IMG/VR virus record: IMGVR_UViG_3300035661_000001 | Location: 62,001-126,000 of that record | Reading direction: 5' to 3' (one strand) | Length of the DNA: 64,000 bases | In this document: piece by piece, positions 1 to 64,000 of the stretch | Numbering within the stretch: position 1 is the first letter of the stretch | Layout: every line of letters starts with the position of its first letter | Translations under genes and position numbers: made by a program | Notes under the pieces: model-generated | Told to the model about the DNA's origin: nothing | Databases searched by the model: none | What the model saw: only the letters and a program-made list of their open reading frames with translations

Positions 1-75
1 CTATTAATCAGTTTCAATTTCATCTGGAACATTTTCCAGACGATCCTCTCAATACTTTTAAGGAGATCTAGAAAA

Positions 76-819
76 ATGTCTTTCCGAATTGTTCCGTATA
101 AAAAGGGCAGTGAAGGTGCAAAGCTGCTTGCCTTGAAGATGACCGAGATTAGTGGTAAGAAGGTTGCCGCCGGTGATCCTAGCTATGACCATCGCAACCT
201 TCTTTGGGGAACTACAAAGTATCCCTTGCTGAATTTGCAGCCAGCTGCAAGTATCGCTATTGCTCAGAACAAATTGAGCACGCTCAACAAGCTGAAACAG
301 TCTGACGTTTCTGTTCCTGAATTCACTACTCTCAGAGCAACGGCAGAGGAGTGGATTAGAAACGGCACGGTAGTCGTGGCTCGCACGCTACTGAACGCTT
401 CTGAGGGGCGTGGAATCGTTGTTTGTCGTACGGTTGAGGAACTTGTTCCGGCGCCTTTGTATGTCAAGCTGGTTACCAAGGATAAAGAATTCAGAGTTCA
501 TGCCTGTAATGGTGTGGCTATTGATTTGCAGGAGAAGCGTCGCCGTAATGGAGCGCGTAATCCTGATGGCTCACGAATTGACGGTATGATTCGCAATATC
601 GACAATAACTGGGTTTTTTGCAGGAACGGTATTGCTGAGCCCCGAGGACTGAGAGATCTGGGTATTAAAGCCGTTCAAGCCCTGGGTCTGCTGTTTGGTG
701 CAGTGGATATCATTTACAACAGCCAGACCGGGCTAATGTATGTTTTGGAAGTTAATACCGCGCCTGGATTGTGTGAAAGCACCGCGACTCGGTATGCTCA
801 GGCGTTTCTGGCGCTGTGA
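76..819 (+). CDS. ATP-grasp (RimK-like) peptide ligase, phiEco32-type
   Basis: ATP-grasp motifs: 'NKLSTL..L', 'EGRGIVV', 'KEFRVH', C-terminal 'FGAVDII...YVLEVNTAPGL'. Confidence 0.88.
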   Translation: MSFRIVPYKKGSEGAKLLALKMTEISGKKVAAGDPSYDHRNLLWGTTKYPLLNLQPAASIAIAQNKLSTLNKLKQSDVSVPEFTTLRATAEEWIRNGTVVVARTLLNASEGRGIVVCRTVEELVPAPLYVKLVTKDKEFRVHACNGVAIDLQEKRRRNGARNPDGSRIDGMIRNIDNNWVFCRNGIAEPRGLRDLGIKAVQALGLLFGAVDIIYNSQTGLMYVLEVNTAPGLCESTATRYAQAFLAL

Positions 820-893
820 GTAAATGACTCCCTGGATCTGTCCGATCCATTCATTGAGGTGACAACTCATAGGGAGTTCTAAGGAATTGTAAT

Positions 894-3077
894 ATGGACG
901 AAGACGAGGATGACATTGAACAAGTAGATGCGCCAGCACCAGCTGAGGTGCCAGCTCCAATCGCCCAACCTGCCCAGCAAGTAGTTGAGAGAGGCGGCTT
1001 TGCAGCTTTCCAAGCCGCATTGGTTGCGGCAGGCGAAGCTGCCAGAGTAGTTAATCGCAACGTCATGAATTGGGGACGTATTGAGGAAGCAGATCGGCAA
1101 GTAGATCAACTTCTTGAGGAAGAGGAACAGCTTGTCGATGAAGCTTTTCATGAAGCGGAACATCGACGTCTTCATGATATAGAAGCGGGTCAAGTTCGAC
1201 CACGAGGCATAAATTGGTTTAGAGAGCTGGCTGTTAACGGCGGTGTCTTCGGCAGAGAAATTGCACCGAGACAAGCGGTTCCACAACCTGCGCTACCAGG
1301 ACCATATGTGCCATATGTAGCGTATCAGGAACGAGTACAAGATCCAATCTTCATCAACGACGACGATATACAACGAGCAGCAGCAAGACTTAGGGAACAA
1401 TTGAATGTTCCCGATCCATTCAACGAGGAAGACCCAAGAGCGGTAGGAAATGATATGAATTACGATCAATTGGTGAGACGTTTTCCAGCTTTGACTGATC
1501 GGTATCTTCCCGATCTTTCCAACCGGAACAACGCAGCCCGAGCACTTCAGCAGTTCGATCTCGATCAGTCTGGTAATGCTGTGGAGCGTGATCTGGAGCG
1601 TAATGCCCTCACCCTTTACCTCGCCGGTCATGCTCAGGCAGCTAACATCAACTATGCTTGGTGTGCCGAATGTGAGATGATGATTGGATTTGAAAATCAT
1701 ACTCACTGTCCGTTTTGTACCTATGCCATGGTTGAGCGTGGTGAGGGTGAGGCTCGTGGATCTCATCATCGAGATGGTTGTGCCAATTGTGGCGAATGCT
1801 GTCGAGTGAAGGGTCACCAGCACTGTCCTTCTTGTGATGCCCACATGGAACGAGGTTGTCGTTATTGTGGTAAGTGCGCAGCATGTTGTGCATGTGTCCT
1901 GTGCACTGTGGCGGGTTGCCAGTACATGCAGGAATGTGAGGATTGCAAGAAGTGCTATGAACACTGCACTTGTGTGGCAGTTGCATCTTCTGATCCCACT
2001 GGCAAGATTTATCCTGCGGGGAAACCTAGCGAACGTCGACAGTTTGATTCTGAGAGACTCTCTGGTATTGAGTGGGAGTACAATCGTGCGGCTGATACAC
2101 GTGCCATGGATCACTGGTGTAAAAAGTGGCGCGGTCATATCCACCGTGACGACTCTTGTGGTTTTGAAGCAGTGAGCGCTCCGGTGGCTGGTGATTACAT
2201 GGTCCGATGTATCACCTCTCTTGGAAAGGTTCTGACTCGGGCGACGATTGATGATCGATGTTCGATTCATACCCATGTTGATGCCAAGGATCTTCAATGG
2301 ACCGATATGTTTCGATTCTTGGACCTGTACGCCAGAGTCGAGCCCATCCTGTACATGATTGCTGGACAGGAGCGACTTGATAACAGATATGCGGTTCCGA
2401 TTGGTAAGGAATACGCAGTTGCATTGAAGCGAGTTGATCGCAAAGATGCTATCATGGCAGTAGCCTTCTGCCCTCTCGAAAGAGATGGTCGTAAGCACAC
2501 TGTGACTACGATGCCTGATCACGGCAGAAACTCTCAGAGAGAGAAGCCTGGACGGCGCGCTGATAATCATCAGTATTGTCGGCGTAAGGGTCTCAACATT
2601 CTTCCTTGGTTGGCAGGACGAGGTCCCAGACCTCAGACTCCCATCAACGCTCCGGTCAAGGCTGGAGATACATTGGAGAAGTTGGCTCACCGTCACGGTG
2701 TATCAGTGGCAGCTCTGATGCGTTGGAACAAGGTCAAGCCCGGTGGTAAACTTGGTAAGACTATCGTTATCAACAAGAGAACTCTTGCACCTGACACTAC
2801 GGTGGAATTCCGAATCCATCCGAACACTCATGACCCGATTCGAGTAATCAATTGGGTTAAGATGGTGAATCAGTTGGTAGAATGGGCTGCGACGAAAACA
2901 GATAAGGATCTGGAGAGCTTGCCGAAGTCTCCGCTCCGAATTCTGTGTGAGCATGTCGTACCTGAGTGTGCTCCTTGGATCATGGCTCGGGTCAAAGAAT
3001 GGCGTAAAGAAACGGCGAGAAACATCGGGCGTCAAGCCCGCCGAATTACCATTAAGGGTGGAAAGTACGTGTACTGA
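894..3077 (+). CDS. Putative amidoligase (Amidoligase_2 / GS-like fold) with Cys-rich region and inserted LysM domain
   Basis: 'GIEWEY', 'DDSCGFEAVSAP', 'CSIHTHVDA', 'TVEFRIH' motifs; LysM-like 'VKAGDTLEKLAHRHGVSVAALMRWN' at about 2652-2775; dense CxxC tract at about 1655-1975. Confidence 0.8.
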   Translation: MDEDEDDIEQVDAPAPAEVPAPIAQPAQQVVERGGFAAFQAALVAAGEAARVVNRNVMNWGRIEEADRQVDQLLEEEEQLVDEAFHEAEHRRLHDIEAGQVRPRGINWFRELAVNGGVFGREIAPRQAVPQPALPGPYVPYVAYQERVQDPIFINDDDIQRAAARLREQLNVPDPFNEEDPRAVGNDMNYDQLVRRFPALTDRYLPDLSNRNNAARALQQFDLDQSGNAVERDLERNALTLYLAGHAQAANINYAWCAECEMMIGFENHTHCPFCTYAMVERGEGEARGSHHRDGCANCGECCRVKGHQHCPSCDAHMERGCRYCGKCAACCACVLCTVAGCQYMQECEDCKKCYEHCTCVAVASSDPTGKIYPAGKPSERRQFDSERLSGIEWEYNRAADTRAMDHWCKKWRGHIHRDDSCGFEAVSAPVAGDYMVRCITSLGKVLTRATIDDRCSIHTHVDAKDLQWTDMFRFLDLYARVEPILYMIAGQERLDNRYAVPIGKEYAVALKRVDRKDAIMAVAFCPLERDGRKHTVTTMPDHGRNSQREKPGRRADNHQYCRRKGLNILPWLAGRGPRPQTPINAPVKAGDTLEKLAHRHGVSVAALMRWNKVKPGGKLGKTIVINKRTLAPDTTVEFRIHPNTHDPIRVINWVKMVNQLVEWAATKTDKDLESLPKSPLRILCEHVVPECAPWIMARVKEWRKETARNIGRQARRITIKGGKYVY

Positions 3078-3100
3078 ATTAACTGTCAGATGAATGATTC

Positions 3101-3616
3101 TTATTGATTATGTACAGCAACGGCTTTACAAACCTCAATGAATTGTTCATCTGACAAAATTCCCTTCCCACTATTTACAGAAGTATGAAGCCATCTGAGG
3201 TTTTCAATTTTATTTGAACCGCCTTTTGATTTCGGCATGATGTGATCAATACTAGCATTCTCCCCAACAGTTAAAGATAAACCACTAAGCGCACATTTCC
3301 CATCCTGTTTCCTCCATAACTCTTGGAGCGGCTGAATGAGTGCAGTGGAACCAAAAGTAGATGCTTTTATTGACCACCAACATTTTAAACAAAGAACAGT
3401 ATCACCGATAGGTATACCTGTTGCGCAGCTTCCACAACCGCCAGAAGATACTCGAATTTTTCTTCGGACGGATTCCCATCTTCTACGTTTTTGTAAATGC
3501 ACAATACAATATGTTGTATTTTCATGACGCGGATCATTACAAGAAGAACAGCAGCCTGTTGCAAGGCGTTTTTCGCGAAGAGCTTTTTGTAATAAGTTAG
3601 TTTTTGATTTTTTCAT
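3101..3616 (-). mobile_element. HNH homing endonuclease
   Basis: 'CALSG...SIDHIMPKSKGGSNKIENLRWLHTSVN'; AT-rich, antisense insertion in a GC-richer operon. Confidence 0.85.
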
Positions 3617-3688
3617 AGTTTAACCCCATAAAGATATTCACATAACATATAACACGTTATGTGCGAGTTTGAAAGGAAATAACACATT

Positions 3689-4678
3689 ATGTGCGGGCTG
3701 AGTGGTTATATTGGTTTGAGTTCTTCTACGGAAGATAAGTTGATGTTGATCCTCGGTCTCGGGGACGGTATTGACAACCGCGGAGGTCACGCTTGTGGCT
3801 ATGCTGCCATCGCAGAGGACGGAGATTTCCGATACGCTCGAAAGAGTGGTACTTGGATTCGTTCTCGTGTCAGGTTCGTTGAGGGCGCTGCGGGTCATAT
3901 CTGTATGATGCACGCGCGTTGGGCTACTTGTGGAAATCGTGAAGATCCCATGAATGCTCACCCGTTTGCTATTCGTCGCGGTGGACGTGTAGTGATGTGG
4001 GGCGCCCATAACGGTATGGTTCCGGATGCTTTTGCTAGCGCCAAAGCTCATGGTCGTGAGGTCGCCGTTGATAGTCAGGAAATCTTTGAGCTGTTGGCAG
4101 ACAAGGATTACGAAGGTATCCGGTCTCTGGCAGGTTACGGCGTGGCGACTTGGATTGATACTGATCATCGCGATCGTGTTCATCTGTGTCGTCTCTCTAG
4201 CAATTCCGACATCTGCGTCGTCTCTGTCAAGGGTGGCGGTTTGGTGTGGGCTTCTACCTGGAAGATCCTCAAGGATGCGCTTGCGGTGGCTGATCTTGAA
4301 GTCGAGCGCGAGTTCAAGATTGATGAGATTGGTCGAGTATATCGTTTGAGCGCTGACGGCGTGCGAAAGACCAAGCTCGGCGATATCAAGGTTGGATATC
4401 GTGCTCGTGGAATGAAATCTTCGGGATACTCTAGCGGTCCCGAAGCCGCCAAAGTAAGCGACATGGAGATTGATGAGGACGCTCTCGTCGAGACCAAAAA
4501 TCCTGGCGAGAGCGAACGAACCCAAAGCACCTCGTACTCTCCTTACATGAATGAGTATCAGCATTCTAATACTCCAGTACGTACCTCCGCCCCCACTGTG
4601 ACCAGAGAAAAAGGGGATCCCAAAAAAGAGTACGAGGATATAGAAGAGTATTACCGTGGCATGGGCTGGTGTGACTGA
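3689..4678 (+). CDS. Class II (Ntn) glutamine amidotransferase
   Basis: N-terminal 'MCGLSG' (Cys nucleophile), 'RGGHACG', 'HARWAT', 'HPF', 'HNG', 'DSQ'. Confidence 0.88.
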   Translation: MCGLSGYIGLSSSTEDKLMLILGLGDGIDNRGGHACGYAAIAEDGDFRYARKSGTWIRSRVRFVEGAAGHICMMHARWATCGNREDPMNAHPFAIRRGGRVVMWGAHNGMVPDAFASAKAHGREVAVDSQEIFELLADKDYEGIRSLAGYGVATWIDTDHRDRVHLCRLSSNSDICVVSVKGGGLVWASTWKILKDALAVADLEVEREFKIDEIGRVYRLSADGVRKTKLGDIKVGYRARGMKSSGYSSGPEAAKVSDMEIDEDALVETKNPGESERTQSTSYSPYMNEYQHSNTPVRTSAPTVTREKGDPKKEYEDIEEYYRGMGWCD

Positions 4679-4704
4679 TCTTCTCTTAGAGAGCTTATCT
4701 TAAA

Positions 4705-4732
4705 TTTTGCCCGGGCGGGTCTCCGGGCAAAA
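4705..4732. terminator. Stem-loop, probable intrinsic terminator
   Basis: TTTTGCCCGG / CCGGGCAAAA inverted repeat just after the GATase stop. Confidence 0.55.
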
Positions 4733-4961
4733 CCATTTCAACCCAACAACTAACTTAAGGAGGTGGCTGGCATGATCATTGTCACTCAAAATTCCACTTA
4801 TGAATTCGATAGCGATCAAGAAAGATATCGTAAAATTAAACCTAGCATTGGAATATGGAAAACCTATCATGGTTTTCTAATGGACCCATGTATTGGTAAT
4901 AGTTTACGTATCATACGTGACGCCAATACATTGACAACTACTTCTAGAATTACTCAGATTT

Positions 4962-5165
4962 TTGGAATCGAAGATGAGTAAAAGAGTTCCTTACGAGCAA
5001 GTAGCTATTCAAATGGATCGACTTTGGAATGTTAAAATTGATCCTACTGATGAAGCGGCAATGGAGAAACATTGTGATCTACTTCGAGGATATGTAGAAG
5101 GTTGTGGTTGGGATGTAGATGATTACATTCGACGAATGATGGACTTTCCTTCGTCGAAAAATTAA
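4962..5165 (+). CDS. Hypothetical protein
   Basis: Clean short ORF in the operon flow. Confidence 0.5.
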   Translation: MESKMSKRVPYEQVAIQMDRLWNVKIDPTDEAAMEKHCDLLRGYVEGCGWDVDDYIRRMMDFPSSKN

Positions 5166-5176
5166 GGACATCATCT

Positions 5177-5635
5177 ATGGAAGATACAAAAGTTACGTGT
5201 GCGTGCGCAGACGTATACAAAACTCTCCGTTGGGAGAGCGAAAAAGTTTCAGAACGTTTCAATGCTGAGTATCAGTATTGTGATTGTTCAAATTGTAACA
5301 AATCTGTTTACGCCGGAATTTGCCGGATGGCAGACAAACTGAATCAGAATAAACGTCTGAGTGCAAAGGAACAGAAGAATATGTCGTCAAAAGATAAACT
5401 TACGGTCAGCAAAGCTATCAAGTCTCTCCACGCCAAAAATGGCAAGGGCTTGAGTCTCAAAGAGTTTGCTCGTCGTTTGGTGCGAGATGGTAATGAGCTT
5501 GCCAAGGATTGGTTTGCCAATAAGGGCGGGGCTACCGTTGAGGCTCGATCGAAGTTGAAGGAAGAGCGAATCACCGCGGAAAAGGCTGCTACTAAGAGCG
5601 CCAAGAAGTCCAGCAAATCCGGCGCGAAGAAGTGA
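5177..5635 (+). CDS. Hypothetical basic protein (Lys/Ala-rich C-terminus)
   Basis: AAGGA upstream; ends 'KAATKSAKKSSKSGAKK'. Confidence 0.55.
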   Translation: MEDTKVTCACADVYKTLRWESEKVSERFNAEYQYCDCSNCNKSVYAGICRMADKLNQNKRLSAKEQKNMSSKDKLTVSKAIKSLHAKNGKGLSLKEFARRLVRDGNELAKDWFANKGGATVEARSKLKEERITAEKAATKSAKKSSKSGAKK

Positions 5636-5664
5636 TTCTTCTTACCAAATAAAGGAAAACAGAA

Positions 5665-7083
5665 ATGTCTATCAATGTAATTGATCTGATGAATCTTTTG
5701 AAGGCTCAACCTAACGGACTCGTGGTTCGCCTTGTTACTCGTAACGTGCCTGAAATGAAGAACGCAAACGGTTGTGTGACCGCACGCGCCTATACTTTCA
5801 AGGAAGATATCTATTCTGTTCTAAATGTCTCTGACTATGGCGATGGAGAGATGTACGTTTCGTTCTTGCTATCGACCGGAGCACAGGATTGGGCTTATGT
5901 TCCGAATGATTTTCAGTTCGTTGTTTTGAATGACGAAGAGAAGAAAGAATTAGAGGCAACCTTCGAAAAGCGCCAAATGGAAAATCTTCATTCCCATTTG
6001 GTTCACTCTGGCTCGGTTGGTGCTTGGGCTGAGTTTTTCGTTGTGAACGATAAGAATGAAGTTATTCCTGGAGACCTGATTTCCAAGCGTTCGACCGGAC
6101 CTGGAAATCGTTATGGTACTATCTCTGCAAGTGGCAATGCGTCAAGTGTGGAGTTTCAGACGACCTTCAATAGCTGTTTGGCTGGAACCATTGATAGCAT
6201 GGCGTGCGGACTCAAGAGCGCGTATGATCAGGCACGGGAGAAATTCCCTACTGCCAAAATCTCTACACAGTCTGTGAAAAAACTTCCTCTGGAAGCACTC
6301 AAGGCTCTTGACGAGACGTCATTGTCATTGAAGAAATTTGATGTCAAAAACGCATATGGTTTCAAACGCAATGCTGAGGTTGACATTCCGATGCGCGCTT
6401 GCCAGACGGCTTTTCAGTTTCAGTTGAATGGCATGATTGGTCTTTCTGATGATCGAGCTAAGTCGATCACTAAGACTATTGACGCTACTCTGGGCGTCGC
6501 ATGTGTCTCGCTTCTTGCCAAGTATAACCAGCTTGATCGTGTTAAGCTGGGTGGTTTGCCTGGTGATTATCGAACTACTCCAAACCAGTTGGAATATTAT
6601 GGTTTGGGAAACACCTGGATGATGCACCCCATGTGCGCTAACCTGGTCTTTGACTTTGCGCGTAAATGCGCAGTGTTTGGAGAAAAGGGTTTTGGCAAAC
6701 ATTGGATTGCCTCTGAGGATGAGGTCGTCAGTTGTATGATGGAGCTGAATGTCGATCTCGCTCGGGAGATCATGGGTCGAAATAAGGACATCATGATAAA
6801 GATGTTCAAGGCTGCCTGGCCAATTTGTCGTGGTGATTCGGCTACTGGTGTTCCCAACCTTAGCAACGATATCAAGCCGGAGAAGGCTCAGGAATTTGTC
6901 TGGGAGGTATTCAATAACGGTATTGAATCCGTTCTGGGAGACATCTCCGAGAATATGACTTCCAATTGGACCATGGATGGCAAGTGGATCCGTCACTCGG
7001 AAGGTGATGATAAGAACGTTTGGAGAACCATCAATGCGCGGCACGGTGCGCGTAAGTTCACCAATCAGATTATCTACGGTTGA
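5665..7083 (+). CDS. Divergent phiEco32-like COOH-NH2 ligase (type 2)
   Basis: 'VGAWAEFFV' resembles GxDxEFF; 'YRTTPNQLEYYGLGNTW' resembles YR...EYRxLSNxW; context of ATP-grasp and GATase. Confidence 0.6.
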   Translation: MSINVIDLMNLLKAQPNGLVVRLVTRNVPEMKNANGCVTARAYTFKEDIYSVLNVSDYGDGEMYVSFLLSTGAQDWAYVPNDFQFVVLNDEEKKELEATFEKRQMENLHSHLVHSGSVGAWAEFFVVNDKNEVIPGDLISKRSTGPGNRYGTISASGNASSVEFQTTFNSCLAGTIDSMACGLKSAYDQAREKFPTAKISTQSVKKLPLEALKALDETSLSLKKFDVKNAYGFKRNAEVDIPMRACQTAFQFQLNGMIGLSDDRAKSITKTIDATLGVACVSLLAKYNQLDRVKLGGLPGDYRTTPNQLEYYGLGNTWMMHPMCANLVFDFARKCAVFGEKGFGKHWIASEDEVVSCMMELNVDLAREIMGRNKDIMIKMFKAAWPICRGDSATGVPNLSNDIKPEKAQEFVWEVFNNGIESVLGDISENMTSNWTMDGKWIRHSEGDDKNVWRTINARHGARKFTNQIIYG

Positions 7084-7092
7084 TAACAAGTC

Positions 7093-7124
7093 TGCAGGGG
7101 AGGGAAACCTTTCCCTCCCCTGCA
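7093..7124. terminator. Strong hairpin between convergent genes
   Basis: Perfect 15-bp stem TGCAGGGGAGGGAAA / TTTCCCTCCCCTGCA. Confidence 0.7.
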
Positions 7125-7125
7125 C

Positions 7126-7824
7126 TTACCGATTCTCTTCTGTCTCAAGAAACAGTTTGGCATTTGTCAAACATAAAATATCGTTATTAAACAATGCTAG
7201 AGCCTTGTTACATTTTGAACAAAGTTCATCACGAATTTTTCTGTATTTGTAATTTTGATCTTTAAAGATAGTCTCATTAGAAGATTTATTGCAGATACGG
7301 CAAGTATTTGTATGCACATGCACATCTGTTTGTAAAGATAAATATTTCCAAGTTTCTCCGTGCTTAATAGATGAAATAGTTGATCTACTAACTTCATATA
7401 TTTTAGCAAGTTTACTTTGAGATAAAAGAGATGACTTAATCTCTAATACCTGAGTTTCTGTTAACTTAGTTATGTAATCATGGTTTCCTCTTCTTTTCTT
7501 TTCACGGTCAATAGCATTTGTTTGATGTGTACCTGTAAATAAATGATTTGGATTAACGCAAATAGGGTTATCACACGAATGACAAATGATCATCCCATCT
7601 GGAATCTTTCCTTTGTGTAATTCGTATGAATACCGATGCGCCACAGTATGCCCAAGGTCTTTGCTGATACGGAAATAACCGTAGCCATTATTGCCTTGCC
7701 GACATGCCAACCATATCCAACAATTGTTGTCATCAGATTTTTGTACTTTTTTCCAAAATCTGATCTCAGCATCTTCTGAAGTAAAAACCATGTTTATGTA
7801 ACCCCTTTCATAAACATATTTCAT
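7126..7824 (-). mobile_element. HNH homing endonuclease (HNH_3 type, with HTH and endonuclease VII-like tail)
   Basis: 'CWIW...AHRYSY...ICHSCDNPICVNPNHL..GT...N'. Confidence 0.88.
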
Positions 7825-7847
7825 TATTAATAGAAAGTATAAAAAAA

Positions 7848-8072
7848 ATGTTTAAATGTCAAATAACTGGTAAAATGAGTAAGCCTGGTGAGAAGTCGAA
7901 TAAACTGGTTCTCGAAACTAGAGAGAAAGTTTATTATGGTTTCGTCCTCAATGAAGAAACCGAAGAAATGGAAGAGGTTGAAGTCGGTCGTGGCTTCGAG
8001 GTAGTCAAAGAAGTAAATGCTACCGACGAGGGAGCGAAGATTTGGCTGAGCCGGCAGGGTCTGAATCCCTGA
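7848..8072 (+). CDS. Small hypothetical phage protein
   Basis: Clean ORF 'MFKCQITGK...GFEVVKEV'. Confidence 0.6.
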   Translation: MFKCQITGKMSKPGEKSNKLVLETREKVYYGFVLNEETEEMEEVEVGRGFEVVKEVNATDEGAKIWLSRQGLNP

Positions 8073-8993
8073 TTGAATAATAGTTTGCGGCTTCTATTCA
8101 AAAAGCCGCACTGTTTGTAAAACTAGATTGTTGATCGCGGAAGCTAGCCAAAAATGAATAAGGAAGAATCTTTTCAAAATCAACTTGATATCCTTAATGA
8201 TAAGCTATCAAATTCTCGCAGCAAGATTTCTGTACTGAAGAGAAAGCTCACAGATGAAGAATCGCGCGCGATTGAATTGCAACTAGTTAAAGCTTCTTTA
8301 TTGGAAGCTTGGAGAAAACATAAAGCTTCTTTACCATCTTGTTCAGAAAAAGAACAGAAAGAAAAAGAAATTGATGAGGAGTTTCTTCGGAAACTTCCGT
8401 TTCTTTTGGAGAAAGTATAATGTCAGATCTGATTTCTCATTCCGCCACGGTATCTTTTCGATACCTTGATGGAGGATATTACGAAGATGATCCTGTTTTT
8501 TCTTATAAAGGACCTGTAGGCGAGGCTTATGTAGAGCTTACAGCACCTAAAGTGCCGGGCAGACATAATGGAAACGTTAAAGTAACAATTACCATTGAGC
8601 CAGTTGAAGATGCTAGACATATTTGGATTGAATGTGAAGATGAATCTTTCAACGAAATGTGTTTGGCTTGTGGCGTGGTGGCAGAACATGATGACTGGAA
8701 TGGGGTAAAGCACCCTGATACTTCTTGTCCTGGTGAAAAGGAATAACAAATGATTGGATATTATTGTTCTACTTGTGGTACAGAACATAGACACCTGGGT
8801 GATTGTCCATACTCAGGTGGATATGGACACGATACTTATCGTGGCGCACCGGAACGTGATTACACTTCAGTTTTTATTCCTTCCGACATAAGGGTTAAAG
8901 AAACTATTACTGTACAGTTGCCTTCTGGAGATCGCATAACTCTTAAAAGGATTGATTGAATGTCAGTAGACGATTTTGAAAAGGACGAAAGCG

Positions 8994-10468
8994 ATGAGTA
9001 ATGAAAAATGGGAAGCTCATAAAAAACTAGCAGAACGTGTTAGAGATTCTTTGGAATCTCGATTGGAATCGAATCCTAGTTCCATTTTTCTGAACGGTAA
9101 TGGTCATTCGTTGAACGAACGAAGTATAGGTCATCTTAGCCTATTGAATTTTATTGTTTTTCCGGAAGATGATCTAATCAAAATCGAACGTGGGGAAAAA
9201 GTTGAACCGCAACCTTTTTCTTTTGGTGGCGGACAATGTTGGTATTGTGGAGATTATTATACTAGTACATTCGATGGTGTGACTATTACTGCCGATTCGA
9301 AATGCAAATTCCCGGTGGAATTCAGGAGCATTCTTTTGAATTGAATGTCCCTTCTGGTCGGATGGTTTTTGCAAATGATCTGCGGCAGTGGTTTCAGATG
9401 CACACCGATTTCAACATTAATGCTGATCTTGGAAAAGTTAAAACCACAGAGGCTTATGCTAAGATCGGAATGGCTCATGCTTTTGTCGGCAATTCTTGCC
9501 CTGCTGTTTATCAGGTGGATGATTCAAATCTTTCCATTTCTAGACATGGATCAGAAGCCGGCGACGAGTGTTATGATTCAGAAGTTGACGATTATGTTGA
9601 GTTAACCAAAGAGCAAGCAGAAGCGAGAACTCCTCCAGGCAAAGAAGTTGGGTATATTTGTACTGATCTTTGGTGGTATTCAGTTGTTGATTATGATGAT
9701 TTTCAACGCCACTTTTTGGAAAAAGGAACTGAAAAACAGTTTCTGAAATACATCAAGGATAGCTGTAACGTAGTCTCTGTTAAACCTGGGACATATAAGT
9801 TTACTCATCGTGAGGACCGTGAAGATAAAGAAAAAGGTATGAAACCTTTTCACTATGCCACAATCATATGGGACCGAGATTCAGAAGGTGTTGATCTTTT
9901 CTCTGAATATAAAAAGATCAATTATACCATTGGTCAGTGCTGGTTGGCGAACAAACTTCGTCAAGCTAAATATTTTGAGAAAAATAGAGATCTCTCTCTT
10001 GAAGAGCATATAGAAAAATACAAAGCTTTGGCGCCAGAAGCATTAGAGGAATTAGCAGCGAGCTATTATTCCGATATCTTCTGTAGTTTTGATCTTGGCT
10101 CCTGGCATCCGAATGGTTGGGCTGGTGGTCAAGAAATGCCTGACAACCTTCCTGATTTTACTCTACCTCCCTTGACCAGAAAACATTTTTGGTGGGATAT
10201 GAACGAAGAATATTGTGGTCTTTTCTTGGCTTCTACAGGAGAAGAATCATATTTGGGATTTAATATTCCTACACTGAATGAAAGCTTCTTGACAGCAGCT
10301 TATGAAATGTGTTATTCTATTTTGAAGTTCGGAGCTGATGGATTTAAAAAAGCTGTGGATGATCCTAAATCTGAAAAAGAAAAACAGCAACTGACACTGA
10401 AAGCCCTGAAAAATCTCAACAAAAGATTCCCAGGAACCTTGCCAGAAAAGTGTAAAGAGTTTCTGTGA
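8994..10468 (+). CDS. Hypothetical protein, one gene split by a 1-nt indel near 9310
   Basis: ORFs 8976-9344 and 9302-10468 join as ...CKFPGGIQEHSFELNVPSG... if one T is added to the T-run. Confidence 0.55.
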
Positions 10469-10483
10469 ACGAGGTATTGCATC

Positions 10484-11494
10484 ATGTCTAAAAACTTTAT
10501 AGAAAAATTGAAAAGCAGAATTCGTGCCCAGAAGGATGGTATTCCTTTTGACAAAAGTGAATCCTATTATGATTCAGAAGACATGAGGCAAGTTCCGTTT
10601 GATTTCTTTTCAAACAGATATACTGATCGTTACAAGGACGCAAAAGAGATTGAACAAGAAGCTTTTGTAAAAAAGTATTTTGACATGTCTTGCGGGTACT
10701 TGCATTTAAGCTGGGATATCGATGCCTTTTGGACAGAGGTTGCGGAGAAGGTAATGATCCCATATGTTCAAGCAATTTATCGCGAGCTGGTCCGTCTAGG
10801 TCATGATGAATCTAATCCATGTATGTATGGTGATGCGGACGGTGATATGTTCTGGGTCCCAGCTCCAAATCCAGATACAATGGTTTTAGTTCAAAAAGAT
10901 CAGCAAGGTAGAAAGTACCTTTACGTTTGCACTGAAAATGGAACTGTCTACGATTACCCATCCAGCAGATGGAATTTTCATATCCGCCAGTTCTGGGAAA
11001 GATATCAAGACGACCCAGAAAATTGGAGGTTGGATGAATTGTACTCATGTTATAGCAAAGTCTCCATGCGCGATTTGGAATGCCTGAATTCTTCTAAAGA
11101 AGATCTAGAATCTTTTAGTAAAGAAGAACTTATTGAATTCATTCAGAAAGACGACAGAAAAAGAATGTCTCCTGATGAGTTCATTAAAAGCATTTTGACC
11201 CGTGTAGATAGTTATGCGGAATTATCTGATGATCATTATCAGTATACCCATCGTCATAGTCTGGACTTCTATAAACAACGAGGTTTCAATTTTCAAAACT
11301 ATCGTGAACCGTTTAATAACATCTATGGTGATGGTAGAGACGGCGGCTATATTATCTCAATCAAGAGCCATCGAGCAGAAGATTTGGTAAAAAATTTCCA
11401 CGCATTGGAGATGATTGCAACCTGTCATCTTCCTTGTCTGGCGAGCCAGCTTGATTTAGATGTTGACATAACTTGGATTGGTAAAAACCAATAG
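10484..11494 (+). CDS. Hypothetical protein
   Basis: 336-aa ORF, GAGG upstream. Confidence 0.6.
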   Translation: MSKNFIEKLKSRIRAQKDGIPFDKSESYYDSEDMRQVPFDFFSNRYTDRYKDAKEIEQEAFVKKYFDMSCGYLHLSWDIDAFWTEVAEKVMIPYVQAIYRELVRLGHDESNPCMYGDADGDMFWVPAPNPDTMVLVQKDQQGRKYLYVCTENGTVYDYPSSRWNFHIRQFWERYQDDPENWRLDELYSCYSKVSMRDLECLNSSKEDLESFSKEELIEFIQKDDRKRMSPDEFIKSILTRVDSYAELSDDHYQYTHRHSLDFYKQRGFNFQNYREPFNNIYGDGRDGGYIISIKSHRAEDLVKNFHALEMIATCHLPCLASQLDLDVDITWIGKNQ

Positions 11495-11503
11495 AGAATT
11501 CCT

Positions 11504-12019
11504 ATGGAAAAAACTATCTATCAGATTGCATTCACGGAAACTGTTGTTTTCTCTTGCGCAGAAATTGATACATTAATTACATTTAGTGGATCTGGATTGC
11601 GCTGGTGGATGTCTGCGGATAATGGAGAGTTCATGTTGGTAGACACATTGGATGTCAACAACGATCTTAGTCGAGCACCAATTGCTTATGCTAGAAAGCT
11701 GGCAAGTGATTGGTTTAACCATTCGATGACTAAAGCTGCTGACGGAAGTACTGAGGAAGAAACTCCTTTGTCAAATGCCTATAACACTACGCCAGTGAAC
11801 AGGAATTATACTCCTGTTAGAAACGTAGTGAAAGTAGAGAAAAACTTTCCTGTGGTTGAACCAATGTGGGTTGATGAAGATAAAAGAGATGCTCACACTG
11901 AACACTGTTGTTTGACCCATCGATTTTGTTTTTATGGTAACAGCAAGTGCTCGGTGGTTCTTGGCAAGAAAAAGCCTAGTTATTCCTGTCGATGTGCAGA
12001 AAAGGAAAAAGCAGCATGA
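11504..12019 (+). CDS. Hypothetical protein with C-terminal Cys/His cluster
   Basis: 'HTEHCCLTHRFCFYG..KCSVV...CRC'. Confidence 0.55.
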   Translation: MEKTIYQIAFTETVVFSCAEIDTLITFSGSGLRWWMSADNGEFMLVDTLDVNNDLSRAPIAYARKLASDWFNHSMTKAADGSTEEETPLSNAYNTTPVNRNYTPVRNVVKVEKNFPVVEPMWVDEDKRDAHTEHCCLTHRFCFYGNSKCSVVLGKKKPSYSCRCAEKEKAA

Positions 12020-12795
12020 GTAACACGGATGTTCGTGTTTTGTTTCCAGTTCGAGAGAAAAGGAAGTCGTACTAGACGAGGTCATCGCCCTAATAGATAT
12101 CTATTAGCCCCAACGTACAGTGAGATGGTGGCGACTGCTTTCAATATAGTTCTGTCTGACGTTCAGAGCTACGGTCGTAGCAAGATCACTTTTTACTTGT
12201 TGCGAAAAGAAAATGAAGATAAGAAGTGTTTTGGATACATGAAAAATGTAGAAGATTCACATTATCCAATCAATATTGATAGTTATTTGACTTTACAGCA
12301 TCATTACAATGATATGCTGAAAATGCCTAACTGGCATGATACTGTAGAGGAACTGATTCAAGAAAGAATCAGTTCCTCTACTGCAAGAGTAAAAAACTTT
12401 AACTTCATGAAAAAAGTTAGGGAACAATTCAATTTACCGGAACCGGTGATTGATGTTGCTTCCGTATCAAATTCTATACCAGAAGTTGAACCCATCCAAG
12501 TACAGCCTGTGCGAGAAGTGCCGATGCCTCGGGTAGCTCCTGTTGAACCTCCTGCAATAAGGTGGGATCCGCTCGCTGAGAGATGGAATAGAATTGAGGC
12601 GATAGCAGCTATCAATGAAGTTGTTGCAGAACAAAATATCAACCTTGATGCCGTTCCCATCAGAAACCTCCCGTTGCGAGAGTTGCATAACGTTATTGAA
12701 CGCAATGGTGGTTTTATTGTAGAAAATATCGACGAGCAAGTAATGCGTGATATTTTTGGCAACGTAATCTGATACAAAGAAAGTAGAGAATTTCA

Positions 12796-13203
12796 ATGCC
12801 TAGTGTTCGTGAATTGTTTCCTGAGTGTGAGAAGCGTAAAAGAGTTCGGCGCGGCTATGCAGCGCAGAAAGAGTGGAGTGCCCCGCCACTGATGAATAAC
12901 TTCATTGCCAAGCTGTCTACTGACGTTTTGGATTCTCATACCAAGGAATCTATTGTTCAGGGTCGAGCCGTTGAGATGCGGCGAATGATTATCAAAGAAC
13001 GAAACAGATTTGGATATCTTTGTTTCAAACCTGGTACTATTAATTTGGCGCAGGTTCGGTCATACGACGGTTTGCACCAAGTATACAAGTCGGTTAGAGG
13101 CACAATCAATTGGTCGAATACTTGGGCTGATTGCCAGCAATATGTGGCGGCACATTGCACTTCTCCTGCGTATGTGGCTAGAGTCCGTCAGCTTCGTTTC
13201 TGA
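12796..13203 (+). CDS. Hypothetical basic protein
   Basis: 135-aa ORF in the operon flow. Confidence 0.5.
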   Translation: MPSVRELFPECEKRKRVRRGYAAQKEWSAPPLMNNFIAKLSTDVLDSHTKESIVQGRAVEMRRMIIKERNRFGYLCFKPGTINLAQVRSYDGLHQVYKSVRGTINWSNTWADCQQYVAAHCTSPAYVARVRQLRF

Positions 13204-13577
13204 TCTTAAAAGAGATTAAAATGAAATTGATCATGGAGTATATGGCTGGTGAAGGATTCAATCATTGGACTGTAACAATTCCTGTTGAGTATGAATCAAA
13301 AGAAAAACTACTCGCTGATTTTGAAGTAGCTTTGGATAAAGCCCTTCTTATCAAGAGCGATACTTTTCATTTCTTGTGTGATTTTTCTGTGGAAGATTTT
13401 CTATCTCACAGAAGTTATAATGCTTGGAAAGTTCTTCCGAAAGTATTCAAACTAAGCGAGTGGTTTGATTCTTATAAGTTGAAAGATCCGGAAGATTCAA
13501 ACATCCATAGTTGTAGTATGGAGTGTGGATTTGGACATTCGTGTGGAAGTATTGTTTTCGATCCAAACTGGTAACTT

Positions 13578-14525
13578 ATGAATCTTTTAGTCGAACCAAA
13601 AATCGGGGGCATTTCTTGGGAAAAATTCCTTGAGGGATGCCCCAAATTTTCTATTGCCCTAGACGGTTATGTCAATGTTGGTCCACGATTGGACCTTGAC
13701 AAAATGGCAGTCAACTTCAATCATCATGAAGAGGTTGATCGGCTAGCAACCAGGGCTACCTGTGCACAGGTGCTCATGGCAATTCGTCAGGGAATGTTTT
13801 CTTCTTTTAGAGATGACAATGGACCATGTGCTAACATCTTTGTAAACGATTGTGATGAAGATGTTTGCACTTCTTGGTTTCTATTGAATAACAGCCACAT
13901 GGTTACCCATGCTGTTAATCCAATGGTTAACAAATTAGTAATCATGGAAGACGCTTTGGATAGCACTGCTGGAGCTTATCCGTTCCCGGCTGAACTGCCT
14001 GCCTTGCAGGAATTGGCGTGGGTTTTTGCACCATATCGTCAATTCCGTCTTAACCATGGTTTAGATGGAAGAGATGCTGATTCATTCAGATCCATTATCA
14101 TGGATGTTGAATTACGTATCATGCAGTACATTACTGGTCATGGAAAGACTCTTCCACTGAATACTAAATATAAAGTAATCGGTGGTGGCGAAGGCTGGTC
14201 CATGGTTGAAGAGATTGGCATGCATGCACGAACAGGCATGTTTGGTGATGGAATCAAAGCATATGTATCCGTTAAGCAATTGCAGAATGGTAACTATGGA
14301 TATGTGTTCGGAAAACTATCTCCATTTATTCCGGTTGATTTGATTAAATTTACCAAAAGGTTTAACACTATAGATCCTGCGGTGATTGAGTCTGAGCGCG
14401 AAGCTCTTGCTGTCGGTAGAGAAAACCATAATAAATGGGGTGGTGGTAATAATATCATAGGTAGTCCGAGACTCACCGGAAGTCTCATTGATCCAGAAAA
14501 TTTGCAAAAAGAAATTAATGGCTGA
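13578..14525 (+). CDS. Hypothetical protein, possible DHH-like phosphoesterase
   Basis: 'ALDG', 'FNHHE', 'NDCDEDV', 'DS..G', C-terminal 'WGGGNNIIGSPR' resembling DHHA1 GGG. Confidence 0.4.
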   Translation: MNLLVEPKIGGISWEKFLEGCPKFSIALDGYVNVGPRLDLDKMAVNFNHHEEVDRLATRATCAQVLMAIRQGMFSSFRDDNGPCANIFVNDCDEDVCTSWFLLNNSHMVTHAVNPMVNKLVIMEDALDSTAGAYPFPAELPALQELAWVFAPYRQFRLNHGLDGRDADSFRSIIMDVELRIMQYITGHGKTLPLNTKYKVIGGGEGWSMVEEIGMHARTGMFGDGIKAYVSVKQLQNGNYGYVFGKLSPFIPVDLIKFTKRFNTIDPAVIESEREALAVGRENHNKWGGGNNIIGSPRLTGSLIDPENLQKEING

Positions 14526-15099
14526 ACGATGACGGTTAAGTTAACCAAAATTCAATTGGCGACTCTAGAATACATCTGTCAAAAATGTGAGATCACAACT
14601 TATCATCCTTCTACTGGATCTTTGGTAATGAAGAATCTTGTTAAATTTGGATTTTTAAGAGTGCTAGATTCTTCGTATGGTTCAACCAAACAACAAACGT
14701 GGATACCAACTTTGCTTGGTAAATCTCATGCTGAAACTAATAGAACTGCTGCTCGGGCAGCAATCTATGATTTTGGGCGGGACTAAAAATAAGGAGATTG
14801 TATGAATAAAAACTTATTTAGTTTTCCCTTTGCTGGTATGACAAAAAACGATTTCAACGAAGCAATGACAGGATTGATTGACAAAGGATTGGCTATCCGT
14901 GTAATGTTGGAAGGGAAAGAATTTTTCTCTTTGACTCCATTGGGGCAAGTTGTTAATAAGCACGCGCGTGGGGACGCGTCTAAAAGGAATTGAGTATGTC
15001 ACCAAATATTAAAGCGCTACTGGCTAACATTATCTATTGAAATAATCTACACTATCAAAACCCACTTGATAGTATACCAGATTTTATTATTTTTACTGG

Positions 15100-15127
15100 T
15101 TGACAAATAAGTCCTAGTGCTTAGCAT
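15100..15127 (+). promoter_or_regulatory. Sigma70-like promoter
   Basis: TTGACA-N16-TAGCAT in an intergenic gap. Confidence 0.5.
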
Positions 15128-15172
15128 GAACTTGCAAGCATAGCGGTGCGCCGGGGCTTTAAAAAATGATTA

Positions 15173-15250
15173 TAATTACGTCCTCTATACGGCTAAGACA
15201 CCTGATTTAATTTCAATCAGACAAAATGGGTTCGATCCCCGTCGGAATTG
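15173..15250 (+). pseudogene. Degenerate tRNA (Glu-like)
   Basis: Intact T arm (GGTTCGATCCC) and CTGATT/AATCAG stem, mismatched acceptor and D stems, abnormal anticodon loop. Confidence 0.45.
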
Positions 15251-15264
15251 TTTTGGAGTTTAAC

Positions 15265-16098
15265 ATGATAAATATTCGTACTTCGGTTTTTGAAACCAAT
15301 TCTTCCAGCACTCATAGTATATCTATCGCCAGTAACGCTGATGGTATCTTGGGGACCATAGTGCCCAATGATGAGGGCGTGATCATTCTGACAGGCGGAG
15401 AGTTTGGTTGGGCTTGGGATAAGTTTAACGATGCAATAACCAAAGCTAATTATTGTGCGGTGGATGCTGCTGAGCACGCTGAGCACTCACACATGCTTGC
15501 AGAAGTGCTTGCTGAGCACACTGGAGCTAAAAAGATTGTTTTTGCTATCGATGATGGAAGTTATATCGACCATGACTCAACTGGAGCTTCTGGTGAAGCT
15601 TTTCAATCACCAGAGAAATTGAAAGATTTCATTTTCAATTCTAAATCTTGGTTGTTTACTGGAAATGATAATGATGATAGTCCGCCAAACTTTTATGATG
15701 TAGAAGATGATATCGTTTACACATATGAGTTGAAAATGGATGGAATTGATTTTTCAACTAAATTCTCAGAGAAACCTTCTCCTAGCGATGTGGAAGAGGC
15801 TGCTGAGAAGATGGCGAAAAAGCATCCTGCAACAATAATTAATCGCGAAGATTTTGAAGATTACATTGATCATGAACCATACATGGTATATCCCTATGAC
15901 TTGAAATTGTATGACGAGACTATCGTCAACTCTCTTAATAAAATCGATCAAGGGCTGATAACTCTTTATCGTGTTGAACGTATGTGGCAACGTAAAGAAT
16001 CATCTATTACTAAATCTAACCGTGAAGGACTAGCCGTTAAGGGAGATGCAGTAATGGATTCTATTGACATTTCTTTTCAGTTAATTCCGATAGAATAA
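15265..16098 (+). CDS. Conserved phage protein with N-terminal 'FETNSSSTHS' motif
   Basis: 'MINIRTSVFETNSSSTHSISI'; listed 15226 start lies inside the pseudo-tRNA. Confidence 0.6.
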   Translation: MINIRTSVFETNSSSTHSISIASNADGILGTIVPNDEGVIILTGGEFGWAWDKFNDAITKANYCAVDAAEHAEHSHMLAEVLAEHTGAKKIVFAIDDGSYIDHDSTGASGEAFQSPEKLKDFIFNSKSWLFTGNDNDDSPPNFYDVEDDIVYTYELKMDGIDFSTKFSEKPSPSDVEEAAEKMAKKHPATIINREDFEDYIDHEPYMVYPYDLKLYDETIVNSLNKIDQGLITLYRVERMWQRKESSITKSNREGLAVKGDAVMDSIDISFQLIPIE

Positions 16099-16411
16099 AA
16101 AGTTTTATGTACAAAGTAGCTCCTGCACCCATTGGTTTGTATTATGGTCGCGGCGTACAGGTCTTGTATGACGTTAAAGACGTTGTACGAAAAGTACCAG
16201 CAGTTCGTACTAAAGAAGGGAAAATCTTAATTCAAGATCGCCCCGACCTTCCTTATGCTATGACTATGGAAGAAATTAGGGATGCGTATGGTGGAGAGAT
16301 TATTGAAATAGAAGTTATGAATGAAGTTACTGCTAATTATTCACAGTATGTAACAGAATCAAATTTCCCTAAAGTTAAAGATCTATCTGCGATTGAAAGA
16401 GCGTATCAGAG

Positions 16412-17356
16412 ATGCCGAAAATATATGGATTCTCTTGGAAACAAAAAGAAGTGAAACTTCTACATTCTTATCTTAACGGAAATTCACATGTGTGTCTGTA
16501 TGAAGATGGAACAAAAGAACGAACATATAATGGAATTCCTGATGCCACTCATCCAGAATCCATTGACGTAAAGATTACTAATTACTGTGATGCTGGCTGT
16601 AGTTATTGTCATGAGAAATCTACAATAGCCGGATCACATGGTGATCTAGATGTTTTGACTGAAACTCTGAGTTGCCTGCCGGCAGGAGTAGAAATTGCTA
16701 TTGGTGGTGGTAATCCTCTTTCCCATCCACAACTGGTTCCTTTTCTTACAGCTATGAAGGCTCAAGGATTGATTTGCAATATTACAATCAATCAAAAACA
16801 TTTGAAAGAGTATAAAGATTTAATTCTATCTCTTATTTACCAGGAGTTGGTATATGGTGTAGGAATTTCTTATTCTTCAAAAGTTTATTTGGAAAATATT
16901 AAACCATTTCTGGAAGCTTCTTCTAATGTTGTATTCCATGTAATCATGGGTATTAATGGAGTTTCTGACATTGATGATTTGATGAACGTGTGTCAGACAC
17001 ACGCACGTGTGTGTAAGATTCTTATCTTGGGCTATAAAAGCTATGGGTTTGGATTAAACTACTATTTGAAAAACAAAAGGATTGAAGATGTAAAATATCA
17101 ATGGTATACTAAATTGGCTACTTATTTTAAGAAGCCCGATTTGGTTTTGTCATTTGATAACTTGGCAATTTCTCAAATGAATCTCAAGCGTTTCTTTACC
17201 GGAGCAGCATGGGATAAGTTTTTCATGGGCACTGACGGTCAGTTCACTTGCTATATCGATGCCGTGGAACAACAGTACGCTATGTCTAGTACATCTTCAG
17301 ATAGAGTTTCTTTCAAAGAAAAAGATCTTCTTTCATTTTTTGTTTCTTTGAAATAG
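16412..17356 (+). CDS. Radical SAM protein
   Basis: CxxxCxxC 'NYCDAGCSYCHE', 'AIGGGNPL', 'NITIN'; true start may be downstream of 16412. Confidence 0.9.
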   Translation: MPKIYGFSWKQKEVKLLHSYLNGNSHVCLYEDGTKERTYNGIPDATHPESIDVKITNYCDAGCSYCHEKSTIAGSHGDLDVLTETLSCLPAGVEIAIGGGNPLSHPQLVPFLTAMKAQGLICNITINQKHLKEYKDLILSLIYQELVYGVGISYSSKVYLENIKPFLEASSNVVFHVIMGINGVSDIDDLMNVCQTHARVCKILILGYKSYGFGLNYYLKNKRIEDVKYQWYTKLATYFKKPDLVLSFDNLAISQMNLKRFFTGAAWDKFFMGTDGQFTCYIDAVEQQYAMSSTSSDRVSFKEKDLLSFFVSLK

Positions 17357-17418
17357 AAATCATCTACGCATATGATTTCATAAGTACATCAAACTCTTCT
17401 AGTAGTTCTGGTAGTACT

Positions 17419-17640
17419 ATGAATTGTGAAACGATTTCATATTGTCAAGAATTCAATCAAAATTGTAATCTAAACTTGATAAGCTCTGTTGCGTGTCAAT
17501 CAGTATGGGATTCCTGTTATTTTGGTAATGGTTGTCCGGCATCTTTTTCACAAAAAATTTTAATTGCTTTTAACACGTGTGCATGGTATAAAATGCAACC
17601 ATTGAGCAATGCTTTGGGTAGTTGTTGTTACTGTGAGTAA
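17419..17640 (+). CDS. Small Cys-rich peptide
   Basis: 73 aa with 10 Cys, ending CCYCE, directly after the radical SAM gene. Confidence 0.45.
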   Translation: MNCETISYCQEFNQNCNLNLISSVACQSVWDSCYFGNGCPASFSQKILIAFNTCAWYKMQPLSNALGSCCYCE

Positions 17641-18119
17641 TTTTTCAAAAGAACAGGTACAAATGAAAATCTACGAGAATGTTCAGCGGTTTGATAGCAA
17701 AACTGGTAAGCCGTATTTTGTGAAACGATTCAAGGAATTCCGTTGTGATTTTTCCGGTCAACTGATTGACGAGGATGATCTGGAGACCTATTTCTATCCA
17801 TCTTACAATCTGGATTACGAAAGCTCGGATCCCTGTTTCGGATCTTGTGGCGATGAGTATGAGTTCGGTCAGAAACATGACGTCGCTATGTTTGAATTTC
17901 TGAGCGACACCTATCATTTTCGCAATGATATCGATCCTGATGGTCATGGATTTATCGATCAATCTGTTAAAATGATGCAGCACTATCTTCCGGATAGGCT
18001 TTCGTTTGCGGAGATGTGCCGCACTAGCCGCATCGTAACCGCCGAGAAACTCATCGAAAGCGGAGAGATTGCTGCCGATCAACTGTCTCTTTAAGTATAA
18101 ATAGTTCTGATATATTAAT

Positions 18120-18191
18120 GGTTCCATCGTTCAACGGCTAGGACGGCGGCTTCTAACACTGCCTATAAGGGTTCGACTCCCTTTGGAACCA
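18120..18191 (+). tRNA. tRNA with CTA anticodon in the canonical register (possible amber suppressor; alternatively a degenerate Arg-TCT)
   Basis: Acceptor GGTTCCA/TGGAACC, D stem GTTC/GGAC, loop TTCTAAC, T arm AAGGG-TTCGACT-CCCTT. Confidence 0.7.
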
Positions 18192-18213
18192 TCCATTTAA
18201 TTTAAGGGTTTAA

Positions 18214-18360
18214 TATGAAAATATATTTATTTGCGGGTGCATGTGCGTTTGTTTTTTTTGGTTGCGGTTCAGATGAACCACAATGTAGAATCCCTTGTCC
18301 ATTTCATATGGATGAATTGTGTTGGGAAGATTGTACTCAAGCACCACCAGGTACTCCATA
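18214..18360 (+). CDS. Small Cys-rich lipoprotein (not in ORF track)
   Basis: MKIYLFAGACAFVFFGC|GSDEPQCRIPCPF...; lipobox-like FFGC. Confidence 0.5.
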
Positions 18361-18756
18361 ATGAAAAGTTCAACAGTTACAATTAAGTTTAGTAACCCAT
18401 CTGCCGCCGCACATTTTGTTCACTGGTTGGGCGGACAAGGCGAACAAGATTATTGCATTTGGATGGAGTGTAGAGAACAGGAGGAAGAGGGTGATATTAC
18501 TGCTCTTCGTTTTGATTACGACTATGACAATACTGTTGAAGTAAAAGCAATATGTGGCAGAATGGATGCTAGAAAAATTAAAAAATGAATTTTGACAAAT
18601 TAAGTATAGCTATTTATAGTAGTATGGCTACGGCTAGCTTTTTAATTGCAGCTAATAGTTTTTCTTCTGGAGAGAAATCTGATGGATTTCTTTTTGGTAT
18701 TAATGCAATTTTTTGGTTTGTAACTACTGTTGTTTGTTGTGCTAAAGGTGAAAAAT

Positions 18757-18978
18757 ATGGGAACTGATAAAAAATCTATAAGTCCGTGGGTGTGGGTGTG
18801 TCTGGGCGTATTTGCACTGGTGGTTGGTCTTCCTTTGGCAACATGCGGAGCATGTTCTGCATATACAGTAATTGGAACTAGCCGCAATGCACATCCGACT
18901 TTGCGAAAAGGTGACAAGTGCGAAAGCTCCTCTCAATGTGAGGGAAGTTCATCTTGTCGTGACGGCGTATGTCGATGA
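18757..18978 (+). CDS. Membrane-anchored protein with C-terminal 4-Cys knot
   Basis: TM segment then 'CESSSQCEGSSSCRDGVCR'. Confidence 0.5.
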   Translation: MGTDKKSISPWVWVCLGVFALVVGLPLATCGACSAYTVIGTSRNAHPTLRKGDKCESSSQCEGSSSCRDGVCR

Positions 18979-20021
18979 ATGCAAACCGGGTAAAATTCCG
19001 TTAATAAAGGACCAGATGCCAGAAGAGAAAATCTCAGCCAGAGAACAATTAAAACTCAACGAGAAAAAAGTAGAAGAATTAAATAAGCAAGCAGATGATT
19101 TGCACAAGATCGCTTATGATCTTGAAAAAGATTCTTCTGCCGTGATTGCCAAATTAATTGATGAAGAGAAAATTTTGGCAGGAACAACCTGGGAACTGGT
19201 CCCAGGTAAAAAAACAACACATCTAGAATTTACGGGTAATTTCAAATCTCCCGAAATTTCAAAAGTGTTTGAATTAACTTGGAATGGCTATCACTCATCT
19301 TTTGTGATGGCAGATGGAATTGATTTGTATTATGATGATTACAGGGTTTCAATTCAATTTGATGATTTGAAATTAGTAGCACCCTTCATAAAAAAAATGG
19401 AAATCATTTTGGATATGTCTAGCATCCGAGATAATCTTCAAAAAATGAGAAGAGACCTATCGGCATTAGAAATGATTTGCCATCAGTTGCAATTGATGGC
19501 TTAGTGATTATTATGTAGGTATGGAAATAATTTTAAATTACTCACAAATTCAACTTGAGGCAGCCATAGAATTTATCTCTTCAAATAACCTTAACTTTTT
19601 AGAAAAGGACGAAGAGATAAAACAAACTATCTTAGACGGAATGGTGTATTTAACTAAAGACGTTGATGCCCAATTCTATTCAACTATGGGATTTACTTTG
19701 GTTGCTGATAGGGAATTTGAATCTATAGATTCAGATGAAAACGTTTGTCGTATAGAAATTTTGATTGACCCATCCATGCATCTATATGATTATATGGATG
19801 AGGATGATATCCAGGCTCAAACATTGGAGACAGAAATATGAAGATTGAAGATTTTTTGGGTCTCACTAAAAAAGTGCTCAGGACAAGGCGGAATCAAAAA
19901 GTTTGATTTTTCGTCTTATTCGTGTGGATAGAAATGATTTTTTCTCTTATCCAGAAGATACTATAAACGATCGTGTATGTGTAGAAATTGATAATGGCAA
20001 AGTGAGTAAGGTCATTTTGAA

Positions 20022-20462
20022 ATGAAAATTAATATTGCCGTTGGCGATGAAGGTGGAGATGGTCACGAAAAAAATGAACAGGTGACCATTGAATCTAATC
20101 TTACCAAAAAAGAATTAGAAAAAACTTATAAAAAAAGCTCTAAAATTCTTGGATTTGATTTCTGTAAAATTGCAGCTACTGATTATGAAAACTCTGAAGT
20201 CCCTATTAAATACTTTCAAGCACTTAGGGACAGCGGATACCAAGGTGTTATTGAAGCTGAAGAAGATTACAATATTCTGATTGCTAAACCAAAAGATAAA
20301 AGAGAGCGCTGGGAGCGTAATCTCAAAGGTCCATCTGTAACCATGGACGAATATATTGATATCTTTTTATTTATTTGCAAGTTGGGCGACCCACAGTTGA
20401 AATATAAAATTGTTCATGACGACAATGATTACTTGCATATTGGTGGTTATGGATTATTGTAA
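20022..20462 (+). CDS. Hypothetical protein, tandem paralog 1 (GDxxGDGH...IGGYGL)
   Basis: Aligns end to end with 20474-20917. Confidence 0.7.
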   Translation: MKINIAVGDEGGDGHEKNEQVTIESNLTKKELEKTYKKSSKILGFDFCKIAATDYENSEVPIKYFQALRDSGYQGVIEAEEDYNILIAKPKDKRERWERNLKGPSVTMDEYIDIFLFICKLGDPQLKYKIVHDDNDYLHIGGYGLL

Positions 20463-20473
20463 ACGGAATAAAA

Positions 20474-20917
20474 ATGAAAATTAATATCTTTGTTGGTGAC
20501 CGTAGTGGTGATGGTCATGATAAGAAAATGCATTTGACTTTTGAATCAAATTTTTCAAAAAAACAAATGGATGAAGCTTTTGATAAAGGCTCGGCGATTC
20601 TTGGATTTGATTTCACCAATGAAGTAGCTACTGATTATGAAGACTCCGAAGTCCCCATCGATATGTGGCGAAAAATTAAAGAAGCAGGATACTCAAATCA
20701 TATTGATGACGAGGAATCTTACAACAAGCTAATTGCTAAACCAAAAAGTGAAATAGCACCATGGGAGAGATCAGTTCCTAACTGTCCATCTGTAAATATG
20801 GATGAGTTCATTGATATTGTTTTATTTATTTGTAAATTGGGAGCTCCCGATTTTGAATATGAAGCGAACACTGATAACAACGATTGGTATATTGGCGGCT
20901 ACGGATTGTTTACGTGA
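20474..20917 (+). CDS. Hypothetical protein, tandem paralog 2
   Basis: 'MKINIFVGDRSGDGH...IGGYGLF'. Confidence 0.7.
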   Translation: MKINIFVGDRSGDGHDKKMHLTFESNFSKKQMDEAFDKGSAILGFDFTNEVATDYEDSEVPIDMWRKIKEAGYSNHIDDEESYNKLIAKPKSEIAPWERSVPNCPSVNMDEFIDIVLFICKLGAPDFEYEANTDNNDWYIGGYGLFT

Positions 20918-20924
20918 GGAAACT

Positions 20925-21275
20925 ATGATTCAAGAACATATTAGAAATAATCTGTCAAGATTTGAAGAGATCTTTCAAAAGGCTACCAGTAAAATTGAGG
21001 CACTCAAAGTTGGTGAAAGATTGCCTGCAACGACGCTTGCGGCAGATCTAGGTAAAGAATATGATTTAACTGGTGCACAGCTTTATCCTGTGATATCTTT
21101 GTTTTTGAAAGGATATCCGGATATCGAGATCGCGCGGGGTGCCAAGGGCGGAATCGTTAAGCTTAGCCCTGGCAGTTCTAAAAACAAACTTGCCAAATTG
21201 TTGGCAGAAGAAGATACGGAAATGCTTGACCCTAACCACTTAGACAGCAAGTTGCTGCCAATCATTAATACGTGA
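20925..21275 (+). CDS. Small winged-helix-like DNA-binding protein
   Basis: 'ATTLAADL...IARGAKGGIVKL' wing motif, shared with 43483-43899. Confidence 0.45.
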   Translation: MIQEHIRNNLSRFEEIFQKATSKIEALKVGERLPATTLAADLGKEYDLTGAQLYPVISLFLKGYPDIEIARGAKGGIVKLSPGSSKNKLAKLLAEEDTEMLDPNHLDSKLLPIINT

Positions 21276-21560
21276 GGATAACCAAATGAATCTTGAAGAC
21301 CTGGAAGAGTATCTGTCTGATTTTCTTCCCACCGGATTTAAAGTTGATACCAATAAAAAAGGCGAACTTATCATCTATACCGGACTGGTTCAAGATGATG
21401 ATGGTGAGTTGTCCGACCTGAAAGAACCAGAAGAAGATGAGCCCGAGGAGGAATCCGAATTTCCGGGGGAGGAGTTCGAACCTTTGGAGGACGAAGAGGA
21501 AATCGAAGATGATTCGTGATTGATAATCTTTACGAATATCCTGGCATATAGGGTATTCAT

Positions 21561-21633
21561 GGGCTGGTGGCGAAATGGCAAGCGCGACGGTTTTAAGAAC
21601 CGTTAAGTGTGGGTTCGAGTCCCACCCAGCCTA
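21561..21633 (+). tRNA. tRNA-Leu(TAA) with a short 5-nt variable loop
   Basis: Acceptor GGGCTGG/CCAGCCT, Leu-type D loop, ACGGT-TTTAAGA-ACCGT, variable TAAGT, A73. Confidence 0.85.
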
Positions 21634-22103
21634 CTGTTTTTACCTTTATTTTTACCACAATATGTTTCAGTTTGAGAATGGCAATTAGGGCATAACAATC
21701 TTAGATTCAACAATTCATTATTGGTATTATCACCATCAATGTGATCTAAATGTAATGCAAGTGGTTTGGAATTCCATTCTGCAATCAAACAGATGGCGCA
21801 TTGATTAATCATCAACTGCTCTTTTAACAATCTGTGTTTTAAACTGTATGAACTTGTATAAGCACTATTCTTAATTAGAATTTCTTCTATTGGCTGTTTG
21901 ATAGCCCAATTATGGGTTTTATATTTAAGATATCCTTGTCCAGTAAAATGACTAGTATCAATACCAAGTCTTTTAACTTTTTGATGAAAAATTTTATAGT
22001 TTCCTCCGGCAGGTACTATTCCCAATTTGTTTAGTACTTCTCGTATAGAGAAACTTGTTTCAACTGCAATCACGAATTCTTTGTCTGAAAATTTCAGTTT
22101 CAT
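21603..22103 (-). mobile_element. HNH homing endonuclease
   Basis: 'LHLDHIDGDNTNNELLNLRLLCPNCHSQT'; 3' end overlaps tRNA-Leu antisense. Confidence 0.9.
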
Positions 22104-22924
22104 GGTAAACTCATATAACAACAGTTTTATAAGTTTACCTTAATAAGAAAATACATAATGTCCATAGATCATGCAAGAATATCAGAAATAGAAAAACTTT
22201 CTTCGTGTGAAAGGATAGCCGGCTATCTTTTTTACAGTAGCAAACTGGCTATGGTCGGTGCTAGGCTTAGAAAAAATGATAGGTCTGATTTCTCTTGGAC
22301 TGATGAAGAACATGAAGAATGGGATTCTATTTGTGATGAGATTGAACCTTGGTGGTATGCCTTGTCTGATGAGGAACACGCGGCTTTAAATGATGTAGAA
22401 GTATTTATGGCAAAATTAACGTGTGATGAATCTGTTTTAGAAGATGACCCATCACGGCAGTACAAAGCGATCAAAAGTTGGCGTTCCTAAAAATCTGCAC
22501 ATGTTTATGCATAAACATATGAAAAAGAAAAAGAAAATTCGCAGTGGATTAATTATGGCGATGTTGAATAGTCGTAAAGGCGGATCCATGAAGAATAAAA
22601 AAGATAAACGAAAAAATGGAAAAAATAAGCAAGAAGCTTATTTAGATGGAGATTACTAAAGTCAAGTTATAGATTTAATGAGGTATAGTATCTCATAATG
22701 TTTGGAAAATACAATGAGTGAGTTAGGTTTTTGTTCTTGTTTTGTTTTGAAAAGTACGGGAAATTGGAAAAAGTCATCTACAGATGACTGGGATTTGGAT
22801 GTAATAGAGCTTTCTGGAAAAGAAAAGCTGCTTGGTCATCGACCTATTGACGGATCAATTTTCAAAATTCTTCAAACTGATGACGGTAAAATTATTGCCG
22901 TTAGCAAAAATAATTGAATTATGT

Positions 22925-22953
22925 AACGGCTACTAGGTTTAATAGTAGCCGTT
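22925..22953. terminator. Hairpin between convergent genes
   Basis: AACGGCTACTA / TAGTAGCCGTT. Confidence 0.65.
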
Positions 22954-22976
22954 GGTATTTATTAGGAAAGAGATAA

Positions 22977-23591
22977 TCAAATTTTCTTTGCTAATTTTTC
23001 TATTTCTTTTTTCAAAATTACAAGTCGAACCCGTTCGCTTGGAGATGCCAGTTTACCCATATTAACAGGGTCTACATAATTTTTAGCTAAAGCAAAAGCT
23101 TGATTTCCCGCATTAGTTAATTGTGGTCCAAGAGCAGCTCCAGCTGATGACATAGAAATAGCATCATTTTGTACGGATGATGCAGCGGCATATACTGGTT
23201 CGAAAATCTTTCTTAAAGATTCTCCGAATGTTTCGACAGTCGGAAACCAAGATGCTTTACCATATTTTTCTCTGATAAAATCAGCTAGATTAGTTCCTGC
23301 CATAACTTTTAAAAATTGATCTCGCATGTAGCCAAATGAAGCTATTGTATTCTTATCCGCAATACCACTAGCAGCATCGGTCAATTTGCCATAAGTTTTC
23401 TGAACATTATTCAAATAATCTGAAACAAAAGTTAAGAGACCACTCTTATCTTTATCTTTTACTATCTGAGTCATGTTTAATAAATTAATATTTAAATCGC
23501 GCATTCCTTTTTGAAGAGCAACAATACCGGGATCAGAAAAAGTATCCTGAGCATTAGATATTTTATACACAATATACGTGGATCGGTTCAT
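22977..23591 (-). CDS. Hypothetical protein, possible virion/internal protein
   Basis: Antisense to early-type neighbours, Ala-rich, K[IL][AS]-type motif. Confidence 0.55.
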   Translation of the reverse strand: MNRSTYIVYKISNAQDTFSDPGIVALQKGMRDLNINLLNMTQIVKDKDKSGLLTFVSDYLNNVQKTYGKLTDAASGIADKNTIASFGYMRDQFLKVMAGTNLADFIREKYGKASWFPTVETFGESLRKIFEPVYAAASSVQNDAISMSSAGAALGPQLTNAGNQAFALAKNYVDPVNMGKLASPSERVRLVILKKEIEKLAKKI

Positions 23592-23628
23592 GGTAATATT
23601 GTAATTTATGCACAGAGATTAGGTCAAT

Positions 23629-24462
23629 ATGTCCAAAAATAAATCGTCTCTTAGAAGATTTTTTTCTTCGTTTTCAAAAGTCGGAAAAAGTATTTGGACT
23701 ACAACTAAAAAATTATCTAAATTTGGATTGGCGGGATTATCTTTTGCTGCTTATGCTTTTTTGTATAATTGGCGGCTAGCACTGCTTATTATGATTTCTG
23801 TGGGATTTCATGAGTCCGGTCATATTTGGGCAATGAAAAAAGCTGGAATAAAAACAAAAGGTTTTTATTTTATTCCATTTATTGGAGGTATAGCTATTGC
23901 TGAAGCGCAGTATTCTAGCTATAAACAGAATGTTTGGGTAGCTATTATGGGACCTGTGTGGGGATGTCTTTTAGCACTTGTTACAGCTGGCGTATATTAT
24001 TATACAAAAAATTCTTTGTTTGCCATAGCTGCTATCTGGATGGCAGCATTAAATCTGATTAACCTAGTACCAATCTCACCTTTGGATGGCGGTCAAATCA
24101 TGAGATCAATTACGTTTTCAATCAATCAAACGGTTGGATTAGTATTTTTGATCTTTTCATTTGCGATATCAGCTAACATAATGTTTGTCCTTCGTATTCG
24201 AGAGTGGGCATTAATTTTTATTGTAGGTGGTATTGAATTGATTTTCGAGTTGTATCTTAGGTACAAGACCAAAAATAAAAAACAATCTAGTTGGTTAACG
24301 GTTGAATTAACCGGCAGTCATTGCCCAACTCCATTAAATTGGAAACAAATAGTATTGTCAACCACATCTTATGTGGTTTTATCTTCAGTGTTGATGATAA
24401 TAATTCTTGTACTTAGAAACATTCCTGATGTAAATCTGGCTCTGTATGCTTTCATTCAATGA
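23629..24462 (+). CDS. M50 family (site-2) intramembrane metalloprotease
   Basis: HExxH 'FHESGH', 'MGP', 'NLINLVPISPLDGG', multiple TM segments. Confidence 0.92.
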   Translation: MSKNKSSLRRFFSSFSKVGKSIWTTTKKLSKFGLAGLSFAAYAFLYNWRLALLIMISVGFHESGHIWAMKKAGIKTKGFYFIPFIGGIAIAEAQYSSYKQNVWVAIMGPVWGCLLALVTAGVYYYTKNSLFAIAAIWMAALNLINLVPISPLDGGQIMRSITFSINQTVGLVFLIFSFAISANIMFVLRIREWALIFIVGGIELIFELYLRYKTKNKKQSSWLTVELTGSHCPTPLNWKQIVLSTTSYVVLSSVLMIIILVLRNIPDVNLALYAFIQ

Positions 24463-24477
24463 GAAAGAATTACTAAA

Positions 24478-24813
24478 ATGAATAAATTTTCATTACTATC
24501 TCTGTTGCTTGTAACTGGTTGCACATGGGGCAGCCCTCCATGCCCCGAACTATCGAACGATGATAAAGATGGAATATATCTTCGAAACTTAGGGTCTGTT
24601 GTAATTGATAATGAATCATGTTCAATTATTGAAACAATCAAAAAAACTGATTGTATTATCCAATAGGGTTGGAACCGCGGTCCATCTTGTAAAGGCGAAT
24701 GGATGAGTTGTAATACACAGGTTCTTACTCGATTTACTAAATGTCCTTCAGGAACATTTTCAAATACAATAACTTATTCTTCAGATAAGTTTCATAGAGA
24801 ACAAGTAGAATGA
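24478..24813 (+). CDS. Lipoprotein interrupted by an in-frame TAG at 24664-24666
   Basis: Lipobox VTGC; frame stays open 48 codons past the TAG, to a TGA overlapping the next ATG. Confidence 0.5.
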
Positions 24814-25319
24814 AATTCATATTTCTAGATTTTGATGGCGTATTAAACAGCGATAAATATTTCGACAGCCCTATTTTTAAAAATGAAACTAAAGGTATGG
24901 GCTGGAATGAGATTATGCTAATCGTTCATCATACCCATCTGGATCGAGATGCAATTCAACTGATAAATCAATTAGTTAACAAATCGGAAGCATCAGTAGT
25001 AGTCTCTTCTACTTGGAGACAAAAATATTCAATTGATGAATTGAATGAAATGTTAACTGCTCGTGGGGCAACTTTTACTATCATTGCAGCGACTCCTATA
25101 CATCGTTGCACTTATGTTGGTTGGGGCATGCAGGAAGTTATACGTGGCCATGAAATTCAAGATTATTTGAATGGAGTTGAAGCTCCAGTTCAATTTGTAA
25201 TTTTGGATGATATCAATAACATGGATCAATTAACCGATCATTTAGTGTTAACAGATGAATCGGTTGGTATTACATCAGCAGATATTGATAAAGCTTTACA
25301 AATCTTAAGCGAGGAATGA
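24810..25319 (+). CDS. HAD-superfamily phosphatase (Swiss-army-knife RNA repair-like HAD)
   Basis: 'IFLDFDGVLN', 'VVSSTWR', 'RGHEI..YL', 'FVILDD'. Confidence 0.85.
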   Translation: MKFIFLDFDGVLNSDKYFDSPIFKNETKGMGWNEIMLIVHHTHLDRDAIQLINQLVNKSEASVVVSSTWRQKYSIDELNEMLTARGATFTIIAATPIHRCTYVGWGMQEVIRGHEIQDYLNGVEAPVQFVILDDINNMDQLTDHLVLTDESVGITSADIDKALQILSEE

Positions 25320-25320
25320 T

Positions 25321-26529
25321 ATGGAAGAGAAAAAATCTGAACTTGATCATAAAGTTGTGCCTGCTGGACAGTCTATCTATGGCATCAATGTTATTGGGCT
25401 TTATTTACCTAGAGCATTAAAACATCATTTGGATACTGGCTCTCCTTTAGACGCCAAAAGTGTAAGTGGTATTCTTTCAATTCCTATTGAAGAGTTATGT
25501 AAATATCTAGAAGATAATGGTGGCGTACGAGGAGTATGCCAATACGATAGCGAATACAGCTATCTATGGAATTATTCTTTCTTAAACATCTCTTACAGTA
25601 AAAAAACTAGTTCTATTAGTATTACAGGATACTTAATGAGTGCTGAGCTAGTGGCGCTCATGAAATCAATTGAAACTAATTTCATATCTAAAAGTAAAAA
25701 GGATTTGGTATTTTCAATTGTTAAATCAAGCCTGGGGCTTGATATTAAAAACATGGGTAATGGATCGTCGCCGCTTATTAAAGATAATTATAATCCAGAA
25801 GTAATTTCTGATTTGGATATCGTTATTGAATCTTTCAAGAGTGCAACACCATCCGGAAGAATATGTATCCTTAATGGAGAGCCTGGTACTGGTAAGACAC
25901 ATTTAGTAAGATCAATGTTATCCGCTATTGATAATGTGTACCTGATTGTTCCTTCTAACCTCATTTCAGCATTAGATAGTCCCGAATTTCTACCTCTTTT
26001 GCTTAGGGTTAAAGAGACTCATGAAAAACCAATTATCTTAATTATTGAAGACGGTGATTCATGTTTAGCTCCAAGAAAGAGTGATAACATGTCTTCAATT
26101 ACATCTCTGTTAAATTTGAGTGACGGTATACTTGGGTCGATCCTTGATATCAAAATGATCATTACCACCAATGCCCAGATTAGAGATGTGGATCAAGCTA
26201 TTATGAGAGTTGGGCGGTTGTGCAAAAATATTGATGTTGGTGCATTGCCTTATGAGCGAGCTAATGCAAGATATCAGCAGTTGATGAAAAACTCAGAAGT
26301 AGTTTTGGATAAGAAAAAGTTTTATACTTTGGCAGAAGTATATAATATTTTCAATGGTAAAAATGAACGTCAGCCGGCGACACCTAATAATTCTAAACGC
26401 TCTATTGGTTTCCAATCAAATATTGGTTTTTCTATTCGTAGTCATGATGAAGTTGATGTCAAATATCATAAATTACTGAATGAAGCGGCTGCTTTAGAAG
26501 AAATAGCTAAGAAAAAAGGCTTGTTGTAG
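25321..26529 (+). CDS. AAA+ ATPase
   Basis: Walker A GEPGTGKT, Walker B IIEDGD, 'LLNLSDG', 'TTN', 'D.AIMRVGR'. Confidence 0.88.
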   Translation: MEEKKSELDHKVVPAGQSIYGINVIGLYLPRALKHHLDTGSPLDAKSVSGILSIPIEELCKYLEDNGGVRGVCQYDSEYSYLWNYSFLNISYSKKTSSISITGYLMSAELVALMKSIETNFISKSKKDLVFSIVKSSLGLDIKNMGNGSSPLIKDNYNPEVISDLDIVIESFKSATPSGRICILNGEPGTGKTHLVRSMLSAIDNVYLIVPSNLISALDSPEFLPLLLRVKETHEKPIILIIEDGDSCLAPRKSDNMSSITSLLNLSDGILGSILDIKMIITTNAQIRDVDQAIMRVGRLCKNIDVGALPYERANARYQQLMKNSEVVLDKKKFYTLAEVYNIFNGKNERQPATPNNSKRSIGFQSNIGFSIRSHDEVDVKYHKLLNEAAALEEIAKKKGLL

Positions 26530-26571
26530 ATTATAGTCTACCCATCGACAGATACTTAATGTCGATGTTGC

Positions 26572-26646
26572 CGGGCAAAAGGTCAGCTGGTTGCAGCCGG
26601 AGTTCTTATAAAGCTCTTGAGGTGGGTTCGATCCCCATTTGCCCGA
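26572..26646 (+). tRNA. tRNA-Ile(TAT), copy 1
   Basis: CGGGCAA/TTGCCCG; GAGTT-CTTATAA-AGCTC; GTGGG-TTCGATC-CCCAT. Confidence 0.85.
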
Positions 26647-26772
26647 CGGAAAATCGTATGAAAAATGATTGAACGATCATATCATTTAATGATATAGTAG
26701 ATGTGAAACATATTAGGTGTTTGGGTTTAATCCCCTCCATCCTCCCAATCCAGTATTTAATATGTTTTCATT

Positions 26773-26855
26773 GGGCGAGTGGTGGAATGGTAGACACAGC
26801 GGACTCAAAATCCGCCGGCAGCAATGTCATGAGGGTTCGACTCCCTCCTTGCCCA
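26773..26855 (+). tRNA. tRNA-Leu(CAA), normal long variable arm
   Basis: GCGGA-CTCAAAA-TCCGC, long variable arm, canonical T loop. Confidence 0.92.
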
Positions 26856-26901
26856 CAATCTTATAGATTCGTATAATAATTATGACTAAAAGGAATCATC
26901 C

Positions 26902-27255
26902 ATGAAAAGACTGCTACTTTCTCTATTAACTGGGTTGGTTTTAGTTGGTTGCGTTGCTCCCATCGAAGAGTCAAAAGAAGTGAATACGCCATCAGAAGAG
27001 GCGGTCGGTGTTCCATCTGATTATTATGTTAAAGATAAGGGCGCAGGCTATGACTGCCTGCCTCAGCTTGTGGAATTGAAACTTCCTAATGGTAATACCA
27101 AAATGGTTCTGATTCCTGTACTTTGCGATGAAAATCCATATTTAGATAAGGGTGATCCTTCTCCAGATGTAACGTCTCCGGAAGATGAGGTCACCGATTC
27201 TGATCCCACAAAATTAATGAAAAATAATGTGGAACCTGTTTCGCCGATGATTTGA
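26902..27255 (+). CDS. Putative lipoprotein
   Basis: Signal peptide with lipobox LVGC; AAGGA upstream. Confidence 0.6.
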   Translation: MKRLLLSLLTGLVLVGCVAPIEESKEVNTPSEEAVGVPSDYYVKDKGAGYDCLPQLVELKLPNGNTKMVLIPVLCDENPYLDKGDPSPDVTSPEDEVTDSDPTKLMKNNVEPVSPMI

Positions 27256-27305
27256 AAAATCATGTCATAAATCATGATATGTTTTAAATGTGGACATCAT
27301 GATTT

Positions 27306-27695
27306 ATGAATAGAAAAATCCTTGCTTTTTTTGAAGTTGCAGCTAGAACGGCTACCAGTAAAATGGATAGGCGTTCTTTTTTGCTTGGTGCCATTGGTAT
27401 TCGTAATGATGGTGTTATGGTACGATCTTTGAATTCCCCGACAGAAAACAAAAATCGTAAAGCTCATGCTGAATGTAAACTTTGCCGTAAGCTTGACTAT
27501 GGTGCTGAGGCAGTTTATGTTGCTAGGGTAAGATTTGATAATTTTCAATTCGGCATGGCTCGACCTTGCTCTTCTTGTAGAAAAATTCTGAAGACTAAAA
27601 AAGTAAAGAAAGTTTTCTACACCATTAGCCAGAGTTCTTATGGCGTAATTGATTTCGGTAAAAATACAGAAGTAATTTATGAAGATAACTTTTAA
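27306..27695 (+). CDS. Zn-dependent cytidine/adenosine deaminase-fold protein
   Basis: HAE ... PCxxC ('HAECKL', 'ARPCSSC'), 'KVFYT'. Confidence 0.85.
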   Translation: MNRKILAFFEVAARTATSKMDRRSFLLGAIGIRNDGVMVRSLNSPTENKNRKAHAECKLCRKLDYGAEAVYVARVRFDNFQFGMARPCSSCRKILKTKKVKKVFYTISQSSYGVIDFGKNTEVIYEDNF

Positions 27696-28125
27696 TAAAC
27701 TTTCTTTATGTAATGAAGAAAGAGATGACGTTCTTAAAGAACGTCATGCAATTATTTACTTCTTAAAAAATCAGGATATCGATACATCAATAATTGATAA
27801 ACTTCGTTCCGAACAACATTGGATATGTGGTGCACCATATAATACAAAAGGCTATTTCGATGAAGAAGCATTTTACAAAGTAATTGAAAATTTGAAATCT
27901 CATGGTTATGATAAAAGACCCCTTCATCAGTTCAAAGAAATTGACGACGATGAGTTTGTCTACGACGAAGAAATCGGAAATGCTTTAAACGAACGATCAA
28001 TGATTATTTCTTTCTTAAAGAGAAATAAGATTAGCTTAATTATTATCAATAGTTTACGGTCAGGCAAACATTGGGCGTTAGGATCTGCATATGGTCCAGG
28101 CGGGTGTTTTGATTATGGCGAATGA
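27679..28125 (+). CDS. Hypothetical protein with internal duplication
   Basis: Two 'L.ER..II.FLK...LRS..HW..G..Y...G.FD' units. Confidence 0.6.
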   Translation: MKITFNKLSLCNEERDDVLKERHAIIYFLKNQDIDTSIIDKLRSEQHWICGAPYNTKGYFDEEAFYKVIENLKSHGYDKRPLHQFKEIDDDEFVYDEEIGNALNERSMIISFLKRNKISLIIINSLRSGKHWALGSAYGPGGCFDYGE

Positions 28126-28160
28126 TATAAATTTTTAATTGAATACATGGTATAAAAATA

Positions 28161-29423
28161 ATGACACACGTATGCGTTATGTTTCCTTATCCGAGTGGTA
28201 ATGGATTGCACATTGGGCATTCTTATAACTATGCCGTTACAGATTCTTATTGCAGATATCTAAGGTTTACTGGAAAGGAAGTCTTTCAGCCTTTTGGATA
28301 TGATGCATTTGGTTTGCCCGCAGAAAATTATGCCCGTTCAGTTGGAGGTAATCCTAAAGATATTACCTATGCTAATATTGATAAGTTCAGAGAACAAATG
28401 GTTCATATGAATACTCAATATCAAGAGTTGCTTATTACATCTGATCCATCTTATCAAAAATGGACACAATGGTTGTTTACCAAGCTTTTGGAAAAAGGCT
28501 TGGCTTATAAATCTTTTGGTGATGTCAATTTTTGTCCTAGTTGTGATACTGTTTTGGCGAGGGAACAGGTAAAAAATGATCATTGTGAAAGATGTCATTC
28601 AAAAATTGAAATTAAACAATTGAATCAATGGTATTTCAAAATTACTGCATATAAAGATCGTTTGATTAAAAATTTGGATAAAATTGATTATCCAGCAAAA
28701 ACTATTAAGTCTCAGCGTAACTGGTTGGAAAATCTTCATGACTGGTGTGTGTCTCGTCAGCGTTCATGGGGATGCCCAATTCCAATTGAAGGCGAGACTG
28801 ATACTTTGGATACTTTTGTAGATAGTTCATTTTATTTTGTAAGATATTGTGATCCTACAAATGAAAACGAATTGTGCGCTAAAGATAAATACAAACAGGT
28901 AGATGTGTATGTGGGTGGGAATGAGCACGCGTGCATGCACTTGATTTATGCCAGATTCATACATATGTTTTTGTATGACCTCGGAATTGTTTCTGAAGAA
29001 GAGCCTTTCAAAAAAGTAATTCATCAGGGAATGATTTTGAATGACGGCGAAAAAATGTCCAAATCAAAAGGAAATGTTATTAATCCCGACTCATACGATC
29101 AGGATGAGTTGAGATTCTATTTGATGTTTATTGGTCATTATTTTGATGGCGGCTCTTGGTCTGATAAAAATATTAGTGGTGTGCGTAGATTTACGGCACG
29201 AACTAAAGAATGGTTGTCGAGAACAGGAGAAGAATCAATCAATGATCACCTGTCTAGATTTCAAGATCAGATTTTCAATTTTACTGAAAATTTCAAATTC
29301 AATCGAGTAGTCAGTGAGTTTATGATTTTGGTTAATCAACATCGAACCAAAAATATTACTGTCGCCGATAGAGATAGATTGATTTCTTTGTTGAAAATCT
29401 ATATGCCAGGATTTACTGTATGA
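28161..29423 (+). CDS. leuS: Minimal leucyl-tRNA synthetase (no CP1 editing, leucine-specific or C-terminal domain)
   Basis: 'MFPYPSG.GLHIGH', 'GYDAFGLPAEN', Zn knuckle, 'QRNW' joined to 'DW.VSRQR.WG.PIP', 'ETDTLDTFVDSS', 'GG.EHA..HL.YARF', 'KMSKSKGN'. Confidence 0.95.
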   Translation: MTHVCVMFPYPSGNGLHIGHSYNYAVTDSYCRYLRFTGKEVFQPFGYDAFGLPAENYARSVGGNPKDITYANIDKFREQMVHMNTQYQELLITSDPSYQKWTQWLFTKLLEKGLAYKSFGDVNFCPSCDTVLAREQVKNDHCERCHSKIEIKQLNQWYFKITAYKDRLIKNLDKIDYPAKTIKSQRNWLENLHDWCVSRQRSWGCPIPIEGETDTLDTFVDSSFYFVRYCDPTNENELCAKDKYKQVDVYVGGNEHACMHLIYARFIHMFLYDLGIVSEEEPFKKVIHQGMILNDGEKMSKSKGNVINPDSYDQDELRFYLMFIGHYFDGGSWSDKNISGVRRFTARTKEWLSRTGEESINDHLSRFQDQIFNFTENFKFNRVVSEFMILVNQHRTKNITVADRDRLISLLKIYMPGFTV

Positions 29424-30028
29424 ATATAAAAACTTTAATGTTTACATTAATTTTAATTGGTTGTTCACCTTCCGAAAAAGAATTAAATTTAACGGCAGAT
29501 AAAACAAGAATTAAAGTTTGTTCTCCTATAGGAGAGTTTGTTAGTTTACCAATTTATGATTGGAATACAGGAAGTCCATCTAAATATGGCTATAAATTAG
29601 CTACACAGTGTGACCCTAATAAAAAAGTCGAAATCTCTATTGAAAGAAATAATTGTTATAATCAGGCGCCATATGAGGTGATTATTACAAATACAACTGA
29701 TCGTAGTATTAAAAATACTACAATAAATATTGAGGCATATGAGCCAGGCATCTCTACTAATGTATTAGAAAATGATACAAGATATATGGAGATCGTATCT
29801 CCATTCATTATTAAATCAAATGAATTTAGTAAAAGTTGTACTGCCATATATTATGGTACAGAATATAAAGAAAATAAAATTGATTATGATTTAAAAGTTT
29901 TAGGGGCAAAGTATTTAGATAACCTGGATGCATATTCAAAAATTCCAAAAATGTTACCAGCATCTTATAAAGTAAAAATAAAAATTGTTAATGTGGAATT
30001 TTATTCTTCTGATAAAGAAATTCCATAG
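29420..30028 (+). CDS. Putative lipoprotein
   Basis: Lipobox LIGC. Confidence 0.55.
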   Translation: MNIKTLMFTLILIGCSPSEKELNLTADKTRIKVCSPIGEFVSLPIYDWNTGSPSKYGYKLATQCDPNKKVEISIERNNCYNQAPYEVIITNTTDRSIKNTTINIEAYEPGISTNVLENDTRYMEIVSPFIIKSNEFSKSCTAIYYGTEYKENKIDYDLKVLGAKYLDNLDAYSKIPKMLPASYKVKIKIVNVEFYSSDKEIP

Positions 30029-30039
30029 TCTAATTTCTC

Positions 30040-30435
30040 TCAATAAAAATCTTTTGCAGTTTTCTTCCTATGACAGTTAGCGCATCTTACTTCACATTTT
30101 TCTATTTCTTTTTCTAATTGTTTAATAGAGCTTCTGTTTATAATCATTACAGAAATATTTGATTTTTTTACATATTTGATATGATCAAATTCTAGACAAA
30201 CAGGATTCGATTCTCCACAATCAACACAAGGATGTTTTGTTAAATATTCATAAACAAAAAATTTTGTTTTATTTCGATATTCTTTAGTGTATCCTTTATC
30301 TCTACTACGATTATTATATATTTTATTATGGCATTTTTTACAATTATGACGACGAGAGATTTTATTTCTTAGTGGAAACTCAGTTATGTTTTTCTCACAC
30401 TTACAAATTCGGCAAATTTTAGTAATTTCATTCAT
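30040..30435 (-). mobile_element. HNH homing endonuclease
   Basis: 'HPCVDCGE....LEFDH...IEKCEVRCANCHRKKT'; probable start MNEITK. Confidence 0.85.
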
Positions 30436-30460
30436 ATTAAATATATAACATAGGCGCATA

Positions 30461-31477
30461 ATGAACAAAGATCTTTTATTAGCTAAACCCAATTTACCCA
30501 GCGGGTGGTTGGATACTTCCGTGGGCGAGCCATATTCTGTTAAAGAAAATTTATTTGAATATTTTAATTTATATGACTATAGCCTATCAATGAGAGATAG
30601 CTCAATATTTGAATATCCAAATCCTAGCGGCTATAAACCTTTAGTTGATTTATTGGAGAATCGATATGGTGCTCCAGTTATAATTACCAACGGTGCTAAA
30701 CAAGGATTAGCTGCAGCGTTATATACTTTGAAAAAAATGGGTAAACGAAAAGTAGGAATGAGAACTCCTTTCTGGGCTCTTCTTCCTCCGCTTATTCATA
30801 TGCAAGGTTTACACCCTACATCTTATGAAGAATCTGATTGTAATCTGTTGGTTATGCCTAATAACCCAGATGGATTTACTATGACTCCACATGACGTAAA
30901 TGAGTTTGTATCGGAGTGCATTGATAATCACAAACCATTGATTCATGATGCGGCATATTATAGCCATATTTATTTGCCAGAATCTTATCCTCTCGATCCC
31001 ATCGGTGATGTCCAACTCTTCTCTATGAGTAAGATGCTCGGTCTTTCTGGTCTTCGTTTAGGGTATGCGGTATGTCACAATCATATTTATTATAAGTTTA
31101 TCCAAGAATATATGGAAGCTATGACTGTGGGTGTTTCAAACATTTCACAAATTCTTTTGTTTGATCTTCTGACCCAGATGTCAGAGAATGGTGAATCATC
31201 AGAAGCATTTGAAAAAATGGCGTACCATTCAATTCAGAAATCTAAAAGTATTCTTAAACAAATAAACCCAGAAGTATTACTAGTACCAGATAATATAGAA
31301 AAAATTCCGGGTATGTTTGCTTGGTTGAAGATTGGAGAAAAAGCTAATTTCAAAAAATCCAAAGTTCATGTAGTAGAAGGAACTCATTTCGGAGTTCCTG
31401 GCATGGTACGAATTAATTTAGCTTTAGATCATCAGACTTTGCAAGAAGTAGTGGATCGTTTAAACTCTGTGGTGTAA
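30461..31477 (+). CDS. PLP-dependent aminotransferase class I/II
   Basis: 'ITNGAKQGL', 'PNNPDG', 'DAAY', 'SMSKMLGLSGLRLGY' (PLP Lys). Confidence 0.9.
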   Translation: MNKDLLLAKPNLPSGWLDTSVGEPYSVKENLFEYFNLYDYSLSMRDSSIFEYPNPSGYKPLVDLLENRYGAPVIITNGAKQGLAAALYTLKKMGKRKVGMRTPFWALLPPLIHMQGLHPTSYEESDCNLLVMPNNPDGFTMTPHDVNEFVSECIDNHKPLIHDAAYYSHIYLPESYPLDPIGDVQLFSMSKMLGLSGLRLGYAVCHNHIYYKFIQEYMEAMTVGVSNISQILLFDLLTQMSENGESSEAFEKMAYHSIQKSKSILKQINPEVLLVPDNIEKIPGMFAWLKIGEKANFKKSKVHVVEGTHFGVPGMVRINLALDHQTLQEVVDRLNSVV

Positions 31478-31829
31478 AATTATGTTTAATTCCATTAAAG
31501 AAAAACCATTAGCCGAGCAGTTCAAAACAATTGCTAAAATTTCAAGACAAAAACTTGAAGAAGAAGCTAAAATAGGATCTCCTAAGGATTTAAAGAAAGC
31601 TCAAAACCTTTATCAAAAAATTCTGAAAGAGATTAAAACTGAATCAGAAAAAGGTAATACTAATTTATTTTGGTCTAATCATTATATGTGGTTTGGTAGA
31701 TGGACAGTTTCTTTTTCTTTAGCATCAGCTATTTGTAATCTTTTGGAAAACGATGGATTCTCTACTAGCAAATGTCTATCTTCTAGTGATATCGGGCAAT
31801 ATTACATTTCAATTTATTGGTGATTTAAA

Positions 31830-32621
31830 ATGATCATTGACTGTCATACTCATATTGGACGAAATCAACATATAGATTTTTTAGTAGATCAACTACTAAA
31901 ATCTATGGATGAAGCAAAAATCGATAAATCTTTGGTATTTGCCGGCGAATTGAATAATATTTCAAATGAATATCTTCTTGATGCTATAGGTCCCCATCGC
32001 GACCGATTGATGGCGGTAGCTGCCGCGTCGCCTATGTCTAGGCGCGGCGGTCTGTTAGGAGAAGGAGTTAAAGAAGAAGCGAAAATTATTTCCGATTTGT
32101 ATGGCGAAGGAAAAATTGTTGCCTGTAAATTTTATACAGGCTATGATCATTTTTATCCTTATGATGAAATCATTCAAGATTATTTGATTAGTTTTGAAGA
32201 AATACATTGTCCGGTTATTTTCCATTCTGGAGATTGTTTGTGTTCAGCTAATCACGCTAAATTAAAATACGCACACCCACTTCATATCGATGAAGTTGCT
32301 GTAGATTATCCGGGCATTAATTTCATTATAGCTCACATTGGTTTTCCTTGGCATAGAGATGCGGCTGAGGTCGTATACAAAAACAAAAATGTTTTTGCAG
32401 ATATTTCTGGTTTTGTTTACGGATCATTTGGTCTCAATTCAGAATCTTCATTTCATAAAATGCTTGAAGAAGTTTTGGATATAACAGGTAATTCTGACAA
32501 ACTTTTGTTTGGAACAGATTGTCCAATTTCTGATCAGTCAAGTTATGTAATGGCAGCCAGCAAAGTTCTGCCAGAAGATATTTTTTGTAAGAATCCTAAG
32601 AAAGCATTTAATTTTAAATGA
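31830..32621 (+). CDS. Amidohydrolase family (TIM-barrel metal hydrolase)
   Basis: 'IDCHTH', 'FHSG', 'AHIG', 'LFGTD.P'. Confidence 0.88.
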   Translation: MIIDCHTHIGRNQHIDFLVDQLLKSMDEAKIDKSLVFAGELNNISNEYLLDAIGPHRDRLMAVAAASPMSRRGGLLGEGVKEEAKIISDLYGEGKIVACKFYTGYDHFYPYDEIIQDYLISFEEIHCPVIFHSGDCLCSANHAKLKYAHPLHIDEVAVDYPGINFIIAHIGFPWHRDAAEVVYKNKNVFADISGFVYGSFGLNSESSFHKMLEEVLDITGNSDKLLFGTDCPISDQSSYVMAASKVLPEDIFCKNPKKAFNFK

Positions 32622-33206
32622 TAATTTTTAAAGCCGATTTCTTCACTATTGGATCAGATGATGATTACAATCAAAAAGATTTTCTAAAGAATCTAGAAAA
32701 TAATTTCCAATATTTTAGTGCTACCCTTCATACTCATGATGACTATAATCACTATGATCCTTGCTATATATTTGAAAGCATAGATGACGCTTTAGATGAA
32801 GCCGCAAACCATGAGGCTGTTGGTGTAAAAATTTCTAAATTCGTTTTGGATGAGGATGATTGTAAAGAACTTTTAATTTCTAGGAATTTGAAAGTTCCTT
32901 CAGAAAAAGTATATTATTCTTATAATGAAACGACCCAAGAGTTGGAAGAATTCCAATTAAAAATTTTCCTGTAATAATCTATGTTAAAAAATATTAAAGT
33001 AGCTAAACTGATTGAAGAACTTCAGAAATATGATCAAGAATCTACAATTTCTGAAGTTAATTTATCTGGTGCAGAATTGATTTCTTGGAGAAATGATCCG
33101 AAGAACCCATCGTGGGTAAGATATAAAAACAGATATAAACATGATGACAAACCATGCTCATGTGGATATGTTCCATGGGATGGTTTACCTTTTTGAAAAT
33201 AAAATT

Positions 33207-34547
33207 ATGACTAGAGTTAGATTTGCTCCTAGCCCAACAGGAACGCTTCATGTTGGCGGGGTGCGTACGGCATTGTACAATTGGTTATGGGCTCGCAAAA
33301 ACGGTGGGAAATTTATTCTCCGCATTGAAGATACCGATCAAGTCCGTAATGATCCTGCTAGTTATAATAACATTTTAACAGCTCTGGATTGGCTTGGACT
33401 AGATTGGGATGAGGGTCCTAATGTTGGTGGAGATCATGGTCCTTATACTCAATCAGAGCGCCGTGACTTGTATAAAACTTGTGCTAATCTTTTAATAGAC
33501 TCCGGTAAAGCTTACCGTTGCAATTGTAGTTCTGACGATCTCGATCGCATGAGGCACGAATTTCGAGGCAGAAATGTTAAAGATACTTGGAAATACCCGG
33601 GCGTTTGTCGAGATAAAAACGTTTCTTCAGATGTACCTCATGTAGTGAGATTGATTGTTGATCCTGGGCAAGTCGTCTCATTTGACGATCTTGTTTTTGG
33701 TAATATCAAAACTCCTACATCCTCTCTTTATGATTTTGTTATCATGAGAGAGAATGGCGTGCCGCTGTACAATTTCGCGGCAGTCATTGATGATTACCTT
33801 ATGGATATTTCTTTGGTAGGTCGTGGTAAAGATCATTTGATTAATACTCCTCCTCAGATTCTAATCTACCAAGCTTTAGGTTGGAAGACTCCTGATTTTG
33901 CACATTTACCAATGTTGCTTAATCAAGATAATGTAAAACTCTCCAAGAGAGACGGCGCGGTCTCGGTGGATCAATTCAGAGAACTTGGGTTTTCAGCCAA
34001 TGGGCTTTTGAATTATTTAATGAGATTTGGTTGGGCTCATGGTGATAAAGAGCTTTTCTCCATGCAGGAGATGATTGATTTATTCTCTTGGGATAAATGT
34101 AAAAAATCAGATGGTAAGTTTGATTTCACAAAAGCCACGGCAATCAATGGTAAAAATCTTATCAATGATCAGTTGGTACCTGATAAGGTATATACTGATG
34201 ACTTGAAGAAGTTCATCCCTGATATTACCCCCGACAAAATAGCTCTAGTAAGGGCTAAGGCTAAAACTTACAAGGAGTCGGCAGCCTTCTTGTCATTCTT
34301 CACTGACGGCTCTCTTAATGGTCCCCCGGCGGATATGGATCCTGACGATAAGGCTCATGTCGAGACGTTTTTGAATATGTATCCTGTTTTGATTGTCAAT
34401 AAAGACAGAAATGCATTTTTGGACCTTACAAGGAAGTATTGTGAGTCTCATGATGTTCCTTTTGCAAGGATTTCTCAGGCGTTAAGATATTGGTTTACAC
34501 ACAGAACGGTTGGACCTGATATCTATCAGATAATGACTTATCTGTAA
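33207..34547 (+). CDS. gltX: Glutamyl-tRNA synthetase
   Basis: 'RVRFAPSPTGTLHVGG', 'RIEDTD', 'WDEGP', 'YTQSER', 'YNFA.VIDD', 'KLSKR'; true start is Met23 of the listed ORF. Confidence 0.95.
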   Translation: MTRVRFAPSPTGTLHVGGVRTALYNWLWARKNGGKFILRIEDTDQVRNDPASYNNILTALDWLGLDWDEGPNVGGDHGPYTQSERRDLYKTCANLLIDSGKAYRCNCSSDDLDRMRHEFRGRNVKDTWKYPGVCRDKNVSSDVPHVVRLIVDPGQVVSFDDLVFGNIKTPTSSLYDFVIMRENGVPLYNFAAVIDDYLMDISLVGRGKDHLINTPPQILIYQALGWKTPDFAHLPMLLNQDNVKLSKRDGAVSVDQFRELGFSANGLLNYLMRFGWAHGDKELFSMQEMIDLFSWDKCKKSDGKFDFTKATAINGKNLINDQLVPDKVYTDDLKKFIPDITPDKIALVRAKAKTYKESAAFLSFFTDGSLNGPPADMDPDDKAHVETFLNMYPVLIVNKDRNAFLDLTRKYCESHDVPFARISQALRYWFTHRTVGPDIYQIMTYL

Positions 34548-34583
34548 TATTTACCTCAGTCGCATTCACTAAAGGATATTTTT

Positions 34584-35774
34584 ATGGATCATCGCGAAAT
34601 CGGCAAGAGGATGGACCTTCTCATGTTCCATCCTCTTAGTCCTGGCTGTCCCATCTGGTTACCTGCTGGGAATTTCTTGTATTCTACCCTCTCGGATAAG
34701 ATTCGACAACTCAACAAGCGTAATGGATATGTTGAAGTCCGTACGCCTATGTTGTTTAAGTCGGATCTTTTCAAGATGTCAGGGCATATGGATCACTATC
34801 GTGATAATATGTATCTCATTGGAGACTCCGAAGATGAGAGCGCATTGAAACCCATGAACTGTCCTTGCCACATGTTGATTTTCAAATCAAAAAAGTGGTC
34901 ATATAGAGAGCTGCCTTATCGTATTCATGACCAAGGCGTTCTTCACAGAAATGAAACGTCCGGGTCATTGTCAGGCTTGATTAGGGTTAGATCTTTTTGT
35001 CAAGATGATGGTCACTTGTTTGTAACGAAGGATCAGTTAATTGGTGAAATTCAATCCATTATCAAGATGGTAAACCAGGTGTATCGAGTTTTTGATATGC
35101 CTGTCCGTGCTATGGTGTCAACCAGACCCGAATCATTCATGGGCGATCCTCTCTTGTGGGATCATGCCGAGTCTGTTTTACAAGAAATCCTCAAAAACAA
35201 TTCCATGGAATTTGAAATTGATGCTGGCGCCGGAGCCTTCTACGGTCCCAAGATTGATTTCTATATTAAAGATTCGTCTGGTCGAGAATTTCAGACGGCA
35301 ACGATTCAGCTTGATTTTCAGTTGCCATTGAAGTTTGACCTATCATATCAGGACGCTAGTAATGAATTGCTAGCCCCGATTGTTATTCATAGGGCAATTT
35401 TTGGATCTTTCGAAAGATTCATTGCTATTCTGTTAGAACATACGCAGGGTAAACTTCCACTTTGGCTGGCACCCATCCAAGGCGCGTTGATCCCAATCAA
35501 CTCAAGGAATGAGCAATTCTGCCGAGACCTGGCAGACAAATGGAATGCGGTTGGTGGTAGGTTTATTGTCAGTGACGATAACTCTCCGTTGGCGGGCAAG
35601 ATCAAACAAGCTCATGAAAAACTAATTCCTTATTCCCTAGTCGTTGGGGATCGGGAAGTTCAGGCGAATCAGGTTGCAATTAGAGAATTAAAATCCTCTA
35701 TGTCTCCTGATGATTTTTGGCAAAAACATATTGCAAATTCGTTAGAATTCAATTTTTATGACTCCCAAGACTAG
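34584..35774 (+). CDS. thrS: Threonyl-tRNA synthetase lacking the N-terminal TGS/editing domains
   Basis: Starts at 'DHREIGK'; 'KPMNCPCH', 'HRNE.SG.LSGL.RVR.F.QDD.H', 'GAFYGPKID', 'IHRAIFGSFERF', 'WLAP'. Confidence 0.95.
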   Translation: MDHREIGKRMDLLMFHPLSPGCPIWLPAGNFLYSTLSDKIRQLNKRNGYVEVRTPMLFKSDLFKMSGHMDHYRDNMYLIGDSEDESALKPMNCPCHMLIFKSKKWSYRELPYRIHDQGVLHRNETSGSLSGLIRVRSFCQDDGHLFVTKDQLIGEIQSIIKMVNQVYRVFDMPVRAMVSTRPESFMGDPLLWDHAESVLQEILKNNSMEFEIDAGAGAFYGPKIDFYIKDSSGREFQTATIQLDFQLPLKFDLSYQDASNELLAPIVIHRAIFGSFERFIAILLEHTQGKLPLWLAPIQGALIPINSRNEQFCRDLADKWNAVGGRFIVSDDNSPLAGKIKQAHEKLIPYSLVVGDREVQANQVAIRELKSSMSPDDFWQKHIANSLEFNFYDSQD

Positions 35775-36363
35775 AACGTCACCTGATGTATCTCTTTCTT
35801 CTGACAGCCATGTCGCAGCGATGAAGGATATCGATTCCCATCTGCGATCTTGGGCACATAATGTCAAAGATGATTTCAAAGCTTTGTCACCTGATGAGAT
35901 CAAGCTTCGTCTCAAGGAAACCGCCAATCCGTTTGCTGTGTGTTTCGAGAACTGGATTGGCGATTTCAATATCTCTACCGGAATGAGAAATGCCAATGCC
36001 TTTAATGCCAAAGAGGCATTTTACGTTGGCAACAAGCGGTGGGATAAGCGCGGAGCTGTTGGAGTATACAACTACACTGACATCAATTGGATTCCGACTA
36101 TGGATGACTTCTTGAAACTAAAGGAGAAGTACATTTTCATTGGAATTGATAATGTTCTCGGCTCTGTTCCATTGGCTGGATTTCGTTGGCAGCCCAATAC
36201 TCTTTTGATCTTCGGAGAAGAGGGTGTTGGTCTAACTCCGGAGACACAAGCTTTGTGTGAAGCAGTGGTTGAAATTGAAATGTACGGATCTATTCGCAGT
36301 CTGAATTGTGGAACAGCGTCTGGCATTATCATGCACGATTTTGTTTCAAAAATGAGAGTTTGA
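35758..36363 (+). CDS. SpoU/TrmH-family RNA 2'-O-methyltransferase
   Basis: 'N.GMRNA.AF', 'LIFGEEGVGL', 'IEMYGSIRSLN...ASGI.MH'. Confidence 0.9.
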   Translation: MTPKTRTSPDVSLSSDSHVAAMKDIDSHLRSWAHNVKDDFKALSPDEIKLRLKETANPFAVCFENWIGDFNISTGMRNANAFNAKEAFYVGNKRWDKRGAVGVYNYTDINWIPTMDDFLKLKEKYIFIGIDNVLGSVPLAGFRWQPNTLLIFGEEGVGLTPETQALCEAVVEIEMYGSIRSLNCGTASGIIMHDFVSKMRV

Positions 36364-36727
36364 ATAATGCAAAAATTAGGGATAAATAGGGTTGAAGTAT
36401 TAATTATCAATACTCGACATTGCCCTTATGAAGTAACAGAAAGGCTTCATGAATTAGACGTTCATGATGGTCATAGACCAAGCTTTAGACTTTACATAAG
36501 CGAACTGTCCCCATATGGAGATGAAGATTGGTCTCGCATTTCTATGGAAAACATTAAGTTCTATTGGGAAAACCAGTGCGCCAGACTTGGCGAATATAAA
36601 TACAATGGGACATTAGAAGAGTTTATTAAAGATTATGGTTTAACCATTGATAAATGGTTAATTGATTCTGGTATAGATTTGACAGGAATCAAACATATCT
36701 TTTTTACTTATTAGGATTTAGATTTAT

Positions 36728-37130
36728 ATGCGTAACGCTGCCGTGATGTTTGTCATCAAAAATGGTTTGATTCTAGGTGTGTCTCGTGGTCTTGGTGATC
36801 CTAAGTTTGGTTTGCCTGGTGGTAAATGTGAGCCGGGGGGAAACTCTTATGGCAGCATCTATTCGAGAAACTTTTGAAGAAACTGGTTTGACGGTTGATT
36901 CTTGCTCTTTTATTTTTGAGCAAATCGAATTACGTCACACACCAGAAGGAGAAGATTTTAATACCCATTGTTTTTACGCTCACTCGTGGTCCGGGACTAT
37001 TGTCCCATCACACGAGGGAGACGTGCGTTGGGTAACGGTGGATGAATTAAAACGTGGATCGTTTCCAGAGTATAATTTAAAATCTCTGGAAGTTCTCAAA
37101 ACTTTGTATCCAAATATTAAACTGAAATAA
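36728..37130 (+). CDS. Nudix hydrolase with a +1 indel in the G-run at about 36835
   Basis: Removing one G gives 'GLPGGKCEPGETLMAASIRETFEETG'. Confidence 0.8.
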
Positions 37131-37138
37131 GGATTATT

Positions 37139-37798
37139 ATGAATAAATATCTTTTTGGCTTGGCACTTTCTATTGGTTTGATGTCAGCTGGTTGTGATGC
37201 CAGTAAACACATGGAAGACATGGGCTTCAAGAAGGGTGAAGGTGTAGTAGAAAAGGGTGTTATTAAATATGATACTCTGGTCGAAAAAGATGAAATCTGT
37301 AATGAGTCCTGGAGTAATTATGAGGCACAGTTACAGAGACGTGCTGACCTGATTCCGATGTTAGTTAATACTGTAAAAGGTTACGCTACACATGAACAAG
37401 AAACTTTGACTAAGGTCATGGAAGCCCGCGCCGCCGCAACTCAAATCAAAATGACGTCTGAGGATTTGACCAATCCAGAGAAGATGGCGGCGTTTCAGAA
37501 AGCTCAAGATCAGATGAAGGGAAGCTTGTCACGACTGATGGTTGTTCAGGAAAATTATCCTACTTTGAAAGCTGATGGTAGATTTCATGATTTGATGGTT
37601 TCTATGGAAGGGACCGAGAATAGAATTCTTATTGCTCGTAAGAATTACAACAAGTCTGTCATGGAGTATAACGTTGAACTCCGTAGAGTGAGCGGTAAAG
37701 CTATCAATCCTGTTACTGGTTTTGAGTTCAAGCCTCGATTGCCCTTCTCGGCTGATGAGAATGCCAAAGTTGCCCCCAAAGTGGATTTTAGCAAATGA
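37139..37798 (+). CDS. lemA: LemA family protein (lipoprotein signal)
   Basis: 'WSNYEAQLQRRADLIP.LVNTVKGYA.HE', 'ENYPTLKA', 'EGTENRI..AR..YN'. Confidence 0.93.
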   Translation: MNKYLFGLALSIGLMSAGCDASKHMEDMGFKKGEGVVEKGVIKYDTLVEKDEICNESWSNYEAQLQRRADLIPMLVNTVKGYATHEQETLTKVMEARAAATQIKMTSEDLTNPEKMAAFQKAQDQMKGSLSRLMVVQENYPTLKADGRFHDLMVSMEGTENRILIARKNYNKSVMEYNVELRRVSGKAINPVTGFEFKPRLPFSADENAKVAPKVDFSK

Positions 37799-37998
37799 GT
37801 ATTGTTATATTTATCCTTTTGTTTCTATTCTTTATATTACTTATTGCAAGTGGAGCAATCGGAGTATTACTCGAAATAGTCTTCGCTATAATAGGATTAT
37901 TTACTGGAGGATCCGTAGGCTCTGACAAATCATCAGATGATGATTCGGGATTTGGCGGCGGCGGTTCAGACGGAGGGGGATCAGATGATTCGTTTTAA
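37795..37998 (+). CDS. Small membrane protein with a TPM-like Gly/Ser/Asp tail
   Basis: Two hydrophobic segments then 'DSGFGGGGSDGGGSDDSF'. Confidence 0.55.
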   Translation: MSIVIFILLFLFFILLIASGAIGVLLEIVFAIIGLFTGGSVGSDKSSDDDSGFGGGGSDGGGSDDSF

Positions 37999-39085
37999 AT
38001 ATCTTCCTGCTGCATTATTAACAATTGCATTATTGCTTGTTAGTAATGCACTATTAGCTTTCACTCCACCTCCAGCACCCATCCCTCCGAAAAGCTATGT
38101 AGCTGATGTAGCTAATAAATTATCCTCTAGTGATTTGTTGAAACTTAATTCACAAATTAACAAGGTTAATAGAAGTAGTGCGAATGAAATAGCTGTGCTA
38201 ATTATCCAATCACTTGAAAATGAGTCTATTCCAGAAGTAGCTCATACAACTTTTAATACTTGGAAAGTTGGCAAAAAAGGATTAGATAATGGAATCTTAA
38301 TTGTTATTGCTGTAGATGACAAACGCTCTAGAATAGAAGTAGGTCGTGGAGTTGAAGGTGATTTAACTGATCTTCAATCAAATGATATTATCAGAACTAA
38401 ATTAAATCCTCTTTTGAAAAGCGGTGATTTTTATACTGGATTATCAGACACAATTGATGCTATCTCTAAAACTATCGAAAGTCGTAAGGGGCAGAAAGTA
38501 ATTCCACCTTCCGCTCCAGCGCCAACAAACCTTCCCACTGGTGCGGCAGGTTGTTCAGTTTCGGAAATTGGAATTAATGATGGTGGTGTTGCAATGTTTT
38601 CATTTATTTTCTTTATTGGTTTCATGATTATTGTTTATCTGATTTGGAAGGCAAGTGAATACAAAGATGGTACTTCCCATTATTATTCTACTCCTCCGAC
38701 TCCACCACCCCCGCCGGTCACAACCCCGCGACGGAGACGATCAGATGTTCCGACATATGGACATATCACGCCTCTTCCCAAAGAGGTTTATTATCCACCA
38801 TATAGACCATCTTCTATCTCTGCTTCTATTGCAAATTATTCTCCACCAGAACCGTATGTTGCTCCGGTGCCAGAACCAATTAAAGAGGAAGAGTCTGATT
38901 ATGTTGCGCCAGTCATTGCAGCTGTAGTTTTGTCTTCATTGTTTGAGTCTAACGATGATTCAAGAGAGAATTCATATTCTCCTCCAGAGGAAGTATACTC
39001 TCCACCATCAAGTGATTCCGTATCAGATGATACTGGATTTTCTGGTGGAGAATCAGATGGTGGCGGCTCAGATGAATCTTGGTGA
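37985..39085 (+). CDS. TPM domain (YgcG-like) membrane protein
   Basis: 'YVADVA', 'IAVLII.SL', 'WKVGKKG.DNGIL', 'RIEVGRGVEG.LTD'; tail 'GFSGGESDGGGS'. Confidence 0.9.
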   Translation: MIRFKYLPAALLTIALLLVSNALLAFTPPPAPIPPKSYVADVANKLSSSDLLKLNSQINKVNRSSANEIAVLIIQSLENESIPEVAHTTFNTWKVGKKGLDNGILIVIAVDDKRSRIEVGRGVEGDLTDLQSNDIIRTKLNPLLKSGDFYTGLSDTIDAISKTIESRKGQKVIPPSAPAPTNLPTGAAGCSVSEIGINDGGVAMFSFIFFIGFMIIVYLIWKASEYKDGTSHYYSTPPTPPPPPVTTPRRRRSDVPTYGHITPLPKEVYYPPYRPSSISASIANYSPPEPYVAPVPEPIKEEESDYVAPVIAAVVLSSLFESNDDSRENSYSPPEEVYSPPSSDSVSDDTGFSGGESDGGGSDESW

Positions 39086-39090
39086 TTGAT

Positions 39091-39126
39091 AATTGGGGAA
39101 GGATTCGAATCCTTCCCCAATTTTTG
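39091..39126 (+). terminator. Intrinsic terminator after the LemA-TPM operon
   Basis: AATTGGGGAAGGATT / AATCCTTCCCCAATT followed by a T-run. Confidence 0.75.
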
Positions 39127-39139
39127 TTTGGAGAATATT

Positions 39140-39667
39140 ATGTACCCTTTTGCTTCAAAAAATTCTCATTGTTCTTATTGTGGAGCATATTTTCTGGAAC
39201 AAGAAAATTTTCCTAGAACATGTGTTATCTGTAAAAATATTACATATTCTAATCCGTCCCCTGTAAGTGTAACTATGATTAGAGTTCTTAAAAGAGAGTA
39301 TGATTATGGTTTGGGTCTTTTAATTGTACAAAGAGCTAAAGCGCCACAAATTGGAGAATGGGCTTTGCCTGGTGGGTATTTAGTAACTGGAGAATCTTGG
39401 CAAGAAGGATCAGTACGGGAAATAAAAGAAGAGGTTGGCATTTCTTTAGATCCAGAAGGAATTAAATGTTATGATGTAGTTAATAGCTCTACAACTAATA
39501 ATTTATTAATTTTCAGCACTTACAATAAAATTGTTTTATTTGAAGAAATTGATTTTAAAATCAATGATGAAGTTTCAGATATTGATATTTGTTTTCTTCC
39601 ATCTGAATTAGCATTTCCTACCCACACCGAATATTTATCTAAATATCTGGAGGAAATCAATGAGTAA
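39140..39667 (+). CDS. Nudix hydrolase with N-terminal Zn ribbon
   Basis: 'CSYCG...C..C...Y.NP', 'WALPGGYL..GESW.EG..REIKEEVG'. Confidence 0.88.
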   Translation: MYPFASKNSHCSYCGAYFLEQENFPRTCVICKNITYSNPSPVSVTMIRVLKREYDYGLGLLIVQRAKAPQIGEWALPGGYLVTGESWQEGSVREIKEEVGISLDPEGIKCYDVVNSSTTNNLLIFSTYNKIVLFEEIDFKINDEVSDIDICFLPSELAFPTHTEYLSKYLEEINE

Positions 39668-40367
39668 TATTTGCAATAAATGTAAGATTAAAAATCCAAA
39701 ACATTCTGAAAATAATTGTCCAAATTGCCCTAAATGCGGAGCTGACCCATCGCATTATGAGATGCGCAACTATAGTATGATGTGGCATGAAGGAGATATA
39801 TACTGTACATTGTGTGACACGTTTATAAGATATTTTGATGCCGGTTAAATTAATTTGAGTTGATGGCGGAATTGATGTACGCGAGCAGAGAATAAGATAG
39901 TGTATGAGTTTTATTCACTGCTTAATGACATACTTACACTATGTTAATTTGTAGGTTTGAACCCTACTCAACTCACCATATGTATAATGTTTTACGTAAA
40001 TCCCATGAACTATATGGAGAAATTGTTTTAATTTCTATAGAAGAAATTGGAGATTATCTCAGTCCATTTCAAGCAGCAAATCGGGCTAAATTATTGAGAC
40101 GATTTTCTTTGGAAAAAGGTATCGTTAAGATAAACTTATTGGTCAATAATGAAATATTGACAGTTCAAGATTTAGAAATTTGGGCAAAACAAGAGTATGA
40201 TTTCTTACCCAAATGTCGTACTTGTTCTTGTATACTACAAGTTCAGGTCTACACCCATCCACTGTGTAAAAATAGTTTGTTTTGTTCGCAATTGTGTGCT
40301 GACAAAGATTATACTTCAGAGAACGAAAAAATGTTAGATGAAGTAGAGATCGATTATTTATAATCAT

Positions 40368-41123
40368 TCAAGAGTGTACAAAATGATTGTAAATTTTTTT
40401 AATTTGAATTTTGAATTCTTCTATAGAATAATTTAATTTAATTTTGTTACACATACTACAGCATGGTGCACAATTAGATTTCAAATACCCAATCGTATTG
40501 TCAATACGATCAATACCATTACGCATTTTATTACCACTCCGCAATTTTACAGATTTTTCTGTTCCACAATAAATACATGGCGATTTAACTAAATCTTCAA
40601 AATCAGATTGAGATATTTCCCATGATAATTTTCTTTTATCTGCACATTGAATTTTATATCTATTATACTCGGCTTTCCATGGGTCTAAAGATTCCCTCCA
40701 TTGTGGAGGAATACAACCGCATGATACGATCGGGCGAGTCTGTTTAATCAAAGAATAAGCTTTAACGATATTAATCGTGCCACAATCACATTTGCATTTT
40801 ACCATTTGACCTCCATATTTATCATGCTTATCATATGATAAAACAGTCAAATGACCGAATTTTGATCCCGGGTAAACAAGATTAATCGTTTTATTTTTTG
40901 AAGAATTATTAATTCTTTTTATACATCCACAAGACATTACTCTTCCATGACTAATTGTTTGAAATAAAACATCTGTAGTATTTCCACAATCACATAAACA
41001 TCGGACAACTGTCCCGTGCTTATTTTTACCTAAAATTTCTACAAGAGTCAATTTATTAAATTTATTACCAATGCATTTTGCAGCGAATAGTCTAGAAACA
41101 TCATTATTAATTTTATTACTCAT
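40368..41123 (-). mobile_element. Putative homing endonuclease (His-Me finger)
   Basis: Two 'C.CDCG...SCGC' repeats; 'C.YCG...NGIDRIDN..GY...NC.PCC..CN'. Confidence 0.8.
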
Positions 41124-41417
41124 TACAACATATTGTTATATTAGTATGATGATCCAAATAATGATATTACAAATATTATATTAATTGCTAGTATATAAAA
41201 ATTACAAAACTTTTAAAATATTGGACGATGAAATCATCGTGATTTCTAATGAAACAGAGTACGGAATAAGTACTGCTGTAGAAATAAATAGTACAATATA
41301 TTATCTAGGTTTAGAAGAGCCTACATTGGAAAATGTCATGTTTGCATGGCAAGATTTTAATGAAACACTTCTATCAGAAGAACAATTCGAACAAATATTG
41401 AAAGAAAATCAGGAGAA

Positions 41418-41771
41418 ATGAATATGTCAGTTAAGAAATCACCTTCAGCCAAAGTTGTTGCTAAGAAACCAGCCGTGAAGAAACCTGTAGCTAAAAAAAC
41501 GGTAGCTAAGAAAACTGCTGCTAAAAAAGTTGCGCCAAAGCCTGCTGCGAAGCCTGCGGCAAAAACTGCTAAAAAAGTAGTTAAACCCAAAGTTCCAGCT
41601 AAGAAAGTTGCAGCCAAAAAGGTAGCCGCTAAACCTGCTGTTAAGGCTCCTGCGAAGCCCGCGGCAAAGAAGGTAGCTCCTAAGAAAGTCGTAGCCAAAA
41701 AGAGCAAGAAGGTGCCGGCGGTGCCCGTTGTTGCTGCTCCAGTTGCTCCAGTTGCTCCAGTAGCAGAATAA
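41418..41771 (+). CDS. Histone H1-like Lys/Ala/Pro-rich DNA-binding protein
   Basis: Repeated KKPAA/KKVAA/PAAK pentapeptides. Confidence 0.75.
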   Translation: MNMSVKKSPSAKVVAKKPAVKKPVAKKTVAKKTAAKKVAPKPAAKPAAKTAKKVVKPKVPAKKVAAKKVAAKPAVKAPAKPAAKKVAPKKVVAKKSKKVPAVPVVAAPVAPVAPVAE

Positions 41772-41936
41772 ATAATGGAAGAATTAACAGTTAAAGATAA
41801 ATTAAAACTTGCCAAAGATTTAGTTATCAAATCTATTGATGAAGGTAATCACCTTACAGATGATCAATTATGAACTTTGAATAAAGTTCATGGCGAGTTG
41901 TCAACTTTGATTAAAAATCTTTAAAAACTCCATTCA

Positions 41937-42839
41937 TTAATGAATAGATTGTTGAATTTTTTCAAAAAGTATTTTTCTTTGCGTACCATTCAACAATCTA
42001 TTCATATAATGATAACTAAAATTAAAATTATTTTCTTGATGAAATTTTTTTCTAAATCCTATTTTATTTCTAATTTCAATAGGAATTAAAAACCATTTAT
42101 TCAAAATCTGTTCAAGATATTGATTTGACAATTTTTTGCAATTTCTATTTTTATCAGTGTTGAAATTTTCTAAATTTGATAGGCTCAATCCACGGTTTTC
42201 AAAAACTTCTATTATTTTATAAGCTAATTGTTGTTTACGTGGCATAGCTGTGATATTATCTTGATAATAAATCCATTTTAAAAATTTATAACAATTCTTG
42301 CCATAAATAGATATTTTATATAAAATATTTTTTCTAATAGAGATTTTATCTCTTATTTTTATTTCTTGTCCGGCTGGGCGTTCATAATAATTGAATTTTA
42401 TATTGTTGTTAATCAGTATTTTAGAAAAAGAATCAATAAAAGATTTACTTGCTGATACAATGTATGTTGTATTTTTGGAGCTATCAATAGATCCATCTCC
42501 GTCTATAATTCCACGAATCATATCAGGTAAATATTTTTCTGGTATTTGTGGAAATAATAGGGTTAAAGATTTATTTTCTGTACATGAATTCTGTTTAAAC
42601 CAATCAACAATTATTTTGTTTTGCCCTCGCAAACGATAACAATTGTTATGAAGCTCTAATACCTTATCAGGACAAATAATATTTTTTATTAGATCTAACC
42701 AATCCTTATCTTTACTAGTTAATTCAAAACTATTTTTATAGACACATCCATCAGTTAAATAACATCCAAGCAAATAATAACTGTTTTGATCGTTATTAGT
42801 AAAAACATCTTCATTATATTTTTTCAATGGAACCTCCAT
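41937..42839 (-). mobile_element. LAGLIDADG homing endonuclease
   Basis: 'YLLGCYLTDGCV' and 'MIRGIIDGDGSI'. Confidence 0.85.
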
Positions 42840-43437
42840 GCAAGCTTTGAAACTTATCCGTCAGCTAAATTGCCAATTTATGCCCATGATTGGAAAAGAA
42901 ATTGGTTTTGGCGGGGCTGATGGCGAAGTATTCGAGATCCAAGGGGATCCAAATAAAGTTATTAAATGCGCAGTAATTTACGAATATTTCATTCCTGTTA
43001 ACCAGGAAATTGAAAGAATTGAAAACGTTGCTCGCCATCTAATTAATACTTGTCCACGTGCGTATGTGCGTGTACATGCGTTCGAAACTGTAACGCAATT
43101 TATTAGAAAAACTGTTTCAGGAAATCAGAAATATTTTCTATATTATTACATCATGGATAAATGTTTCAAAATTTCTGAAGACGAGAAAAAAGTATTTCAC
43201 AGTATTTTATCTAACGAGGATAGAAATCTCAATAAAAATTATCCTCTAAATAAAATAACTTCTATGCTTACAGGTATGAGTATGGGCTTAGAATTTGATT
43301 TGAAAAAAGTTTTAAGTTTTTGCCAAGCAATTCAAAATTCTGAAATTGATAATACGGATATCAATCCAAGAAACATTATGAAAAATTCGGACGGCGAATT
43401 CAAATTAATAGATTTCGACCGATCATCATTACGATAA
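42838..43437 (+). CDS. Protein kinase-like fold protein
   Basis: 'IGFGGADGEVF', 'VIK', 'DINPRNIM', 'LIDFD'. Confidence 0.7.
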   Translation: MQALKLIRQLNCQFMPMIGKEIGFGGADGEVFEIQGDPNKVIKCAVIYEYFIPVNQEIERIENVARHLINTCPRAYVRVHAFETVTQFIRKTVSGNQKYFLYYYIMDKCFKISEDEKKVFHSILSNEDRNLNKNYPLNKITSMLTGMSMGLEFDLKKVLSFCQAIQNSEIDNTDINPRNIMKNSDGEFKLIDFDRSSLR

Positions 43438-43482
43438 CAATCCGTCAAAAACATTACTAAATAACTTTAGGAGCCATAATTA

Positions 43483-43899
43483 ATGAGCAACCATGTAGAA
43501 ACAATATTAGATAGTTTAGTCGGAATTTACGGCGCCACTGATGAAATTTTGAATGAATGGAATGGTGAGGGTAATCTTCAATTTCCTACATTATTCGGTA
43601 TGATGGCAATCAAAATGGGCTGGGGAGATAAAGAAGTTCGCGAGGCGGATCCAATTATCAGATACTATATCAGGAGACATCCTGAGTGGCATGTTACCCG
43701 TGGTGCTCATGGTGGAATTATGAGAATCTCTGATAAACAAAAAAAAGAAGAAGCCAAATCAGCAAAAAATTCTGTTAAGAAACAATTACAGATAGCACTT
43801 GAAGCAAAAGTTCAGGCGATGATGAATAAACCTGTGCTATCTAAAATCATAGAAGAGATCAACGACTCTGATGATAATGATCTATTTTCTGATAGGTAA
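43483..43899 (+). CDS. Hypothetical protein, winged-helix-like
   Basis: 'VTRGAHGGIMR' similar to 20925-21275. Confidence 0.5.
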   Translation: MSNHVETILDSLVGIYGATDEILNEWNGEGNLQFPTLFGMMAIKMGWGDKEVREADPIIRYYIRRHPEWHVTRGAHGGIMRISDKQKKEEAKSAKNSVKKQLQIALEAKVQAMMNKPVLSKIIEEINDSDDNDLFSDR

Positions 43900-44029
43900 T
43901 TTTGATATTAATTTTTTATCTGATCCACAGAGAGATAACCTTCCCCCTATAGATCCCCCAAGTTTTTGTCGAGAGAAGTTAGGTAAACTTGTTGATAATT
44001 GTTTTTAATATTAGACAGGCTCCTCAAAA

Positions 44030-44123
44030 TATGCCCCGGCGGTAACAGCATAGTTAGCAATTTTATGGATTGTAATGAATGTTATAATTTGATTGCTATA
44101 CCGGCTGCGTGGCTCGGGGCATA
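44030..44123. ncRNA. Candidate structured intergenic RNA (long hairpin)
   Basis: TATGCCCCG/CGGGGCATA outer stem and TAGCAAT/ATTGCTA inner stem. Confidence 0.35.
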
Positions 44124-44185
44124 GACACAACTAATAGATTGTTATAAATTGTCTGGTAAACTTTACGTTATGGAAAGTGATTAAA

Positions 44186-44704
44186 ATGAAAAAAATATTA
44201 GCACTGGTCGCGGCTTTAGGATTAACAGCATGCCAGGCTTCTGTAAAAGCAAAGACACCTGCGCACGTGGATGTGTCTAAACCTGAAGTAGTATCTGTTG
44301 TAGAAGAAACCGTTGATCAAAAAATATCATTTGATAAGTTGACAATTACAATTCCTGTTGGGTGGATTAAATTAGGAGTTGGAGAAAATATTGCAGCTTA
44401 TGCTTCTAGCCACAAGAAGTTTAAAGTTTTGATGACTAAAGAAAATTGCCCTGATTTTACTCTATGCATGGTATCAGTCATGCACAGTATGCAAGAAGCT
44501 GAGGCGACTATTGAAACAATAAAAGTTACAACTTCCCCTCATGGAAATGAAGTTTTGATCGTATCTTTTAAAGATGACATAAAGATCTATTCATGGTTTA
44601 CTATTAGTGGTGATGATGTTTACATGATTGCATGTGGTGGAGAAAATGGTTTGCCAGCACAAGAAATCTGTAATTCAATTCATGATTCAATTATTATTAA
44701 ATAA
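44186..44704 (+). CDS. Putative lipoprotein
   Basis: Lipobox LTAC. Confidence 0.6.
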   Translation: MKKILALVAALGLTACQASVKAKTPAHVDVSKPEVVSVVEETVDQKISFDKLTITIPVGWIKLGVGENIAAYASSHKKFKVLMTKENCPDFTLCMVSVMHSMQEAEATIETIKVTTSPHGNEVLIVSFKDDIKIYSWFTISGDDVYMIACGGENGLPAQEICNSIHDSIIIK

Positions 44705-45597
44705 TGGATAAAATTCTTTTAATTGATGGTCATAATGCGTTACATCGCGCAAACACTACATTCACATTCAAGAAACATACTAATCAAGTCGCTGATGAAT
44801 TTAAATGTGAATGCGGTGGAGAATGGATTGATGGAAAATGTTCAGAAGAACCTAATCCAGAATTTATTCCTATTTACAATTTTTTCAGAAATCTCCGCCC
44901 GATAATTGAATTGTTTGCTCCTGAGAAATGTTTTTTTGTATTAGAGGGGCATCCACAATTTAGATTTGATTTGTTCGCCGGATATAAAGCTAGTCGTTTT
45001 GTAAAGTATGCTTCTAAAAAAGAAGAATTAAATAAGTTCTTTAAATATAAAGACAGAGTAGTTGATTTATTAAAATATTTACCAATTACTATTTGTCGAG
45101 CAGAAAAATATGAATGTGATGATGTTATTGGCGCTTTATCAGAAAATTTGAAAGATGAAGATTTAGTAATTCTAAGTAACGATTCAGATTTTATTCAAAT
45201 CTTACAACGCGGATATAAGCATTGTAGAATTTATAATCCAATTAAAAAAACATTCATGGAACCGCCAGCATATCATTACATTGGTTGGAAATCCTTGAAT
45301 GGTGATAAGTCAGATGATATTCCCTCACTTTTAACTCCTAAAAAAGCATTAGATGCTATTTCTTCTCCAGAAAAATTAAAGAAGTTTTTGTCTTTAGAAG
45401 AAAATCGAGCGAATTTTAATATCAATCGTCAGCTGATAGAATTCCTACCAGTACCAGAAGAAGATATAGAATTTCGTGAAGGGCAATCTGAATTTGATAA
45501 ATTGAAAGAAGAATTTGTTCAAATGAAGTTTGAAACCATTACCAATGATAAATCTTGGGAGCGCTACAAAAATACTTTCAATTGTATTAAATATTAA
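44704..45597 (+). CDS. 5'-3' exonuclease / flap endonuclease (T4 RNase H-like)
   Basis: 'LLIDGHN', 'YKASR', 'ECDDVIG', 'SNDSDFIQ', 'GDKSDDIP'. Confidence 0.9.
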   Translation: MDKILLIDGHNALHRANTTFTFKKHTNQVADEFKCECGGEWIDGKCSEEPNPEFIPIYNFFRNLRPIIELFAPEKCFFVLEGHPQFRFDLFAGYKASRFVKYASKKEELNKFFKYKDRVVDLLKYLPITICRAEKYECDDVIGALSENLKDEDLVILSNDSDFIQILQRGYKHCRIYNPIKKTFMEPPAYHYIGWKSLNGDKSDDIPSLLTPKKALDAISSPEKLKKFLSLEENRANFNINRQLIEFLPVPEEDIEFREGQSEFDKLKEEFVQMKFETITNDKSWERYKNTFNCIKY

Positions 45598-46288
45598 CAT
45601 GTTTCCATGTTTTACCATGATAAATGCTTGATACTGTACTTTTAGTTATTAAGAACTGCTTGGCAATTTCTATTTGTTTGACACCTATTTTTAATAGGGT
45701 TTTTATTTCTTTTACTTGCTCTTCGGTAAGTACCGAATTTTTATTTTTAGAACCAGAATTGGATGCGCTGATTTTTTTCCTTGATTCTATTGAATGTATT
45801 TGTTGTCCTAATTTGTATCCCGGGTGACCCAAATTAGATTTAGATATTTTTGCTCTTGTTTCATTAGTATGAGTTTTGCCATAAAATGGATTATTTGTTC
45901 CAGAATGTTTATTTTTCATACTTTTAGAAATGAGATTTTTTGTCTCTTCTGTGTGTTGAAACTGTTTGCCACCACTTAATAAGTTATATCCATTTAAAAT
46001 AGAATCAAAAATTGTTATGAAAAATTCTTCTAACACGAAAGAATGATTTTCATTTTCTGTCACACACAGAAGTTCTACAGAAAAATTAGATTTGCCATAT
46101 TTTTTGATGGCGTTAGTTAATTTCCTGCAACCAGGTGCAGAGCGACGTATACTAGTTAAATGTTCTTTAAATCTTTTTTGTATATGTTTGTATGTTCTTC
46201 CAATATATAATTTGGAATTTAAAACATTTTTTATTACGTATATTTTATAAAGCATAAAATAATGATACGATATTGATATAAATATGTG
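45587..46288 (-). mobile_element. GIY-YIG homing endonuclease with NUMOD3 repeats
   Basis: 'KIY.IKN..N.KLYIG.T', 'HTEETK..IS', 'NPFYGKTH'. Confidence 0.88.
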
Positions 46289-46638
46289 CAAACATGAAAT
46301 AAATATGTTCACACATTCAATTGTTTGAAGTATTGACCTATGAAATATAAAGTCGGCGATTGGGTAATATGTGAGGTGGAAACCTTTTCTGACAAGAAAA
46401 GAAAACTAAATCTGACAACTCCCAAAAAAGATTCTACAATCGAGCAATTAAGTTTTCCAATCGTAGCTGTTGATAAAAGTATGGAAACCTACAAGCTCGT
46501 AATTGATTATGATATGACAGGTTGGGAGATCAGTCAATTTCATATAAAATATCAAAATGTCGACAAGAAGTATTTAGGAAAAAGGTTTTACGACATTACC
46601 GAGGCTTTGGTTATTGACTCGGGAAAGAAGAGAGAGAT

Positions 46639-47014
46639 ATGAGGAAATTTGTTATTCGGTATTCTAAACAGGATACACTTATTATGGAAGCCGAAGTAGA
46701 AAAAATTCTGGGAGTAGAAGATTTAGCAGTTATGTTTTTACCGCCTGGTGAATTTAAAGGAAGAGTATTAAAACCTGAATCTTTTATGAAAAAGATAAAT
46801 TTGGAAAATTAGTTCCCCAACATGGTACTCTCATGCGTTTTTTGATAATGTTGAATTAGCAATGGCTCGCTTACGCTCAGATGCCGAGTTCGGTTATTTT
46901 AAATCTAAAGCTGTAGAAGCTTACAAATTAGGTTTAGAATTAAAAATTGATGAAACGGAAATGAAATTAAAAGCAGAAGAAATTTTGAGTGAAGTGAAAG
47001 TGATATATCTTTAG
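46639..47014 (+). CDS. Hypothetical protein with frameshift(s) near 46790-46820
   Basis: Two overlapping open frames join across A/C runs. Confidence 0.4.
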
Positions 47015-47037
47015 ATAATATTGAGCGGTGATGTTAA

Positions 47038-47646
47038 ATGAAAGTATTTATTATTGGTTTGCCTGGCGCCGGAAAAACAACGGCAGCTAAAAATATGTGT
47101 GAAAAATTAGGTTCAATATATTTGGACCCTGACGCATGTATTAGGCATACTTTTAGAGAGCCAAACGAAAACGAATCTATTCAACAATATATGGATTTGT
47201 ACAATGAATATATTAATCAAAGACTAGTAATTGATCCTGATTTAATAATCAAATCAATTACTGATATTATCAAAGTTCACCCAATCATATATGGTTCAGA
47301 AAATGATCAATTTATAATTGATGGAATTTCTAATCCAAGAGATTTTATTCAATTGTTTGATTACACAAAAGATTTAGTAGTGTTTTTAAATCGTATGGAT
47401 AATGAAATGGAATATAGAGGAGTTCAGAATATTTCTCTTTCTGTTATGAAAGATTATTGTTTGTGGTTAGCCAGCTCAAATCTTTTATCTAAAGATAGAT
47501 GGTTTGAATTCAATTTTACTATTCCCGGAGATGAAAAACAAGACCTGGTTAAAAAAGCAGGTTTTCATAATACAGTCATTCTAGCTCGTTCTTTTAAAAG
47601 AGTAATTTCTTCATTGGAGGAAATTTTACATAAGTACCAGGCATGA
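47038..47646 (+). CDS. P-loop nucleotide kinase-like protein
   Basis: 'IIGLPGAGKTT', 'IIDG...P'. Confidence 0.7.
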   Translation: MKVFIIGLPGAGKTTAAKNMCEKLGSIYLDPDACIRHTFREPNENESIQQYMDLYNEYINQRLVIDPDLIIKSITDIIKVHPIIYGSENDQFIIDGISNPRDFIQLFDYTKDLVVFLNRMDNEMEYRGVQNISLSVMKDYCLWLASSNLLSKDRWFEFNFTIPGDEKQDLVKKAGFHNTVILARSFKRVISSLEEILHKYQA

Positions 47647-47707
47647 AATTGAAGATCATTGGGTTGATGATATAAATAGAATGAATTATTAACCCAATGA
47701 GAGTCCT

Positions 47708-48613
47708 GTGATTGATAAATTAATTAAACCTCCCTATCCATATTTCGGATCTAAAAAAAGAGTAATCAAAGATGTTTGGTCAAGATTTGGAGAAATTGAG
47801 AATTTTATTGAGCCTTTTGCGGGCTCTTTAGCTATTTTGCTTGGGAATCCTAATATTCCAAAAATAGAAACATCTAATGATGCCGATTGTATGATTCCTA
47901 ATTTTTGGAGAGCCGTCGCCGCAGATGCTGAAAAAGTTGCCGAACATGCAGATTATCCAGTATTGGAAGCTGATTTACATGCAAGACATAGATGGTTAAT
48001 ATCACCAGAAGCAGAGGAATTTAAATATAAAATCAATCATGATCCTAATTTTTACGATGTAAAAATTGCTGGTTGGTGGGTCTGGGGAATGAACGCATCA
48101 TTAGGAATTACTTTTTGCAAACAACGGGGTTTGAATTGCAAACCATTTTTATCTATGGTTGGTCAAGGAGTTACTACTCCAACCGTTGATATCTTAGAGT
48201 GGTTTAAGATTCTGCAAAATAGAATGAAAAAAGTAAGAATATGTTGTGGTGATTGGAGTAGAGTTGTAACTCCCGCTGTAACATATAAGAATAAAAGTTT
48301 AACTAAAAAGGGTATGGTCGGAGTCTTTCTTGATCCACCATATTTAGTGGAAAACAGAGAAGACAAATTATATAGAATTGAAACAAATGTTTTTCTAGAT
48401 GTTTGTAAATGGGCGATTGATAATGGATCAAATCCTAAAATGAGAATCGCCGTCTGTGGTTATGACGGCGATTTTGAATTCCCAAATGATTGGGAGGCAT
48501 TTAATTGGCAAACTGGTGGTGGTTTTTCTTCTTTTGCAAAAGAAGAAGAGCGAGGCAAAATTAACTCCAAGAAAGAAGTTATTTGGTTCTCGCCCCAGTG
48601 TTTGAAAATTTAA
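47708..48613 (+). CDS. DNA adenine methyltransferase (D12 class), paralog 1
   Basis: 'PYFGSK', 'EPFAGS', 'FLDPPY'. Confidence 0.9.
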   Translation: MIDKLIKPPYPYFGSKKRVIKDVWSRFGEIENFIEPFAGSLAILLGNPNIPKIETSNDADCMIPNFWRAVAADAEKVAEHADYPVLEADLHARHRWLISPEAEEFKYKINHDPNFYDVKIAGWWVWGMNASLGITFCKQRGLNCKPFLSMVGQGVTTPTVDILEWFKILQNRMKKVRICCGDWSRVVTPAVTYKNKSLTKKGMVGVFLDPPYLVENREDKLYRIETNVFLDVCKWAIDNGSNPKMRIAVCGYDGDFEFPNDWEAFNWQTGGGFSSFAKEEERGKINSKKEVIWFSPQCLKI

Positions 48614-48777
48614 TCTAACGTTTTTGATAATAAATCATCAATTGCCTGATCCCAGACTTGATCAAATACTTTATCAGCAAATACCTCAGCTTCTGATTCT
48701 GGAACCCCAGGATTAGTTTCTGGGGTTTTTGTTTGTGATATTTTTTTCAATAGTAATAGTCTTTGTTTTGAATTCAT
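48610..48777 (-). CDS. 55-aa protein coupled to the 674-aa gene (not in ORF track)
   Basis: ATGA overlap with the upstream stop; MNSKQRLLLLKKISQT... Confidence 0.55.
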   Translation of the reverse strand: MNSKQRLLLLKKISQTKTPETNPGVPESEAEVFADKVFDQVWDQAIDDLLSKTLD

Positions 48778-50798
48778 AATTCCACGCTTTCATAAGTAAC
48801 AGAACCATCTTCGTGAATTTTTCTGTGAAGAATTTCTCCAGACTCTGGATCAATTTTCTCTTCACCCACATCTTCTTCTCCTGCAACATCTACCGGAGCC
48901 TGAGACGCTTGAGGAGATTTAGTATTTAATAAGTTATGAAGATATGAAACGGCATTTCTAATATAATTTATTTGAGTTGCATATGGATTTTTATATGAAA
49001 GTCCTGAAGGGTACCCTTCTGTATTAGTTCCGCGTGGACCAATTGGTTTAATATCTATGCTTGTCAAACGATTTGCAACAGCTTCACCATTTGCCATTAC
49101 AGATTTAATAGCTGCTACATCAAATTCGTTTAAAATAGGTTTATCTTCTATTTTTAATCTTTTCAAATCTTCTAATTGATTTTTAAAAGTATGAACGGGG
49201 CGACTAATTCTTACGCTCAAAACAAATTGTGAAAACTCTGGCATCAAATGCATATGCTCTTTAACAGCTTGTCTTAATCTTTGAACAGCAGTTAACATAG
49301 ATGTTTTGTCTTGTTTTTTCGTAGCATCTGCAACAGCGTCCAATAATGGTTTAAATACTGTTTTGTGCTCTTCTTTAATTTTTTTATTTTTAGAACCAAC
49401 TAATCTATCTTTAGCAGTTTTTCTTTCAGCTAACATTGCTTTAGATAAATTGTCGATAAATCCATCTAATCTCATGCCAATCCAATTACGTGCACCAGGA
49501 ATATTTTGGACAGTATATCTTCCAAGACCGGCTTCTTCACGCGCTTTTTGTAATGCGTCAGTGACTTCTATTTTTTGCATTTTAACGCCGGTTTCTTTTG
49601 CTTTCATTTTATTCCAATCTTTGATTGGAATTTTCTTAGCAGAAGCGTCTTCAATATTTTTTAATAGTTTTTCATAAGTGGCTCTACCAACTTCTGTTGC
49701 GCTCATACCAGGCAACCAAGCTAATAATTGTCTTCGAGCTTTTGTTTCAGCTCCTTTATTTTTATCTTCACTACGCATTGTTTTTAGCAACAATAATTTG
49801 TGTTGAAGAATCATTTTTTCTTTTGGATTTTTTTCAGCTTGATATTCTTTTAATAACTGATCGCTTTGACGAGTCAGCATATCATTACGAATTCCTGCCT
49901 TATCCGCAATCATAGATTTTTTGGCAACTGCGATTTGTCTCTCAACTTCGCCCAATTTAGTTCTATCTTCTTCATCATCAGCAATTTGAAGTTTTTCTTC
50001 AAACATATTTTTTGAAGCAGTTAATTGTTTTAATCTATCCAAAGTAGCAATAAGATTTCTTTTCTTTTCTGCAACTCGTGGATTTTTTTCTTCGGGTAAT
50101 TCATCTAGATATCTTTGTTTTTCGGTTTCATAAGCTTTAATCCAATCTTTATATGTTCTTCCATCTTTGGAATAACCTCTACCGAAACCTTTACCCGCTT
50201 CTTCCATTCCAACGCCGCCGGACATATCGAAAACCCCTTTGGCATTTTCATCCCAAACATTTTCTCCGCCAGCTAAAGTTCTCTCTCTATCAGCTACATC
50301 ATATTGATCTTTGACCTGATTGATTGCTTTTACAGCTGCGTCGCTATCTCCTTTATTAAAACCACCGCCAGAAGCTTTTGCTCTTTTCGCAGCATCATCG
50401 CCGATTTCACCTAAAGCATCGACCATTTGATTTGCAGGATTATCTTCATCATCTGGATCGTCAAGATCAATTAAATTCAAAGCATTACTAACAGCTTTTT
50501 TGACAGCATTAAAACCGTCATTCAAAGATAAAGCTTTTTTATACATGTCAGAAATTAATAATGCTTCTGAAACAAGAGAAGGATCTCTAATGACTCGTGC
50601 TAGTCCTTCAATTTTATTTGTTAATTCATTTCCAGAATCACTTCTAGCTGCAGGGCTTTCTTCATCCTCCTCATCATCGTTCATAGTCCAAACGGATGGT
50701 TCAGCTGCAATTTTGCTCAATTTATAGTCAGCCAATGCAGTATGATAAAAGCTGTCTATTTTTTTAAATAATTTGTTAAGATTTGACATGGATACCAT
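48774..50798 (-). CDS. Large helical acidic/basic protein, possible internal virion protein
   Basis: 674-aa ORF, N-terminal '...YKLSKIAAE' leader, coiled-coil-like composition. Confidence 0.65.
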   Translation of the reverse strand: MVSMSNLNKLFKKIDSFYHTALADYKLSKIAAEPSVWTMNDDEEDEESPAARSDSGNELTNKIEGLARVIRDPSLVSEALLISDMYKKALSLNDGFNAVKKAVSNALNLIDLDDPDDEDNPANQMVDALGEIGDDAAKRAKASGGGFNKGDSDAAVKAINQVKDQYDVADRERTLAGGENVWDENAKGVFDMSGGVGMEEAGKGFGRGYSKDGRTYKDWIKAYETEKQRYLDELPEEKNPRVAEKKRNLIATLDRLKQLTASKNMFEEKLQIADDEEDRTKLGEVERQIAVAKKSMIADKAGIRNDMLTRQSDQLLKEYQAEKNPKEKMILQHKLLLLKTMRSEDKNKGAETKARRQLLAWLPGMSATEVGRATYEKLLKNIEDASAKKIPIKDWNKMKAKETGVKMQKIEVTDALQKAREEAGLGRYTVQNIPGARNWIGMRLDGFIDNLSKAMLAERKTAKDRLVGSKNKKIKEEHKTVFKPLLDAVADATKKQDKTSMLTAVQRLRQAVKEHMHLMPEFSQFVLSVRISRPVHTFKNQLEDLKRLKIEDKPILNEFDVAAIKSVMANGEAVANRLTSIDIKPIGPRGTNTEGYPSGLSYKNPYATQINYIRNAVSYLHNLLNTKSPQASQAPVDVAGEEDVGEEKIDPESGEILHRKIHEDGSVTYESVEL

Positions 50799-50845
50799 TT
50801 TATTTTAATCCCAAAGAGTTTGAGGGCTATAGTTATTATATAGTT

Positions 50846-51535
50846 TTATTGATTGTGTCTAGTTCGATAAATACCATCTAAAACGTTTTGTTTGGCTGAA
50901 TATGGTCGCAAATTTTCCAAAGCCCAACATTTTTTGAAATTATCATCTTGTATTGAATCATATTTAAATATTGATTGGGGGATAATATGATCTATTTGCC
51001 ATGTCCATGTAGACGACTCATCCTCATTCCAGGATTTTAAATATCTACCATGATTATTCCAAGTCATCCATGGTTCAAATTGAGATTCTAAATGTTGTTT
51101 TAATTCATCTAGTGTATATGGAAGATATTTTAAAAGTGATTCTCTTTTTTTCTTTTTGAAAGTCGCATGTAAATATGCCGATATAACTATTCTTAATTTA
51201 TAATTAGGTTCAGTTATGAATCTTTCAATCGCTCTTTTTCTATCAGTTTCACGTATTTTTTCTTTGTTGTCTTGTCTGTACTTTAAAATTTTTTCTTTAT
51301 TTTTTTGAAAATATTCTTTGCCCCAGTCTTGAATTTGTTTTTTTAATCGTTGTTTATATTCTTTATTTTTTAATTTAGTTTTATCAGTTTTTTTGTACTG
51401 TTTGAATTTTTCTAAATTTGTTGTTCTGTAGTTTTTATTGTATATTTTAATACAAGATTTACATCGTTTTTTATTTTTATAATTATTAAATTCAGATTCT
51501 TCTTTTTCTTGATTACAAAATGTACACAGTGACAT
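50846..51535 (-). mobile_element. Putative HNH homing endonuclease
   Basis: 'C.FC...K', 'L..HLESQF', 'WQIDHIIP', 'CWALENLRP'. Confidence 0.8.
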
Positions 51536-51559
51536 ATATGCCTCTAAGAGAGATATATC

Positions 51560-52450
51560 ATGAAAATTCCTTTCAGTTGGTTTGGTGGAAAACGTAAAAT
51601 TGCAAGTATAGTTTGGTCGGGACTAGGTGAAGTTTCTAATTATGTAGAGCCTTTTGCTGGTTCTTTAGCCGTTCTCTTAGCTGCTCCCCAAATTCCTAAA
51701 ATTGAAACTATAAATGATTTAGATTGTGGTTTGGCTAATTTTTGGAGATCTGTGTCATTTTCTTCAGAAGAAGTAGCTAAATGGGCAGACTGTCCAGTTA
51801 ATGAAACAGAATTACACGCCCGTCATAAATGGTTAATTGAAAGATTAACTATTGACTTTCGTCAGAAAATGGATTCCGATCCAGATTTTTATGATGCTAG
51901 AATGGCTGGATATTGGATTTGGGGACAGGGCGCTAGTGTTGGTAACAATTGGCTACAACCAAAAGGGGTAAAAGCTTTACCCCTTTTGTCCTCAGCCGGT
52001 GGTGGTATTCATGGGTTAACATATAATATTCAAGAAGATTTCAAAAAATTACAAACCAGACTACGTAGAGTAAGAGTTGCTTGTGGTGATTGGACCAGGG
52101 TAGTGACCCCAGGAATAACTCATGCTTCTAAAGGATTAGGAGATAAGGACATTACTGGAGTATTTTTGGACCCTCCTTATGAGGCAAGTGTTCGAGATAA
52201 AGTTTATAAGGAAGATAAAGATATATTTAAACAAGTTTGTCAATGGGCAATAGATAATGGTGATAATAAACGTATGAGAATTGTTTTATGCGGCTATGAA
52301 GGCGATCATGGCATTCCTGAAACCTGGCAAACTTTTTCTTGGAAAACTGGCGGAGGCATGTCAGCATTAGGAAATGGTAGAGGAAAAGATAATGCTAGTA
52401 AAGAAGTTATATATTTTTCTCCTCACTGTTTGAAAGTTAATATAATATGA
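51560..52450 (+). CDS. DNA adenine methyltransferase (D12 class), paralog 2
   Basis: 'WFGGK', 'EPFAGS', 'FLDPPY'; collinear with 47708-48613. Confidence 0.9.
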   Translation: MKIPFSWFGGKRKIASIVWSGLGEVSNYVEPFAGSLAVLLAAPQIPKIETINDLDCGLANFWRSVSFSSEEVAKWADCPVNETELHARHKWLIERLTIDFRQKMDSDPDFYDARMAGYWIWGQGASVGNNWLQPKGVKALPLLSSAGGGIHGLTYNIQEDFKKLQTRLRRVRVACGDWTRVVTPGITHASKGLGDKDITGVFLDPPYEASVRDKVYKEDKDIFKQVCQWAIDNGDNKRMRIVLCGYEGDHGIPETWQTFSWKTGGGMSALGNGRGKDNASKEVIYFSPHCLKVNII

Positions 52451-53013
52451 ATGAAGATAATGAAGACGTAGAGATAGTATTTTTGGAAATGGAAGAAAAT
52501 GTTGGAAATACTTTATTTTCTTTACAGCAAGATTTAAGTAAAATTAGTCTCGGGCGAGCGCAATCAGATATTTTCGATTTGATTAAAGTAGAATATTATG
52601 GTAACATGACATCATTGCCACACATGTCAGTGGTATCTGTAATTGATTATAATAAAGTTTCAATTGAACCATATGAAAAATCTTCACTTAAAAGTATTGA
52701 AAAGGCACTTAATGGAAGTAGTTTAGATTTTAGTACCCAGGTCCAAGGAAATTTGATTAATGTTTACTTCCCTCTAGTAACTATAGAGCGTAGAGATAAA
52801 TTAATTAAATTGGTAAGACAATACGGTGAAAAAGCTAAAGTAGCTATTAGAAGTGTTCGTCGTACGGCTATTGATGGTATTGAGGGACTAGGTCTTGGAA
52901 AAGATATTTCTAGCGATGCCATTAGGAAAATTGAAGCTTTCATCAAAAAAGCTGTAAAAAATATTGAGGATTTAACGGAATCCAAAAGTAAAAAACTTCA
53001 CGATATGAGATGA
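52447..53013 (+). CDS. frr: Ribosome recycling factor
   Basis: 'GRA', 'IKVEYYG', 'I.PYEK', 'IEKA', 'ERR..L.K', 'E.AKVAIRSVRR'. Confidence 0.9.
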   Translation: MNEDNEDVEIVFLEMEENVGNTLFSLQQDLSKISLGRAQSDIFDLIKVEYYGNMTSLPHMSVVSVIDYNKVSIEPYEKSSLKSIEKALNGSSLDFSTQVQGNLINVYFPLVTIERRDKLIKLVRQYGEKAKVAIRSVRRTAIDGIEGLGLGKDISSDAIRKIEAFIKKAVKNIEDLTESKSKKLHDMR

Positions 53014-53141
53014 TAATTTTATGAATGTAAAACAAATCCTGTGCCATTTATTTACCGTAGGGAAGCATTATCCAGAAAGTCATCATCTTCATGAAGATTG
53101 TTGGAACGATTAGTAGACATTTTCTGTGATATACATTTAGT

Positions 53142-53963
53142 ATGTATATTTATAAAATAACTAGCTTAATCGATGGTAAAATTTATGTTGGGCAAACAAC
53201 TCGTTCTTTAGACAAAAGAATAGCTTTTTATAAAGCTGATATTTGTACTTACAAAAAAGGCAAATATAAAGCAAGATCTAAAATCATTGCTGCATTATCA
53301 AAATATGGTATTGAAAATTTCAAATTTGAAATAATAGATCAAGCAACTTCTCAAGAAGATTTGAATTCGAAAGAACAATTTTGGATTAAAGATACGAATT
53401 CATGTGATAGAGAAATTGGATTTAATATTCAATTAGGTGGATTTGGAGTTGGTAAACATTCTGATGAAACAAAAAAGATAATGTCAGAAAAGAAGATTGG
53501 TAAACCTGCATATAATAAAGATAAACAAGGGCTATCAGAAGAAAATGTAGGTAATTCTGTTTTAACTCAAAAACAAGCAAATAAAATTAGAGAAGAATAT
53601 AAGATTGAAAAAAGCTGTTTAAAATTAGCCAAAAAGTATAATACTTCTAAAACAGTAATATTACACGTATTGCACAACAAAACTTATAAAGACCCTAATT
53701 ATATTTTTGAGAAAATAGATAAGCCGTGGTATGTATATTTAATTCAATCGTCAAAAGACGAGACCATCTACACTGGTATTACTAAGGATGTAGATGCGAG
53801 ATTGAAAACTCATAACGAAGGGCGTGGAGCTCGATATACTCGTGGAAGAGGTCCTTTTTTTATATTAAAAAGTTTTCAAGTTGAAACAAAAAGCGACGCT
53901 CTAAAACTAGAGTATAAGATCAAACAACTCCCTAGAGAAGAAAAGTTGAATTACAATGAATAA
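53142..53963 (+). mobile_element. GIY-YIG endonuclease with two GIY-YIG domains
   Basis: N-terminal 'YIYKI...KIYVGQT' plus NUMOD; C-terminal YhbQ-like 'WYVYLI...IYTGIT.DV..RL..HN.G.GARYTRGR.P'. Confidence 0.85.
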
Positions 53964-54318
53964 AGAAGAGTACGATAGGCTGTATTCGCAAGCAATTGAA
54001 AAATTCAAAGAACTTCACGAGGGAACCGCATTTAATGGACAAACTGGACTTACCCTCGATGGTAAGCCGGTTTTGTCAGGCGTATATCAATTCCACGAGA
54101 CTCATGGTCTACCACTCGACATTATTTTTTCTTTGTTTGAAGAGAGAAATTGGGTTCCAGATTGGATAGATTTCTACAATAGTGCGCTCAAGGCGGGAAT
54201 GAAACATAAAAGGATTTTGTCTAAATTGTCGGAAGCTTTGACCGATTCTTTTGGTAAAGAGTGGGAACAAGTAGTTATTTCCAATTTGGATAAACGTTTT
54301 GGCAAAAATGCCGAATAA
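53956..54318 (+). CDS. Stand-alone fragment resembling the AlaRS helical domain
   Basis: 'LSG..VYQFHETHGLPLDII' resembles AlaRS 'LSG..AFKLYDTYGFP.DLT'. Confidence 0.6.
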   Translation: MNKEEYDRLYSQAIEKFKELHEGTAFNGQTGLTLDGKPVLSGVYQFHETHGLPLDIIFSLFEERNWVPDWIDFYNSALKAGMKHKRILSKLSEALTDSFGKEWEQVVISNLDKRFGKNAE

Positions 54319-54332
54319 CAAGAAAGTAAAGT

Positions 54333-55052
54333 ATGAAAGAAAATTTGACCTCTATTAATGTAATATTGGATGGCAGCGGTTCTATGGGACGGCTAGTTAA
54401 TGATACGATCGGCGGGTTTAATCAATTCCTGCAAGATCAACAAGCTCTTCCCGGAGAAGCATTATTGTCATTGACTATTTTCAACACCAAGCCAACAGTA
54501 GTTCATGACTGCCTTCCTATCGCAAACGTCCCTGCCTTGAATAAAGATGTTTATAAAGCATCTGGTGGTACGGCTCTTTTAGACGCTGTAGGTCTGACAG
54601 TCGACAATGTTGGGCAGAAGCTTGCTTCTATGAGAGAAGAAGATAGACCATCCAAAATATTGTTTTTGATTATCACTGATGGTGAAGAAAATGCTAGCAG
54701 CATTCCATCCGATGATTTTGTGAGAATCCTTGAGGATGTGAAAAGAAAAACTGCTGCTGGTAAAGGACACTACGGTGTTGGTACTCCTAAATTGAAATAC
54801 CCTCTTGAACGTATCAAGGAGATGATTGAACATCAGACTAGCAAGTATAATTGGGAGTTTGTCTTCCTTGGAGCCAACATTGATGCTTTCGGAGAAGGTG
54901 GTAAGCTTGGAGTTGCCGCAGGGAACACTCTTCAATATGACGCTTCTGGCGCTGGAGTGAGAGGAATGTACAAGTCAATTTCTCAAGGTGCAACTAGATT
55001 GCGCTCCCGCAGCGCAAAGTCATCCGGCGGATTTTTCGGAAATAATTCGTAA
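54333..55052 (+). CDS. von Willebrand factor A domain protein
   Basis: MIDAS 'ILDGSGSM', 'GTALLDA', 'IITDGEEN', 'FLGANIDA'. Confidence 0.9.
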   Translation: MKENLTSINVILDGSGSMGRLVNDTIGGFNQFLQDQQALPGEALLSLTIFNTKPTVVHDCLPIANVPALNKDVYKASGGTALLDAVGLTVDNVGQKLASMREEDRPSKILFLIITDGEENASSIPSDDFVRILEDVKRKTAAGKGHYGVGTPKLKYPLERIKEMIEHQTSKYNWEFVFLGANIDAFGEGGKLGVAAGNTLQYDASGAGVRGMYKSISQGATRLRSRSAKSSGGFFGNNS

Positions 55053-55141
55053 AATTCTGGACGCCTCGCACTCCCATCCGCCACGACAAGCTCGGCAAGG
55101 ATGCGACGACGCGATGACAAAAAGAAAAAAATAAAGCGGAG

Positions 55142-55169
55142 TTGACGATGACTGACCCATCGCTATAAT
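55142..55169 (+). promoter_or_regulatory. Strong sigma70-like promoter with A-tract UP element
   Basis: TTGACG-N16-TATAAT preceded by AAAAAGAAAAAAATAAA. Confidence 0.65.
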
Positions 55170-55189
55170 GAGGGTGTCGGACAAACGAA

Positions 55190-55215
55190 AATCTCCTCGG
55201 GCGACCGAGGAGATT
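55190..55215 (-). terminator. Intrinsic terminator for the minus-strand gene
   Basis: 11-bp stem AATCTCCTCGG/CCGAGGAGATT, T-run on the minus strand. Confidence 0.7.
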
Positions 55216-55240
55216 CTCAGAGAACGGACTGAAAACTAAA

Positions 55241-55591
55241 TTACTTGGTTAAACCTAAGTTATGTAGAACCAGTTCTAGTGCGTTGAACTTAGCGATAGC
55301 TTCAGCTAAACTTGAATCTTCTGATATTTGTCCAACTCTTTCAGCTTGAACAGTAGCAGGTGCTCCGTAGAAACCGATCCCTAAAGATCCGAAATCGGCT
55401 AATAGATGACCGCCGGGGGCATCATAGACTTGGAAAGATCCTTGCCAGCTTCCACCAGATGAAGCTTTGACTATCATGTCTCCGCCACCTTCGGAGCTGA
55501 TTATAATACCAGCGCCTTCGGGGTCAGTGACTTCTAAACCCGAATTAATTTTAACTGTGCTAGGTGAAGCGTCTAATATAATTGTTGACAT
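55241..55591 (-). CDS. Probable virion structural protein (head/tail fibre-like C-terminal motif)
   Basis: 'IGFYGAPATVQ...NAL...L..LGL'; AGGAG before MSTII. Confidence 0.5.
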   Translation of the reverse strand: MSTIILDASPSTVKINSGLEVTDPEGAGIIISSEGGGDMIVKASSGGSWQGSFQVYDAPGGHLLADFGSLGIGFYGAPATVQAERVGQISEDSSLAEAIAKFNALELVLHNLGLTK

Positions 55592-55702
55592 TTGACTCCT
55601 AAGTAAAATAAAATCCAATTAGAAAAAAACTAATTGAATTAAATTAATATGTAAATATACATAGCAATATCTTGATATAAATATTACTGTAAAACAACAT
55701 TT

Positions 55703-55776
55703 GTCTCTGTAATTCAACTGGATAGAAACGCAGTCTTCTAAATTGTGAGTTGTAGGTAGGAATCCTACCAGAGACG
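55703..55776 (+). tRNA. tRNA-Arg(TCT), non-canonical T loop
   Basis: GTCTCTG/CAGAGAC; GCAGT-CTTCTAA-ATTGT; A20; T loop TAGGAAT. Confidence 0.8.
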
Positions 55777-56186
55777 CTAGCTTCAGCCACCCCGAGACTA
55801 AGGGAAGGTTTAGTTAACAAACCATATGAAAATATGTTAGGTTAGTGTCTGAGGATAATTTTTCGATGGTTATTAAGATCCTTCCTTCTACTATAATTAA
55901 ATAATAAAACCAGGGTTTTAGCTTTCCATCAAAATTTTTCAATTGTAAGGAATTATATGAGTAATACCAAAAGAGATGTAACTCCTGGTTGGAATCCTTC
56001 AGATCCACATTGGTGTTACGGAAATATGACAGAAAAATACCAGGCGAGAGATAGGTCTGAAGGTAAATGTAAATCAAGTAAGAACCATAGATTTACAAAA
56101 GGCATAAAGAATACGAAGTACAATCTTCAACAAAAAATTGAAGATTTAAGTTTGGAAGAAGAACTAAGTTTAGTTTGAAATTTCGT

Positions 56187-56260
56187 GGTGTCGTGAGAGA
56201 GCTGGCGAACTCGGTGGACTGTGAATCCATCTTAGGCGGGATCGAAACCCGTACGACACA
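56187..56260 (+). tRNA. tRNA-His(GTG)
   Basis: GTGTCGT/ACGACAC with G-1; GTGGA-CTGTGAA-TCCAT. Confidence 0.8.
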
Positions 56261-56273
56261 TTTAATAAGTTAT

Positions 56274-56349
56274 CGCGGAGTAGAGCAGTCTGGTAGCTTG
56301 TCGGGCTCATAACCCGAAGTCATGGGTTCAAATCCCATCCCCGCAACCA
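56274..56349 (+). tRNA. Initiator tRNA-fMet(CAT)
   Basis: C1:A72 mismatch, three G-C pairs in the anticodon stem, encoded CCA. Confidence 0.93.
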
Positions 56350-56402
56350 ATTTGGTCTCATAAAAATAAATATGATTTATGAGAATATTTAAACATTTTT
56401 AT

Positions 56403-56849
56403 ATGAAAGAGAAAAAATGTTCAAAGTGTAAATTCATTAAACTAATTAATGAATTTAATAAAGCTACTAGACGAAAAGATGGATTGCAGTTACAATGTAG
56501 AGATTGTATAAAAACTACTGCAAAAAAATTACTACATTAATAATAAAGATGTACAACTTAAAAGAGTATTAAAACAAAATCGTAAAAGGTTACTATTATC
56601 TCAAAAATACATTTTAGAATATTTAAAAGCGCACCCTTGTGTTGATTGTAAGGAAACTAATATTCTAGTTTTAGAATTCGATCACAGAAGAGATAAAAAA
56701 TTGATGTTTCTAAGATGATTACATCGGGATACTTAATAAAAAATATCGCTCTAGAAATTGAAAAATGTGAAGTCAGGTGTGCAAATTGTCACAGAAGAAA
56801 AACGGCAAAAGATTTTGATTGGTGGCGTTACAAACTATCAATAACGTGA
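56403..56849 (+). pseudogene. HNH endonuclease with two homopolymer frameshifts; paralog of 30040-30435
   Basis: Reconstructs 'HPCVDCKE...LEFDH...IEKCEVRCANCHRRKTAKDF'. Confidence 0.7.
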
Positions 56850-56869
56850 TATAGTAGAGTTACAGATAT

Positions 56870-56943
56870 TGGGATGTCGTTCAACGGCAGGACAAATGAC
56901 TTTGAATCATTGAATGAAGGTTCGATTCCTTCCGTCCCAACCA
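56870..56943 (+). tRNA. tRNA-Gln(TTG)
   Basis: TGGGATG/CGTCCCA; AATGA-CTTTGAA-TCATT; CCA. Confidence 0.92.
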
Positions 56944-57024
56944 TTAACAGTTATTTTTCTATAACTATTTAGATTAGATTGTTAATACGCCCGGGGCATT
57001 GAGGCGAAAGTATCAGTGCCGCAT

Positions 57025-57097
57025 TCCTCCTTAGCTCAGCGGTAGTAGCGCCAAGCTGTTAACTTGGATGTCCCTGGTTCGATCCCAGGAGGGGGAG
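57025..57097 (+). tRNA. tRNA-Asn(GTT)
   Basis: TCCTCCT/AGGGGGA; CCAAG-CTGTTAA-CTTGG. Confidence 0.92.
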
Positions 57098-57130
57098 CTA
57101 TTCATATGGTAATATCATGATATATACCAT

Positions 57131-57556
57131 ATGAAAATGAAAAGAATACTCACACCTTTTAGAAAAAAGTATTTACGATTCCGTGTGTCGGAACAACGTA
57201 GAAAACTAAAACGTCAAGCAATTGAATATAAAGGTGGTGCGTGCCAAAAATGCGGATATAATAAATGTCCTGGCGCATTAATATTTCATCATTTGGACCC
57301 AAAACAAAAAGATTTTGGCATTTCAGCTCAAGGCAAAACTAGATCTTTTGAAAAGATAAAACCAGAATTAGATAAATGTATTTTGTTGTGTCAAAATTGT
57401 CATGCTGAAATTCATTATGAAGAAGATGATAAAGAACGTAAACGGCAGCAAGATGAAATAGATTGTGAAAAAAGAATTTACGTTAAAAAAGATATTTATG
57501 TGGAAGTAGCTCAGACGAGAGAGCGCGGCGCGGAAAGTGCCGAGGTCGAGGGTTAA
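57131..57556 (+). mobile_element. HNH homing endonuclease
   Basis: 'YKGGACQKCGY...L.FHH.DP..K.F...LDKCILLCQNCHAEIH'; reads into tRNA-Phe. Confidence 0.85.
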
Positions 57557-57575
57557 AATCCCTTCTTCTACACCA
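57500..57575 (+). tRNA. tRNA-Phe(GAA) with G33 and T loop TTAAAAT
   Basis: GTGGAAG/CTTCTAC; CGGCG-CGGAAAG-TGCCG; CCA. Confidence 0.7.
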
Positions 57576-57663
57576 TGCATGATATGTTAGTTTAACGAGA
57601 ACGCTTGGGAATTGATCCAGGAAATATTAGCCCGTACCTAATACATGTCACCAGTTTGTATAT

Positions 57664-57750
57664 GCCTTCGTTGAGCAGGTGGTGAGCTCAGTGCGCTGTA
57701 AACGCATCTCCCTTCGTGGATTAGAGGTTCGATTCCTCTCGGTGGCACCA
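57664..57750 (+). tRNA. tRNA-Tyr(GTA)
   Basis: GTGCG-CTGTAAA-CGCAT, long variable arm, CCA. Confidence 0.88.
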
Positions 57751-57890
57751 AGCTTTGAGTTTGACCCGTCTCGAATCGTTTAGATGATATAACGGGTCCC
57801 AGAATCGTCCAAGCTAGAGAGGAACAGTTCAAGAGTAACTAGCAGTATCAAAATTTTAAGCCCTGAACATGGCTGTAAAAAAGTTCTTCA

Positions 57891-57963
57891 CGGGAATTAT
57901 GATAACTTGGTAGTCTCGGCGATCTGGAATCGTCTTGTGTCGGTTCAAATCCGGCATTCCCGA
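57891..57963 (+). tRNA. tRNA-Pro(TGG), atypical loop
   Basis: CGGGAAT/ATTCCCG with A73; GGCGA-TCTGGAA-TCGTC. Confidence 0.75.
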
Positions 57964-58019
57964 CAAAGATTATGGTTCAAATCATAAAAGCACGACACGG
58001 ACATGATATATGATTAATC

Positions 58020-58439
58020 ATGATAACAATTAATAAAAAACAGTTTAGTGAAGATGAAATACGAAAAATTGTGGCAGAATCTCTTTCTAAACAAGAGGTA
58101 GCGGGAAAATTAGGATTTACATATTGTAATGGTAAGATTATTGGAAAACTAAAAAATTTATTTGAATCTCTTAGTTGTTTAACTGATCATTTTGATTCTT
58201 CAGCCAAGCTTAGAGCTAATCGTAAATATCCTAAAATCATAAAAAATTGCCCTATTTGTAATAAAGAATTTAAATCTTCTTTGGGCTCTCCAAAAGAAAA
58301 AATAACTTGTTCAAACGTTTGTTCTAATATATATTTTTCTGATGTTAGGCACACAGATAAATCAAGAGAGAAAGTATCAAAGTCTTTAATATTATATAAT
58401 AAAAGTATTGAATCGCACATGCCCGACTGGTTAAATTAA
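58020..58439 (+). CDS. Homing endonuclease-like N-terminal remnant
   Basis: HTH-like start similar to 21603-22103, 'CPIC.KEF...CSNVC'; no HNH core. Confidence 0.45.
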   Translation: MITINKKQFSEDEIRKIVAESLSKQEVAGKLGFTYCNGKIIGKLKNLFESLSCLTDHFDSSAKLRANRKYPKIIKNCPICNKEFKSSLGSPKEKITCSNVCSNIYFSDVRHTDKSREKVSKSLILYNKSIESHMPDWLN

Positions 58440-58690
58440 TGAAAAATACATTTAGGTACGGAAATGTTGATTTGTCTGAATGGAAATATTTAGAATGGTA
58501 AGTTGAAGGAAAAAAGTTTTCCAAAAATCCATTTGAATTTGAAATAAAATGGACACAAAAAACTGATCATGCCGGACTTTCTTTTACATTTTCAATATAT
58601 AAATTATTTTGGATAAATGTAAATATACATGATCGACGTCATTGGAATTATGACAAGGATACTTGGGAAAAGTATTGAATTTTTAATTAC

Positions 58691-58805
58691 GTTGTAATAA
58701 GTGTAATGGTTGCAAAGCTCCTAAGAAGTTATACATGTGTTCGACTCACATTTATCCCGGTGGATATAGCAAGGAGGGAAAAGGTTCGATTCCTTTATTA
58801 CAACA
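58691..58805 (+). ncRNA. tRNA-like RNA with a 49-nt structured insertion replacing the anticodon loop
   Basis: 8-bp acceptor GTTGTAAT/ATTACAAC, D-loop-like AATGGTT, CTCCT/AGGAG stem, canonical T arm; second T-arm-like hairpin inside the insert. Confidence 0.65.
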
Positions 58806-58809
58806 TTTT

Positions 58810-58883
58810 GGATCTATAACTTAGCGGCTAAAGTTACTGTCTCTTAAACAGTTTATCATGGGTTCGACCCCCACACGTATCGC
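58810..58883 (+). pseudogene. Degenerate tRNA-Lys(CTT)
   Basis: ACTGT-CTCTTAA-ACAGT intact, acceptor stem mostly unpaired. Confidence 0.6.
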
Positions 58884-59288
58884 TAATTTTTTATTGGATA
58901 TTTTCATGAATCGTACATTAATTGATCTTTTTGATTTTTTACCAACAGAAAAAAATACCTGCCATAGAACTTGAGTATGGTGATGTATCTTTTATTCATA
59001 GTGTATGGACGTTAGTTTTAAACGCATCTATAAATGAAGGTTTTGATAATCACGGATCTAATTTAGAAATTGAGAAATGGCAGGGCGGTATATCATACCT
59101 ATCGCCGAAACATATAGTAAAAATAATTAAACGAGATGCGTTAGACACACATGGGGTTAAAATTTTCATAGGTAGTGATCTGGAATCACAGCGACTACGA
59201 GAAGAAGAGATTGCGCGGTATGAAGAAGAAGAGAGATTAGAAGAGATTGCTAATCTCAAAGAACGTTTAAAAAGATTGGAATCGGGAG

Positions 59289-60016
59289 ATGACGATTGAG
59301 TTTATTGATCAGGTTTTAATTCAACGATACATTGATCGAGATAATGAGTCTCTAGCTTCAGCTGAAAAGGATTTATAGAACTTGGAATTCAAGTAGATAG
59401 ATTTGATTCTAAGATTCAATTAGAATCTTTACCATTATCAAAATCAATTCTTGTCTGTGGTGGTATCGGAACAGTTCGTCATGCATTAAATCTTGTTGGG
59501 TGTCAAGATCCTGAAATGATTGATTATCCAGAAGAGTTGTCAGAATTCTATGGACGAAAAATTTGGAGATCTACTCTTGGAGAAATTCGAGAATCTGATC
59601 GAGATGATTTGTTTATCAAACCAATAAGTCAAAAATTATTTATTGGGCATATACGAAGTAATATTGGATATCTAACACAAACGGCTCCTTTCGAAGATGA
59701 TTTGGAAATCTGGTGTAGTGATCCTGTAAAATTTATTTCAGAATATAGAACATTCATTTCTGGCGGACAAATTGTAGGTTGTAAACATTACAAAGGAGAT
59801 TTTTTAACTTTTCCAGATGCTGATGTTATTTATGATTGTGTAGTAGAAATGAGTCCGAAGTATAATACTTATTCTCTAGATGTAGGGATTACTGAACGTG
59901 GTGAGACATTTGTAGTAGAAGTGAATGATGCATTCTCTCTAGGTAGCTATGGTCTAGACTGTGTGACCTATGCTAAGATGCTGGAGAATAGATGGTTGGA
60001 GATTGTTAATTCATGA
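59289..60016 (+). CDS. ATP-grasp domain protein (DUF4343-like) with a -1 indel at about 59365
   Basis: 'IDYPEEL..FYGR', 'FIKP...KLF.G', 'SEYR.FI', 'LDVG', 'VEVND..SLG.YG'. Confidence 0.8.
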
Positions 60017-60600
60017 AAGATTTTTTCTATTTAAAAGAGGGATTAAATAAACTGAAATTATTGACTCAACCATACCAATTCAAATATCATTGGCACGATA
60101 AGCAAATGAAAATTTGTTTCAAAAGTTCTATTCTTCATTCTTCAGGCGAATGTGAATTGTGTTTAGGTCAGGAAAAATTGGTGGATTTTCATTCGCATTT
60201 TGTTGGAATGTTTATTGGTGTACAAGTAAAGGATGATGACAAAAAATATATTTGGCGTATCCCTAGTCCAGCGTTTAGACAGTTACAAGAAGTATCCAGA
60301 GGGCAGGGCGACCCAATTCAGTTTGAGTATGATGTGACAAAAGACAATCTTTTTACTCACGTAAACAAATTGAATAGTATAGAAAACATCAAAGATGAAG
60401 AGATATCAAAAAAGATTTTGCAAATGATCGACGCAATGTGGTGGTGTTTAAATAAAAAATCTGACCCACTAGAATTTAAAAAATTTTATCAAGCTTGCAA
60501 AAATCATAGTGACCAATTAGTTGATGAGCTGTATTCTACGGTAGAGAAAGATTTTCCTCAAAAGTTGGAAACATTAAAAACTTTATTACTTTTTTCTTGA
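60013..60600 (+). CDS. Possible gp32-like ssDNA-binding (OB-fold) protein
   Basis: 'C...GECELC', aromatic-rich strands, 'GDP...YD'. Confidence 0.35.
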   Translation: MKDFFYLKEGLNKLKLLTQPYQFKYHWHDKQMKICFKSSILHSSGECELCLGQEKLVDFHSHFVGMFIGVQVKDDDKKYIWRIPSPAFRQLQEVSRGQGDPIQFEYDVTKDNLFTHVNKLNSIENIKDEEISKKILQMIDAMWWCLNKKSDPLEFKKFYQACKNHSDQLVDELYSTVEKDFPQKLETLKTLLLFS

Positions 60601-60794
60601 GGCTGATATGTCGGAAGATAGTTGGGCAGATTATGATTCAGGACCGTTTTGTCAGCATTGGTCAGAACTATATTCATGTAAAGATATTTGTGTAAAATGT
60701 GATCATTATTGTCGTGATCATGGTGAAGAAGAAGATTCCAAATGTCGTGGAAGTTTATTTTGCAAATGTAAAAAAATCGTAGATAAATAAAATT

Positions 60795-61193
60795 ATGTTT
60801 AATTCAAGCGGAATTTTAAGATTCGACCCCAAAAAAGATACTAAGCATTTTACTCCTTGGTGGTGTTTACTAGAATGTGATGAAAATATTGCTGAATATT
60901 ACGCTTGGCTTCTCAAAAGATATGGACTAGAATCTAACTCCAAAAGCTTATGGGGCGCACATATTTCTGTTATTAAGGGCGAAGATATCCCTGACCCATC
61001 CACTTGGGGTAAGCTTGAGGGCATGGAAGTTGATTTTAATTACAATCACTTAGTCCGGTTTGAAAATGGAAAACATGCTTGGGTAGATGTTTATTCAGAA
61101 GACTTATCGGCGGTTAGAGAAATGTTAGGGTTACCATTCAAACCATGGTATCATTTAACAATTGGAAGGCTGGAAAGACCTTATGAAATTTAA
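60795..61193 (+). CDS. 2H phosphoesterase-like protein
   Basis: Two HxS/T motifs: 'AHISVI' and 'YHLTIG'. Confidence 0.65.
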   Translation: MFNSSGILRFDPKKDTKHFTPWWCLLECDENIAEYYAWLLKRYGLESNSKSLWGAHISVIKGEDIPDPSTWGKLEGMEVDFNYNHLVRFENGKHAWVDVYSEDLSAVREMLGLPFKPWYHLTIGRLERPYEI

Positions 61194-61577
61194 TTCAGAA
61201 CGAGAGCTTGCTAAATTGTATCCCGATTGTATAAAGATAATTCAAAATGAAAATGAAGATCAATATTCTGGCGCTAAATTTGTAGCCGCTTCTTTTGTTA
61301 AGATTGAAGATAAAATTGATATTCATTTTGTTTATGACATCGGTTCAGATGAAAATTATCTTTGGATTTGGGGTTCTAGACATGCATCGAAAGATAATTT
61401 CTACATTGATGAATATTTTGAGCTGCCAAAAAAAGAAGCTTTAAAAGAAGTAAAAATGTATTATGAAGAGTTATATCTGTGAGTGTGCATGTCATGTTTC
61501 GCGACATGACATGTGATTCATACAAAAAATTTGCGACTCTGATATAAAGGATAATAAATAAGTATTAAGATACAAAT

Positions 61578-61649
61578 ATCTCCGTACGCATCTGGCGAGG
61601 CGGGTAGCTTGTCACGCTACTGAGGCGGGTTCGATTCCCGTCGGAGGTG
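61578..61649 (+). tRNA. tRNA-Asp(GTC)
   Basis: ATCTCCG/CGGAGGT; GTAGC-TTGTCAC-GCTAC; G73. Confidence 0.85.
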
Positions 61650-61676
61650 CTGATCCTTAAATATTGGAATAATTAA

Positions 61677-62081
61677 ATGACTGTAAAAAAAGAGATGCGT
61701 AAAATAGCTGATATTTTGGGAAAACAACAAAGAGTTTTAACAAAATTAGCTCAGCAAGTTGTAGATACTAGCGTGCCGAATAGCGATCCTCTAGGAAAAA
61801 TTATACATGATGCTACGTCTGCTTGGGCAATTCAAAATAAAATGAGTGCCAAGTCTAGTTTTGAAGCCGGTGCTGATGGAAAAAATTACGAAGCAGATGT
61901 AATATTGAATATTACAGATCCTCGTAAACCTGTAGGTAATACGCCTGCGGCGCAAGCTACTCTTGAAAATTTTAAAAGAAGCTTTACGGCATTGTTACAA
62001 TCAACGTTTGCTAGAGAAGCTCAAAATTCTTTGTCTCCATTATTTAATAGTACTGCAAGATTTAATGTTACAGTAAGATAA
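61677..62081 (+). CDS. Hypothetical protein with 'TKLAQQ' leader
   Basis: Clean ORF between tRNAs. Confidence 0.55.
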   Translation: MTVKKEMRKIADILGKQQRVLTKLAQQVVDTSVPNSDPLGKIIHDATSAWAIQNKMSAKSSFEAGADGKNYEADVILNITDPRKPVGNTPAAQATLENFKRSFTALLQSTFAREAQNSLSPLFNSTARFNVTVR

Positions 62082-62089
62082 TAAATTAA

Positions 62090-62164
62090 CGAGTAAAAGG
62101 TCAGCTGGTTGCAGCCGGAGTTCTTATAAAGCTCTTGAGGTGGGTTCGATCCCCATTTACTCGA
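62090..62164 (+). tRNA. tRNA-Ile(TAT), copy 2
   Basis: Identical to 26572-26646 except compensated acceptor pairs (CGAGTAA/TTACTCG). Confidence 0.85.
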
Positions 62165-62181
62165 CTGAAAGAAATTTAAAC

Positions 62182-62604
62182 ATGTATGAATGGCGTAATA
62201 CAGATCCACGAATAGATATCAACAAAAGAGCTGATATCATTATCATAAGACCTGATTATGAAGTTAGTAAATCACACGTAGAGACTAAACATGTTTATTG
62301 TATCTTTACAAATTTTTCCGATATACGATGTATAGGTGAAGGAAAAGATTGGGATACTGAATGGAAATGGATATGGGGTCCACATTTTGGAAAATATGAT
62401 TGGGATGAATGGAAAAATTCTGATCCTAGATTCGATGTAAAAGATAATAAAAATATTGTTATTGTTGCCCCTTGGTTTGGGGCAGGTAGTGGTATAGTAG
62501 ATAATGAAAACGGTTGGAGCATAACATCGCCTTTTGAAGGACATGAAGTTGTAACTGTGGATGATGAATGGTGCCAAGATTGGTGGTGGATTTATGGACC
62601 ATAA
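62182..62604 (+). CDS. Trp-rich protein with two tandem domain repeats
   Basis: 'EW.N.DPR.D...W...W.W..GP' twice. Confidence 0.6.
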   Translation: MYEWRNTDPRIDINKRADIIIIRPDYEVSKSHVETKHVYCIFTNFSDIRCIGEGKDWDTEWKWIWGPHFGKYDWDEWKNSDPRFDVKDNKNIVIVAPWFGAGSGIVDNENGWSITSPFEGHEVVTVDDEWCQDWWWIYGP

Positions 62605-62618
62605 AATATAAGTATAAT

Positions 62619-62693
62619 GGCTTCTTAGCTGAGATAGATTAGCGTATCCCTAAAGAGGATGAGAGGTTGGCGCAATACCAACAGGAGCCACCA
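62619..62693 (+). tRNA. tRNA with AAA anticodon (Phe-decoding?), T loop CGCAATA
   Basis: GGCTTCT/AGGAGCC; TATCC-CTAAAGA-GGATG; GTTGG/CCAAC; encoded CCA. Confidence 0.7.
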
Positions 62694-62756
62694 AAGATTA
62701 ACATTCCGAACTACGCGAGGTAGGGGCGTAGCTGTTAAAAATATCCTAGGAAAAAT

Positions 62757-62832
62757 GGCACTGTCGTATTTGTGGTCAAGACTCGGGTCTGAAAAGCCCA
62801 GAAAAGCGGATCGTTACCGCTCGGTGCCACCA
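62757..62832 (+). tRNA. tRNA-Phe(GAA), T loop ATCGTTA
   Basis: GGCACTG/CGGTGCC; loop CTGAAAA; encoded CCA. Confidence 0.8.
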
Positions 62833-63284
62833 AAACAAATTAAAGAGGTGGGCTAACATAAGCAGCCATCCTATAATGAGTTGCGAAAAGAATAAAGATA
62901 GATTAAGAAGGCGTTAATATGAAATTTATAAGGAAAAGTTAAATGTCATGGTGGTATGAACATCCAGAAGATTTGCAAAAATTATTGCAACCTAGTAGAG
63001 ATTTAGATAAGCAATTGATTAAACCTTTTGTAAATGAAAAGGGATATCTTGAACATTTAGATAAAAATGGTAAGATGATTAATGGATTACCAAAAAACAT
63101 TAGAATTAAATGTGGAGATTTAATGCAAGAAAGATTTCGCATCATAGATGAATATAATGGTACTCATCCAGGCAGTATATGCATAAAGTGTGGCGAAATC
63201 ATTTTAGCCAGTCAAAATGGTAAGTGTATGAATATTGCTGATTGCCCAGACGCACCGCCATTTATTGGAGGTTAAAAATTTTTT

Positions 63285-63558
63285 ATGAAAAGACATAAAG
63301 TTAAAGAACATTCTGGTAAAAACAGAATATTCTATATTCACGCGTATTAATGTACATAGTCCGCTCCCATCCGTCGAAGACATATTCGTAGTAGAGGGTC
63401 CTCAGTCCAAAGAAGATTTTGAAGATTTCAGATTTGACGATTGGGATAAACAAATAATTCAATACGGTAATGAATCAGAAGATGATGTTTTACTCGCAAT
63501 GACCAAACATGAAACCGAAAGACTATATTTTATGTTAGGGAAAGCATTAGGAAAATGA
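63285..63558 (+). CDS. Hypothetical protein with a +1 indel in the A-run at about 63320
   Basis: Two frames join; ends in an ATGA overlap with 63555. Confidence 0.45.
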
Positions 63559-64000
63559 TTTTCTTTTCTTTTGAAAGAGATAAAATTTTAGAAAAACTAG
63601 TATTACCGGAACACATGATTGTATATCAGTACAACGATATGTTTTTGTATTGTACGGCTTGTGCCGAAGGGAAATTTATTACTTCTTATAACAATGAGTT
63701 TTACGAAAAAACTCATCAAGATCTTGCCAAAGATAATGTAAAATATGATAGTCCAATTTATGATGCTGCGTTAGAAGAAATAGCTAATCATTATTTGAAT
63801 TTATTAAACCCATTTATTACTTATCATAGCAAATGCATTGCCTCAGAAGAAAATAGGCAATGGAATTTACATTGCTTGTAAATTAATAATTTTTATTCGG
63901 TGAAAAATAATTATGGATTTATTGACTCTTTTGAAATTAGATTTATCAGTTCGTGCTGATAATAATCTTTGGGGTAGTGGTTTGGGAGGTAATCCTTCTG

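What the first reader, a model, noticed from the sequence alone, without database searches (positions are those of the whole stretch)
76..7083. Four-enzyme amide/peptide ligation cluster (ATP-grasp, amidoligase, GATase II, COOH-NH2 ligase)
Seen: four co-oriented genes with similar, GC-richer composition, interrupted by an HNH and small ORFs. Established: this combination defines the phiEco32-like amidoligase system, where a GATase can supply ammonia to ligases. Inference: a complete pathway making an amidated peptide tag or metabolite whose product is unknown. The cluster may extend left of the window.
Basis: partly seen in the sequence, partly recalled or inferred. Interest (0 to 1): 0.65.

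Follow-up and report, generated by a model that had tools for sequence, protein, structure and literature searches.

The report
Giant-phage amide-ligase gene cluster
A 452-kb phage from microbial mats carries the known but never characterised "phiEco32-type" set of amide-bond enzymes, in a variant whose main ligase has a cell-wall-binding insert and whose fourth "ligase" has lost most of its catalytic residues.

Summary
Window 76-7083 has four co-oriented, GC-richer genes: an ATP-grasp ligase, an Amidoligase_2 enzyme, a class-II glutamine amidotransferase (GATase II) and a relative of the phiEco32 COOH-NH2 ligase type 2. An HNH gene and three small ORFs interrupt them. Gene order is conserved in four related large-phage contigs, and the same families cluster in phiEco32, CW02, phiM6, QDWS535 and UFV-P2. 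So this is a member of a system predicted in 2009 whose product is still unknown.

- The 472-aa "ligase" has the glutamine-synthetase/GCS2/PafA fold but lacks 4 of 7 family-conserved active-site residues. Its orthologues share the losses, and it is under purifying selection. It is probably a non-catalytic paralogue.
- The window is not the whole pathway. Two canonical type-2 ligases in tandem plus a GGACT gene lie about 30 kb upstream, and a second GGACT gene lies 9 kb upstream.
- The amidoligase carries a conserved multi-cysteine module and a LysM domain inserted in its catalytic domain. A 74-aa ORF (7848-8072) belongs to the conserved neighbourhood.

Both HNH genes are mobile insertions. The likeliest chemistry is making and editing gamma-glutamyl-type amides, possibly on peptidoglycan-derived substrates. 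That is inference.

The parts
76..819 (+). ATP-grasp ligase, 247 aa, RimK/LysX/MptN-like. Shine-Dalgarno AAGGAG lies 8 nt upstream of the ATG.
   Evidence: phrog_2599 E 6e-61. Nearest NCBIfam models are RimK family, MptN and LysX, then Ddl, all far below their cut-offs. The C-terminal D...E-x-N motif aligns to Ddl structures. 83% identical to the L008 orthologue with dN/dS about 0.03, though synonymous sites are saturated. Start site.
894..3077 (+). Amidoligase_2 enzyme, 727 aa. Acidic low-complexity N-terminus (aa 1 to about 230), conserved multi-Cys module, and a glutamine-synthetase-like catalytic domain (aa about 385-727).
   Evidence: PF12224 28.8 bits. Alignment A2 of 27 homologues has invariant E393/E395, D419-S-C-G-x-E425, H459/H461/D463 and E638-F-R640. 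This is the only PF12224 gene in the genome.
1677..1973 (+). Cys/His-rich module inside the amidoligase (aa about 262-360). Probably a multi-zinc cluster.
   Evidence: 16 cysteines between C296 and C358 are at least 90% conserved in A2. No Pfam family matches this stretch. Zinc binding is inferred.
2622..2783 (+). LysM domain inserted in the catalytic domain of the amidoligase (aa about 577-630).
   Evidence: PF01476 E 7e-8, 32.7 bits against a cut-off of 20.9. The insert lies between the conserved LAGR and DTTVEFR motifs. It aligns in 14 of 27 homologues and carries a precomputed LysM Pfam call in 12 of them; the rest have only a short loop.
3101..3616 (-). Free-standing HNH homing endonuclease, 171 aa, inserted between the amidoligase and GATase genes.
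   Evidence: HNH_5/HNH Pfam hits. GC 38.8%, against 50-52% for its neighbours. Present in L008. Absent in the 447.7-kb relative, where the amidoligase and GATase genes sit 1 nt apart. A diverged contig in run X1 skips 3075-3729 with only 44 nt between.
3689..4678 (+). Stand-alone class-II (Ntn) glutamine amidotransferase domain, 329 aa, with a roughly 70-aa acidic, probably disordered tail.
   Evidence: GATase_6 35.1 bits; phrog_14519 E 3e-19. Cys2, R-G, H-x-R-x-x-T-x-G, N-A-H-P-F, H-N-G and D-S-E motifs are conserved with phiEco32 gp83, CW02 gp3 and others.
4772..4981 (+). Small ORF, 69 aa, with an acidic C-terminus ending in Glu. It overlaps the next ORF by 8 nt.
   Evidence: No family match. 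68% identical orthologue in L008, which also ends in an acidic run; dN/dS about 0.13. Seen only in the closest relatives.
4974..5165 (+). Small ORF, 63 aa.
   Evidence: Orthologues in L008 and L010, directly upstream of the ligase-like gene in L010. dN/dS about 0.12. No family match.
5177..5635 (+). ORF of 152 aa, with a Cys-containing N-terminal half and a Lys-rich C-terminal half.
   Evidence: Orthologue in L008; the C-terminal half is also found in L009. dN/dS about 0.21. No family or Atlas lead.
5665..7083 (+). Catalytically degenerate paralogue of the phiEco32-type COOH-NH2 ligase type 2, 472 aa. An N-terminal beta-rich domain (aa 1 to about 108) precedes the ligase-fold domain (aa about 110-450).
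   Evidence: 814 homologues at E<=1e-3. AF2 model pLDDT 90. VIA Z 15.8 to YbdK/GCS2, 15.3 to Dop/PafA and about 13 to glutamine synthetase. W121, A249, Q251 and Y312 replace the family's D, H, H and R. dN/dS about 0.13 against L008.
7093..7124 (.). Perfect 14-bp-stem palindromic hairpin between the convergent ligase-like and HNH genes. Terminator-like.
7126..7824 (-). Second free-standing homing endonuclease, 232 aa (HNH_3 plus an Endonuclease_7-like C-terminus). It separates the ligase-like gene from the 74-aa ORF.
   Evidence: PF13392 E 8e-11. GC 33%. Absent at this position in L008, L010, L019, L020 and the 447.7-kb relative.
7848..8072 (+). Conserved 74-aa ORF that follows the ligase-like gene in relatives. 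Function unknown.
   Evidence: Orthologues lie directly downstream of the ligase-like gene in L008, L010, L019 and L020, and within the cluster in L009. ESM Atlas: 21 virus-only clusters score 0.9 or more. dN/dS about 0.09.

Best explanation
This is the phiEco32-type phage amidoligase system, rearranged and spread across a 452-kb phage genome. It most likely acts in the cytoplasm of the infected cell to make and trim gamma-glutamyl-type amide bonds on a small substrate.

Shown:
- The ATP-grasp, the Amidoligase_2 enzyme and the class-II GATase keep their families' active-site residues.
- The Amidoligase_2 and GATase genes are the invariant adjacent pair.
- The 472-aa protein has the carboxylate-amine-ligase fold but lacks four of seven conserved active-site residues, and is still under purifying selection.
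- Two canonical type-2 ligases and two GGACT genes lie upstream in the same genome.

Inferred:
- Like every characterised enzyme of the glutamine-synthetase fold, the amidoligase activates a carboxylate with ATP, probably a glutamate gamma-carboxylate, and joins it to an amine or to ammonia.
- The GATase either delivers ammonia from glutamine to that ligase or hydrolyses a gamma-glutamyl amide.
- The RimK/LysX-like ATP-grasp adds a further amino acid, most likely glutamate.
- The GGACT enzymes later release an amine by cyclising gamma-glutamyl to 5-oxoproline.
- The degenerate ligase-like protein, with the 74-aa protein encoded beside it, serves as a non-catalytic binding or regulatory subunit.
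- The LysM domain inserted in the amidoligase's catalytic domain points to a GlcNAc-containing substrate, namely a peptidoglycan precursor or muropeptide. The purpose would then be phage-directed cell-wall editing, for example to exclude other phages or to control lysis.
For: - Family assignments and active-site residues.
- System membership and synteny. Amidoligase and GATase genes stay adjacent even in a distant 72-kb contig that shows no ATP-grasp or type-2 ligase Pfam call near them.
- Ligase fold of the 472-aa protein: pLDDT 90; Z 15.8, 15.3 and about 13 to GCS2/YbdK, Dop/PafA and glutamine synthetase.
- Degeneracy: 53 of 68 family members keep at least 6 of the 7 conserved residues (D-x-E, E, H-x-H, E-x-R). 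The window protein has W121, A249, Q251 and Y312, and the L008 and L010 orthologues show similar losses. The genome's other two paralogues are canonical.
- Purifying selection: dN/dS about 0.13.
- Extra components: PF14395 twice in tandem plus GGACT at genome 28.5-32.8 kb, and GGACT at 52.6 kb. A tandem canonical ligase pair also occurs in L018.
- LysM: 32.7 bits, aligned as an insert in 14 of 27 homologues.
- Glutamate theme: the nearest NCBIfam models for the ATP-grasp are RimK, MptN and LysX. GGACT/GGCT and C26 gamma-glutamyl hydrolase genes sit in the clusters of other phages.
- The cell-wall and superinfection idea is how two papers summarise the 2009 prediction (PMC10580990; PMC11318856).
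Against: - No product, substrate or phenotype is known for any member of this system in the papers searched.
- LysM is absent from about half of the closest amidoligase homologues and from the small-phage versions, so it cannot define the substrate of the whole family.
- The protein has no signal peptide, whereas LysM domains usually act outside the cytoplasm.
- The multi-cysteine module would fit a protein or nucleic-acid partner as well.
- Missing conserved residues do not prove that the 472-aa protein is inactive; it may have a different activity.
- A predicted amidoligase-GATase complex gave no verdict, which counts neither way.
- No RNA data exist to show co-expression.
Confidence: 0.5

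Rival explanations
1. Protein or peptide tagging, or carrier-protein chemistry, as in pupylation, RimK on ribosomal protein S6, or the LysW/LysX amino-group carrier. The ligases would act on the C-terminal glutamate of a small phage or host protein, for example the 69-aa ORF. The GATase-fold enzyme would act as a deamidase or trimming hydrolase, and the degenerate ligase would be a Dop-like or adaptor paralogue.
For: - The ATP-grasp is nearest to RimK and LysX.
- The ligase fold matches PafA/Dop as well as it matches GCS2 (Z 15.3 against 15.8).
- The 69-aa ORF and its L008 orthologue end in an acidic run with a terminal Glu. An unrelated 81-aa ORF overlapping the start of the ligase-like gene in L019 also ends in an acidic run with a terminal Glu.
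- The multi-Cys module could be a protein-binding surface.
Against: - The 69-aa ORF is found only in the closest relatives; no homologue was found in L009 or L010. None is obvious in the small phages.
- There is no Pup-like Gly-Gly-Gln/Glu end.
- GGACT enzymes need a gamma-glutamyl group with a free alpha-amino group, which does not fit a protein's C-terminal Glu (established enzymology, not tested here).
- This model does not explain the LysM insert.
Confidence: 0.2
2. Synthesis or turnover of a soluble gamma-glutamyl metabolite, such as a gamma-glutamyl-polyamine or a glutathione-like or other short peptide, that helps replication or packaging or acts on the host. This would parallel PuuA/PuuD or EgtA/EgtC, which pair a glutamine-synthetase-like ligase with an amidohydrolase.
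For: - All the families present (glutamine-synthetase-like ligases, Ntn GATase, GGACT, RimK-like ATP-grasp, and C26 hydrolase in other phages) share gamma-glutamyl amide chemistry.
- In small phages the cluster sits in the early or replication region, beside the primase/helicase and polymerase genes.
Against: - It does not explain the LysM insert or the large Cys module of the amidoligase.
- It does not explain why three type-2 ligase paralogues are kept, one of them degenerate.
- No candidate acceptor-producing gene is linked to the cluster.
Confidence: 0.18
3. Amino-acid or amide hypermodification of phage DNA or of an RNA, to evade restriction or other defences.
For: The cluster lies next to replication genes in small phages. 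In this genome it shares a region with RNA-ligase, HD-domain and cytidylyltransferase-like genes. Cys/His zinc modules often bind nucleic acids (general knowledge).
Against: None of the families typical of known base-hypermodification pathways was seen in the cluster. Characterised ligases of this fold act on amino-acid or peptide carboxylates, not on bases. LysM has no known nucleic-acid role. No evidence of modified DNA was found for any phage carrying the system in the papers searched.
Confidence: 0.08
4. The genes are adjacent by chance or by shared ancestry of a large syntenic block, and do not work together.
For: L008 is collinear with the window over more than 20 kb, so its synteny alone proves little. 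L009 lacks the ligase-like gene at this place.
Against: The same four or five families cluster in unrelated small phages with otherwise different genomes and a different gene order. The amidoligase-GATase pair persists in distant contigs.
Confidence: 0.04

Closest known systems
Escherichia phage phiEco32 gp77-gp86 amidoligase module. Predicted by Iyer, Abhiman, Burroughs and Aravind (Mol Biosyst 2009); the source of Pfam PF14395 and PF12224.
   Same: The same five families: RimK-like ATP-grasp, Amidoligase_2, class-II GATase, COOH-NH2 ligase type 2, and GGCT/GGACT. The amidoligase gene lies directly upstream of the GATase gene, and small ORFs of unknown function are interspersed.
   Different: - Here the set is split into three places over 40 kb of a 452-kb genome.
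- The ATP-grasp and type-2 ligase have swapped sides.
- There are three type-2 ligase paralogues of 470-516 aa (268 aa in phiEco32), and the cluster-linked one is degenerate.
- The amidoligase is twice as long, with Cys and LysM modules.
- The GATase is only the Ntn domain (329 aa against 676 aa).
- Two HNH genes are inserted.
LUZ24-like Pseudomonas phages (UFV-P2, tf), Salinivibrio phage CW02, Sinorhizobium phage phiM6 and Alcaligenes phage QDWS535.
   Same: The same gene families are clustered. UFV-P2 also has an HNH gene between the amidoligase and GATase genes, and phiM6 has one next to its GATase II gene.
   Different: These are 46-68-kb phages. Some add a C26 gamma-glutamyl hydrolase or class-I GATase, which this genome lacks. 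ATP-grasp identity to the window is at most about 41%.
PafA/Dop of the pupylation system, and YbdK/GCS2 and gamma-glutamylcysteine ligases (the glutamine-synthetase-fold carboxylate-amine ligases).
   Same: They share the fold of residues 110-450 of the 472-aa protein (Z 15-16). PafA and Dop are also a paralogue pair with different activities built on one fold.
   Different: Sequence identity is only 10-14%. The window protein lacks the acidic, His and Arg residues that its own family conserves. No Pup-like substrate or proteasome genes were seen.
Peptidoglycan-stem amidation and branching enzymes: MurT/GatD, AsnB1/LtsA, and the ATP-grasp D-aspartate ligase of Enterococcus. Recalled from my own knowledge, not tested here.
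   Same: A glutamine-hydrolysing subunit works with an ATP-dependent ligase to amidate a stem-peptide carboxylate, and an ATP-grasp adds a branch amino acid. This is the working analogy suggested by the LysM insert.
   Different: The protein families differ: MurT is Mur-ligase-like, GatD is a class-I GATase, and AsnB is an asparagine-synthetase type. No homology is claimed, and no substrate evidence exists here.
Gamma-glutamyl 'make and remove' pathways: PuuA/PuuD, EgtA/EgtC and butirosin BtrJ/BtrG. Recalled from my own knowledge.
   Same: They pair a glutamine-synthetase-like or ATP-grasp ligase that forms a gamma-glutamyl amide with a GATase-fold hydrolase or a GGCT-fold enzyme that removes it. 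These are the same fold classes seen here.
   Different: Those pathways have known acceptors and further tailoring enzymes that are not linked here. The resemblance is at the level of enzyme folds only.

Membership tests
phiEco32-type phage amidoligase system | RimK-like ATP-grasp gene of the phage family phrog_2599 | tested here: met
   E 6e-61 over 252 residues. It is the only copy in the genome.
phiEco32-type phage amidoligase system | Amidoligase_2 (PF12224) gene with intact glutamine-synthetase-like motifs | tested here: met
   28.8 bits against a cut-off of 22. E-x-E, H-x-H-x-D and E-F-R motifs are invariant in 27 homologues.
phiEco32-type phage amidoligase system | Class-II GATase gene next to, and downstream of, the amidoligase gene | tested here: met
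   Adjacency is seen in the window (across an inserted HNH gene), the 447.7-kb contig, L008, a 72-kb contig, phiEco32 and UFV-P2; the order is kept with one or two genes between in L009 and L010.
phiEco32-type phage amidoligase system | COOH-NH2 ligase type 2 (PF14395) that passes the family threshold | tested here: not met
   The window gene scores 12.6 bits against a cut-off of 25 and 13.7 bits in the genome scan. It is homologous by transitivity and by fold. Two other genes in the same genome do pass, at 55.2 and 50.1 bits, so the feature is met at genome level but not inside the reported cluster.
phiEco32-type phage amidoligase system | GGCT/AIG2-like (GGACT) gene associated with the system | tested here: met
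   Two GGACT genes in the genome, at 80.4 and 63.2 bits. One lies directly after the tandem canonical ligases and the other 9 kb upstream of the window. Neither lies inside 76-7083.
phiEco32-type phage amidoligase system | A defined biochemical product | not testable with these tools
   No experimental characterisation was found in the papers searched.
Carboxylate-amine ligase superfamily (glutamine synthetase / GCS2 / PafA fold), for the 472-aa protein | The fold | tested here: met
   pLDDT 90. Z 15.8 with rmsd 3.7 over 262 residues to 1tt4; Z 15.3 to Dop; Z about 13 to glutamine synthetases. Foldseek probability 1.0.
Carboxylate-amine ligase superfamily (glutamine synthetase / GCS2 / PafA fold), for the 472-aa protein | Conserved metal- and phosphate-binding residues (D-x-E, E, H-x-H, E-x-R in the PF14395-type family) | tested here: not met
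   Only 3 of 7 are kept (E123, E163, E310). W121, A249, Q251 and Y312 replace D, H, H and R. 53 of 68 relatives keep at least 6 of 7.
Class-II (Ntn) glutamine amidotransferase | N-terminal nucleophile Cys after Met1, plus the Arg, Asn-Gly and Asp of the glutamine site | tested here: met
   The protein starts Met-Cys-Gly. The motifs are invariant across nine phage homologues. Their assignment to PurF/GlmS residues is from memory.
LysM domain | Passes the Pfam gathering threshold | tested here: met
   32.7 bits against 20.9, residues 588-616. PF01476 is also precomputed for 12 homologues. Glycan binding was not tested.
Pupylation-like or LysW-like carrier/tag system | A small substrate or carrier protein with a defined C-terminal Glu/Gln motif, conserved together with the ligases | tested here: inconclusive
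   The 69-aa ORF ends in an acidic run with a terminal Glu, in the window and in L008. No homologue was found in L009 or L010. An unrelated acidic-tailed ORF occurs in L019.

The most novel reading that the evidence does not exclude
A giant phage edits its host's peptidoglycan precursors from inside the cell. A cytoplasmic LysM-bearing, zinc-rich amidoligase, working with a glutaminase, a glutamate-type ATP-grasp and a conserved pseudo-ligase subunit, would attach or amidate gamma-glutamyl-type groups on muropeptides. This would be a previously undescribed kind of phage-directed cell-wall remodelling. It would also give the first assigned substrate for the phiEco32-type system, which has been without one since 2009.
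Probability: 0.2. Interest if true: 0.8.

Novelty: new variant of a known kind. Interest (0 to 1): 0.45.

Why it matters
Genes of this system are annotated in hundreds of phage genomes; the ATP-grasp alone matches 313 phage records. These include therapy-relevant Pseudomonas and E. coli phages. No product or role has been shown since the system was predicted in 2009.

This variant adds three concrete handles for experiments:
- A LysM insert that names a testable substrate class.
- A conserved pseudo-ligase and a 74-aa partner that suggest a multi-subunit machine.
- A split layout that separates a core trio (ATP-grasp, amidoligase, GATase) from the canonical type-2 ligases and GGACT genes.

It is also a clean example of homing endonucleases repeatedly landing at the same gene junction in distant phages.

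Tried and rejected
- Megablast of 1-7900 against cultured phages gave no match.
- A degenerate-pattern search for close relatives of the 472-aa protein in IMG/VR found none.
- A single-sequence AlphaFold model of the 472-aa protein was unusable, at pLDDT 33. It was replaced by the alignment-based model.
- Sequence searches of the PDB found nothing useful for the 472-aa protein, alone or as a profile, or for the GATase.
- Complex prediction for amidoligase 380-727 with GATase 1-262 scored 0.14, under the 0.32 mark. The tool gives no verdict, so this is not evidence either way.
- ESM Atlas gave nothing usable for the 152-aa ORF, and only unnamed viral clusters for the 74-aa ORF.
- The 2009 Iyer et al. 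paper is not held. Its proposal is quoted second-hand from PMC10580990 and PMC11318856.
- No RNA runs hold the locus, so co-expression is untested.
- Leftward contiguous extension is rejected. The upstream ORFs (L002 12978-14180, 14739-15710 and 15724-16071) have no relevant family match, and no counterparts of matching size appear in the 447.7-kb relative's gene list.
- Peptidase_C26 is not in this genome.
- Decay of the ligase-like gene as a pseudogene is rejected. The frame is intact and dN/dS is about 0.13.

Full report
**Setting.**
The window is bases 62,001-126,000 of a 451,956-bp virus record. The record has a 254-bp exact direct terminal repeat and 36.5% GC. Near-identical DNA occurs in microbial-mat and sediment metagenomes. 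No RNA run holds it. There is no nucleotide-level relative among cultured phages.

**1.
Genes on the + strand:

| Coordinates | Size | Assignment | Main evidence |
|---|---|---|---|
| 76-819 | 247 aa | ATP-grasp | phrog_2599, E 6e-61 |
| 894-3077 | 727 aa | Amidoligase_2 with LysM | 28.8 bits (cut-off 22); 32.7 bits (cut-off 20.9) |
| 3689-4678 | 329 aa | Class-II GATase | starts Met-Cys; GATase_6 35.1 bits (cut-off 27) |
| 5665-7083 | 472 aa | COOH-NH2 ligase type 2-like | see section 2 |

- An HNH gene (3101-3616) lies on the minus strand between the second and third genes.
- Three small ORFs (4772-4981, 4974-5165, 5177-5635) lie between the third and fourth genes.
- A second HNH gene (7126-7824, minus strand) follows immediately after the fourth.
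- The enzyme genes are 46-52% GC, while the HNH genes and small ORFs are 33-39%.

**2. The fourth gene.**
Taken alone, it barely touches the ligase family: phrog_3815 at E 5e-4 and PF14395 at E 0.08. An exhaustive HMMER search gave 814 homologues, and 62 of 68 aligned ones hit PF14395.

An AlphaFold model built on that alignment has pLDDT 90. Residues 110-450 of the model match these structures:
- YbdK/GCS2, Z 15.8
- gamma-glutamylcysteine ligases, Z about 14-15.7
- Dop/PafA, Z 15.3
- glutamine synthetases, Z about 13

So the protein has the carboxylate-amine ligase fold.

The family conserves seven residues in four strand motifs (D-x-E, E, H-x-H, E-x-R). Of 68 members, 53 keep at least six of them. 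The window protein has W121, A249, Q251 and Y312 in place of D, H, H and R. Its orthologues in L008 (69% identical) and L010 (31% identical) show similar losses.

The gene is not decaying. dN/dS against L008 is about 0.13, like its neighbours. I read it as a conserved, probably non-catalytic paralogue. That reading is an inference from sequence.

**3. The window is not the whole system.**
The genome holds two canonical type-2 ligases in tandem, of 516 and 499 aa. They score 55 and 50 bits on PF14395 and about 1e-35 on phrog_3815. A 324-aa GGACT protein follows them, all at genome 28.5-32.8 kb. A 122-aa GGACT gene lies at 52.6 kb.
- A tandem canonical pair also occurs in another contig, L018.
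- There is only one Amidoligase_2 gene and one ATP-grasp of this type.
- There is no C26 peptidase.
- The genes directly left of the window have no relevant matches and appear to be missing from a 447.7-kb relative.

**4. Synteny.**
Gene order in the relatives (numbers without a name are small ORFs of that size in aa):

| Contig | Order |
|---|---|
| 447.7-kb ENA contig | ATP-grasp 245, amidoligase 693, GATase 328, four small ORFs, 459-aa protein; no HNH genes |
| L008 | as in the window, with the first HNH but not the second |
| L010 | ATP-grasp, amidoligase, HD-domain gene, membrane ORF, GATase, 68, ligase-like 456, 75 |
| L009 | ATP-grasp, amidoligase, 67, GATase, 102, 74; no ligase-like gene |
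| distant 72-kb contig | amidoligase next to GATase; no ATP-grasp or type-2 ligase Pfam call nearby |

phiEco32, CW02, phiM6, QDWS535 and UFV-P2 cluster the same families in other orders.

The 74-aa ORF at 7848-8072 follows the ligase-like gene in L008, L010, L019 and L020. It belongs to a widespread virus-only family. In the window, only the inserted HNH gene separates it from the ligase-like gene.

**5. The amidoligase.**
Alignment of 27 homologues shows:
- Invariant glutamine-synthetase-type motifs: E393/E395, H459/H461/D463 and E638-F-R640.
- Sixteen nearly invariant cysteines between C296 and C358. This is probably a multi-zinc module.
- A LysM domain inserted between two conserved catalytic-domain motifs. 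It aligns in 14 of the 27, and 12 of those carry a precomputed LysM Pfam call.
- A first 230 residues that are acidic, of low complexity and variable, apart from a conserved Met-Asp-Glu-Glu start.

**6. The GATase and the ATP-grasp.**
The GATase is a bare Ntn domain with a disordered tail. Cys2 and the R-G, H-x-R-x-x-T-x-G, N-A-H-P-F, H-N-G and D-S-E motifs are shared with phiEco32 gp83 and others.

The ATP-grasp is nearest to the RimK, MptN and LysX glutamate ligases, then to Ddl. All these matches fall far below the subfamily cut-offs.

**7. The HNH genes are mobile.**
- Both have low GC.
- The first is absent in the 447.7-kb relative. A diverged contig in run X1 skips 3075-3729 with only 44 nt between.
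- The second is absent from every relative examined.
- UFV-P2, an unrelated small podovirus, also has an HNH gene between its amidoligase and GATase genes.
- A 15-18-nt imperfect copy of the GATase start region lies about 30 nt upstream of the real start, in the window and in L008. This may be a trace of the insertion.

**8. Mechanism.**
Every family present makes or breaks gamma-glutamyl-type amide bonds in characterised relatives. Glutamine-synthetase-fold ligases and RimK-type ATP-grasps make them. Ntn GATases and GGACT break them. This rests on established enzymology recalled from memory.

The best reading is a pathway that builds and trims such amides, with the amidoligase-GATase pair as its core. 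The LysM insert suggests a GlcNAc-containing substrate. That agrees with the cell-wall idea attributed to the 2009 prediction.

The substrate remains inference. The rivals are protein tagging, a soluble metabolite, and nucleic-acid modification. They are scored separately.

**9. Novelty.**
The system is a known kind, predicted in 2009, with Pfam and PHROG families and hundreds of annotated instances. Its product is unknown. The following appear new relative to what I could find:
- the giant-phage setting;
- the split layout;
- the LysM and Cys-module amidoligase;
- the conserved degenerate ligase with its 74-aa neighbour.

I rate the finding a new variant of a known kind, of moderate interest.

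- Read laying received 5,401 letters.
- No alternative genetic code was used.
- The exhaustive protein search was used only for the protein that the family scans left open.

Noticed in passing
window 8976-9344 and 9302-10468: Two overlapping + strand ORFs in different frames (122 aa and 388 aa) together match a single 511-aa gene in L008 and a 490-aa gene in L009. The gene is split here by a frameshift, a sequencing error or recoding. No family match.
   Followed up: partly
own genome G000 about 412,000-436,000 (outside the window): A roughly 25-kb stretch has 53-65% GC in a genome of 36.5% GC. It could be an acquired island or an assembly chimera.
   Followed up: no
window 3650-3667 and 3680-3697: An imperfect direct repeat of the GATase start region (AACACRTTATGTGCG). 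The upstream copy abuts the inserted HNH cassette, and L008 has a similar partial copy. It may be a footprint of the homing event.
   Followed up: partly
window 2800-8200, runs X1 and X7: The source sample also holds a diverged relative (a 9.6-kb contig) without the first HNH gene. A rock/sediment variant, 90-99% alike, has no contig cover over either HNH gene while the flanks are covered. A gap in contigs proves nothing on its own.
   Followed up: partly
window 4704-4735 and 7093-7124: GC-rich hairpins directly follow the GATase gene and the ligase-like gene. The second is a perfect 14-bp-stem palindrome between convergent genes. They may be transcription stops that divide the cluster into two units.
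   Followed up: no
L002 9648-10331 and 12978-14180 (genome 55.6-60.2 kb): An HD_4 phosphohydrolase gene and a 400-aa cytidylyltransferase-like gene lie upstream. In relatives, an RNA-ligase gene and a DUF7275/DUF7277 gene share this region, and in L010 the HD_4 gene sits between the amidoligase and GATase genes.
   Followed up: no
L019 191-436: An 81-aa ORF overlapping the start of a degenerate ligase-like gene ends in an acidic run with a terminal Glu. This resembles the unrelated 69-aa ORF of the window.
   Followed up: no
L010 5704-8793: The related 34-kb phage contig encodes a 1,029-aa class-I aminoacyl-tRNA-synthetase-like protein two genes upstream of its ATP-grasp, and a GGACT gene about 8.5 kb upstream.
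   Followed up: no

What the first reader, a model, noticed from the sequence alone, without database searches (positions are those of the whole stretch)
894..3077. LysM domain inserted inside the catalytic region of a phage amidoligase
Seen: a LysM-like module (about 2652-2775, VKAGDTLEKLAHRHGVSVAALMRWN) sits between the 'KGLNI' segment and the terminal 'TVEFR' motif. A very Cys-dense tract precedes the ligase domain, and there is no signal peptide. Established: LysM binds GlcNAc-containing glycans such as peptidoglycan; phiEco32-type amidoligase systems have been proposed, without proof that I know of, to modify host cell-wall peptides. Inference: this fusion points to peptidoglycan precursors (lipid II or UDP-MurNAc-peptide) as the substrate, for example for superinfection exclusion or wall remodelling.
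Basis: partly seen in the sequence, partly recalled or inferred. Interest (0 to 1): 0.78.

Follow-up and report, generated by a model that had tools for sequence, protein, structure and literature searches.

The report
LysM nested inside megaphage amidoligase
A giant phage from microbial mats carries a predicted ATP-dependent peptide-bond-forming enzyme with a sugar-binding LysM module spliced into its catalytic domain; this real but untested clue suggests this long-mysterious phage enzyme family may act on cell-envelope sugar precursors.

Summary
ORF 894..3077 (+) encodes 727 aa. It has an acidic, disordered N-terminus with no signal peptide or TM segment, then a tract with 23 Cys and 8 His in 108 aa, then a glutamine-synthetase/YbdK-fold Amidoligase_2 domain. 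A canonical LysM is nested in that domain (aa 577-633). It passes Pfam's cut-off, is predicted as beta-alpha-alpha-beta, and matches solved peptidoglycan-binding LysMs at 35-40% identity. Comparison with 168 relatives shows a true insertion. The loop between the conserved 'LNIxPWLAGR' and 'DTTVEFR' strands is about 5 aa in most relatives, 12 aa in the nearest LysM-less kin, and 57-62 aa only in one clade of about 430-465 kb phages. At least one member of that clade has lost it. The gene sits in a conserved phiEco32-type cluster: an ATP-grasp enzyme, this ligase, a class II glutamine amidotransferase and a second GS-fold ligase. LysM-less relatives keep the same cluster. It is unproven and has real counter-evidence: the LysM is dispensable, a single LysM binds disaccharides poorly, LysM can bind proteins, and other family members are fused to zinc fingers. 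Verdict: a new variant of a known kind, of moderate interest.

The parts
76..819 (+). ATP-grasp ligase (RimK-like), first gene of the cluster
   Evidence: PHROG 2599 matches with E 5e-60. Pfam RimK, ATP-grasp_3 and Dala_Dala_lig_C match weakly. It is 54-76% identical in four related phages at the same position.
894..3077 (+). 727-aa amidoligase gene (the finding)
894..1451 (+). Acidic, largely disordered N-terminal extension (aa 1-186). It has no Cys or Lys and no signal peptide
   Evidence: pLDDT is mostly below 50 apart from one long helix. The extension is absent from shorter homologues, which start at the equivalent of M188.
1452..1655 (+). Small conserved helical domain (aa 187-254, 'DRYxPDLS...NA..AL')
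   Evidence: pLDDT is 90-96. It is conserved in close relatives. It has no Pfam match.
1656..1979 (+). Cys/His-rich tract (aa 255-362; 23 Cys, 8 His), probably a metal-binding array
   Evidence: One search gives the counts. Twenty Cys are nearly invariant in 30 homologues. It has no Pfam hit. There are only weak ESM-Atlas leads to LIM and double zinc ribbon. It contains CxxCxxCxxxC-type spacings, and the metal is unknown.
2034..2621 (+). Amidoligase_2 / GS-fold catalytic domain, N-terminal part (aa 381-576). It holds the invariant residues E393, E395, D419, S421, C422, G423, E425, H459, H461, E483, R563 and N568
   Evidence: Pfam PF12224 covers aa 421-528. VIA-align gives Z 12.5 to YbdK 1tt4/1r8g and about 12 to glutamine synthetases.
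2622..2792 (+). Inserted segment (aa 577-633): a Pro-rich linker 'GPRPxTP', the LysM core (aa 584-626, nt 2643-2771) and the tail 'NKRTLAP'
   Evidence: The insert's pI is 11.6.
2793..3074 (+). Catalytic domain, C-terminal part (aa 634-727). It holds the invariant residues D634, T636, E638, F639 and R640 ('DTTVEFR') and terminal helices
   Evidence: LysM-less kin align to Pfam profile positions up to 245 here.
3101..3616 (-). HNH homing endonuclease inserted between the amidoligase and GATase genes. It is not part of the pathway
   Evidence: Pfam HNH_5 and HNH match. It is absent in relatives, where the two genes abut. One low-depth contig skips 3075 to 3729.
3689..4678 (+). Class II (Ntn) glutamine amidotransferase with an invariant Cys2 nucleophile
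   Evidence: Pfam GATase_6 matches with E 1.6e-8 and PHROG 14519 with E 3e-19. M1-C2-G3 are invariant in 5 orthologues.
5665..7083 (+). Second GS/GCL/PafA-fold carboxylate-amine ligase, a divergent phiEco32-like COOH-NH2 ligase type 2
   Evidence: The direct Pfam match is only E 0.08 and PHROG 3815 gives 5e-4. Homologues at E 1e-32 to 1e-52 carry PF14395. The AlphaFold2 model has pLDDT 85.6 and pTM 0.84. VIA-align gives Z 15.0 to the GshF GCL domain and 14-15 to Dop, PafA and YbdK.
7126..7824 (-). Second homing endonuclease (HNH_3 plus an Endonuclease VII-like part), which bounds the cluster

Best explanation
What is shown. The gene encodes a cytoplasmic protein whose catalytic domain has the GS/YbdK fold and keeps every invariant acidic, His and Arg position of its family, which fits an active ATP-dependent carboxylate-amine ligase (the activity itself is inferred, not assayed). 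It works within a conserved four-enzyme cluster: an ATP-grasp ligase, this ligase, a class II glutamine amidotransferase and a second GS-fold ligase. A complete LysM domain was captured into a naturally variable beta-hairpin loop. That loop connects the strand carrying R563/N568 to the strand carrying E638/R640.

What is inferred. E638/R640 probably correspond to the metal-binding Glu and phosphate-binding Arg of glutamine synthetase and glutamate-cysteine ligase. LysM has its two ends side by side, so it fits into a hairpin without disturbing the fold. I take the LysM to be an added ligand-docking module. It would hold a GlcNAc/MurNAc-bearing envelope precursor at the cytoplasmic face of the membrane close to the active-site entrance. 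The precursor could be lipid II or a related peptidoglycan precursor, or another undecaprenyl-linked or nascent GlcNAc glycan. The cluster would then amidate a carboxylate of that precursor or add amino acids to it, with the amidotransferase supplying ammonia or trimming. LysM-less relatives would perform the same chemistry with lower or differently achieved substrate affinity.
For: - LysM identity and fold are supported.
- The insertion lies inside the Pfam domain, between invariant motifs.
- The loop is an insertion hot spot in the family: about 5 aa by default, with unrelated 20-44 aa inserts elsewhere.
- The LysM is retained and Pfam-recognisable in all 14 diverged clade members. Insert identity is 39-83% against 54-87% for the core. 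It keeps the GDT[LI]...WN...G-x-x-[LI] signature and a uniformly basic pI of 10.2-12.0, which suits anionic pyrophosphate-linked ligands.
- The AtlA contact residues G11, D12, T13, L14 and K16 are conserved.
- GS/YbdK fold is supported at Z 12.5, and the catalytic-type residues are invariant.
- The cluster partners are intact and syntenic.
- The cytosolic SpoVID LysM binds lipid II (PMC11513918).
- The cell-wall hypothesis for this system is in the literature.
- From my own knowledge, not tested here: ligase-plus-amidotransferase pairs such as MurT/GatD amidate lipid II stem peptides.
Against: - The LysM is confined to one small clade and was lost at least once (P0013 nests inside the clade with support 95/80; P0015 also lacks it). 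The cluster stays the same in these cases.
- A single AtlA LysM needs four or more sugars and does not bind disaccharide-peptides.
- The alpha2-beta2 loop half of the binding groove (AtlA G36, L38, F40) is diverged and one residue shorter in this protein.
- LysM can serve protein-protein or intramolecular roles.
- Other members of the family are fused to zinc fingers, YEATS, or GNAT plus DAM-like domains. This protein has its own conserved Cys-rich domain, which suggests protein or nucleic-acid recognition.
- I could not measure where the LysM groove points relative to the active site, because model coordinates are not exposed.
- The host is unknown.
Confidence: 0.4

Rival explanations
1. The LysM has been co-opted as a protein-binding, oligomerisation or lid module and does not bind glycan. 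The ligase substrate would be a peptide, a protein or a small metabolite, for example a gamma-glutamyl-type peptide or tag. This is the substrate type originally proposed for these GS-like/ATP-grasp systems, and it would be the same as in LysM-less relatives.
For: - LysM-less orthologues keep the same cluster and the same invariant residues.
- The LysM has been secondarily lost.
- The SpoVID LysM binds SpoIVA and SpoVK, and the Kbp LysM pairs with its BON domain.
- The family has zinc-finger, YEATS and GNAT fusions, and this protein has a conserved Cys-rich domain.
- Both GS-fold ligases resemble the protein-tagging enzymes PafA and Dop as well as they resemble YbdK.
- The genome also carries a GGACT gamma-glutamyl cyclotransferase next to two further COOH-NH2 ligase paralogues.
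- Linker pLDDT of 80-89 suggests a fixed packing of the LysM on the catalytic domain.
Against: - The LysM shares an unusually high 35-40% identity with bona fide peptidoglycan-binding LysMs, and its GDTL motif is intact.
- No partner protein has been identified.
- Basic LysMs are typical of glycan binders (my own knowledge).
Confidence: 0.35
2. The LysM is a nearly neutral passenger. It was captured by chance into a loop that tolerates insertions, and it contributes nothing essential.
For: The loop accepts many unrelated inserts. The LysM was lost without disrupting the gene or cluster. The insert evolves somewhat faster than the core.
Against: It is retained as a recognisable, Pfam-significant LysM across 14 members that have diverged to 39% insert identity, with conserved linkers on both sides. 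No decayed or truncated versions were seen apart from complete absence.
Confidence: 0.12
3. The protein acts outside the cytoplasm, either packaged in the virion or released at lysis, and uses the LysM to bind mature peptidoglycan.
For: LysM classically binds polymeric peptidoglycan. Large phages can package enzymes (my own knowledge).
Against: There is no signal peptide or TM segment. The GS-fold chemistry requires ATP. The gene is embedded among cytoplasmic enzymes (ATP-grasp, amidotransferase) rather than structural genes.
Confidence: 0.05
4. The architecture is an artefact, such as a chimeric assembly, a frameshift fusion or a chance LysM-like motif.
For: None was found.
Against: Identical single contigs occur in three runs. 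Fourteen homologues from separate samples carry the same nested LysM. The Pfam, PDB sequence and structure matches are all significant.
Confidence: 0.01

Closest known systems
Phage Amidoligase_2 (PF12224) enzymes of the phiEco32-type cluster (Iyer, Abhiman, Burroughs & Aravind 2009)
   Same: It shares the GS-like catalytic domain, which passes the Pfam cut-off. It has the same partners: a RimK-like ATP-grasp, a class II glutamine amidotransferase and a COOH-NH2 ligase type 2. Structurally it matches amidoligases of Cronobacter, Cellulophaga, Pseudomonas, Arthrobacter and crAss-like phages.
   Different: It is only 8-17% identical to those named phage proteins. It carries a nested LysM, a 108-aa Cys-rich domain and a roughly 190-aa acidic extension. 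It lies in a 452-kb genome that also has two extra COOH-NH2 ligase paralogues and a GGACT gene. No ESM-Atlas cluster of 50 or more members combines LysM with Amidoligase_2.
YbdK/GCS2 carboxylate-amine ligases, glutamate-cysteine ligase, glutamine synthetase, and PafA/Dop
   Same: It shares the fold (Z 10.5-12.5 over model residues 381-715). Invariant Glu, His and Arg residues sit on the equivalent strands.
   Different: There is no sequence-level membership: no Pfam GCS2 or Gln-synt hit, and 9-14% identity. The substrate is unknown. None of these families is known to me to have a nested carbohydrate-binding module.
Peptidoglycan-binding LysM domains (E. faecalis AtlA 2mkx, T. thermophilus NlpC/P60 4uz2/4uz3, E. 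coli MltD 1e0g)
   Same: It has the beta-alpha-alpha-beta fold, 33-40% identity, and the GDTL and WN signature residues.
   Different: Here there is a single copy, it is cytoplasmic, and it is inserted inside an enzyme domain rather than appended in tandem to a secreted hydrolase. The alpha2-beta2 loop is diverged.
B. subtilis SpoVID cytosolic LysM
   Same: It is a LysM in a protein without a signal peptide that acts in the cytosol. SpoVID's LysM binds lipid II (PMC11513918).
   Different: The SpoVID LysM is acidic (pI 4.8), C-terminal, regulatory, and also binds proteins. Here the LysM is strongly basic (pI 10-12) and nested in a ligase.
MurT/GatD and AsnB1/LtsA peptidoglycan stem-peptide amidation (from my own knowledge)
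   Same: These pair an ATP-dependent ligase with a glutamine amidotransferase that acts on a carboxylate of a cytoplasmic peptidoglycan precursor. This is the chemistry proposed here.
   Different: The folds differ: MurT has a Mur-ligase fold and GatD is a class I amidotransferase. This is an analogy only, with no homology shown.

Membership tests
LysM (PF01476) | Profile match above the curated cut-off | tested here: met
   The match scores 32.7 bits against a cut-off of 20.9 and 37.2 bits in the genome scan. The clade members P0005 and P0014 also pass.
LysM (PF01476) | Beta-alpha-alpha-beta fold that superposes on solved LysM domains | tested here: met
   Foldseek gives probability 1.0, TM 0.67-0.74 and rmsd 1.5-3.1 A to 2mkx, 4uz3 and 1e0g.
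LysM (PF01476) | Binding of GlcNAc-containing glycans | not testable with these tools
   Only residue conservation could be checked. The equivalents of AtlA G11, D12, T13, L14 and K16 are conserved. The equivalents of G36, L38 and F40 are not.
Amidoligase_2 (PF12224) | Profile match above the curated cut-off | tested here: met
   The match scores 28.8 bits against a cut-off of 22, but covers only profile positions 73-186 because the LysM breaks the match. LysM-less homologues cover profile positions 71-245.
Amidoligase_2 (PF12224) | Glutamine-synthetase-like fold with conserved acidic, His and Arg active-site residues | tested here: met
   VIA-align gives Z 12.5 to YbdK and about 12 to GS. E393, E395, E425, H459, H461, E483, R563, N568, E638 and R640 are invariant in 30 sequences. 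Their assignment to metal or phosphate ligands rests on my recollection of GS and GCL and was not tested.
Amidoligase_2 (PF12224) | ATP-dependent amide-bond formation | not testable with these tools
   No biochemical characterisation of any member was found in the papers I searched.
phiEco32-type amidoligase cluster | Co-located ATP-grasp, Amidoligase_2, class II GATase and COOH-NH2 ligase type 2 | tested here: met
   All four are within 76..7083 on one strand. The same order is found in four related phage contigs.
COOH-NH2_lig type 2 (PF14395), for ORF 5665..7083 | Profile match above the curated cut-off | tested here: not met
   The direct match scores 12.6 bits against a cut-off of 25. Membership rests on transitive homology and on fold (Z 15), so I file it as a divergent relative.
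YbdK/GCS2 family | Sequence-level membership in Pfam GCS2 | tested here: not met
   No GCS2 hit appeared at E up to 0.1. The similarity is in fold only. It works like this family but is not a member.
Zinc-finger / LIM-type domain, for aa 255-362 | Profile match or confident structural match | tested here: inconclusive
   There was no Pfam hit even at E 10. ESM-Atlas feature scores of 0.75-0.79 to LIM clusters and TM of 0.31 or less to double zinc ribbons are leads only. pLDDT ranges from 51 to 95.

The most novel reading that the evidence does not exclude
A lineage of roughly 450-kb phages edits a host cell-envelope precursor from the cytoplasmic side. A LysM spliced next to the active site of a GS-fold ligase would capture lipid II or another undecaprenyl-linked GlcNAc glycan. 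The ATP-grasp, GATase and second-ligase partners would then amidate its carboxylates or extend them with amino acids. If true, this would reveal by 'Rosetta-stone' logic the long-unknown substrate class of the widespread phiEco32-type phage amidoligase systems.
Probability: 0.25. Interest if true: 0.8.

Novelty: new variant of a known kind. Interest (0 to 1): 0.5.

Why it matters
Amidoligase_2/GATase clusters are common in phages, from phiEco32-like podoviruses to crAss-like and giant phages. I found no experimentally defined substrate for them in the papers I searched. A ligand-binding domain nested beside the catalytic strand is one of the few sequence-level clues to what these enzymes act on. 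It also yields concrete and inexpensive experiments: glycan or lipid II binding, activity with and without the LysM, and a natural LysM-less orthologue as a control. If the glycan reading is right, it would show phage-directed chemical editing of wall or surface-glycan precursors, which bears on superinfection exclusion and receptor masking. If it is wrong, it adds an example of LysM reuse as a non-glycan module inside an enzyme.

Tried and rejected
- Megablast of the gene against 50,697 phage records found nothing. tblastn found only a 27%-identical 'putative amidoligase' in two Caudoviricetes sp. records.
- Iyer et al. 2009 is not held, so its proposal is cited second-hand.
- Pfam scans of the Cys-rich tract, the helical domain and the N-terminal extension gave nothing at E up to 10.
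- hhalign between the two GS-fold ligase families gave no signal, with probability 0.1%.
- A profile of the 472-aa protein family against PDB sequences gave nothing meaningful.
- DUF7275/DUF7277, the conserved upstream neighbour in relatives, was not found in this genome, and the control genomes did not ring either.
- An HMM built from the inserts finds the LysM nowhere else among 169 family proteins.
- The 467-aa antisense ORF 1293..2696 has no support, and I treated it as chance.
- I considered assembly chimera and rejected it.
- I could not measure the distance or orientation of the LysM groove relative to the catalytic residues, because the prediction tool returns no coordinates. The key structural question therefore stays open.
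- I did not attempt host assignment beyond the sample type, which is microbial mat and sediment metagenomes.
Full report
**1. What is there**

The window is bases 62001-126000 of a 451,956-bp virus record with direct terminal repeats. The sequence is found in microbial-mat and sediment metagenomes.

ORF 894..3077 (+) encodes 727 aa and has an AAGGA ribosome-binding-like site upstream. Pfam gives two significant hits:
- LysM PF01476 at aa 588-616, with E 7e-8 and 32.7 bits against a cut-off of 20.9.
- Amidoligase_2 PF12224 at aa 421-528, which covers only profile positions 73-186 of 245.

PHROGs label the protein 'amidoligase enzyme'. The best sequence matches among solved structures are LysM domains of peptidoglycan hydrolases: 4uz2, 2mkx and 1e0g.

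The N-terminus is acidic and there is no TM-like stretch. Residues 255-362 hold 23 Cys and 8 His.

**2. The LysM is a genuine nested insertion**

An AlphaFold2 model built on 30 homologues has pLDDT above 85 for aa 190-300 and 380-727. It shows a beta-alpha-alpha-beta unit at aa 584-626.

- Foldseek matches that unit to solved LysMs at probability 1.0, TM up to 0.74 and 33-40% identity.
- It matches the rest of the model (aa 386-715) to YbdK/GCS2, plant glutamate-cysteine ligase, Dop and glutamine synthetases.
- VIA-align gives Z 12.5 for YbdK and about 12 for GS.

A word-index search found 30 homologues, and an exhaustive HMMER search found 2,526 representatives at E up to 1e-3. Most of these align in two stretches that break at about query position 327 of the 478-residue query (residues 250-727), that is about protein residue 577, where the LysM begins.

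I measured the loop between the motifs 'LNIxPWLAGR' and 'DTTVEFR':
- It is about 5 aa in most proteins.
- It is 12 aa in the nearest LysM-less relatives.
- It is 57-62 aa in P0001-P0012, P0014 and P0031.
- Unrelated 20-44 aa inserts occur in a few other proteins.

An HMM built from the inserts finds LysM only in that one clade. In LysM-less homologues the Pfam Amidoligase_2 match runs across the site to profile positions 239-245. In LysM-bearing homologues it stops at positions 176-197. The insertion therefore lies inside the catalytic domain, between strands that carry the invariant residues R563/N568 and E638/R640.

My recollection of the GS and GCL active sites is that the 'E-x-R' strand supplies a metal ligand and a phosphate-binding Arg. 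That assignment is an inference and was not tested here.

**3. Evolution of the insertion**

I built a maximum-likelihood tree of the catalytic cores with the insert removed. It places all LysM-bearing proteins in one clade with support 100/98. That clade also contains two LysM-less members. One of them, P0013, nests deep inside it with support 95/80. The minimum history is two changes, most simply one gain followed by loss.

The 12-aa loop of LysM-less kin ('...V-x-x-K-R/K-x-x-A-P') resembles the C-terminal tail of the insert ('...NKRTLAP'). This suggests the LysM entered at the N-terminal side of an ancestral 12-aa loop.

Across the clade the insert is 39-83% identical to the query's, against 54-87% for the core. 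It is uniformly very basic, with pI 10.2-12.0. This genome contains no other LysM and no other Amidoligase_2.

**4. Genomic context**

The gene sits in a same-strand cluster:
- An ATP-grasp ligase at 76..819 (PHROG 2599, E 5e-60).
- The amidoligase.
- A class II glutamine amidotransferase at 3689..4678, with an invariant Cys2.
- A 472-aa protein at 5665..7083.

The 472-aa protein's direct Pfam match to COOH-NH2_lig type 2 is sub-threshold. However, its homologues carry PF14395, and its confident model (pLDDT 85.6) matches the GshF GCL domain, Dop, PafA and YbdK at Z 14-15.

The same gene order recurs in related contigs of about 430-465 kb and in LysM-less relatives. Two HNH homing-endonuclease genes on the opposite strand interrupt the cluster only in this genome.

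About 33 kb upstream, outside the window, lie two more COOH-NH2_lig paralogues followed by a GGACT gamma-glutamyl cyclotransferase.

**5. Interpretation**

This much is shown:
- The protein has no signal peptide or TM segment, so it is presumably cytoplasmic.
- It has a GS-fold ligase domain with all family-invariant residues in place.
- A LysM is nested in a variable hairpin beside a catalytic strand.
- It sits inside a phiEco32-type cluster.

What the LysM binds is an inference.

Points for a glycan or peptidoglycan-precursor ligand:
- The LysM is unusually close to bona fide peptidoglycan-binding domains.
- It keeps the equivalents of AtlA G11, D12, T13, L14 and K16.
- The cytosolic SpoVID LysM sequesters lipid II.
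- The literature already speculates about cell-wall modification by these systems.

Points against:
- The LysM is dispensable, and the same cluster exists without it.
- A single AtlA LysM needs about four sugars and ignores disaccharide-peptides.
- LysMs can bind proteins or partner domains.
- Other Amidoligase_2 proteins are fused to LIM, SWIM and RanBP zinc fingers, YEATS, or GNAT plus DAM-like modules.
- This protein has its own conserved Cys-rich, probably metal-binding, domain of unknown fold.

My estimates are:
- About 0.4 for the glycan-docking model, with lipid II or another cytoplasm-facing GlcNAc glycan as ligand.
- About 0.35 for a non-glycan protein-binding or lid role.
- About 0.12 for a near-neutral passenger.
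- About 0.05 for an extracytoplasmic role.

**6. Novelty**

No paper in the library links LysM with an amidoligase. No ESM-Atlas cluster of 50 or more members combines the two Pfam families. A JGI automatic annotation of one homologue already reads 'LysM domain/Putative amidoligase enzyme', so the co-occurrence has been machine-labelled. I found no published discussion of it. I rate this a new variant of a known kind. Its interest is moderate, because it is a testable clue to a family with no known substrate, but it is confined to an uncultured phage clade and is not decisive.

**7. Limits**

The geometric relation between the LysM groove and the active site, which is the single most informative computational test, could not be measured.
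- The bootstrap for the tree had not fully converged.
- The metal bound by the Cys-rich tract and the identity of the host are unknown.

Noticed in passing
window 18119-18195 (+), and 15 further tRNAs between 21561 and 62832: The window has an array of 16 tRNA genes. One has anticodon CTA, an amber-suppressor type that ARAGORN labels Pyl. This may hint at TAG read-through or recoding in part of this giant phage's genes.
   Followed up: no
window 3101-3616 (-) and 7126-7824 (-): Two HNH-family homing endonuclease genes lie on the opposite strand inside and at the end of the amidoligase cluster. Relatives L007 and L008 lack the first one, and their amidoligase and GATase genes abut. A low-depth contig in one run skips 3075 to 3729. 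The second gene combines HNH_3 with an Endonuclease VII-like C-terminus.
   Followed up: partly
outside the window: G000 about 28.5-32.8 kb (L049 6543-8093, 8220-9719, 9844-10818): Two tandem COOH-NH2 ligase type 2 paralogues (Pfam E 8e-15 and 3e-13) are followed by a GGACT/AIG2-like gamma-glutamyl cyclotransferase (E 3e-16). The genome therefore holds three type-2 ligases. This suggests gamma-glutamyl-type linkages are made and cleaved.
   Followed up: partly
L004 239-1210 (G000 60739-61710), just upstream of the window: This 323-aa ORF has a signal-peptide-like N-terminus and a C-terminal '...DLYF', which looks like an outer-membrane beta-barrel. It has no Pfam hit. It occupies the position where related phages carry a DUF7277/DUF7275 protein.
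   Followed up: partly
window 1-6000 compared with the rest: The amidoligase cluster is richer in G+C (0.45-0.49) than most of the window (0.30-0.41).
   Followed up: no
window 1293-2696 (-): A 467-aa antisense ORF lies inside the amidoligase gene. It has no homology support, and I took it as a by-product of codon composition.
   Followed up: no
window 1656-1979 (aa 255-362): The Cys tract contains two CxxCxxCxxxC spacings (C322-C332 and C348-C358) of the kind seen in 4Fe-4S ferredoxins, as well as zinc-ribbon-like CxxC...HxHCxxC pairs. The metal could be Fe-S rather than Zn.
   Followed up: no
relatives L001 13060-14583 and L002 11420-12892: In the LysM-less relatives, the roughly 500-aa gene at the position of the second ligase is only 17-18% identical to the window's 472-aa protein. 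Orthology of that fourth component across the whole lineage is therefore uncertain.
   Followed up: partly

Follow-up and report, generated by a model that had tools for sequence, protein, structure and literature searches.

Discussions of phage suppressor tRNAs mostly treat them as instruments of stop-codon recoding, or as brief preludes to it. Phages in which TAG is recoded read this codon as Gln and carry their own release factor 2 (RF2), and suppressor tRNAs are also present in standard-code relatives of recoded phages, where they have been proposed to represent a step before recoding (Borges et al., 10.1101/2021.08.26.457843). Among huge phages, RF1, RF2 and aminoacyl-tRNA synthetases are already on record. 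Making infected cells read through stop codons, without a change of code, is already known in phages but poorly understood. RF2 terminates translation at UAA and UGA, not at UAG. Among the amber suppressors of E. coli, supE is a tRNA-Gln whose anticodon changed from CUG to CUA, and su7 is a tRNA-Trp whose anticodon changed from CCA to CUA.

Here we examine a tRNA gene with the anticodon CUA in a 64,000-nucleotide stretch of DNA, referred to as the window, which comprises bases 62,001-126,000 of a 451,956-bp virus record (G000). G000 has a GC content of 36.5%, direct terminal repeats and 41 tRNAs, and is rated 100% complete by CheckV. The runs that contain the sequence are microbial-mat and sediment metagenomes, and none of the runs with the locus is an RNA run. 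The GenBank phage collection yielded no close relative of G000, and two relatives were compared in full: G006 (IMG/VR contig 3300036715_004471, 446.5 kb) and G008 (432.8 kb, 97% complete). Gene calls are based on ORF and codon-score heuristics rather than on a trained gene finder, and positions are those of the window unless given as genome positions. We consider it probable that the gene is functional and gives partial read-through of UAG during infection, although the phage retains the standard code and encodes an RF2 of its own.

Results

A tRNA gene with the anticodon CUA

ARAGORN identified 18119-18195 as a tRNA with anticodon CTA, and an Rfam search of the whole window gave an RF00005 match at 18120-18191 (48 bits against a cut-off of 29, E 3.6e-07). 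We take the gene, referred to as family A, to be these 72 nt on the plus strand, which also have an ortholog in G006 and a counterpart on a contig from an independent sample. The acceptor stem (GGTTCCA at 18120-18126 with TGGAACC at 18184-18190) is followed by U8 and C9 (TC), a D stem (GTTC/GGAC) enclosing the D loop AACGGCTA, in which G18 and G19 are followed by C20, U20a and A21, and then a single G. The anticodon stem (GCGGC at 18146-18150, ACTGC at 18158-18162) consists of G-C, C-G, G.U, G-C and C x A, and encloses the loop TTCTAAC. The 3' half comprises a 4-nt variable loop (CTAT), a T arm (AAGGG/TTCGACT/CCCTT) and the discriminator A73.

The anticodon CTA, which reads UAG, lies at 18153-18155 (+), flanked by U33 and A37, and position 38 is C rather than A. 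The loop is closed by positions 31 and 39 (C18150 and A18158, +), which do not form a Watson-Crick pair and are the sole non-canonical pair marked by Rfam. The original prediction had proposed exactly this anticodon in a 7-nt loop closed by a C31:A39 mismatch, and ARAGORN, Rfam and direct reading all bear it out. The outcome that the original prediction named as refuting, an indel restoring a 7-nt Arg loop, does not occur: no run contained an indel in the loop. The cloverleaf is the minimum free energy (MFE) fold, at -24.5 kcal/mol (z -2.46 versus shuffles). The gene thus has the features that define the tRNA class, namely a cloverleaf, U8, G18G19, TTCGA, a 7-nt loop with U33 and a score above the gathering cut-off, and it carries the amber-suppressor anticodon CUA at positions 34-36, as do the ortholog and the independent sample.

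Two features of the ARAGORN output were set aside. The program draws an 8-bp acceptor stem with a discriminator U and an encoded CCA, but the ortholog has C at position -1 and a CCT tail; since the extra T:A pair and the 'TCCA' tail are not conserved, we assign the gene a standard acceptor stem of 7 bp followed by A73, with the CCA not encoded. The program also labels the gene 'Pyl', which is merely its name for a CTA anticodon. In a tRNA-Pyl, the acceptor and D stems are separated by a single base, the D loop is small and lacks G18G19, and the T loop is non-canonical. The window tRNA, by contrast, has two bases between these stems (U8 and C9), an 8-nt D loop with G18G19 and the canonical T loop TTCGACT, so that the CUA anticodon is the only feature common to the two. 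A promoter scan found no promoter near the gene, and Rfam found no ribozyme or other RNA beside it.

Conservation of the tRNA and of CUA anticodons in the clade

The family A tRNA has a syntenic ortholog in G006 (L002:8824-8895). The radical-SAM gene upstream of the tRNA (16412-17356) has a 70% identical ortholog in G006, the G006 tRNA sits 1.9 kb downstream of that ortholog, and proteins neighbouring the tRNA are 65-70% identical between the two genomes. The tRNAs themselves are identical at 64 of 72 positions, while their flanks cannot be aligned. Of the eight differences, one is in the T loop and seven are in stems, and all seven stem differences keep the pairing state: pair 27-43 is G-C in the window and C-G in G006, pairs 11-24, 12-23 and 29-41 are G.U in one genome and Watson-Crick in the other, and pair 31-39 is C x A in the window and A x C in G006, unpaired in both. 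A contig from the independent sample (X4) spans 17957-18291 with zero differences from the window. The G006 ortholog has the same 7-nt anticodon loop, as does a third CUA variant, from X4. This variant, on a contig of ~250 nt that aligns to window positions 18139-18184, shares the 3' strand of the D stem, the anticodon arm, the variable loop and the T arm with family A; its anticodon stem has G-C at 29-41 and C31 x A39, and its acceptor stem differs (..CGTTGG / TCAACGC), with A73 and an encoded CCA. This covariation, drawn from two full sequences and one partial one, indicates that purifying selection acts on all four stems and the loop. That the gene, its loop and its stems are kept in a diverged relative argues for function.

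Pattern searches of viral contigs for family A returned G006 as the only further ortholog, and matches to the 3'-half pattern proved to be unrelated tRNA-Phe genes. One metagenome scan contained no family A tRNA, five distant relatives gave no match to a covariance model of the two orthologs (R1), and in G008 the tRNA is absent both at the syntenic site and elsewhere.

Whole-genome ARAGORN searches identified a second, unrelated CUA tRNA, referred to as family B, at syntenic sites in G006 (320811-320884) and G008 (58637-58710; L171, G008:C1) and absent from the syntenic site in G000. The body of family B is Asn-like, with U1-A72 and G73, and apart from a C35-to-U change its anticodon arm matches the one in the phage tRNA-Trp. 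Consequently, each of the three near-complete genomes of the clade (G000, G006 and G008) contains at least one CUA tRNA, and G006 contains two. The two family B copies differ in their anticodon arms: pair 31-39 is U-A in G008 and C x A in G006, and the G008 copy has C33, a position at which U is nearly universal.

G000 also contains other tRNAs of unusual structure. At genome 60357-60426 (L142:2358-2427), 1.6 kb before the window, a tRNA scoring 41.8 bits with Rfam has the 6-nt loop AUCUAA, which can be read as CUA, or as UCU if one U has been lost; G006 yielded no ortholog of it. Within the window, a weak tRNA-like element at 15174-15250 (+) scores 24 bits with Rfam, below the cut-off, and 31.9 bits with the two-ortholog model. 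It has an anticodon loop of ~11 nt, overlaps the start of the ORF at 15226-16098, and may be a decayed tRNA. The terminal repeats (genome 42-243 and 451744-451945) each contain a tandem pair of identical tRNA-Arg(UCU) genes, whose anticodon stem has just three Watson-Crick pairs.

It could be argued that the family A tRNA, however well conserved, is not an active suppressor, being uncharged or poorly decoding, and that it either serves some other purpose, for instance by diverting host nucleases that target tRNAs or by acting in processing or regulation, or is a slowly decaying relic. C38 and the 31-39 mismatch in its anticodon arm could indeed result in poor decoding, no client gene was found (see below), and the genome does hold other odd tRNAs, among them the 6-nt-loop tRNA and the tRNA-like remnant. 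However, the selection on its four stems and loop, the canonical U33, A37, G18G19 and TTCGA of the T loop, and the independent maintenance of CUA across genomes by two unrelated families all speak against an inactive tRNA, and the last of these is hard to explain without UAG decoding. We regard inactivity as unlikely. If the tRNA is instead a functional one that reads UAG in part, C38 and the unpaired 31-39 suggest a weak suppressor, by analogy with E. coli suppressor studies.

A phage RF2 and a phage GluRS

A release factor that does not recognize the suppressed codon, i.e., RF2 for UAG, is part of the known recoding toolkit, and G000 encodes one at genome 407,194-408,282 (L149:1695-2783). 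The protein contains SPF and GGQ motifs. Against the prfB model (cut-off 370) it scores 402 bits, versus 227-238 bits against two RF1 models; it is thus RF2. The gene is a single ORF with no frameshift site, and small Cys-rich (CxxC) paralogous ORFs flank it. RF2 is present in 7 of 7 related records, with orthologs of 58-100% identity in G006, G008 and four further IMG/VR contigs. These four contigs all use the standard code and showed no CUA tRNA; being 42-48% complete with 0-1 tRNAs each, they are uninformative on whether such a tRNA is present. RF2 did not hold up as a marker coupled to the family A tRNA, since it occurs in fragments in which no CUA tRNA was seen and family A is missing in G008. 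Taken together, RF2 and CUA tRNAs across the clade fit a manipulation of UAG decoding.

A gene for a glutamyl-tRNA synthetase (GluRS) lies at 33141-34547 (+), 15 kb downstream of the CUA tRNA (Pfam tRNA-synt_1c, 4.7e-88; NCBIfam gltX_bact, 403 bits), and has orthologs on phage contigs of 447-466 kb. It is a possible charging enzyme for the CUA tRNA. It may be of either the discriminating or the non-discriminating type: its best PDB match is T. maritima GluRS2, but phmmer gave no alignment of its anticodon-binding domain with T. thermophilus GluRS. The closest cellular homologs are from Polyangiaceae/Myxococcota, at 46-48% identity. G006 also carries an IleRS-like gene and, adjacent to it, a class II synthetase gene of the Asp/Lys type.

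Usage of TAG

If TAG were a sense codon throughout the genome (code 15), coding density under code 11 should be low and should be restored by reading TAG as sense, and in-frame TAG codons should be numerous. Neither signature was present. Greedy ORF tiling gave a density of 91.0% under code 11 and 91.1% with TAG as sense (0.910 versus 0.911). In the codon-score gene set, the 572 genes of G000 end in TAA (305), TGA (236) or TAG (31), and ten of those in the window end in TAG. The original prediction, which had noted several such genes here and favored partial or timed read-through over full recoding, is consistent with a genome in which density is 91% under code 11, TAG makes up 5% of stops and no in-frame use is specific to TAG. 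The TAG share of stops is 5.4% in G000, 5.0% in G006 and 10.1% in G008, compared with 22-24% among background stop trinucleotides. A share of ~5% is also normal for many bacteria.

The in-frame extension after TAG has a median of 10 codons, similar to that after TAA and TGA, and TAG stops are conserved between orthologs in just 1 of 10 cases in G006 and 2 of 9 in G008. They are unevenly distributed, with 15 of 31 in the first 100 kb and 2 of 31 at 200-350 kb (enrichment, p 0.004; depletion, p 0.003), a regional bias that largely parallels a general preference for TAA (TAG versus TGA, p 0.05-0.11).

We then considered every in-frame stop that is spanned by an open frame in a relative, using G000, G006 and G008. 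Within conserved genes, this screen identified one true-frame TAG in G000 and one in G006; the latter is in a small gene, at a position where G000 has Lys. Conserved genes contain in-frame TAA and TGA at a similar frequency, so there is no TAG-specific signal. Examples of the other stops are a TGA at genome 3451, opposite Arg in a relative, a TAA at genome 307710, opposite Gln and Lys, and TGA or TAA at 260003 and 154849 of G006, inside genes that are uninterrupted in relatives. The residues aligned to these four sites are Arg, Gln, Lys or Glu. Such sites may represent nonsense variants that the assemblies have fixed, may mark split genes, or may have another cause.

The G000 site is the only candidate client in the window, a lipoprotein-like gene at 24478-24813 (+). 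Its ORF runs for 62 codons to a TAG at 24664-24666, which is followed by 48 conserved in-frame codons up to a TGA at 24811-24813. In the G006 ortholog the frame is unbroken and Ala occupies the position of the TAG. Four contigs, assembled by JGI and Logan, contain the TAG. The terminal TGA overlaps the ATG of the next gene. On sequence grounds this gene is a candidate client, no more, because the similar rate of in-frame TAA and TGA makes its TAG indistinguishable from an ordinary nonsense mutation.

Several other arrangements that could be taken for read-through were rejected. At three junctions where TAG lies between coding sequences on both sides (genome 14380, 73492 and 136891), the downstream genes have their own ATG within 3-13 codons; of these, the 73492 junction was compared with G006 and is not conserved there. 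Two minus-strand ORFs of 615 and 405 aa joined by a TAG (genome 28.7-31.8 kb) are antisense shadows, with plus-strand matches of e-159 against e-66, and the sites at genome 303726 and 388295 are likewise shadows, lying antisense to strong genes on the plus strand. Antisense ORFs of unusual length face genuine plus-strand genes at 1293-2696 (-) in the window and generally at genome 9-65 kb. Such ORFs can be aligned between relatives at 30-40% identity, and can thus mimic genes and TAG-joined fusions.

On another reading, TAG would be sense in a subset of genes, to which the tRNA would then be essential. The lipoprotein-like gene with its conserved downstream part, the small G006 gene with TAG where G000 has Lys, and the presence of RF2 with a CUA tRNA, which is the toolkit of the TAG-recoded Lak and Agate phages, are what such partial recoding would predict. 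Yet reading TAG as sense adds nothing to a density of 91%, in-frame TAA and TGA are equally frequent in conserved genes, and the remaining TAG junctions are adjacent genes with their own starts, that at 10484/11504 being unconserved in G006, or antisense shadows. We consider partial recoding very improbable. No gene that demonstrably needs suppression was found by the extension, in-frame-stop and ortholog-stop comparisons.

Candidate amino acids

The amino acid that a functional tRNA of this kind would insert is not callable from the sequence, and the candidates are Gln, by precedent, Glu and Lys. The D arm, TCGTYCAACGGCTAGGRC, is found exactly in bacterial tRNAs for Gln (75), Trp (20), Glu (16) and His (4). 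Among the paralogues of G000 and G006, the two-ortholog covariance model places Gln(CUG) and Trp closest; in G008 it places Asp and Glu(CUC) closest. The same acceptor sequence, GGTTCCA followed by A73, occurs in the G008 tRNA-Glu(CUC) and also in a tRNA-Arg(ACG) of LR745206, an unrelated 635-kb phage. The anticodon stem most resembles that of the phage tRNA-Trp, with C31 x A39 common to both. CUA itself differs by a single base from each of CUG (Gln), CUC (Glu) and CCA (Trp). A Glu-like appearance is given by G1-C72, U20a and the variable loop of 4 nt, while Lys is also compatible with A73 and U35, as in E. coli suppressors. Assignment of an isotype by nearest neighbor was abandoned as ambiguous. 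The C31 x A39 mismatch is found in the tRNA-Trp(CCA) of both G000 (genome 137426-137499) and G006 (L146:1498-1571); the bacterial tRNA-Trp genes compared have U31-A39.

G26 (18145) and C44 (18163), both conserved between the window tRNA and the G006 ortholog, are able to pair, which yields a 5-bp anticodon stem and a 9-nt loop. The original prediction had offered, as an alternative, a degenerate Arg tRNA with a 9-nt loop centered near TCT; this part did not survive, because the shifted register pairs poorly in both orthologs, CUA remains at the center of the 9-nt loop, and the tRNA has a Gln/Glu/Trp/Asp-type body. Its observation that C20 here replaces the A20 of the window's Arg-UCU tRNA (55703-55777) was correct for both genes. 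A degenerate tRNA-Arg(UCU), or a 9-nt-loop tRNA decoding a non-triplet such as a quadruplet around UAG (frameshift suppression), is extremely improbable: positions 31-37 (CTTCTAA) do match the loop of phage Arg-UCU tRNAs, MFE and RNAalifold do favor G26-C44 and the 9-nt loop in both orthologs, and a tRNA-Arg(ACG) of another huge phage does share the acceptor and D stem, but the shifted register has only two pairs in either ortholog, the A20 and C35 determinants are replaced by C20 and U35, the closest paralogues are Gln, Trp, Asp and Glu, and we know of no frameshift sites here.

Discussion

Under partial read-through by a functional tRNA, the transcript would be processed, receive its CCA and be charged by a host or phage synthetase. 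The charged tRNA would then decode UAG against host RF1, resulting in partial read-through of amber stops during infection. The phage itself would be largely insulated: TAG terminates only ~5% of its genes and hardly any at 200-350 kb, and where it does, a back-up stop within ~10 codons (median) would limit the extension. Its own RF2 would serve the other 95% of its genes, which end at UAA or UGA. The phage may benefit by tolerating amber mutations, which would pre-adapt it to recoding, or by damaging the termination of the host.

A more specific proposal, which we judge quite improbable as a whole, is that the clade (~430-450 kb, standard code) stably keeps UAG read-through, by means of its RF2 and the two unrelated CUA families, to derail host termination or to tolerate amber mutations, and not for its own genes. 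The family A tRNA, with G1-C72, A73, U20a, a 4-nt variable loop and the acceptor of the clade's tRNA-Glu(CUC), would be charged with Glu by the phage GluRS. If true, the locus would provide a natural phage-borne synthetase/suppressor pair that inserts Glu at UAG. More generally, if the tRNA is active, read-through may be valuable in itself, through host sabotage, mutational robustness or expression timing. The tRNA, RF2 and GluRS are a compact set of testable parts for viral tuning of termination, and the locus may yield a natural suppressor/synthetase pair.

The window tRNA resembles the laboratory suppressors supE and su7 in having a body of the Gln/Trp/Glu type and an anticodon one base from CUG, CUC or CCA. 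It differs from them in being a natural, conserved gene, and in having G1-C72 and A73 where the Gln suppressor has U1-A72 and G73 and the Trp suppressor has A1-U72 and G73, as well as C38 where they have A38. With the Lak, Agate and crAss-like phages (code 15, TAG as Gln), the present clade shares a CUA tRNA and a phage RF2. Those phages have many in-frame TAG codons in late genes and a low code-11 density; here, density is 91% and no in-frame stop usage is TAG-specific.

A close match is to the standard-code phages of Borges et al., which likewise combine low GC, a rare stop codon, its cognate suppressor tRNA and code 11. In those phages the suppressor is opal; here it is amber, and the carriers are environmental phages of ~450 kb from mats and sediments. 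The state looks stable here, with two CUA families and RF2 maintained at 60-70% protein identity and no recoded relative found. It is this apparent stability across such divergence, together with two independent CUA lineages and no recoded relative, that appears less expected from what is known of phage suppressor tRNAs.

What the first reader, a model, noticed from the sequence alone, without database searches (positions are those of the whole stretch)
21561..29423. Candidate orthogonal pair: a minimal 420-aa LeuRS and a tRNA-Leu(UAA) that has lost its long variable arm
Seen: LeuRS (28161-29423) keeps HIGH, KMSKS and the first Zn knuckle. 'QRNW' is fused directly to 'LENLHDW.VSRQR' at about 28724, so the CP1 editing domain is cleanly excised. 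The segment after 'PIP' and the leucine-specific insert are also missing, and the protein ends just after the anticodon-binding helices. The same window carries tRNA-Leu(UAA) (21561-21633) with Leu features (D loop, G37, A73) but only a 5-nt variable loop, next to a normal long-arm Leu(CAA). Established: bacterial LeuRS is about twice this size; its C-terminal domain contacts the tRNA elbow/variable-arm region; CP1 clears mischarged Ile/norvaline; CP1 loss is known in some Mycoplasma. Inference: the phage enzyme lost the module that reads the type II tRNA shape and may charge the armless tRNA. That would give a host-independent, low-fidelity Leu channel and a natural near-minimal class I synthetase.
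Basis: partly seen in the sequence, partly recalled or inferred. Interest (0 to 1): 0.88.

Follow-up and report, generated by a model that had tools for sequence, protein, structure and literature searches.

The report
Huge-phage mini LeuRS with Leu tRNAs
A huge bacteriophage encodes a conserved leucyl-tRNA synthetase stripped to half the normal size, always found beside leucine tRNA genes that include both normal and 'armless' forms; the armless tRNA is real but also occurs in phages that have no synthetase, so a private enzyme-tRNA pair is not shown.

Summary
Window 28161-29423 encodes a 420-aa bacterial-type LeuRS. It keeps HIGH, KMSKS, the ZN1 knuckle and the leucine pocket. It lacks the N-terminal helix, CP1, the segment after PIP, the leucine-specific domain and the C-terminal tRNA-binding domain. 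tRNA(UAA) at 21561-21633 is a clean cloverleaf with a 5-nt variable loop.

The enzyme belongs to a large phage-only family of 405-540 aa under strong purifying selection (dN/dS about 0.05). Its model is confident (pLDDT 92.5) and superposes on Mycoplasma mobile LeuRS (TM 0.91). Across divergent huge-phage contigs its only conserved neighbours are Leu tRNA genes. Short-arm ones occur in 13 of the 18 loci with Leu tRNAs nearby, and long-arm ones in all 18. The short tRNAs carry the Leu-lineage signature and covary as functional tRNAs. The arm loss predates the HNH insertion.

The strict 'orthogonal pair' reading is not supported. Armless tRNA-Leu also occurs in T5-like, Bacillus and Streptomyces phages with no LeuRS, and in Streptomyces coelicolor, where a full-length LeuRS charges it.

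Most likely this is an editing-free, shape-blind LeuRS that serves the phage's whole tRNA-Leu set. It is a new variant of a known kind.

The parts
21561..21633 (+). tRNA-Leu(UAA), type I (armless): 5-nt variable loop, 3-bp D stem, A14, A15:U48, G18G19, G37, G1:U72, A73
   Evidence: ARAGORN; Rfam RF00005 64.6 bits. The orthologue in L165 3921-3994 has the same acceptor, D arm and V loop, and compensatory changes in the anticodon stem.
21603..22121 (-). HNH homing endonuclease ORF. It is part of an insertion of about 880 bp (21636-22517) placed directly 3' of the tRNA, and its last codons run antisense into the tRNA.
   Evidence: Pfam HNH and PHROG 10822 at E 2e-53. The insertion is absent from L165.
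26572..26647 (+). tRNA-Ile(UAU), syntenic neighbour of the long-arm tRNA-Leu
   Evidence: ARAGORN; the same order is seen in L165.
26773..26855 (+). [quoted passage not shown]
   Evidence: ARAGORN and Rfam.
27306..27695 (+). Cytidine/adenosine deaminase-fold protein with weak similarity to TadA. It keeps its place upstream of LeuRS in the closest relatives.
   Evidence: Pfam PF00383 at E 6.6e-8; NCBIfam TadA at E 0.004; L165-L168 gene tables.
28161..29423 (+). Minimal leucyl-tRNA synthetase, 420 aa: Rossmann catalytic core, ZN1 and a truncated anticodon-binding helical bundle
   Evidence: AF2 pLDDT 92.5. Foldseek best match 3ziu at TMq 0.91. dN/dS about 0.05 against L165.
28209..28220 (+). HIGH motif (aa 17-20)
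   Evidence: invariant across the family.
28533..28595 (+). ZN1 zinc knuckle, CPSC...CERC (aa 125-145)
28713..28745 (+). CP1 excision junction QRNW-LEN-LHDW. About 190 aa of E. coli LeuRS (225-416) are replaced by 2-3 residues, and the M. mobile nonapeptide linker is also absent.
28740..28772 (+). DWCVSRQRSWG, the homologue of the E. coli 419-429 peptide reported to bind the flipped A73. It is one of the most conserved blocks of the family.
   Evidence: Alignments. The role of the peptide is taken from the discussion of PMC6614811.
28776..28817 (+). PIPIEGETDTLDTF junction. The segment after PIP (Ec 434-483, with two CxxC pairs in the 508-aa relatives) is deleted.
29028..29066 (+). GMIL-NDG-E-KMSKS. 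The leucine-specific domain is replaced by a tripeptide aligned with GKDG of M. mobile, followed directly by KMSKS (29052-29066).
   Evidence: PMC3643597.
29400..29423 (+). C-terminal end ...YMPGFTV plus TGA. The protein stops at about Ec P766, so the last helices of the anticodon-binding domain and the whole C-terminal domain are absent.
   Evidence: orthologues end at the same place.

Best explanation
The window comes from a 452-kb huge-phage contig. It carries a translation island with 16 tRNAs, a GluRS-like gene, a class II synthetase and this LeuRS.

The 420-aa protein is a member of a phage-restricted family of minimal LeuRS. The family keeps only the 'main body': the catalytic Rossmann fold with HIGH and KMSKS, the ZN1 knuckle, the intact leucine pocket, the peptide that binds the discriminator A73, and most of the helical anticodon-binding domain.

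I infer that it activates leucine and transfers it, without any post-transfer editing, to the phage's own tRNA-Leu set. It would recognise these tRNAs mainly through the acceptor end (A73) and the tRNA core. Because it lacks the LSD and the CTD, the two modules that measure the variable arm and clamp the elbow, it would be indifferent to whether the tRNA has a long arm. It could therefore serve both the type II tRNA-Leu(CAA) and the type I tRNA-Leu(UAA).

The likely benefit is extra or host-independent decoding of leucine codons. UUA and UUG make up 57% of the Leu codons in this AT-rich genome.

The armless tRNA is a true tRNA-Leu descendant kept by selection. It is a widespread phage trait, not a device specific to this enzyme.

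Shown: the anatomy, the conservation, the synteny, the tRNA ancestry and the timing of the HNH insertion. Inferred: catalytic activity, substrate range and lack of fidelity.
For: Identity and integrity:
- LeuRS is by far the best family and M. mobile LeuRS the best solved structure.
- The E. coli pocket and catalytic positions M40, Y43, D80, F493, S496, Y499, E532, H533 and H537 are invariant in alignment A1.
- The model is confident: pLDDT 92.5, pTM 0.91.

Selection and spread:
- More than 120 clusters at 90% identity, 404-472 aa long, are 70-92% identical to the window protein.
- 77 viral loci encode relatives, on contigs of up to 608 kb in IMG/VR and 780 kb in the protein collection.
- dN 0.057 against dS 1.13 versus L165.
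- All 37 family members examined lack the LSD; 36 lack a CTD (L037 has a C-terminal extension that aligns there) and 35 have nothing at the CP1 site (L058 and L061 carry an uncharacterised insert of about 110 aa).
- None of the 80 best hits in 185,579 species genomes is a mini form.
- At 50% clustering, a single full-length representative (429 aa) aligns end to end.

Link to tRNA-Leu:
- Of 17 neighbouring window proteins queried, none is conserved next to the enzyme in the other loci; apart from LeuRS itself only the mobile HNH recurs (6 loci, inside tRNA arrays) and two proteins have one hit each.
- Leu tRNAs lie nearer to the enzyme than other tRNAs do: median 0.9 kb (short) and 1.4 kb (long) against 3.3 kb, Mann-Whitney p 7e-11.
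- Arrays of 4-7 Leu tRNAs directly precede the gene in L002, L008, L013, L031, L057 and L064.

The short tRNAs are functional and of Leu descent:
- All 19 cloverleaf pairs show compensatory changes.
- The table below compares short Leu tRNAs with other type I tRNAs of the same loci, Fisher p 1e-3 to 9e-18.

| Feature | Short Leu | Other type I |
|---|---|---|
| A73 | 31/33 | 100/151 |
| G1:U72 | 23/33 | 20/151 |
| D stem of 3 bp or fewer | 33/33 | 35/151 |
| A15:U48 | 27/33 | 59/151 |
| C3:G70 | 22/33 | 41/151 |

- The nearest neighbour of a short Leu tRNA is another Leu tRNA in 32 of 34 cases.

Shape-blindness is plausible:
- The LSD senses variable-arm size, and GKDG can replace it (PMC3643597).
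- The CTD binds the elbow and the variable arm (PMC3561953).
- The variable arm and the anticodon hold no identity elements in Aquifex, and a minihelix is charged there (PMC2377443).

Codon use.
Against: - Deleting the CTD abolished aminoacylation in T. thermophilus and E. coli LeuRS (PMC3561953).
- Deleting the CP1 bridge abolished it in another LeuRS (PMC4138327 abstract).
- This enzyme lacks even the M. mobile nonapeptide linker. Activity therefore cannot be taken for granted.
- LeuRS paralogues are known that make Leu-AMP and bind tRNA but do not charge it (Sulfolobaceae LeuRS-I, cited in PMC9437257).
- The synteny statistics treat related phages as independent. Only 10 kb on each side could be inspected, so tRNAs elsewhere in genomes of 0.3-0.7 Mb are unseen.
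- No biochemical data exist for any family member.
Confidence: 0.55

Rival explanations
1. Orthogonal pair. The mini-LeuRS has lost the ability to handle type II tRNA-Leu and charges the armless tRNA-Leu specifically. Host LeuRS cannot charge that tRNA. Together they form a private, low-fidelity leucine channel.
For: - Short-arm Leu tRNAs sit next to the enzyme in 13 loci across deep divergence, including the 508-541-aa forms.
- The closest relative keeps the short tRNA.
- The lost modules are those that sense the variable arm and the elbow.
- E. coli LeuRS could not charge the type I tRNA-Leu(CAA) of S. coelicolor (PMC6614811).
Against: - Long-arm Leu tRNAs are present in all 18 loci with Leu tRNAs near the enzyme, and they lie just as close.
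- Five loci have only long-arm ones, as do L166-L168.
- T5-like phages, Proteus phage 1, TsarBomba and Wakanda carry type I tRNA-Leu of the same architecture, yet none has a LeuRS hit. Host enzymes presumably charge such tRNAs.
- A full-length LeuRS charges type I tRNA-Leu in Streptomyces, and removing the arm from a type II tRNA did not harm charging there.
Confidence: 0.12
2. Non-canonical LeuRS paralogue. The protein binds tRNA-Leu and/or makes leucyl-adenylate but does not aminoacylate. It might act as a regulator, a tRNA chaperone or sequestering factor, or a donor of activated leucine to another acceptor.
For: - It lacks a CTD, a CP1 bridge or linker and an LSD, each of which matters for charging in model enzymes.
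- There are precedents: Sulfolobaceae LeuRS-I and haloarchaeal LeuRS2.
- Related phages also carry bare synthetase fragments, such as a 165-aa LysRS core next to LeuRS in L166.
Against: - The family fully conserves HIGH, KMSKS, the leucine pocket, the A73-binding peptide and the anticodon-binding bundle.
- The DG of the GKDG-like mini-linker, which suffices for charging in E. coli LeuRS, is conserved.
- The gene is tightly and co-directionally linked to tRNA-Leu genes with a near-invariant A73.
Confidence: 0.2
3. The tRNA and the enzyme are unrelated. The armless tRNA-Leu is one of many odd phage tRNAs, perhaps selected to escape nucleases or defences that recognise type II tRNAs, and the host LeuRS charges it. 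The mini-LeuRS merely adds LeuRS capacity for ordinary tRNA-Leu.
For: - Armless tRNA-Leu occurs in phages that have no LeuRS.
- The same huge phages hold 34 long-arm tRNAs with Asn, Cys, Thr, Met, Gln, His or Arg anticodons, so tRNA shape is generally fluid there.
Against: - Short Leu tRNAs cluster at the LeuRS gene as tightly as long ones do (median 0.9 kb). Ser tRNAs are never short (0 of 13) and only 1 of 6 Tyr tRNAs is.
- No bacterial nuclease specific for type II tRNAs was examined here.
Confidence: 0.12
4. Decaying gene or assembly artefact. The 420-aa ORF is a truncated pseudogene, or a fragment of a longer gene read through a stop.
For: The score is below the TIGR00396 cut-off.
Against: - The same boundaries recur in more than 100 clusters and 50 or more contigs. 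Stop codons vary (TAA, TGA, TAG), downstream genes are unrelated, and dN/dS is about 0.05.
- No CTD-like or CP1-like sequence lies downstream or anywhere else in the window.
- The model is a compact, confident fold.
Confidence: 0.01

Closest known systems
Mycoplasma mobile LeuRS (PDB 3ZIU), the 'exceptionally small' natural LeuRS of 637 aa
   Same: - It is a bacterial-type LeuRS with no CP1 editing domain and no leucine-specific domain.
- The LSD is replaced by a tiny linker: GKDG there, NDG here, aligned.
- It is the best sequence match (E 3e-86) and the best structural match (TMq 0.91).
- It mischarges Ile (PMC3643597).
   Different: - M. mobile keeps the N-terminal region, a nonapeptide CP1 substitute (KEEIDGKIT), the segment after PIP, the full anticodon-binding domain and the C-terminal tRNA-binding domain.
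- The phage enzyme lacks all of these and is about 215 aa shorter.
- The M. mobile enzyme is the sole cellular LeuRS of its organism and serves type II tRNAs.
Streptomyces coelicolor LeuRS with type I tRNA-Leu(CAA) and type II tRNA-Leu (Fan et al. 2019, PMC6614811)
   Same: [quoted passage not shown] The type I tRNA has a 5-nt variable loop whose length matters.
   Different: - ScoLeuRS is full length and unusually long, and its LSD is the module that enables type I charging. The phage enzyme has no LSD.
- A73 is not an identity element in Streptomyces, whereas it is near-invariant in the phage tRNAs.
Type I tRNA-Leu of T5-like phages (Escherichia phage T5_ev212, Proteus phage 1), Bacillus phage TsarBomba and Streptomyces phage Wakanda
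   Same: The tRNA architecture is the same as in the window: 5-nt variable loop, 3-bp D stem, AAUUGG-type D loop, A73 and often G1:U72. It is often paired with a long-arm tRNA-Leu in the same array.
   Different: These phages encode no LeuRS: no Bacillus, Streptomyces, Escherichia or Proteus phage is among the 52 records matched. Their armless tRNAs must rely on host LeuRS.
Metazoan mitochondrial tRNA-Leu(UUR) and mitochondrial LeuRS
   Same: It is the classical case of a type I tRNA-Leu with a dedicated bacterial-type LeuRS. By my recollection the editing site is degenerate in the human enzyme.
   Different: The mitochondrial LeuRS keeps the CP1 fold, the LSD and the CTD. No type II tRNA-Leu is present in that compartment.
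Sulfolobaceae LeuRS-I and haloarchaeal LeuRS2, duplicated LeuRS with impaired charging
   Same: Each is an extra LeuRS copy with a disrupted editing domain or C-terminal region, and its role is uncertain.
   Different: They are archaeal-type, near full length and not linked to tRNA genes. The phage family is bacterial-type and drastically reduced.

Membership tests
Bacterial-type leucyl-tRNA synthetase (class Ia, TIGR00396) | Class I signature motifs HIGH and KMSKS | tested here: met
   HIGH at aa 17-20 and KMSKS at aa 298-302. H17, G19, H20, K298 and K301 are invariant across 35-37 family members, and M299 is nearly invariant.
Bacterial-type leucyl-tRNA synthetase (class Ia, TIGR00396) | LeuRS is the best-scoring synthetase family, and the leucine pocket residues are conserved | tested here: met
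   leuS_bact at E 9.9e-119 against ValRS at 4.6e-46. Ec M40, Y43, D80, F493, S496, Y499, E532, H533 and H537 are invariant in A1.
Bacterial-type leucyl-tRNA synthetase (class Ia, TIGR00396) | Score above the curated equivalog cut-off (548.4 bits) | tested here: not met
   397.8 bits, because four modules are missing.
Bacterial-type leucyl-tRNA synthetase (class Ia, TIGR00396) | CP1 editing domain inserted after ZN1 | tested here: not met
   Ec 225-416 is absent and the junction is QRNW-LEN-LHDW.
Bacterial-type leucyl-tRNA synthetase (class Ia, TIGR00396) | Leucine-specific domain before KMSKS | tested here: not met
   Ec 570-617 is replaced by NDG.
Bacterial-type leucyl-tRNA synthetase (class Ia, TIGR00396) | C-terminal tRNA-binding domain that contacts the elbow | tested here: not met
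   The protein ends at about Ec 766. No CTD-like sequence lies elsewhere in the window.
Bacterial-type leucyl-tRNA synthetase (class Ia, TIGR00396) | Forms Leu-tRNA-Leu | not testable with these tools
   This needs an enzyme assay.
M. mobile-type minimal LeuRS | No CP1 and no LSD; a short DG-containing linker before KMSKS | tested here: met
   Residue-level alignment to 3ziu. G296, the G of the DG, is invariant in the family, and the family consensus at this site reads GMILxDGxKMSKS.
M. mobile-type minimal LeuRS | Nonapeptide CP1 substitute and a retained C-terminal domain | tested here: not met
   There is a gap opposite KEEIDGKIT, and the alignment stops at 3ziu residue 521 of 637.
Type I (short variable loop) tRNA-Leu | Leu anticodon on a cloverleaf with a 4-5-nt variable loop | tested here: met
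   UAA anticodon and a 5-nt loop.
Type I (short variable loop) tRNA-Leu | Descent from, or identity set of, tRNA-Leu: A73, U8-A14, A15:U48, G18G19, 3-bp D stem | tested here: met
   All are present in the window tRNA. They are enriched in the 33-34 short Leu tRNAs compared with other type I tRNAs.
Type I (short variable loop) tRNA-Leu | Is charged with leucine | not testable with these tools
   By elimination only: no G3:U70 (AlaRS), no long arm (SerRS), and an anticodon unsuited to synthetases that read the anticodon.
Orthogonal synthetase/tRNA pair | Exclusive co-occurrence of the special tRNA with the special enzyme | tested here: not met
   Long-arm Leu tRNAs always accompany the enzyme. 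Armless tRNA-Leu is found in phages without LeuRS.
Orthogonal synthetase/tRNA pair | No cross-charging with the host enzyme or host tRNAs | not testable with these tools
   This needs aminoacylation assays with host components.

The most novel reading that the evidence does not exclude
The mini-LeuRS is the smallest natural LeuRS that still charges tRNA. Having shed every module that reads tRNA shape, it recognises essentially the acceptor end. Together with armless tRNA-Leu that host LeuRS (or host nucleases directed at type II tRNAs) handle poorly, it gives huge phages a leucine-decoding channel that keeps working when host tRNA-Leu or LeuRS is disabled. In effect this would be a natural near-orthogonal minimal class Ia pair.
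Probability: 0.15. Interest if true: 0.85.

Novelty: new variant of a known kind. Interest (0 to 1): 0.64.

Why it matters
Bacterial LeuRS is thought to need its C-terminal domain, and either CP1 or a linker in its place, to charge tRNA. A conserved, strongly selected family of 405-430 aa that lacks CP1, the LSD and the CTD challenges that view.

If the family is active, it defines the minimal working core of a class Ia synthetase and shows how little is needed to recognise tRNA-Leu. It would also be a compact, editing-free scaffold for engineering synthetase/tRNA pairs.

The tight LeuRS/tRNA-Leu gene module is a concrete, testable example of the general idea that huge phages charge 'their own tRNA variants' (Al-Shayeb et al. 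2020).

Armless tRNA-Leu recurs in unrelated phages: T5-like, Bacillus, Streptomyces and huge phages. I found no paper in the searchable library that discusses this, and it raises the question of what selects against the long arm in phage tRNAs.

Tried and rejected
1. Missing LeuRS modules supplied in trans or by read-through. tblastn of full-length E. coli LeuRS against the window, L001 and L002 found only the one gene. Orthologues stop at the same motif with different stop codons and unrelated downstream genes. Rejected.

2. Stop-codon recoding in this window. Making TAG a sense codon adds little ORF length. The window reads well in code 11 (79% coding), although a tRNA(CUA) is present. There is no sign that it affects this gene.

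3. Conserved protein partners next to LeuRS. Of 17 neighbouring window proteins, only the mobile HNH recurs (6 loci) and two others have one hit each; none keeps a place beside LeuRS. A deaminase is kept, but only in the closest relatives.

4. G1:U72 as a phage-specific identity mark. Dropped, because E. coli tRNA-Leu(UAA) has it too (discussion of PMC6614811), as do T5, TsarBomba and Wakanda tRNA-Leu. It is a Leu(UAA)-lineage trait.

5. Genome-wide co-occurrence test. Not feasible. A blastn screen with tRNA arrays was too unspecific for huge-phage controls, but it revealed the T5-like cases.

I reran it without those rows.

7. Literature. Eight searches found no paper on a phage LeuRS of this kind or on phage type I tRNA-Leu.

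8. Mini forms in cellular genomes. None appears among the 80 best loci of the GTDB scan.

Full report
**What is there**

ARAGORN finds 16 tRNA genes in the window. They include tRNA(UAA) at 21561-21634 (74 nt) and tRNA-Leu(CAA) at 26773-26856 (84 nt). Rfam's tRNA model gives the first its highest score in the window: 64.6 bits, E 9.5e-12.

The cloverleaf of tRNA(UAA) has these features:
- a 7-bp acceptor stem with G1:U72, and discriminator A73;
- a 3-bp D stem and a D loop with G18G19;
- G37;
- a 5-nt variable loop.

The CAA tRNA has a nearly identical D arm but a normal long variable arm.

ORF 28161-29423 (420 aa) is a LeuRS. TIGR00396 matches at E 9.9e-119, against 4.6e-46 for the next family. 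The 397.8 bits are below the 548.4 equivalog cut-off. The best solved relative is the CP1-less Mycoplasma mobile LeuRS, 3ZIU (E 3e-86).

Aligned to E. coli LeuRS fetched from NC_000913, the phage protein lacks:
- Ec 1-34;
- Ec 225-416, the CP1 domain;
- Ec 434-483, the segment after PIP;
- Ec 570-617, the leucine-specific domain (LSD);
- Ec 767-860, the end of the anticodon-binding domain plus the C-terminal domain (CTD).

It keeps HIGH, the ZN1 CxxC...CxxC, KMSKS and the leucine-pocket positions. No other LeuRS piece exists in the window.

**It is a conserved phage family, not a wreck**

The window is part of IMG/VR contig UViG_3300035661_000001, 452 kb long. Evidence for a conserved family:
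- The 634-kb huge phage LR745206 has a 422-aa orthologue (77% identity) that ends at the same ...YMPGF motif. The 735-kb phage LR756501 has a 508-aa version with the same end.
- The protein search returned more than 120 clusters of 404-472 aa at 70-92% identity.
- IMG/VR gave 77 loci.
- All 37 representatives spanning 35-92% identity lack the LSD. Thirty-six lack a CTD, and 35 have nothing at the CP1 site. The exceptions are L037, whose C-terminal extension aligns to the CTD region, and L058 and L061, which carry an uncharacterised insert of about 110 aa at the CP1 site. Only the more complete forms of 508-542 aa keep the segment after PIP, and only the 541-542-aa forms keep the N-terminal helix as well.
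- Against the closest relative, L165 (92% amino-acid identity), dN is 0.057 and dS is 1.13.
- AlphaFold2 gives pLDDT 92.5 and pTM 0.91. Foldseek superposes the model on 3ZIU with TMq 0.91.
- The 80 best loci from 185,579 species genomes are all ordinary LeuRS genes interrupted by CP1.
- At 50% clustering, a single full-length representative (429 aa) aligns end to end. The next hits are fragments or proteins of about 500-640 aa that match in two or three stretches, and then full-size LeuRS.

**Link to tRNA-Leu genes**

Of 17 neighbouring window proteins, none keeps a place beside the enzyme in the other loci. Apart from LeuRS itself, only the mobile HNH recurs (6 loci, within tRNA arrays), and two proteins have a single hit each. 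tRNA-Leu genes do keep that place.
- In L002, L008, L013, L031, L057 and L064, arrays of 4-7 Leu tRNAs directly precede the LeuRS gene.
- Within 10 kb, Leu tRNAs lie at a median of 0.9 kb (short) and 1.4 kb (long) from the gene. Other tRNAs lie at 3.3 kb (Mann-Whitney p 7e-11).
- Of 28 loci with any tRNA nearby, 18 have Leu tRNAs. Thirteen of these have short-arm ones and all 18 have long-arm ones.

**The armless tRNAs are functional tRNA-Leu descendants**

An alignment of 34 short Leu-anticodon tRNAs folds into the cloverleaf, and all 19 pairs are supported by compensatory changes. They share the hallmarks of the long-arm Leu tRNAs and differ from other type I tRNAs of the same phages (Fisher p 1e-3 to 9e-18):

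| Feature | Short Leu | Long Leu | Other type I |
|---|---|---|---|
| A73 | 31/33 | 53/53 | 100/151 |
| G1:U72 | 23/33 | 25/53 | 20/151 |
| D stem of 3 bp or fewer | 33/33 | 53/53 | 35/151 |
| A15:U48 | 27/33 | 53/53 | 59/151 |
| C3:G70 | 22/33 | 40/53 | 41/151 |

With the anticodon and variable region removed, the nearest neighbour of a short Leu tRNA is another Leu tRNA in 32 of 34 cases. Ser tRNAs are never short (0 of 13), and one of six Tyr tRNAs is.

**The HNH question**

L165 is syntenic with the window. At the orthologous site it has a 74-nt short tRNA with the same acceptor stem, D arm and variable loop (UAAGU) and a nearly identical T arm. Its anticodon is CAA, and its anticodon stem has been remodelled with compensation. 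No HNH lies beside it.

Window 21636-22517, which holds the HNH ORF and a 110-aa ORF, is an insertion that begins right after the tRNA. The arm loss is therefore older than the HNH insertion and independent of it.

**Why the 'orthogonal pair' reading is only partly supported**

In its favour:
- The LSD is reported to sense the size of the variable-arm loop, and GKDG can replace it (PMC3643597).
- The CTD binds the G19:C56 elbow and the variable arm (PMC3561953).
- E. coli LeuRS could not charge the natural type I tRNA-Leu(CAA) of Streptomyces coelicolor (PMC6614811).

Against it:
- The enzyme never occurs with short tRNAs alone, and five loci (plus L166-L168) show only long ones.
- Type I tRNA-Leu of the same build is present in several phages: Escherichia phage T5_ev212 (UAA, with G1:U72 and A73), Proteus phage 1 (UAA and UAG), Bacillus phage TsarBomba (UAG) and Streptomyces phage Wakanda (CAA). 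No Escherichia, Proteus, Bacillus or Streptomyces phage is among the 52 phage records matched by the LeuRS query.
- In S. coelicolor a full-length LeuRS charges both tRNA types, and deleting the arm of the type II tRNA did no harm.
- The same huge phages carry 34 long-arm tRNAs with Asn, Cys, Thr, Met, Gln, His or Arg anticodons. Variable-arm length is unusually fluid in their tRNA sets.

**Most likely mechanism**

Most likely, the protein is an editing-free LeuRS 'main body'. It would recognise tRNA-Leu through the acceptor end and the tRNA core, and it would be indifferent to the variable arm, so it could serve the phage's whole tRNA-Leu set. Three points bear on this:
- The peptide DWCVSRQRSWG is among the best conserved blocks of the family. 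Its E. coli counterpart is said to hold the flipped A73.
- A73 is near-invariant in the tRNAs.
- The window's two Leu tRNAs read UUA and UUG, which make up 57% of Leu codons here.

The main doubt is whether a LeuRS can charge at all without a CTD and a CP1 linker. CTD deletion abolishes charging in the E. coli and T. thermophilus enzymes, and LeuRS paralogues that do not charge tRNA exist. I put 0.55 on the main reading, 0.2 on a non-canonical function, and 0.12 each on the strict orthogonal pair and on unrelated roles for enzyme and tRNA.

**Novelty**

Al-Shayeb et al. 2020 state only in general terms that huge phages may charge their own tRNA variants. Eight literature searches found nothing on this enzyme family or on phage type I tRNA-Leu.

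Each component has a precedent. M. mobile has a CP1-less, LSD-less LeuRS. Mitochondria, Streptomyces and T5-like phage records have type I tRNA-Leu. The further loss of the CTD, of the linker and of part of the anticodon-binding domain is new as far as I could establish, and so is the conserved LeuRS/tRNA-Leu gene module. I therefore classify it as a new variant of a known kind.

Noticed in passing
window 18119-18195: A tRNA with anticodon CUA, which ARAGORN labels 'Pyl'; it is an amber suppressor. TAG is the rarest stop codon, used by 7 of 76 ORFs of 100 aa or more. ORF-length statistics give no sign of TAG recoding in this window. A similar tRNA(CUA) is present in L009.
   Followed up: partly
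window 21636-22517: An insertion of about 880 bp relative to the closest relative, L165. It carries an HNH endonuclease (21603-22121, minus strand) and a 110-aa ORF, and it sits immediately 3' of tRNA-Leu(UAA). The last codons and the stop of the HNH ORF lie inside the tRNA gene, antisense. HNH homologues also sit inside tRNA arrays of other loci, for example L064 4406-4891.
   Followed up: yes
window 27704-28169 and 29428-30457: Two more insertions relative to L165 flank the LeuRS gene. One is a 148-aa ORF with no family match. The other holds a lipoprotein-like 202-aa ORF and a second HNH endonuclease (30040-30492, minus strand).
   Followed up: partly
L166 9503-10000 (also L167 and L168): Directly upstream of the LeuRS orthologue lies a 165-189-aa ORF that matches only the catalytic-core segment of LysRS: residues 144-291 of 496, E 3e-58. 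Bare synthetase fragments appear to be a theme in these phages.
   Followed up: no
window 27306-27695: A deaminase-fold protein (PF00383; weak TadA match at E 0.004) sits directly upstream of LeuRS and keeps that place in L165-L168. Some related phages carry tRNA-Leu(AAG), a possible substrate for A34 deamination.
   Followed up: no
window 33141-34547 and 34584-35774: Two further synthetase genes lie nearby. One is a 468-aa GluRS/GlnRS-type class I enzyme (PF00749, E 5e-88). The other is a 396-aa class II enzyme with an HGTP anticodon domain, HisRS-like in size. The region is a translation island.
   Followed up: no
window 26572-26647 and 62090-62165: Two tRNA-Ile genes have the anticodon UAU. 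Bacteria usually read AUA with a lysidine-modified CAU tRNA.
   Followed up: no
L001 3550-3636, L008 8270-8356, L045 13422-13509, L031 7158-7241, L040 6851-6937 and others: Related huge phages carry tRNAs with long variable arms but Asn(GUU), Cys(GCA), Thr(UGU), Met(CAU), Gln(UUG), His or Arg anticodons: 34 cases among about 290 tRNAs. Several recur in different phages. Some may be ARAGORN artefacts or contain introns.
   Followed up: no
L058 9992-11551, L061 5325-6917: LeuRS variants of 520-531 aa carry an insert of about 110 aa at the CP1 site. It may be a CP1 remnant or an unrelated insertion.
   Followed up: no
L169 2996-3072, L170 1001-1159, L082 1473-1548, L083 1495-1568: Cultured phages carry type I tRNA-Leu genes, annotated simply as tRNA-Leu: T5_ev212, Proteus phage 1, TsarBomba and Wakanda. 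No Escherichia, Proteus, Bacillus or Streptomyces phage appears among the records matched by the LeuRS query. I found no paper that discusses this.
   Followed up: partly
window 41937-42839 (minus strand), 53142-53963: Further homing-endonuclease genes lie in the window: LAGLIDADG and tandem GIY-YIG. In L165, a LAGLIDADG gene sits just upstream of the short tRNA-Leu, on the opposite side from the window's HNH.
   Followed up: no
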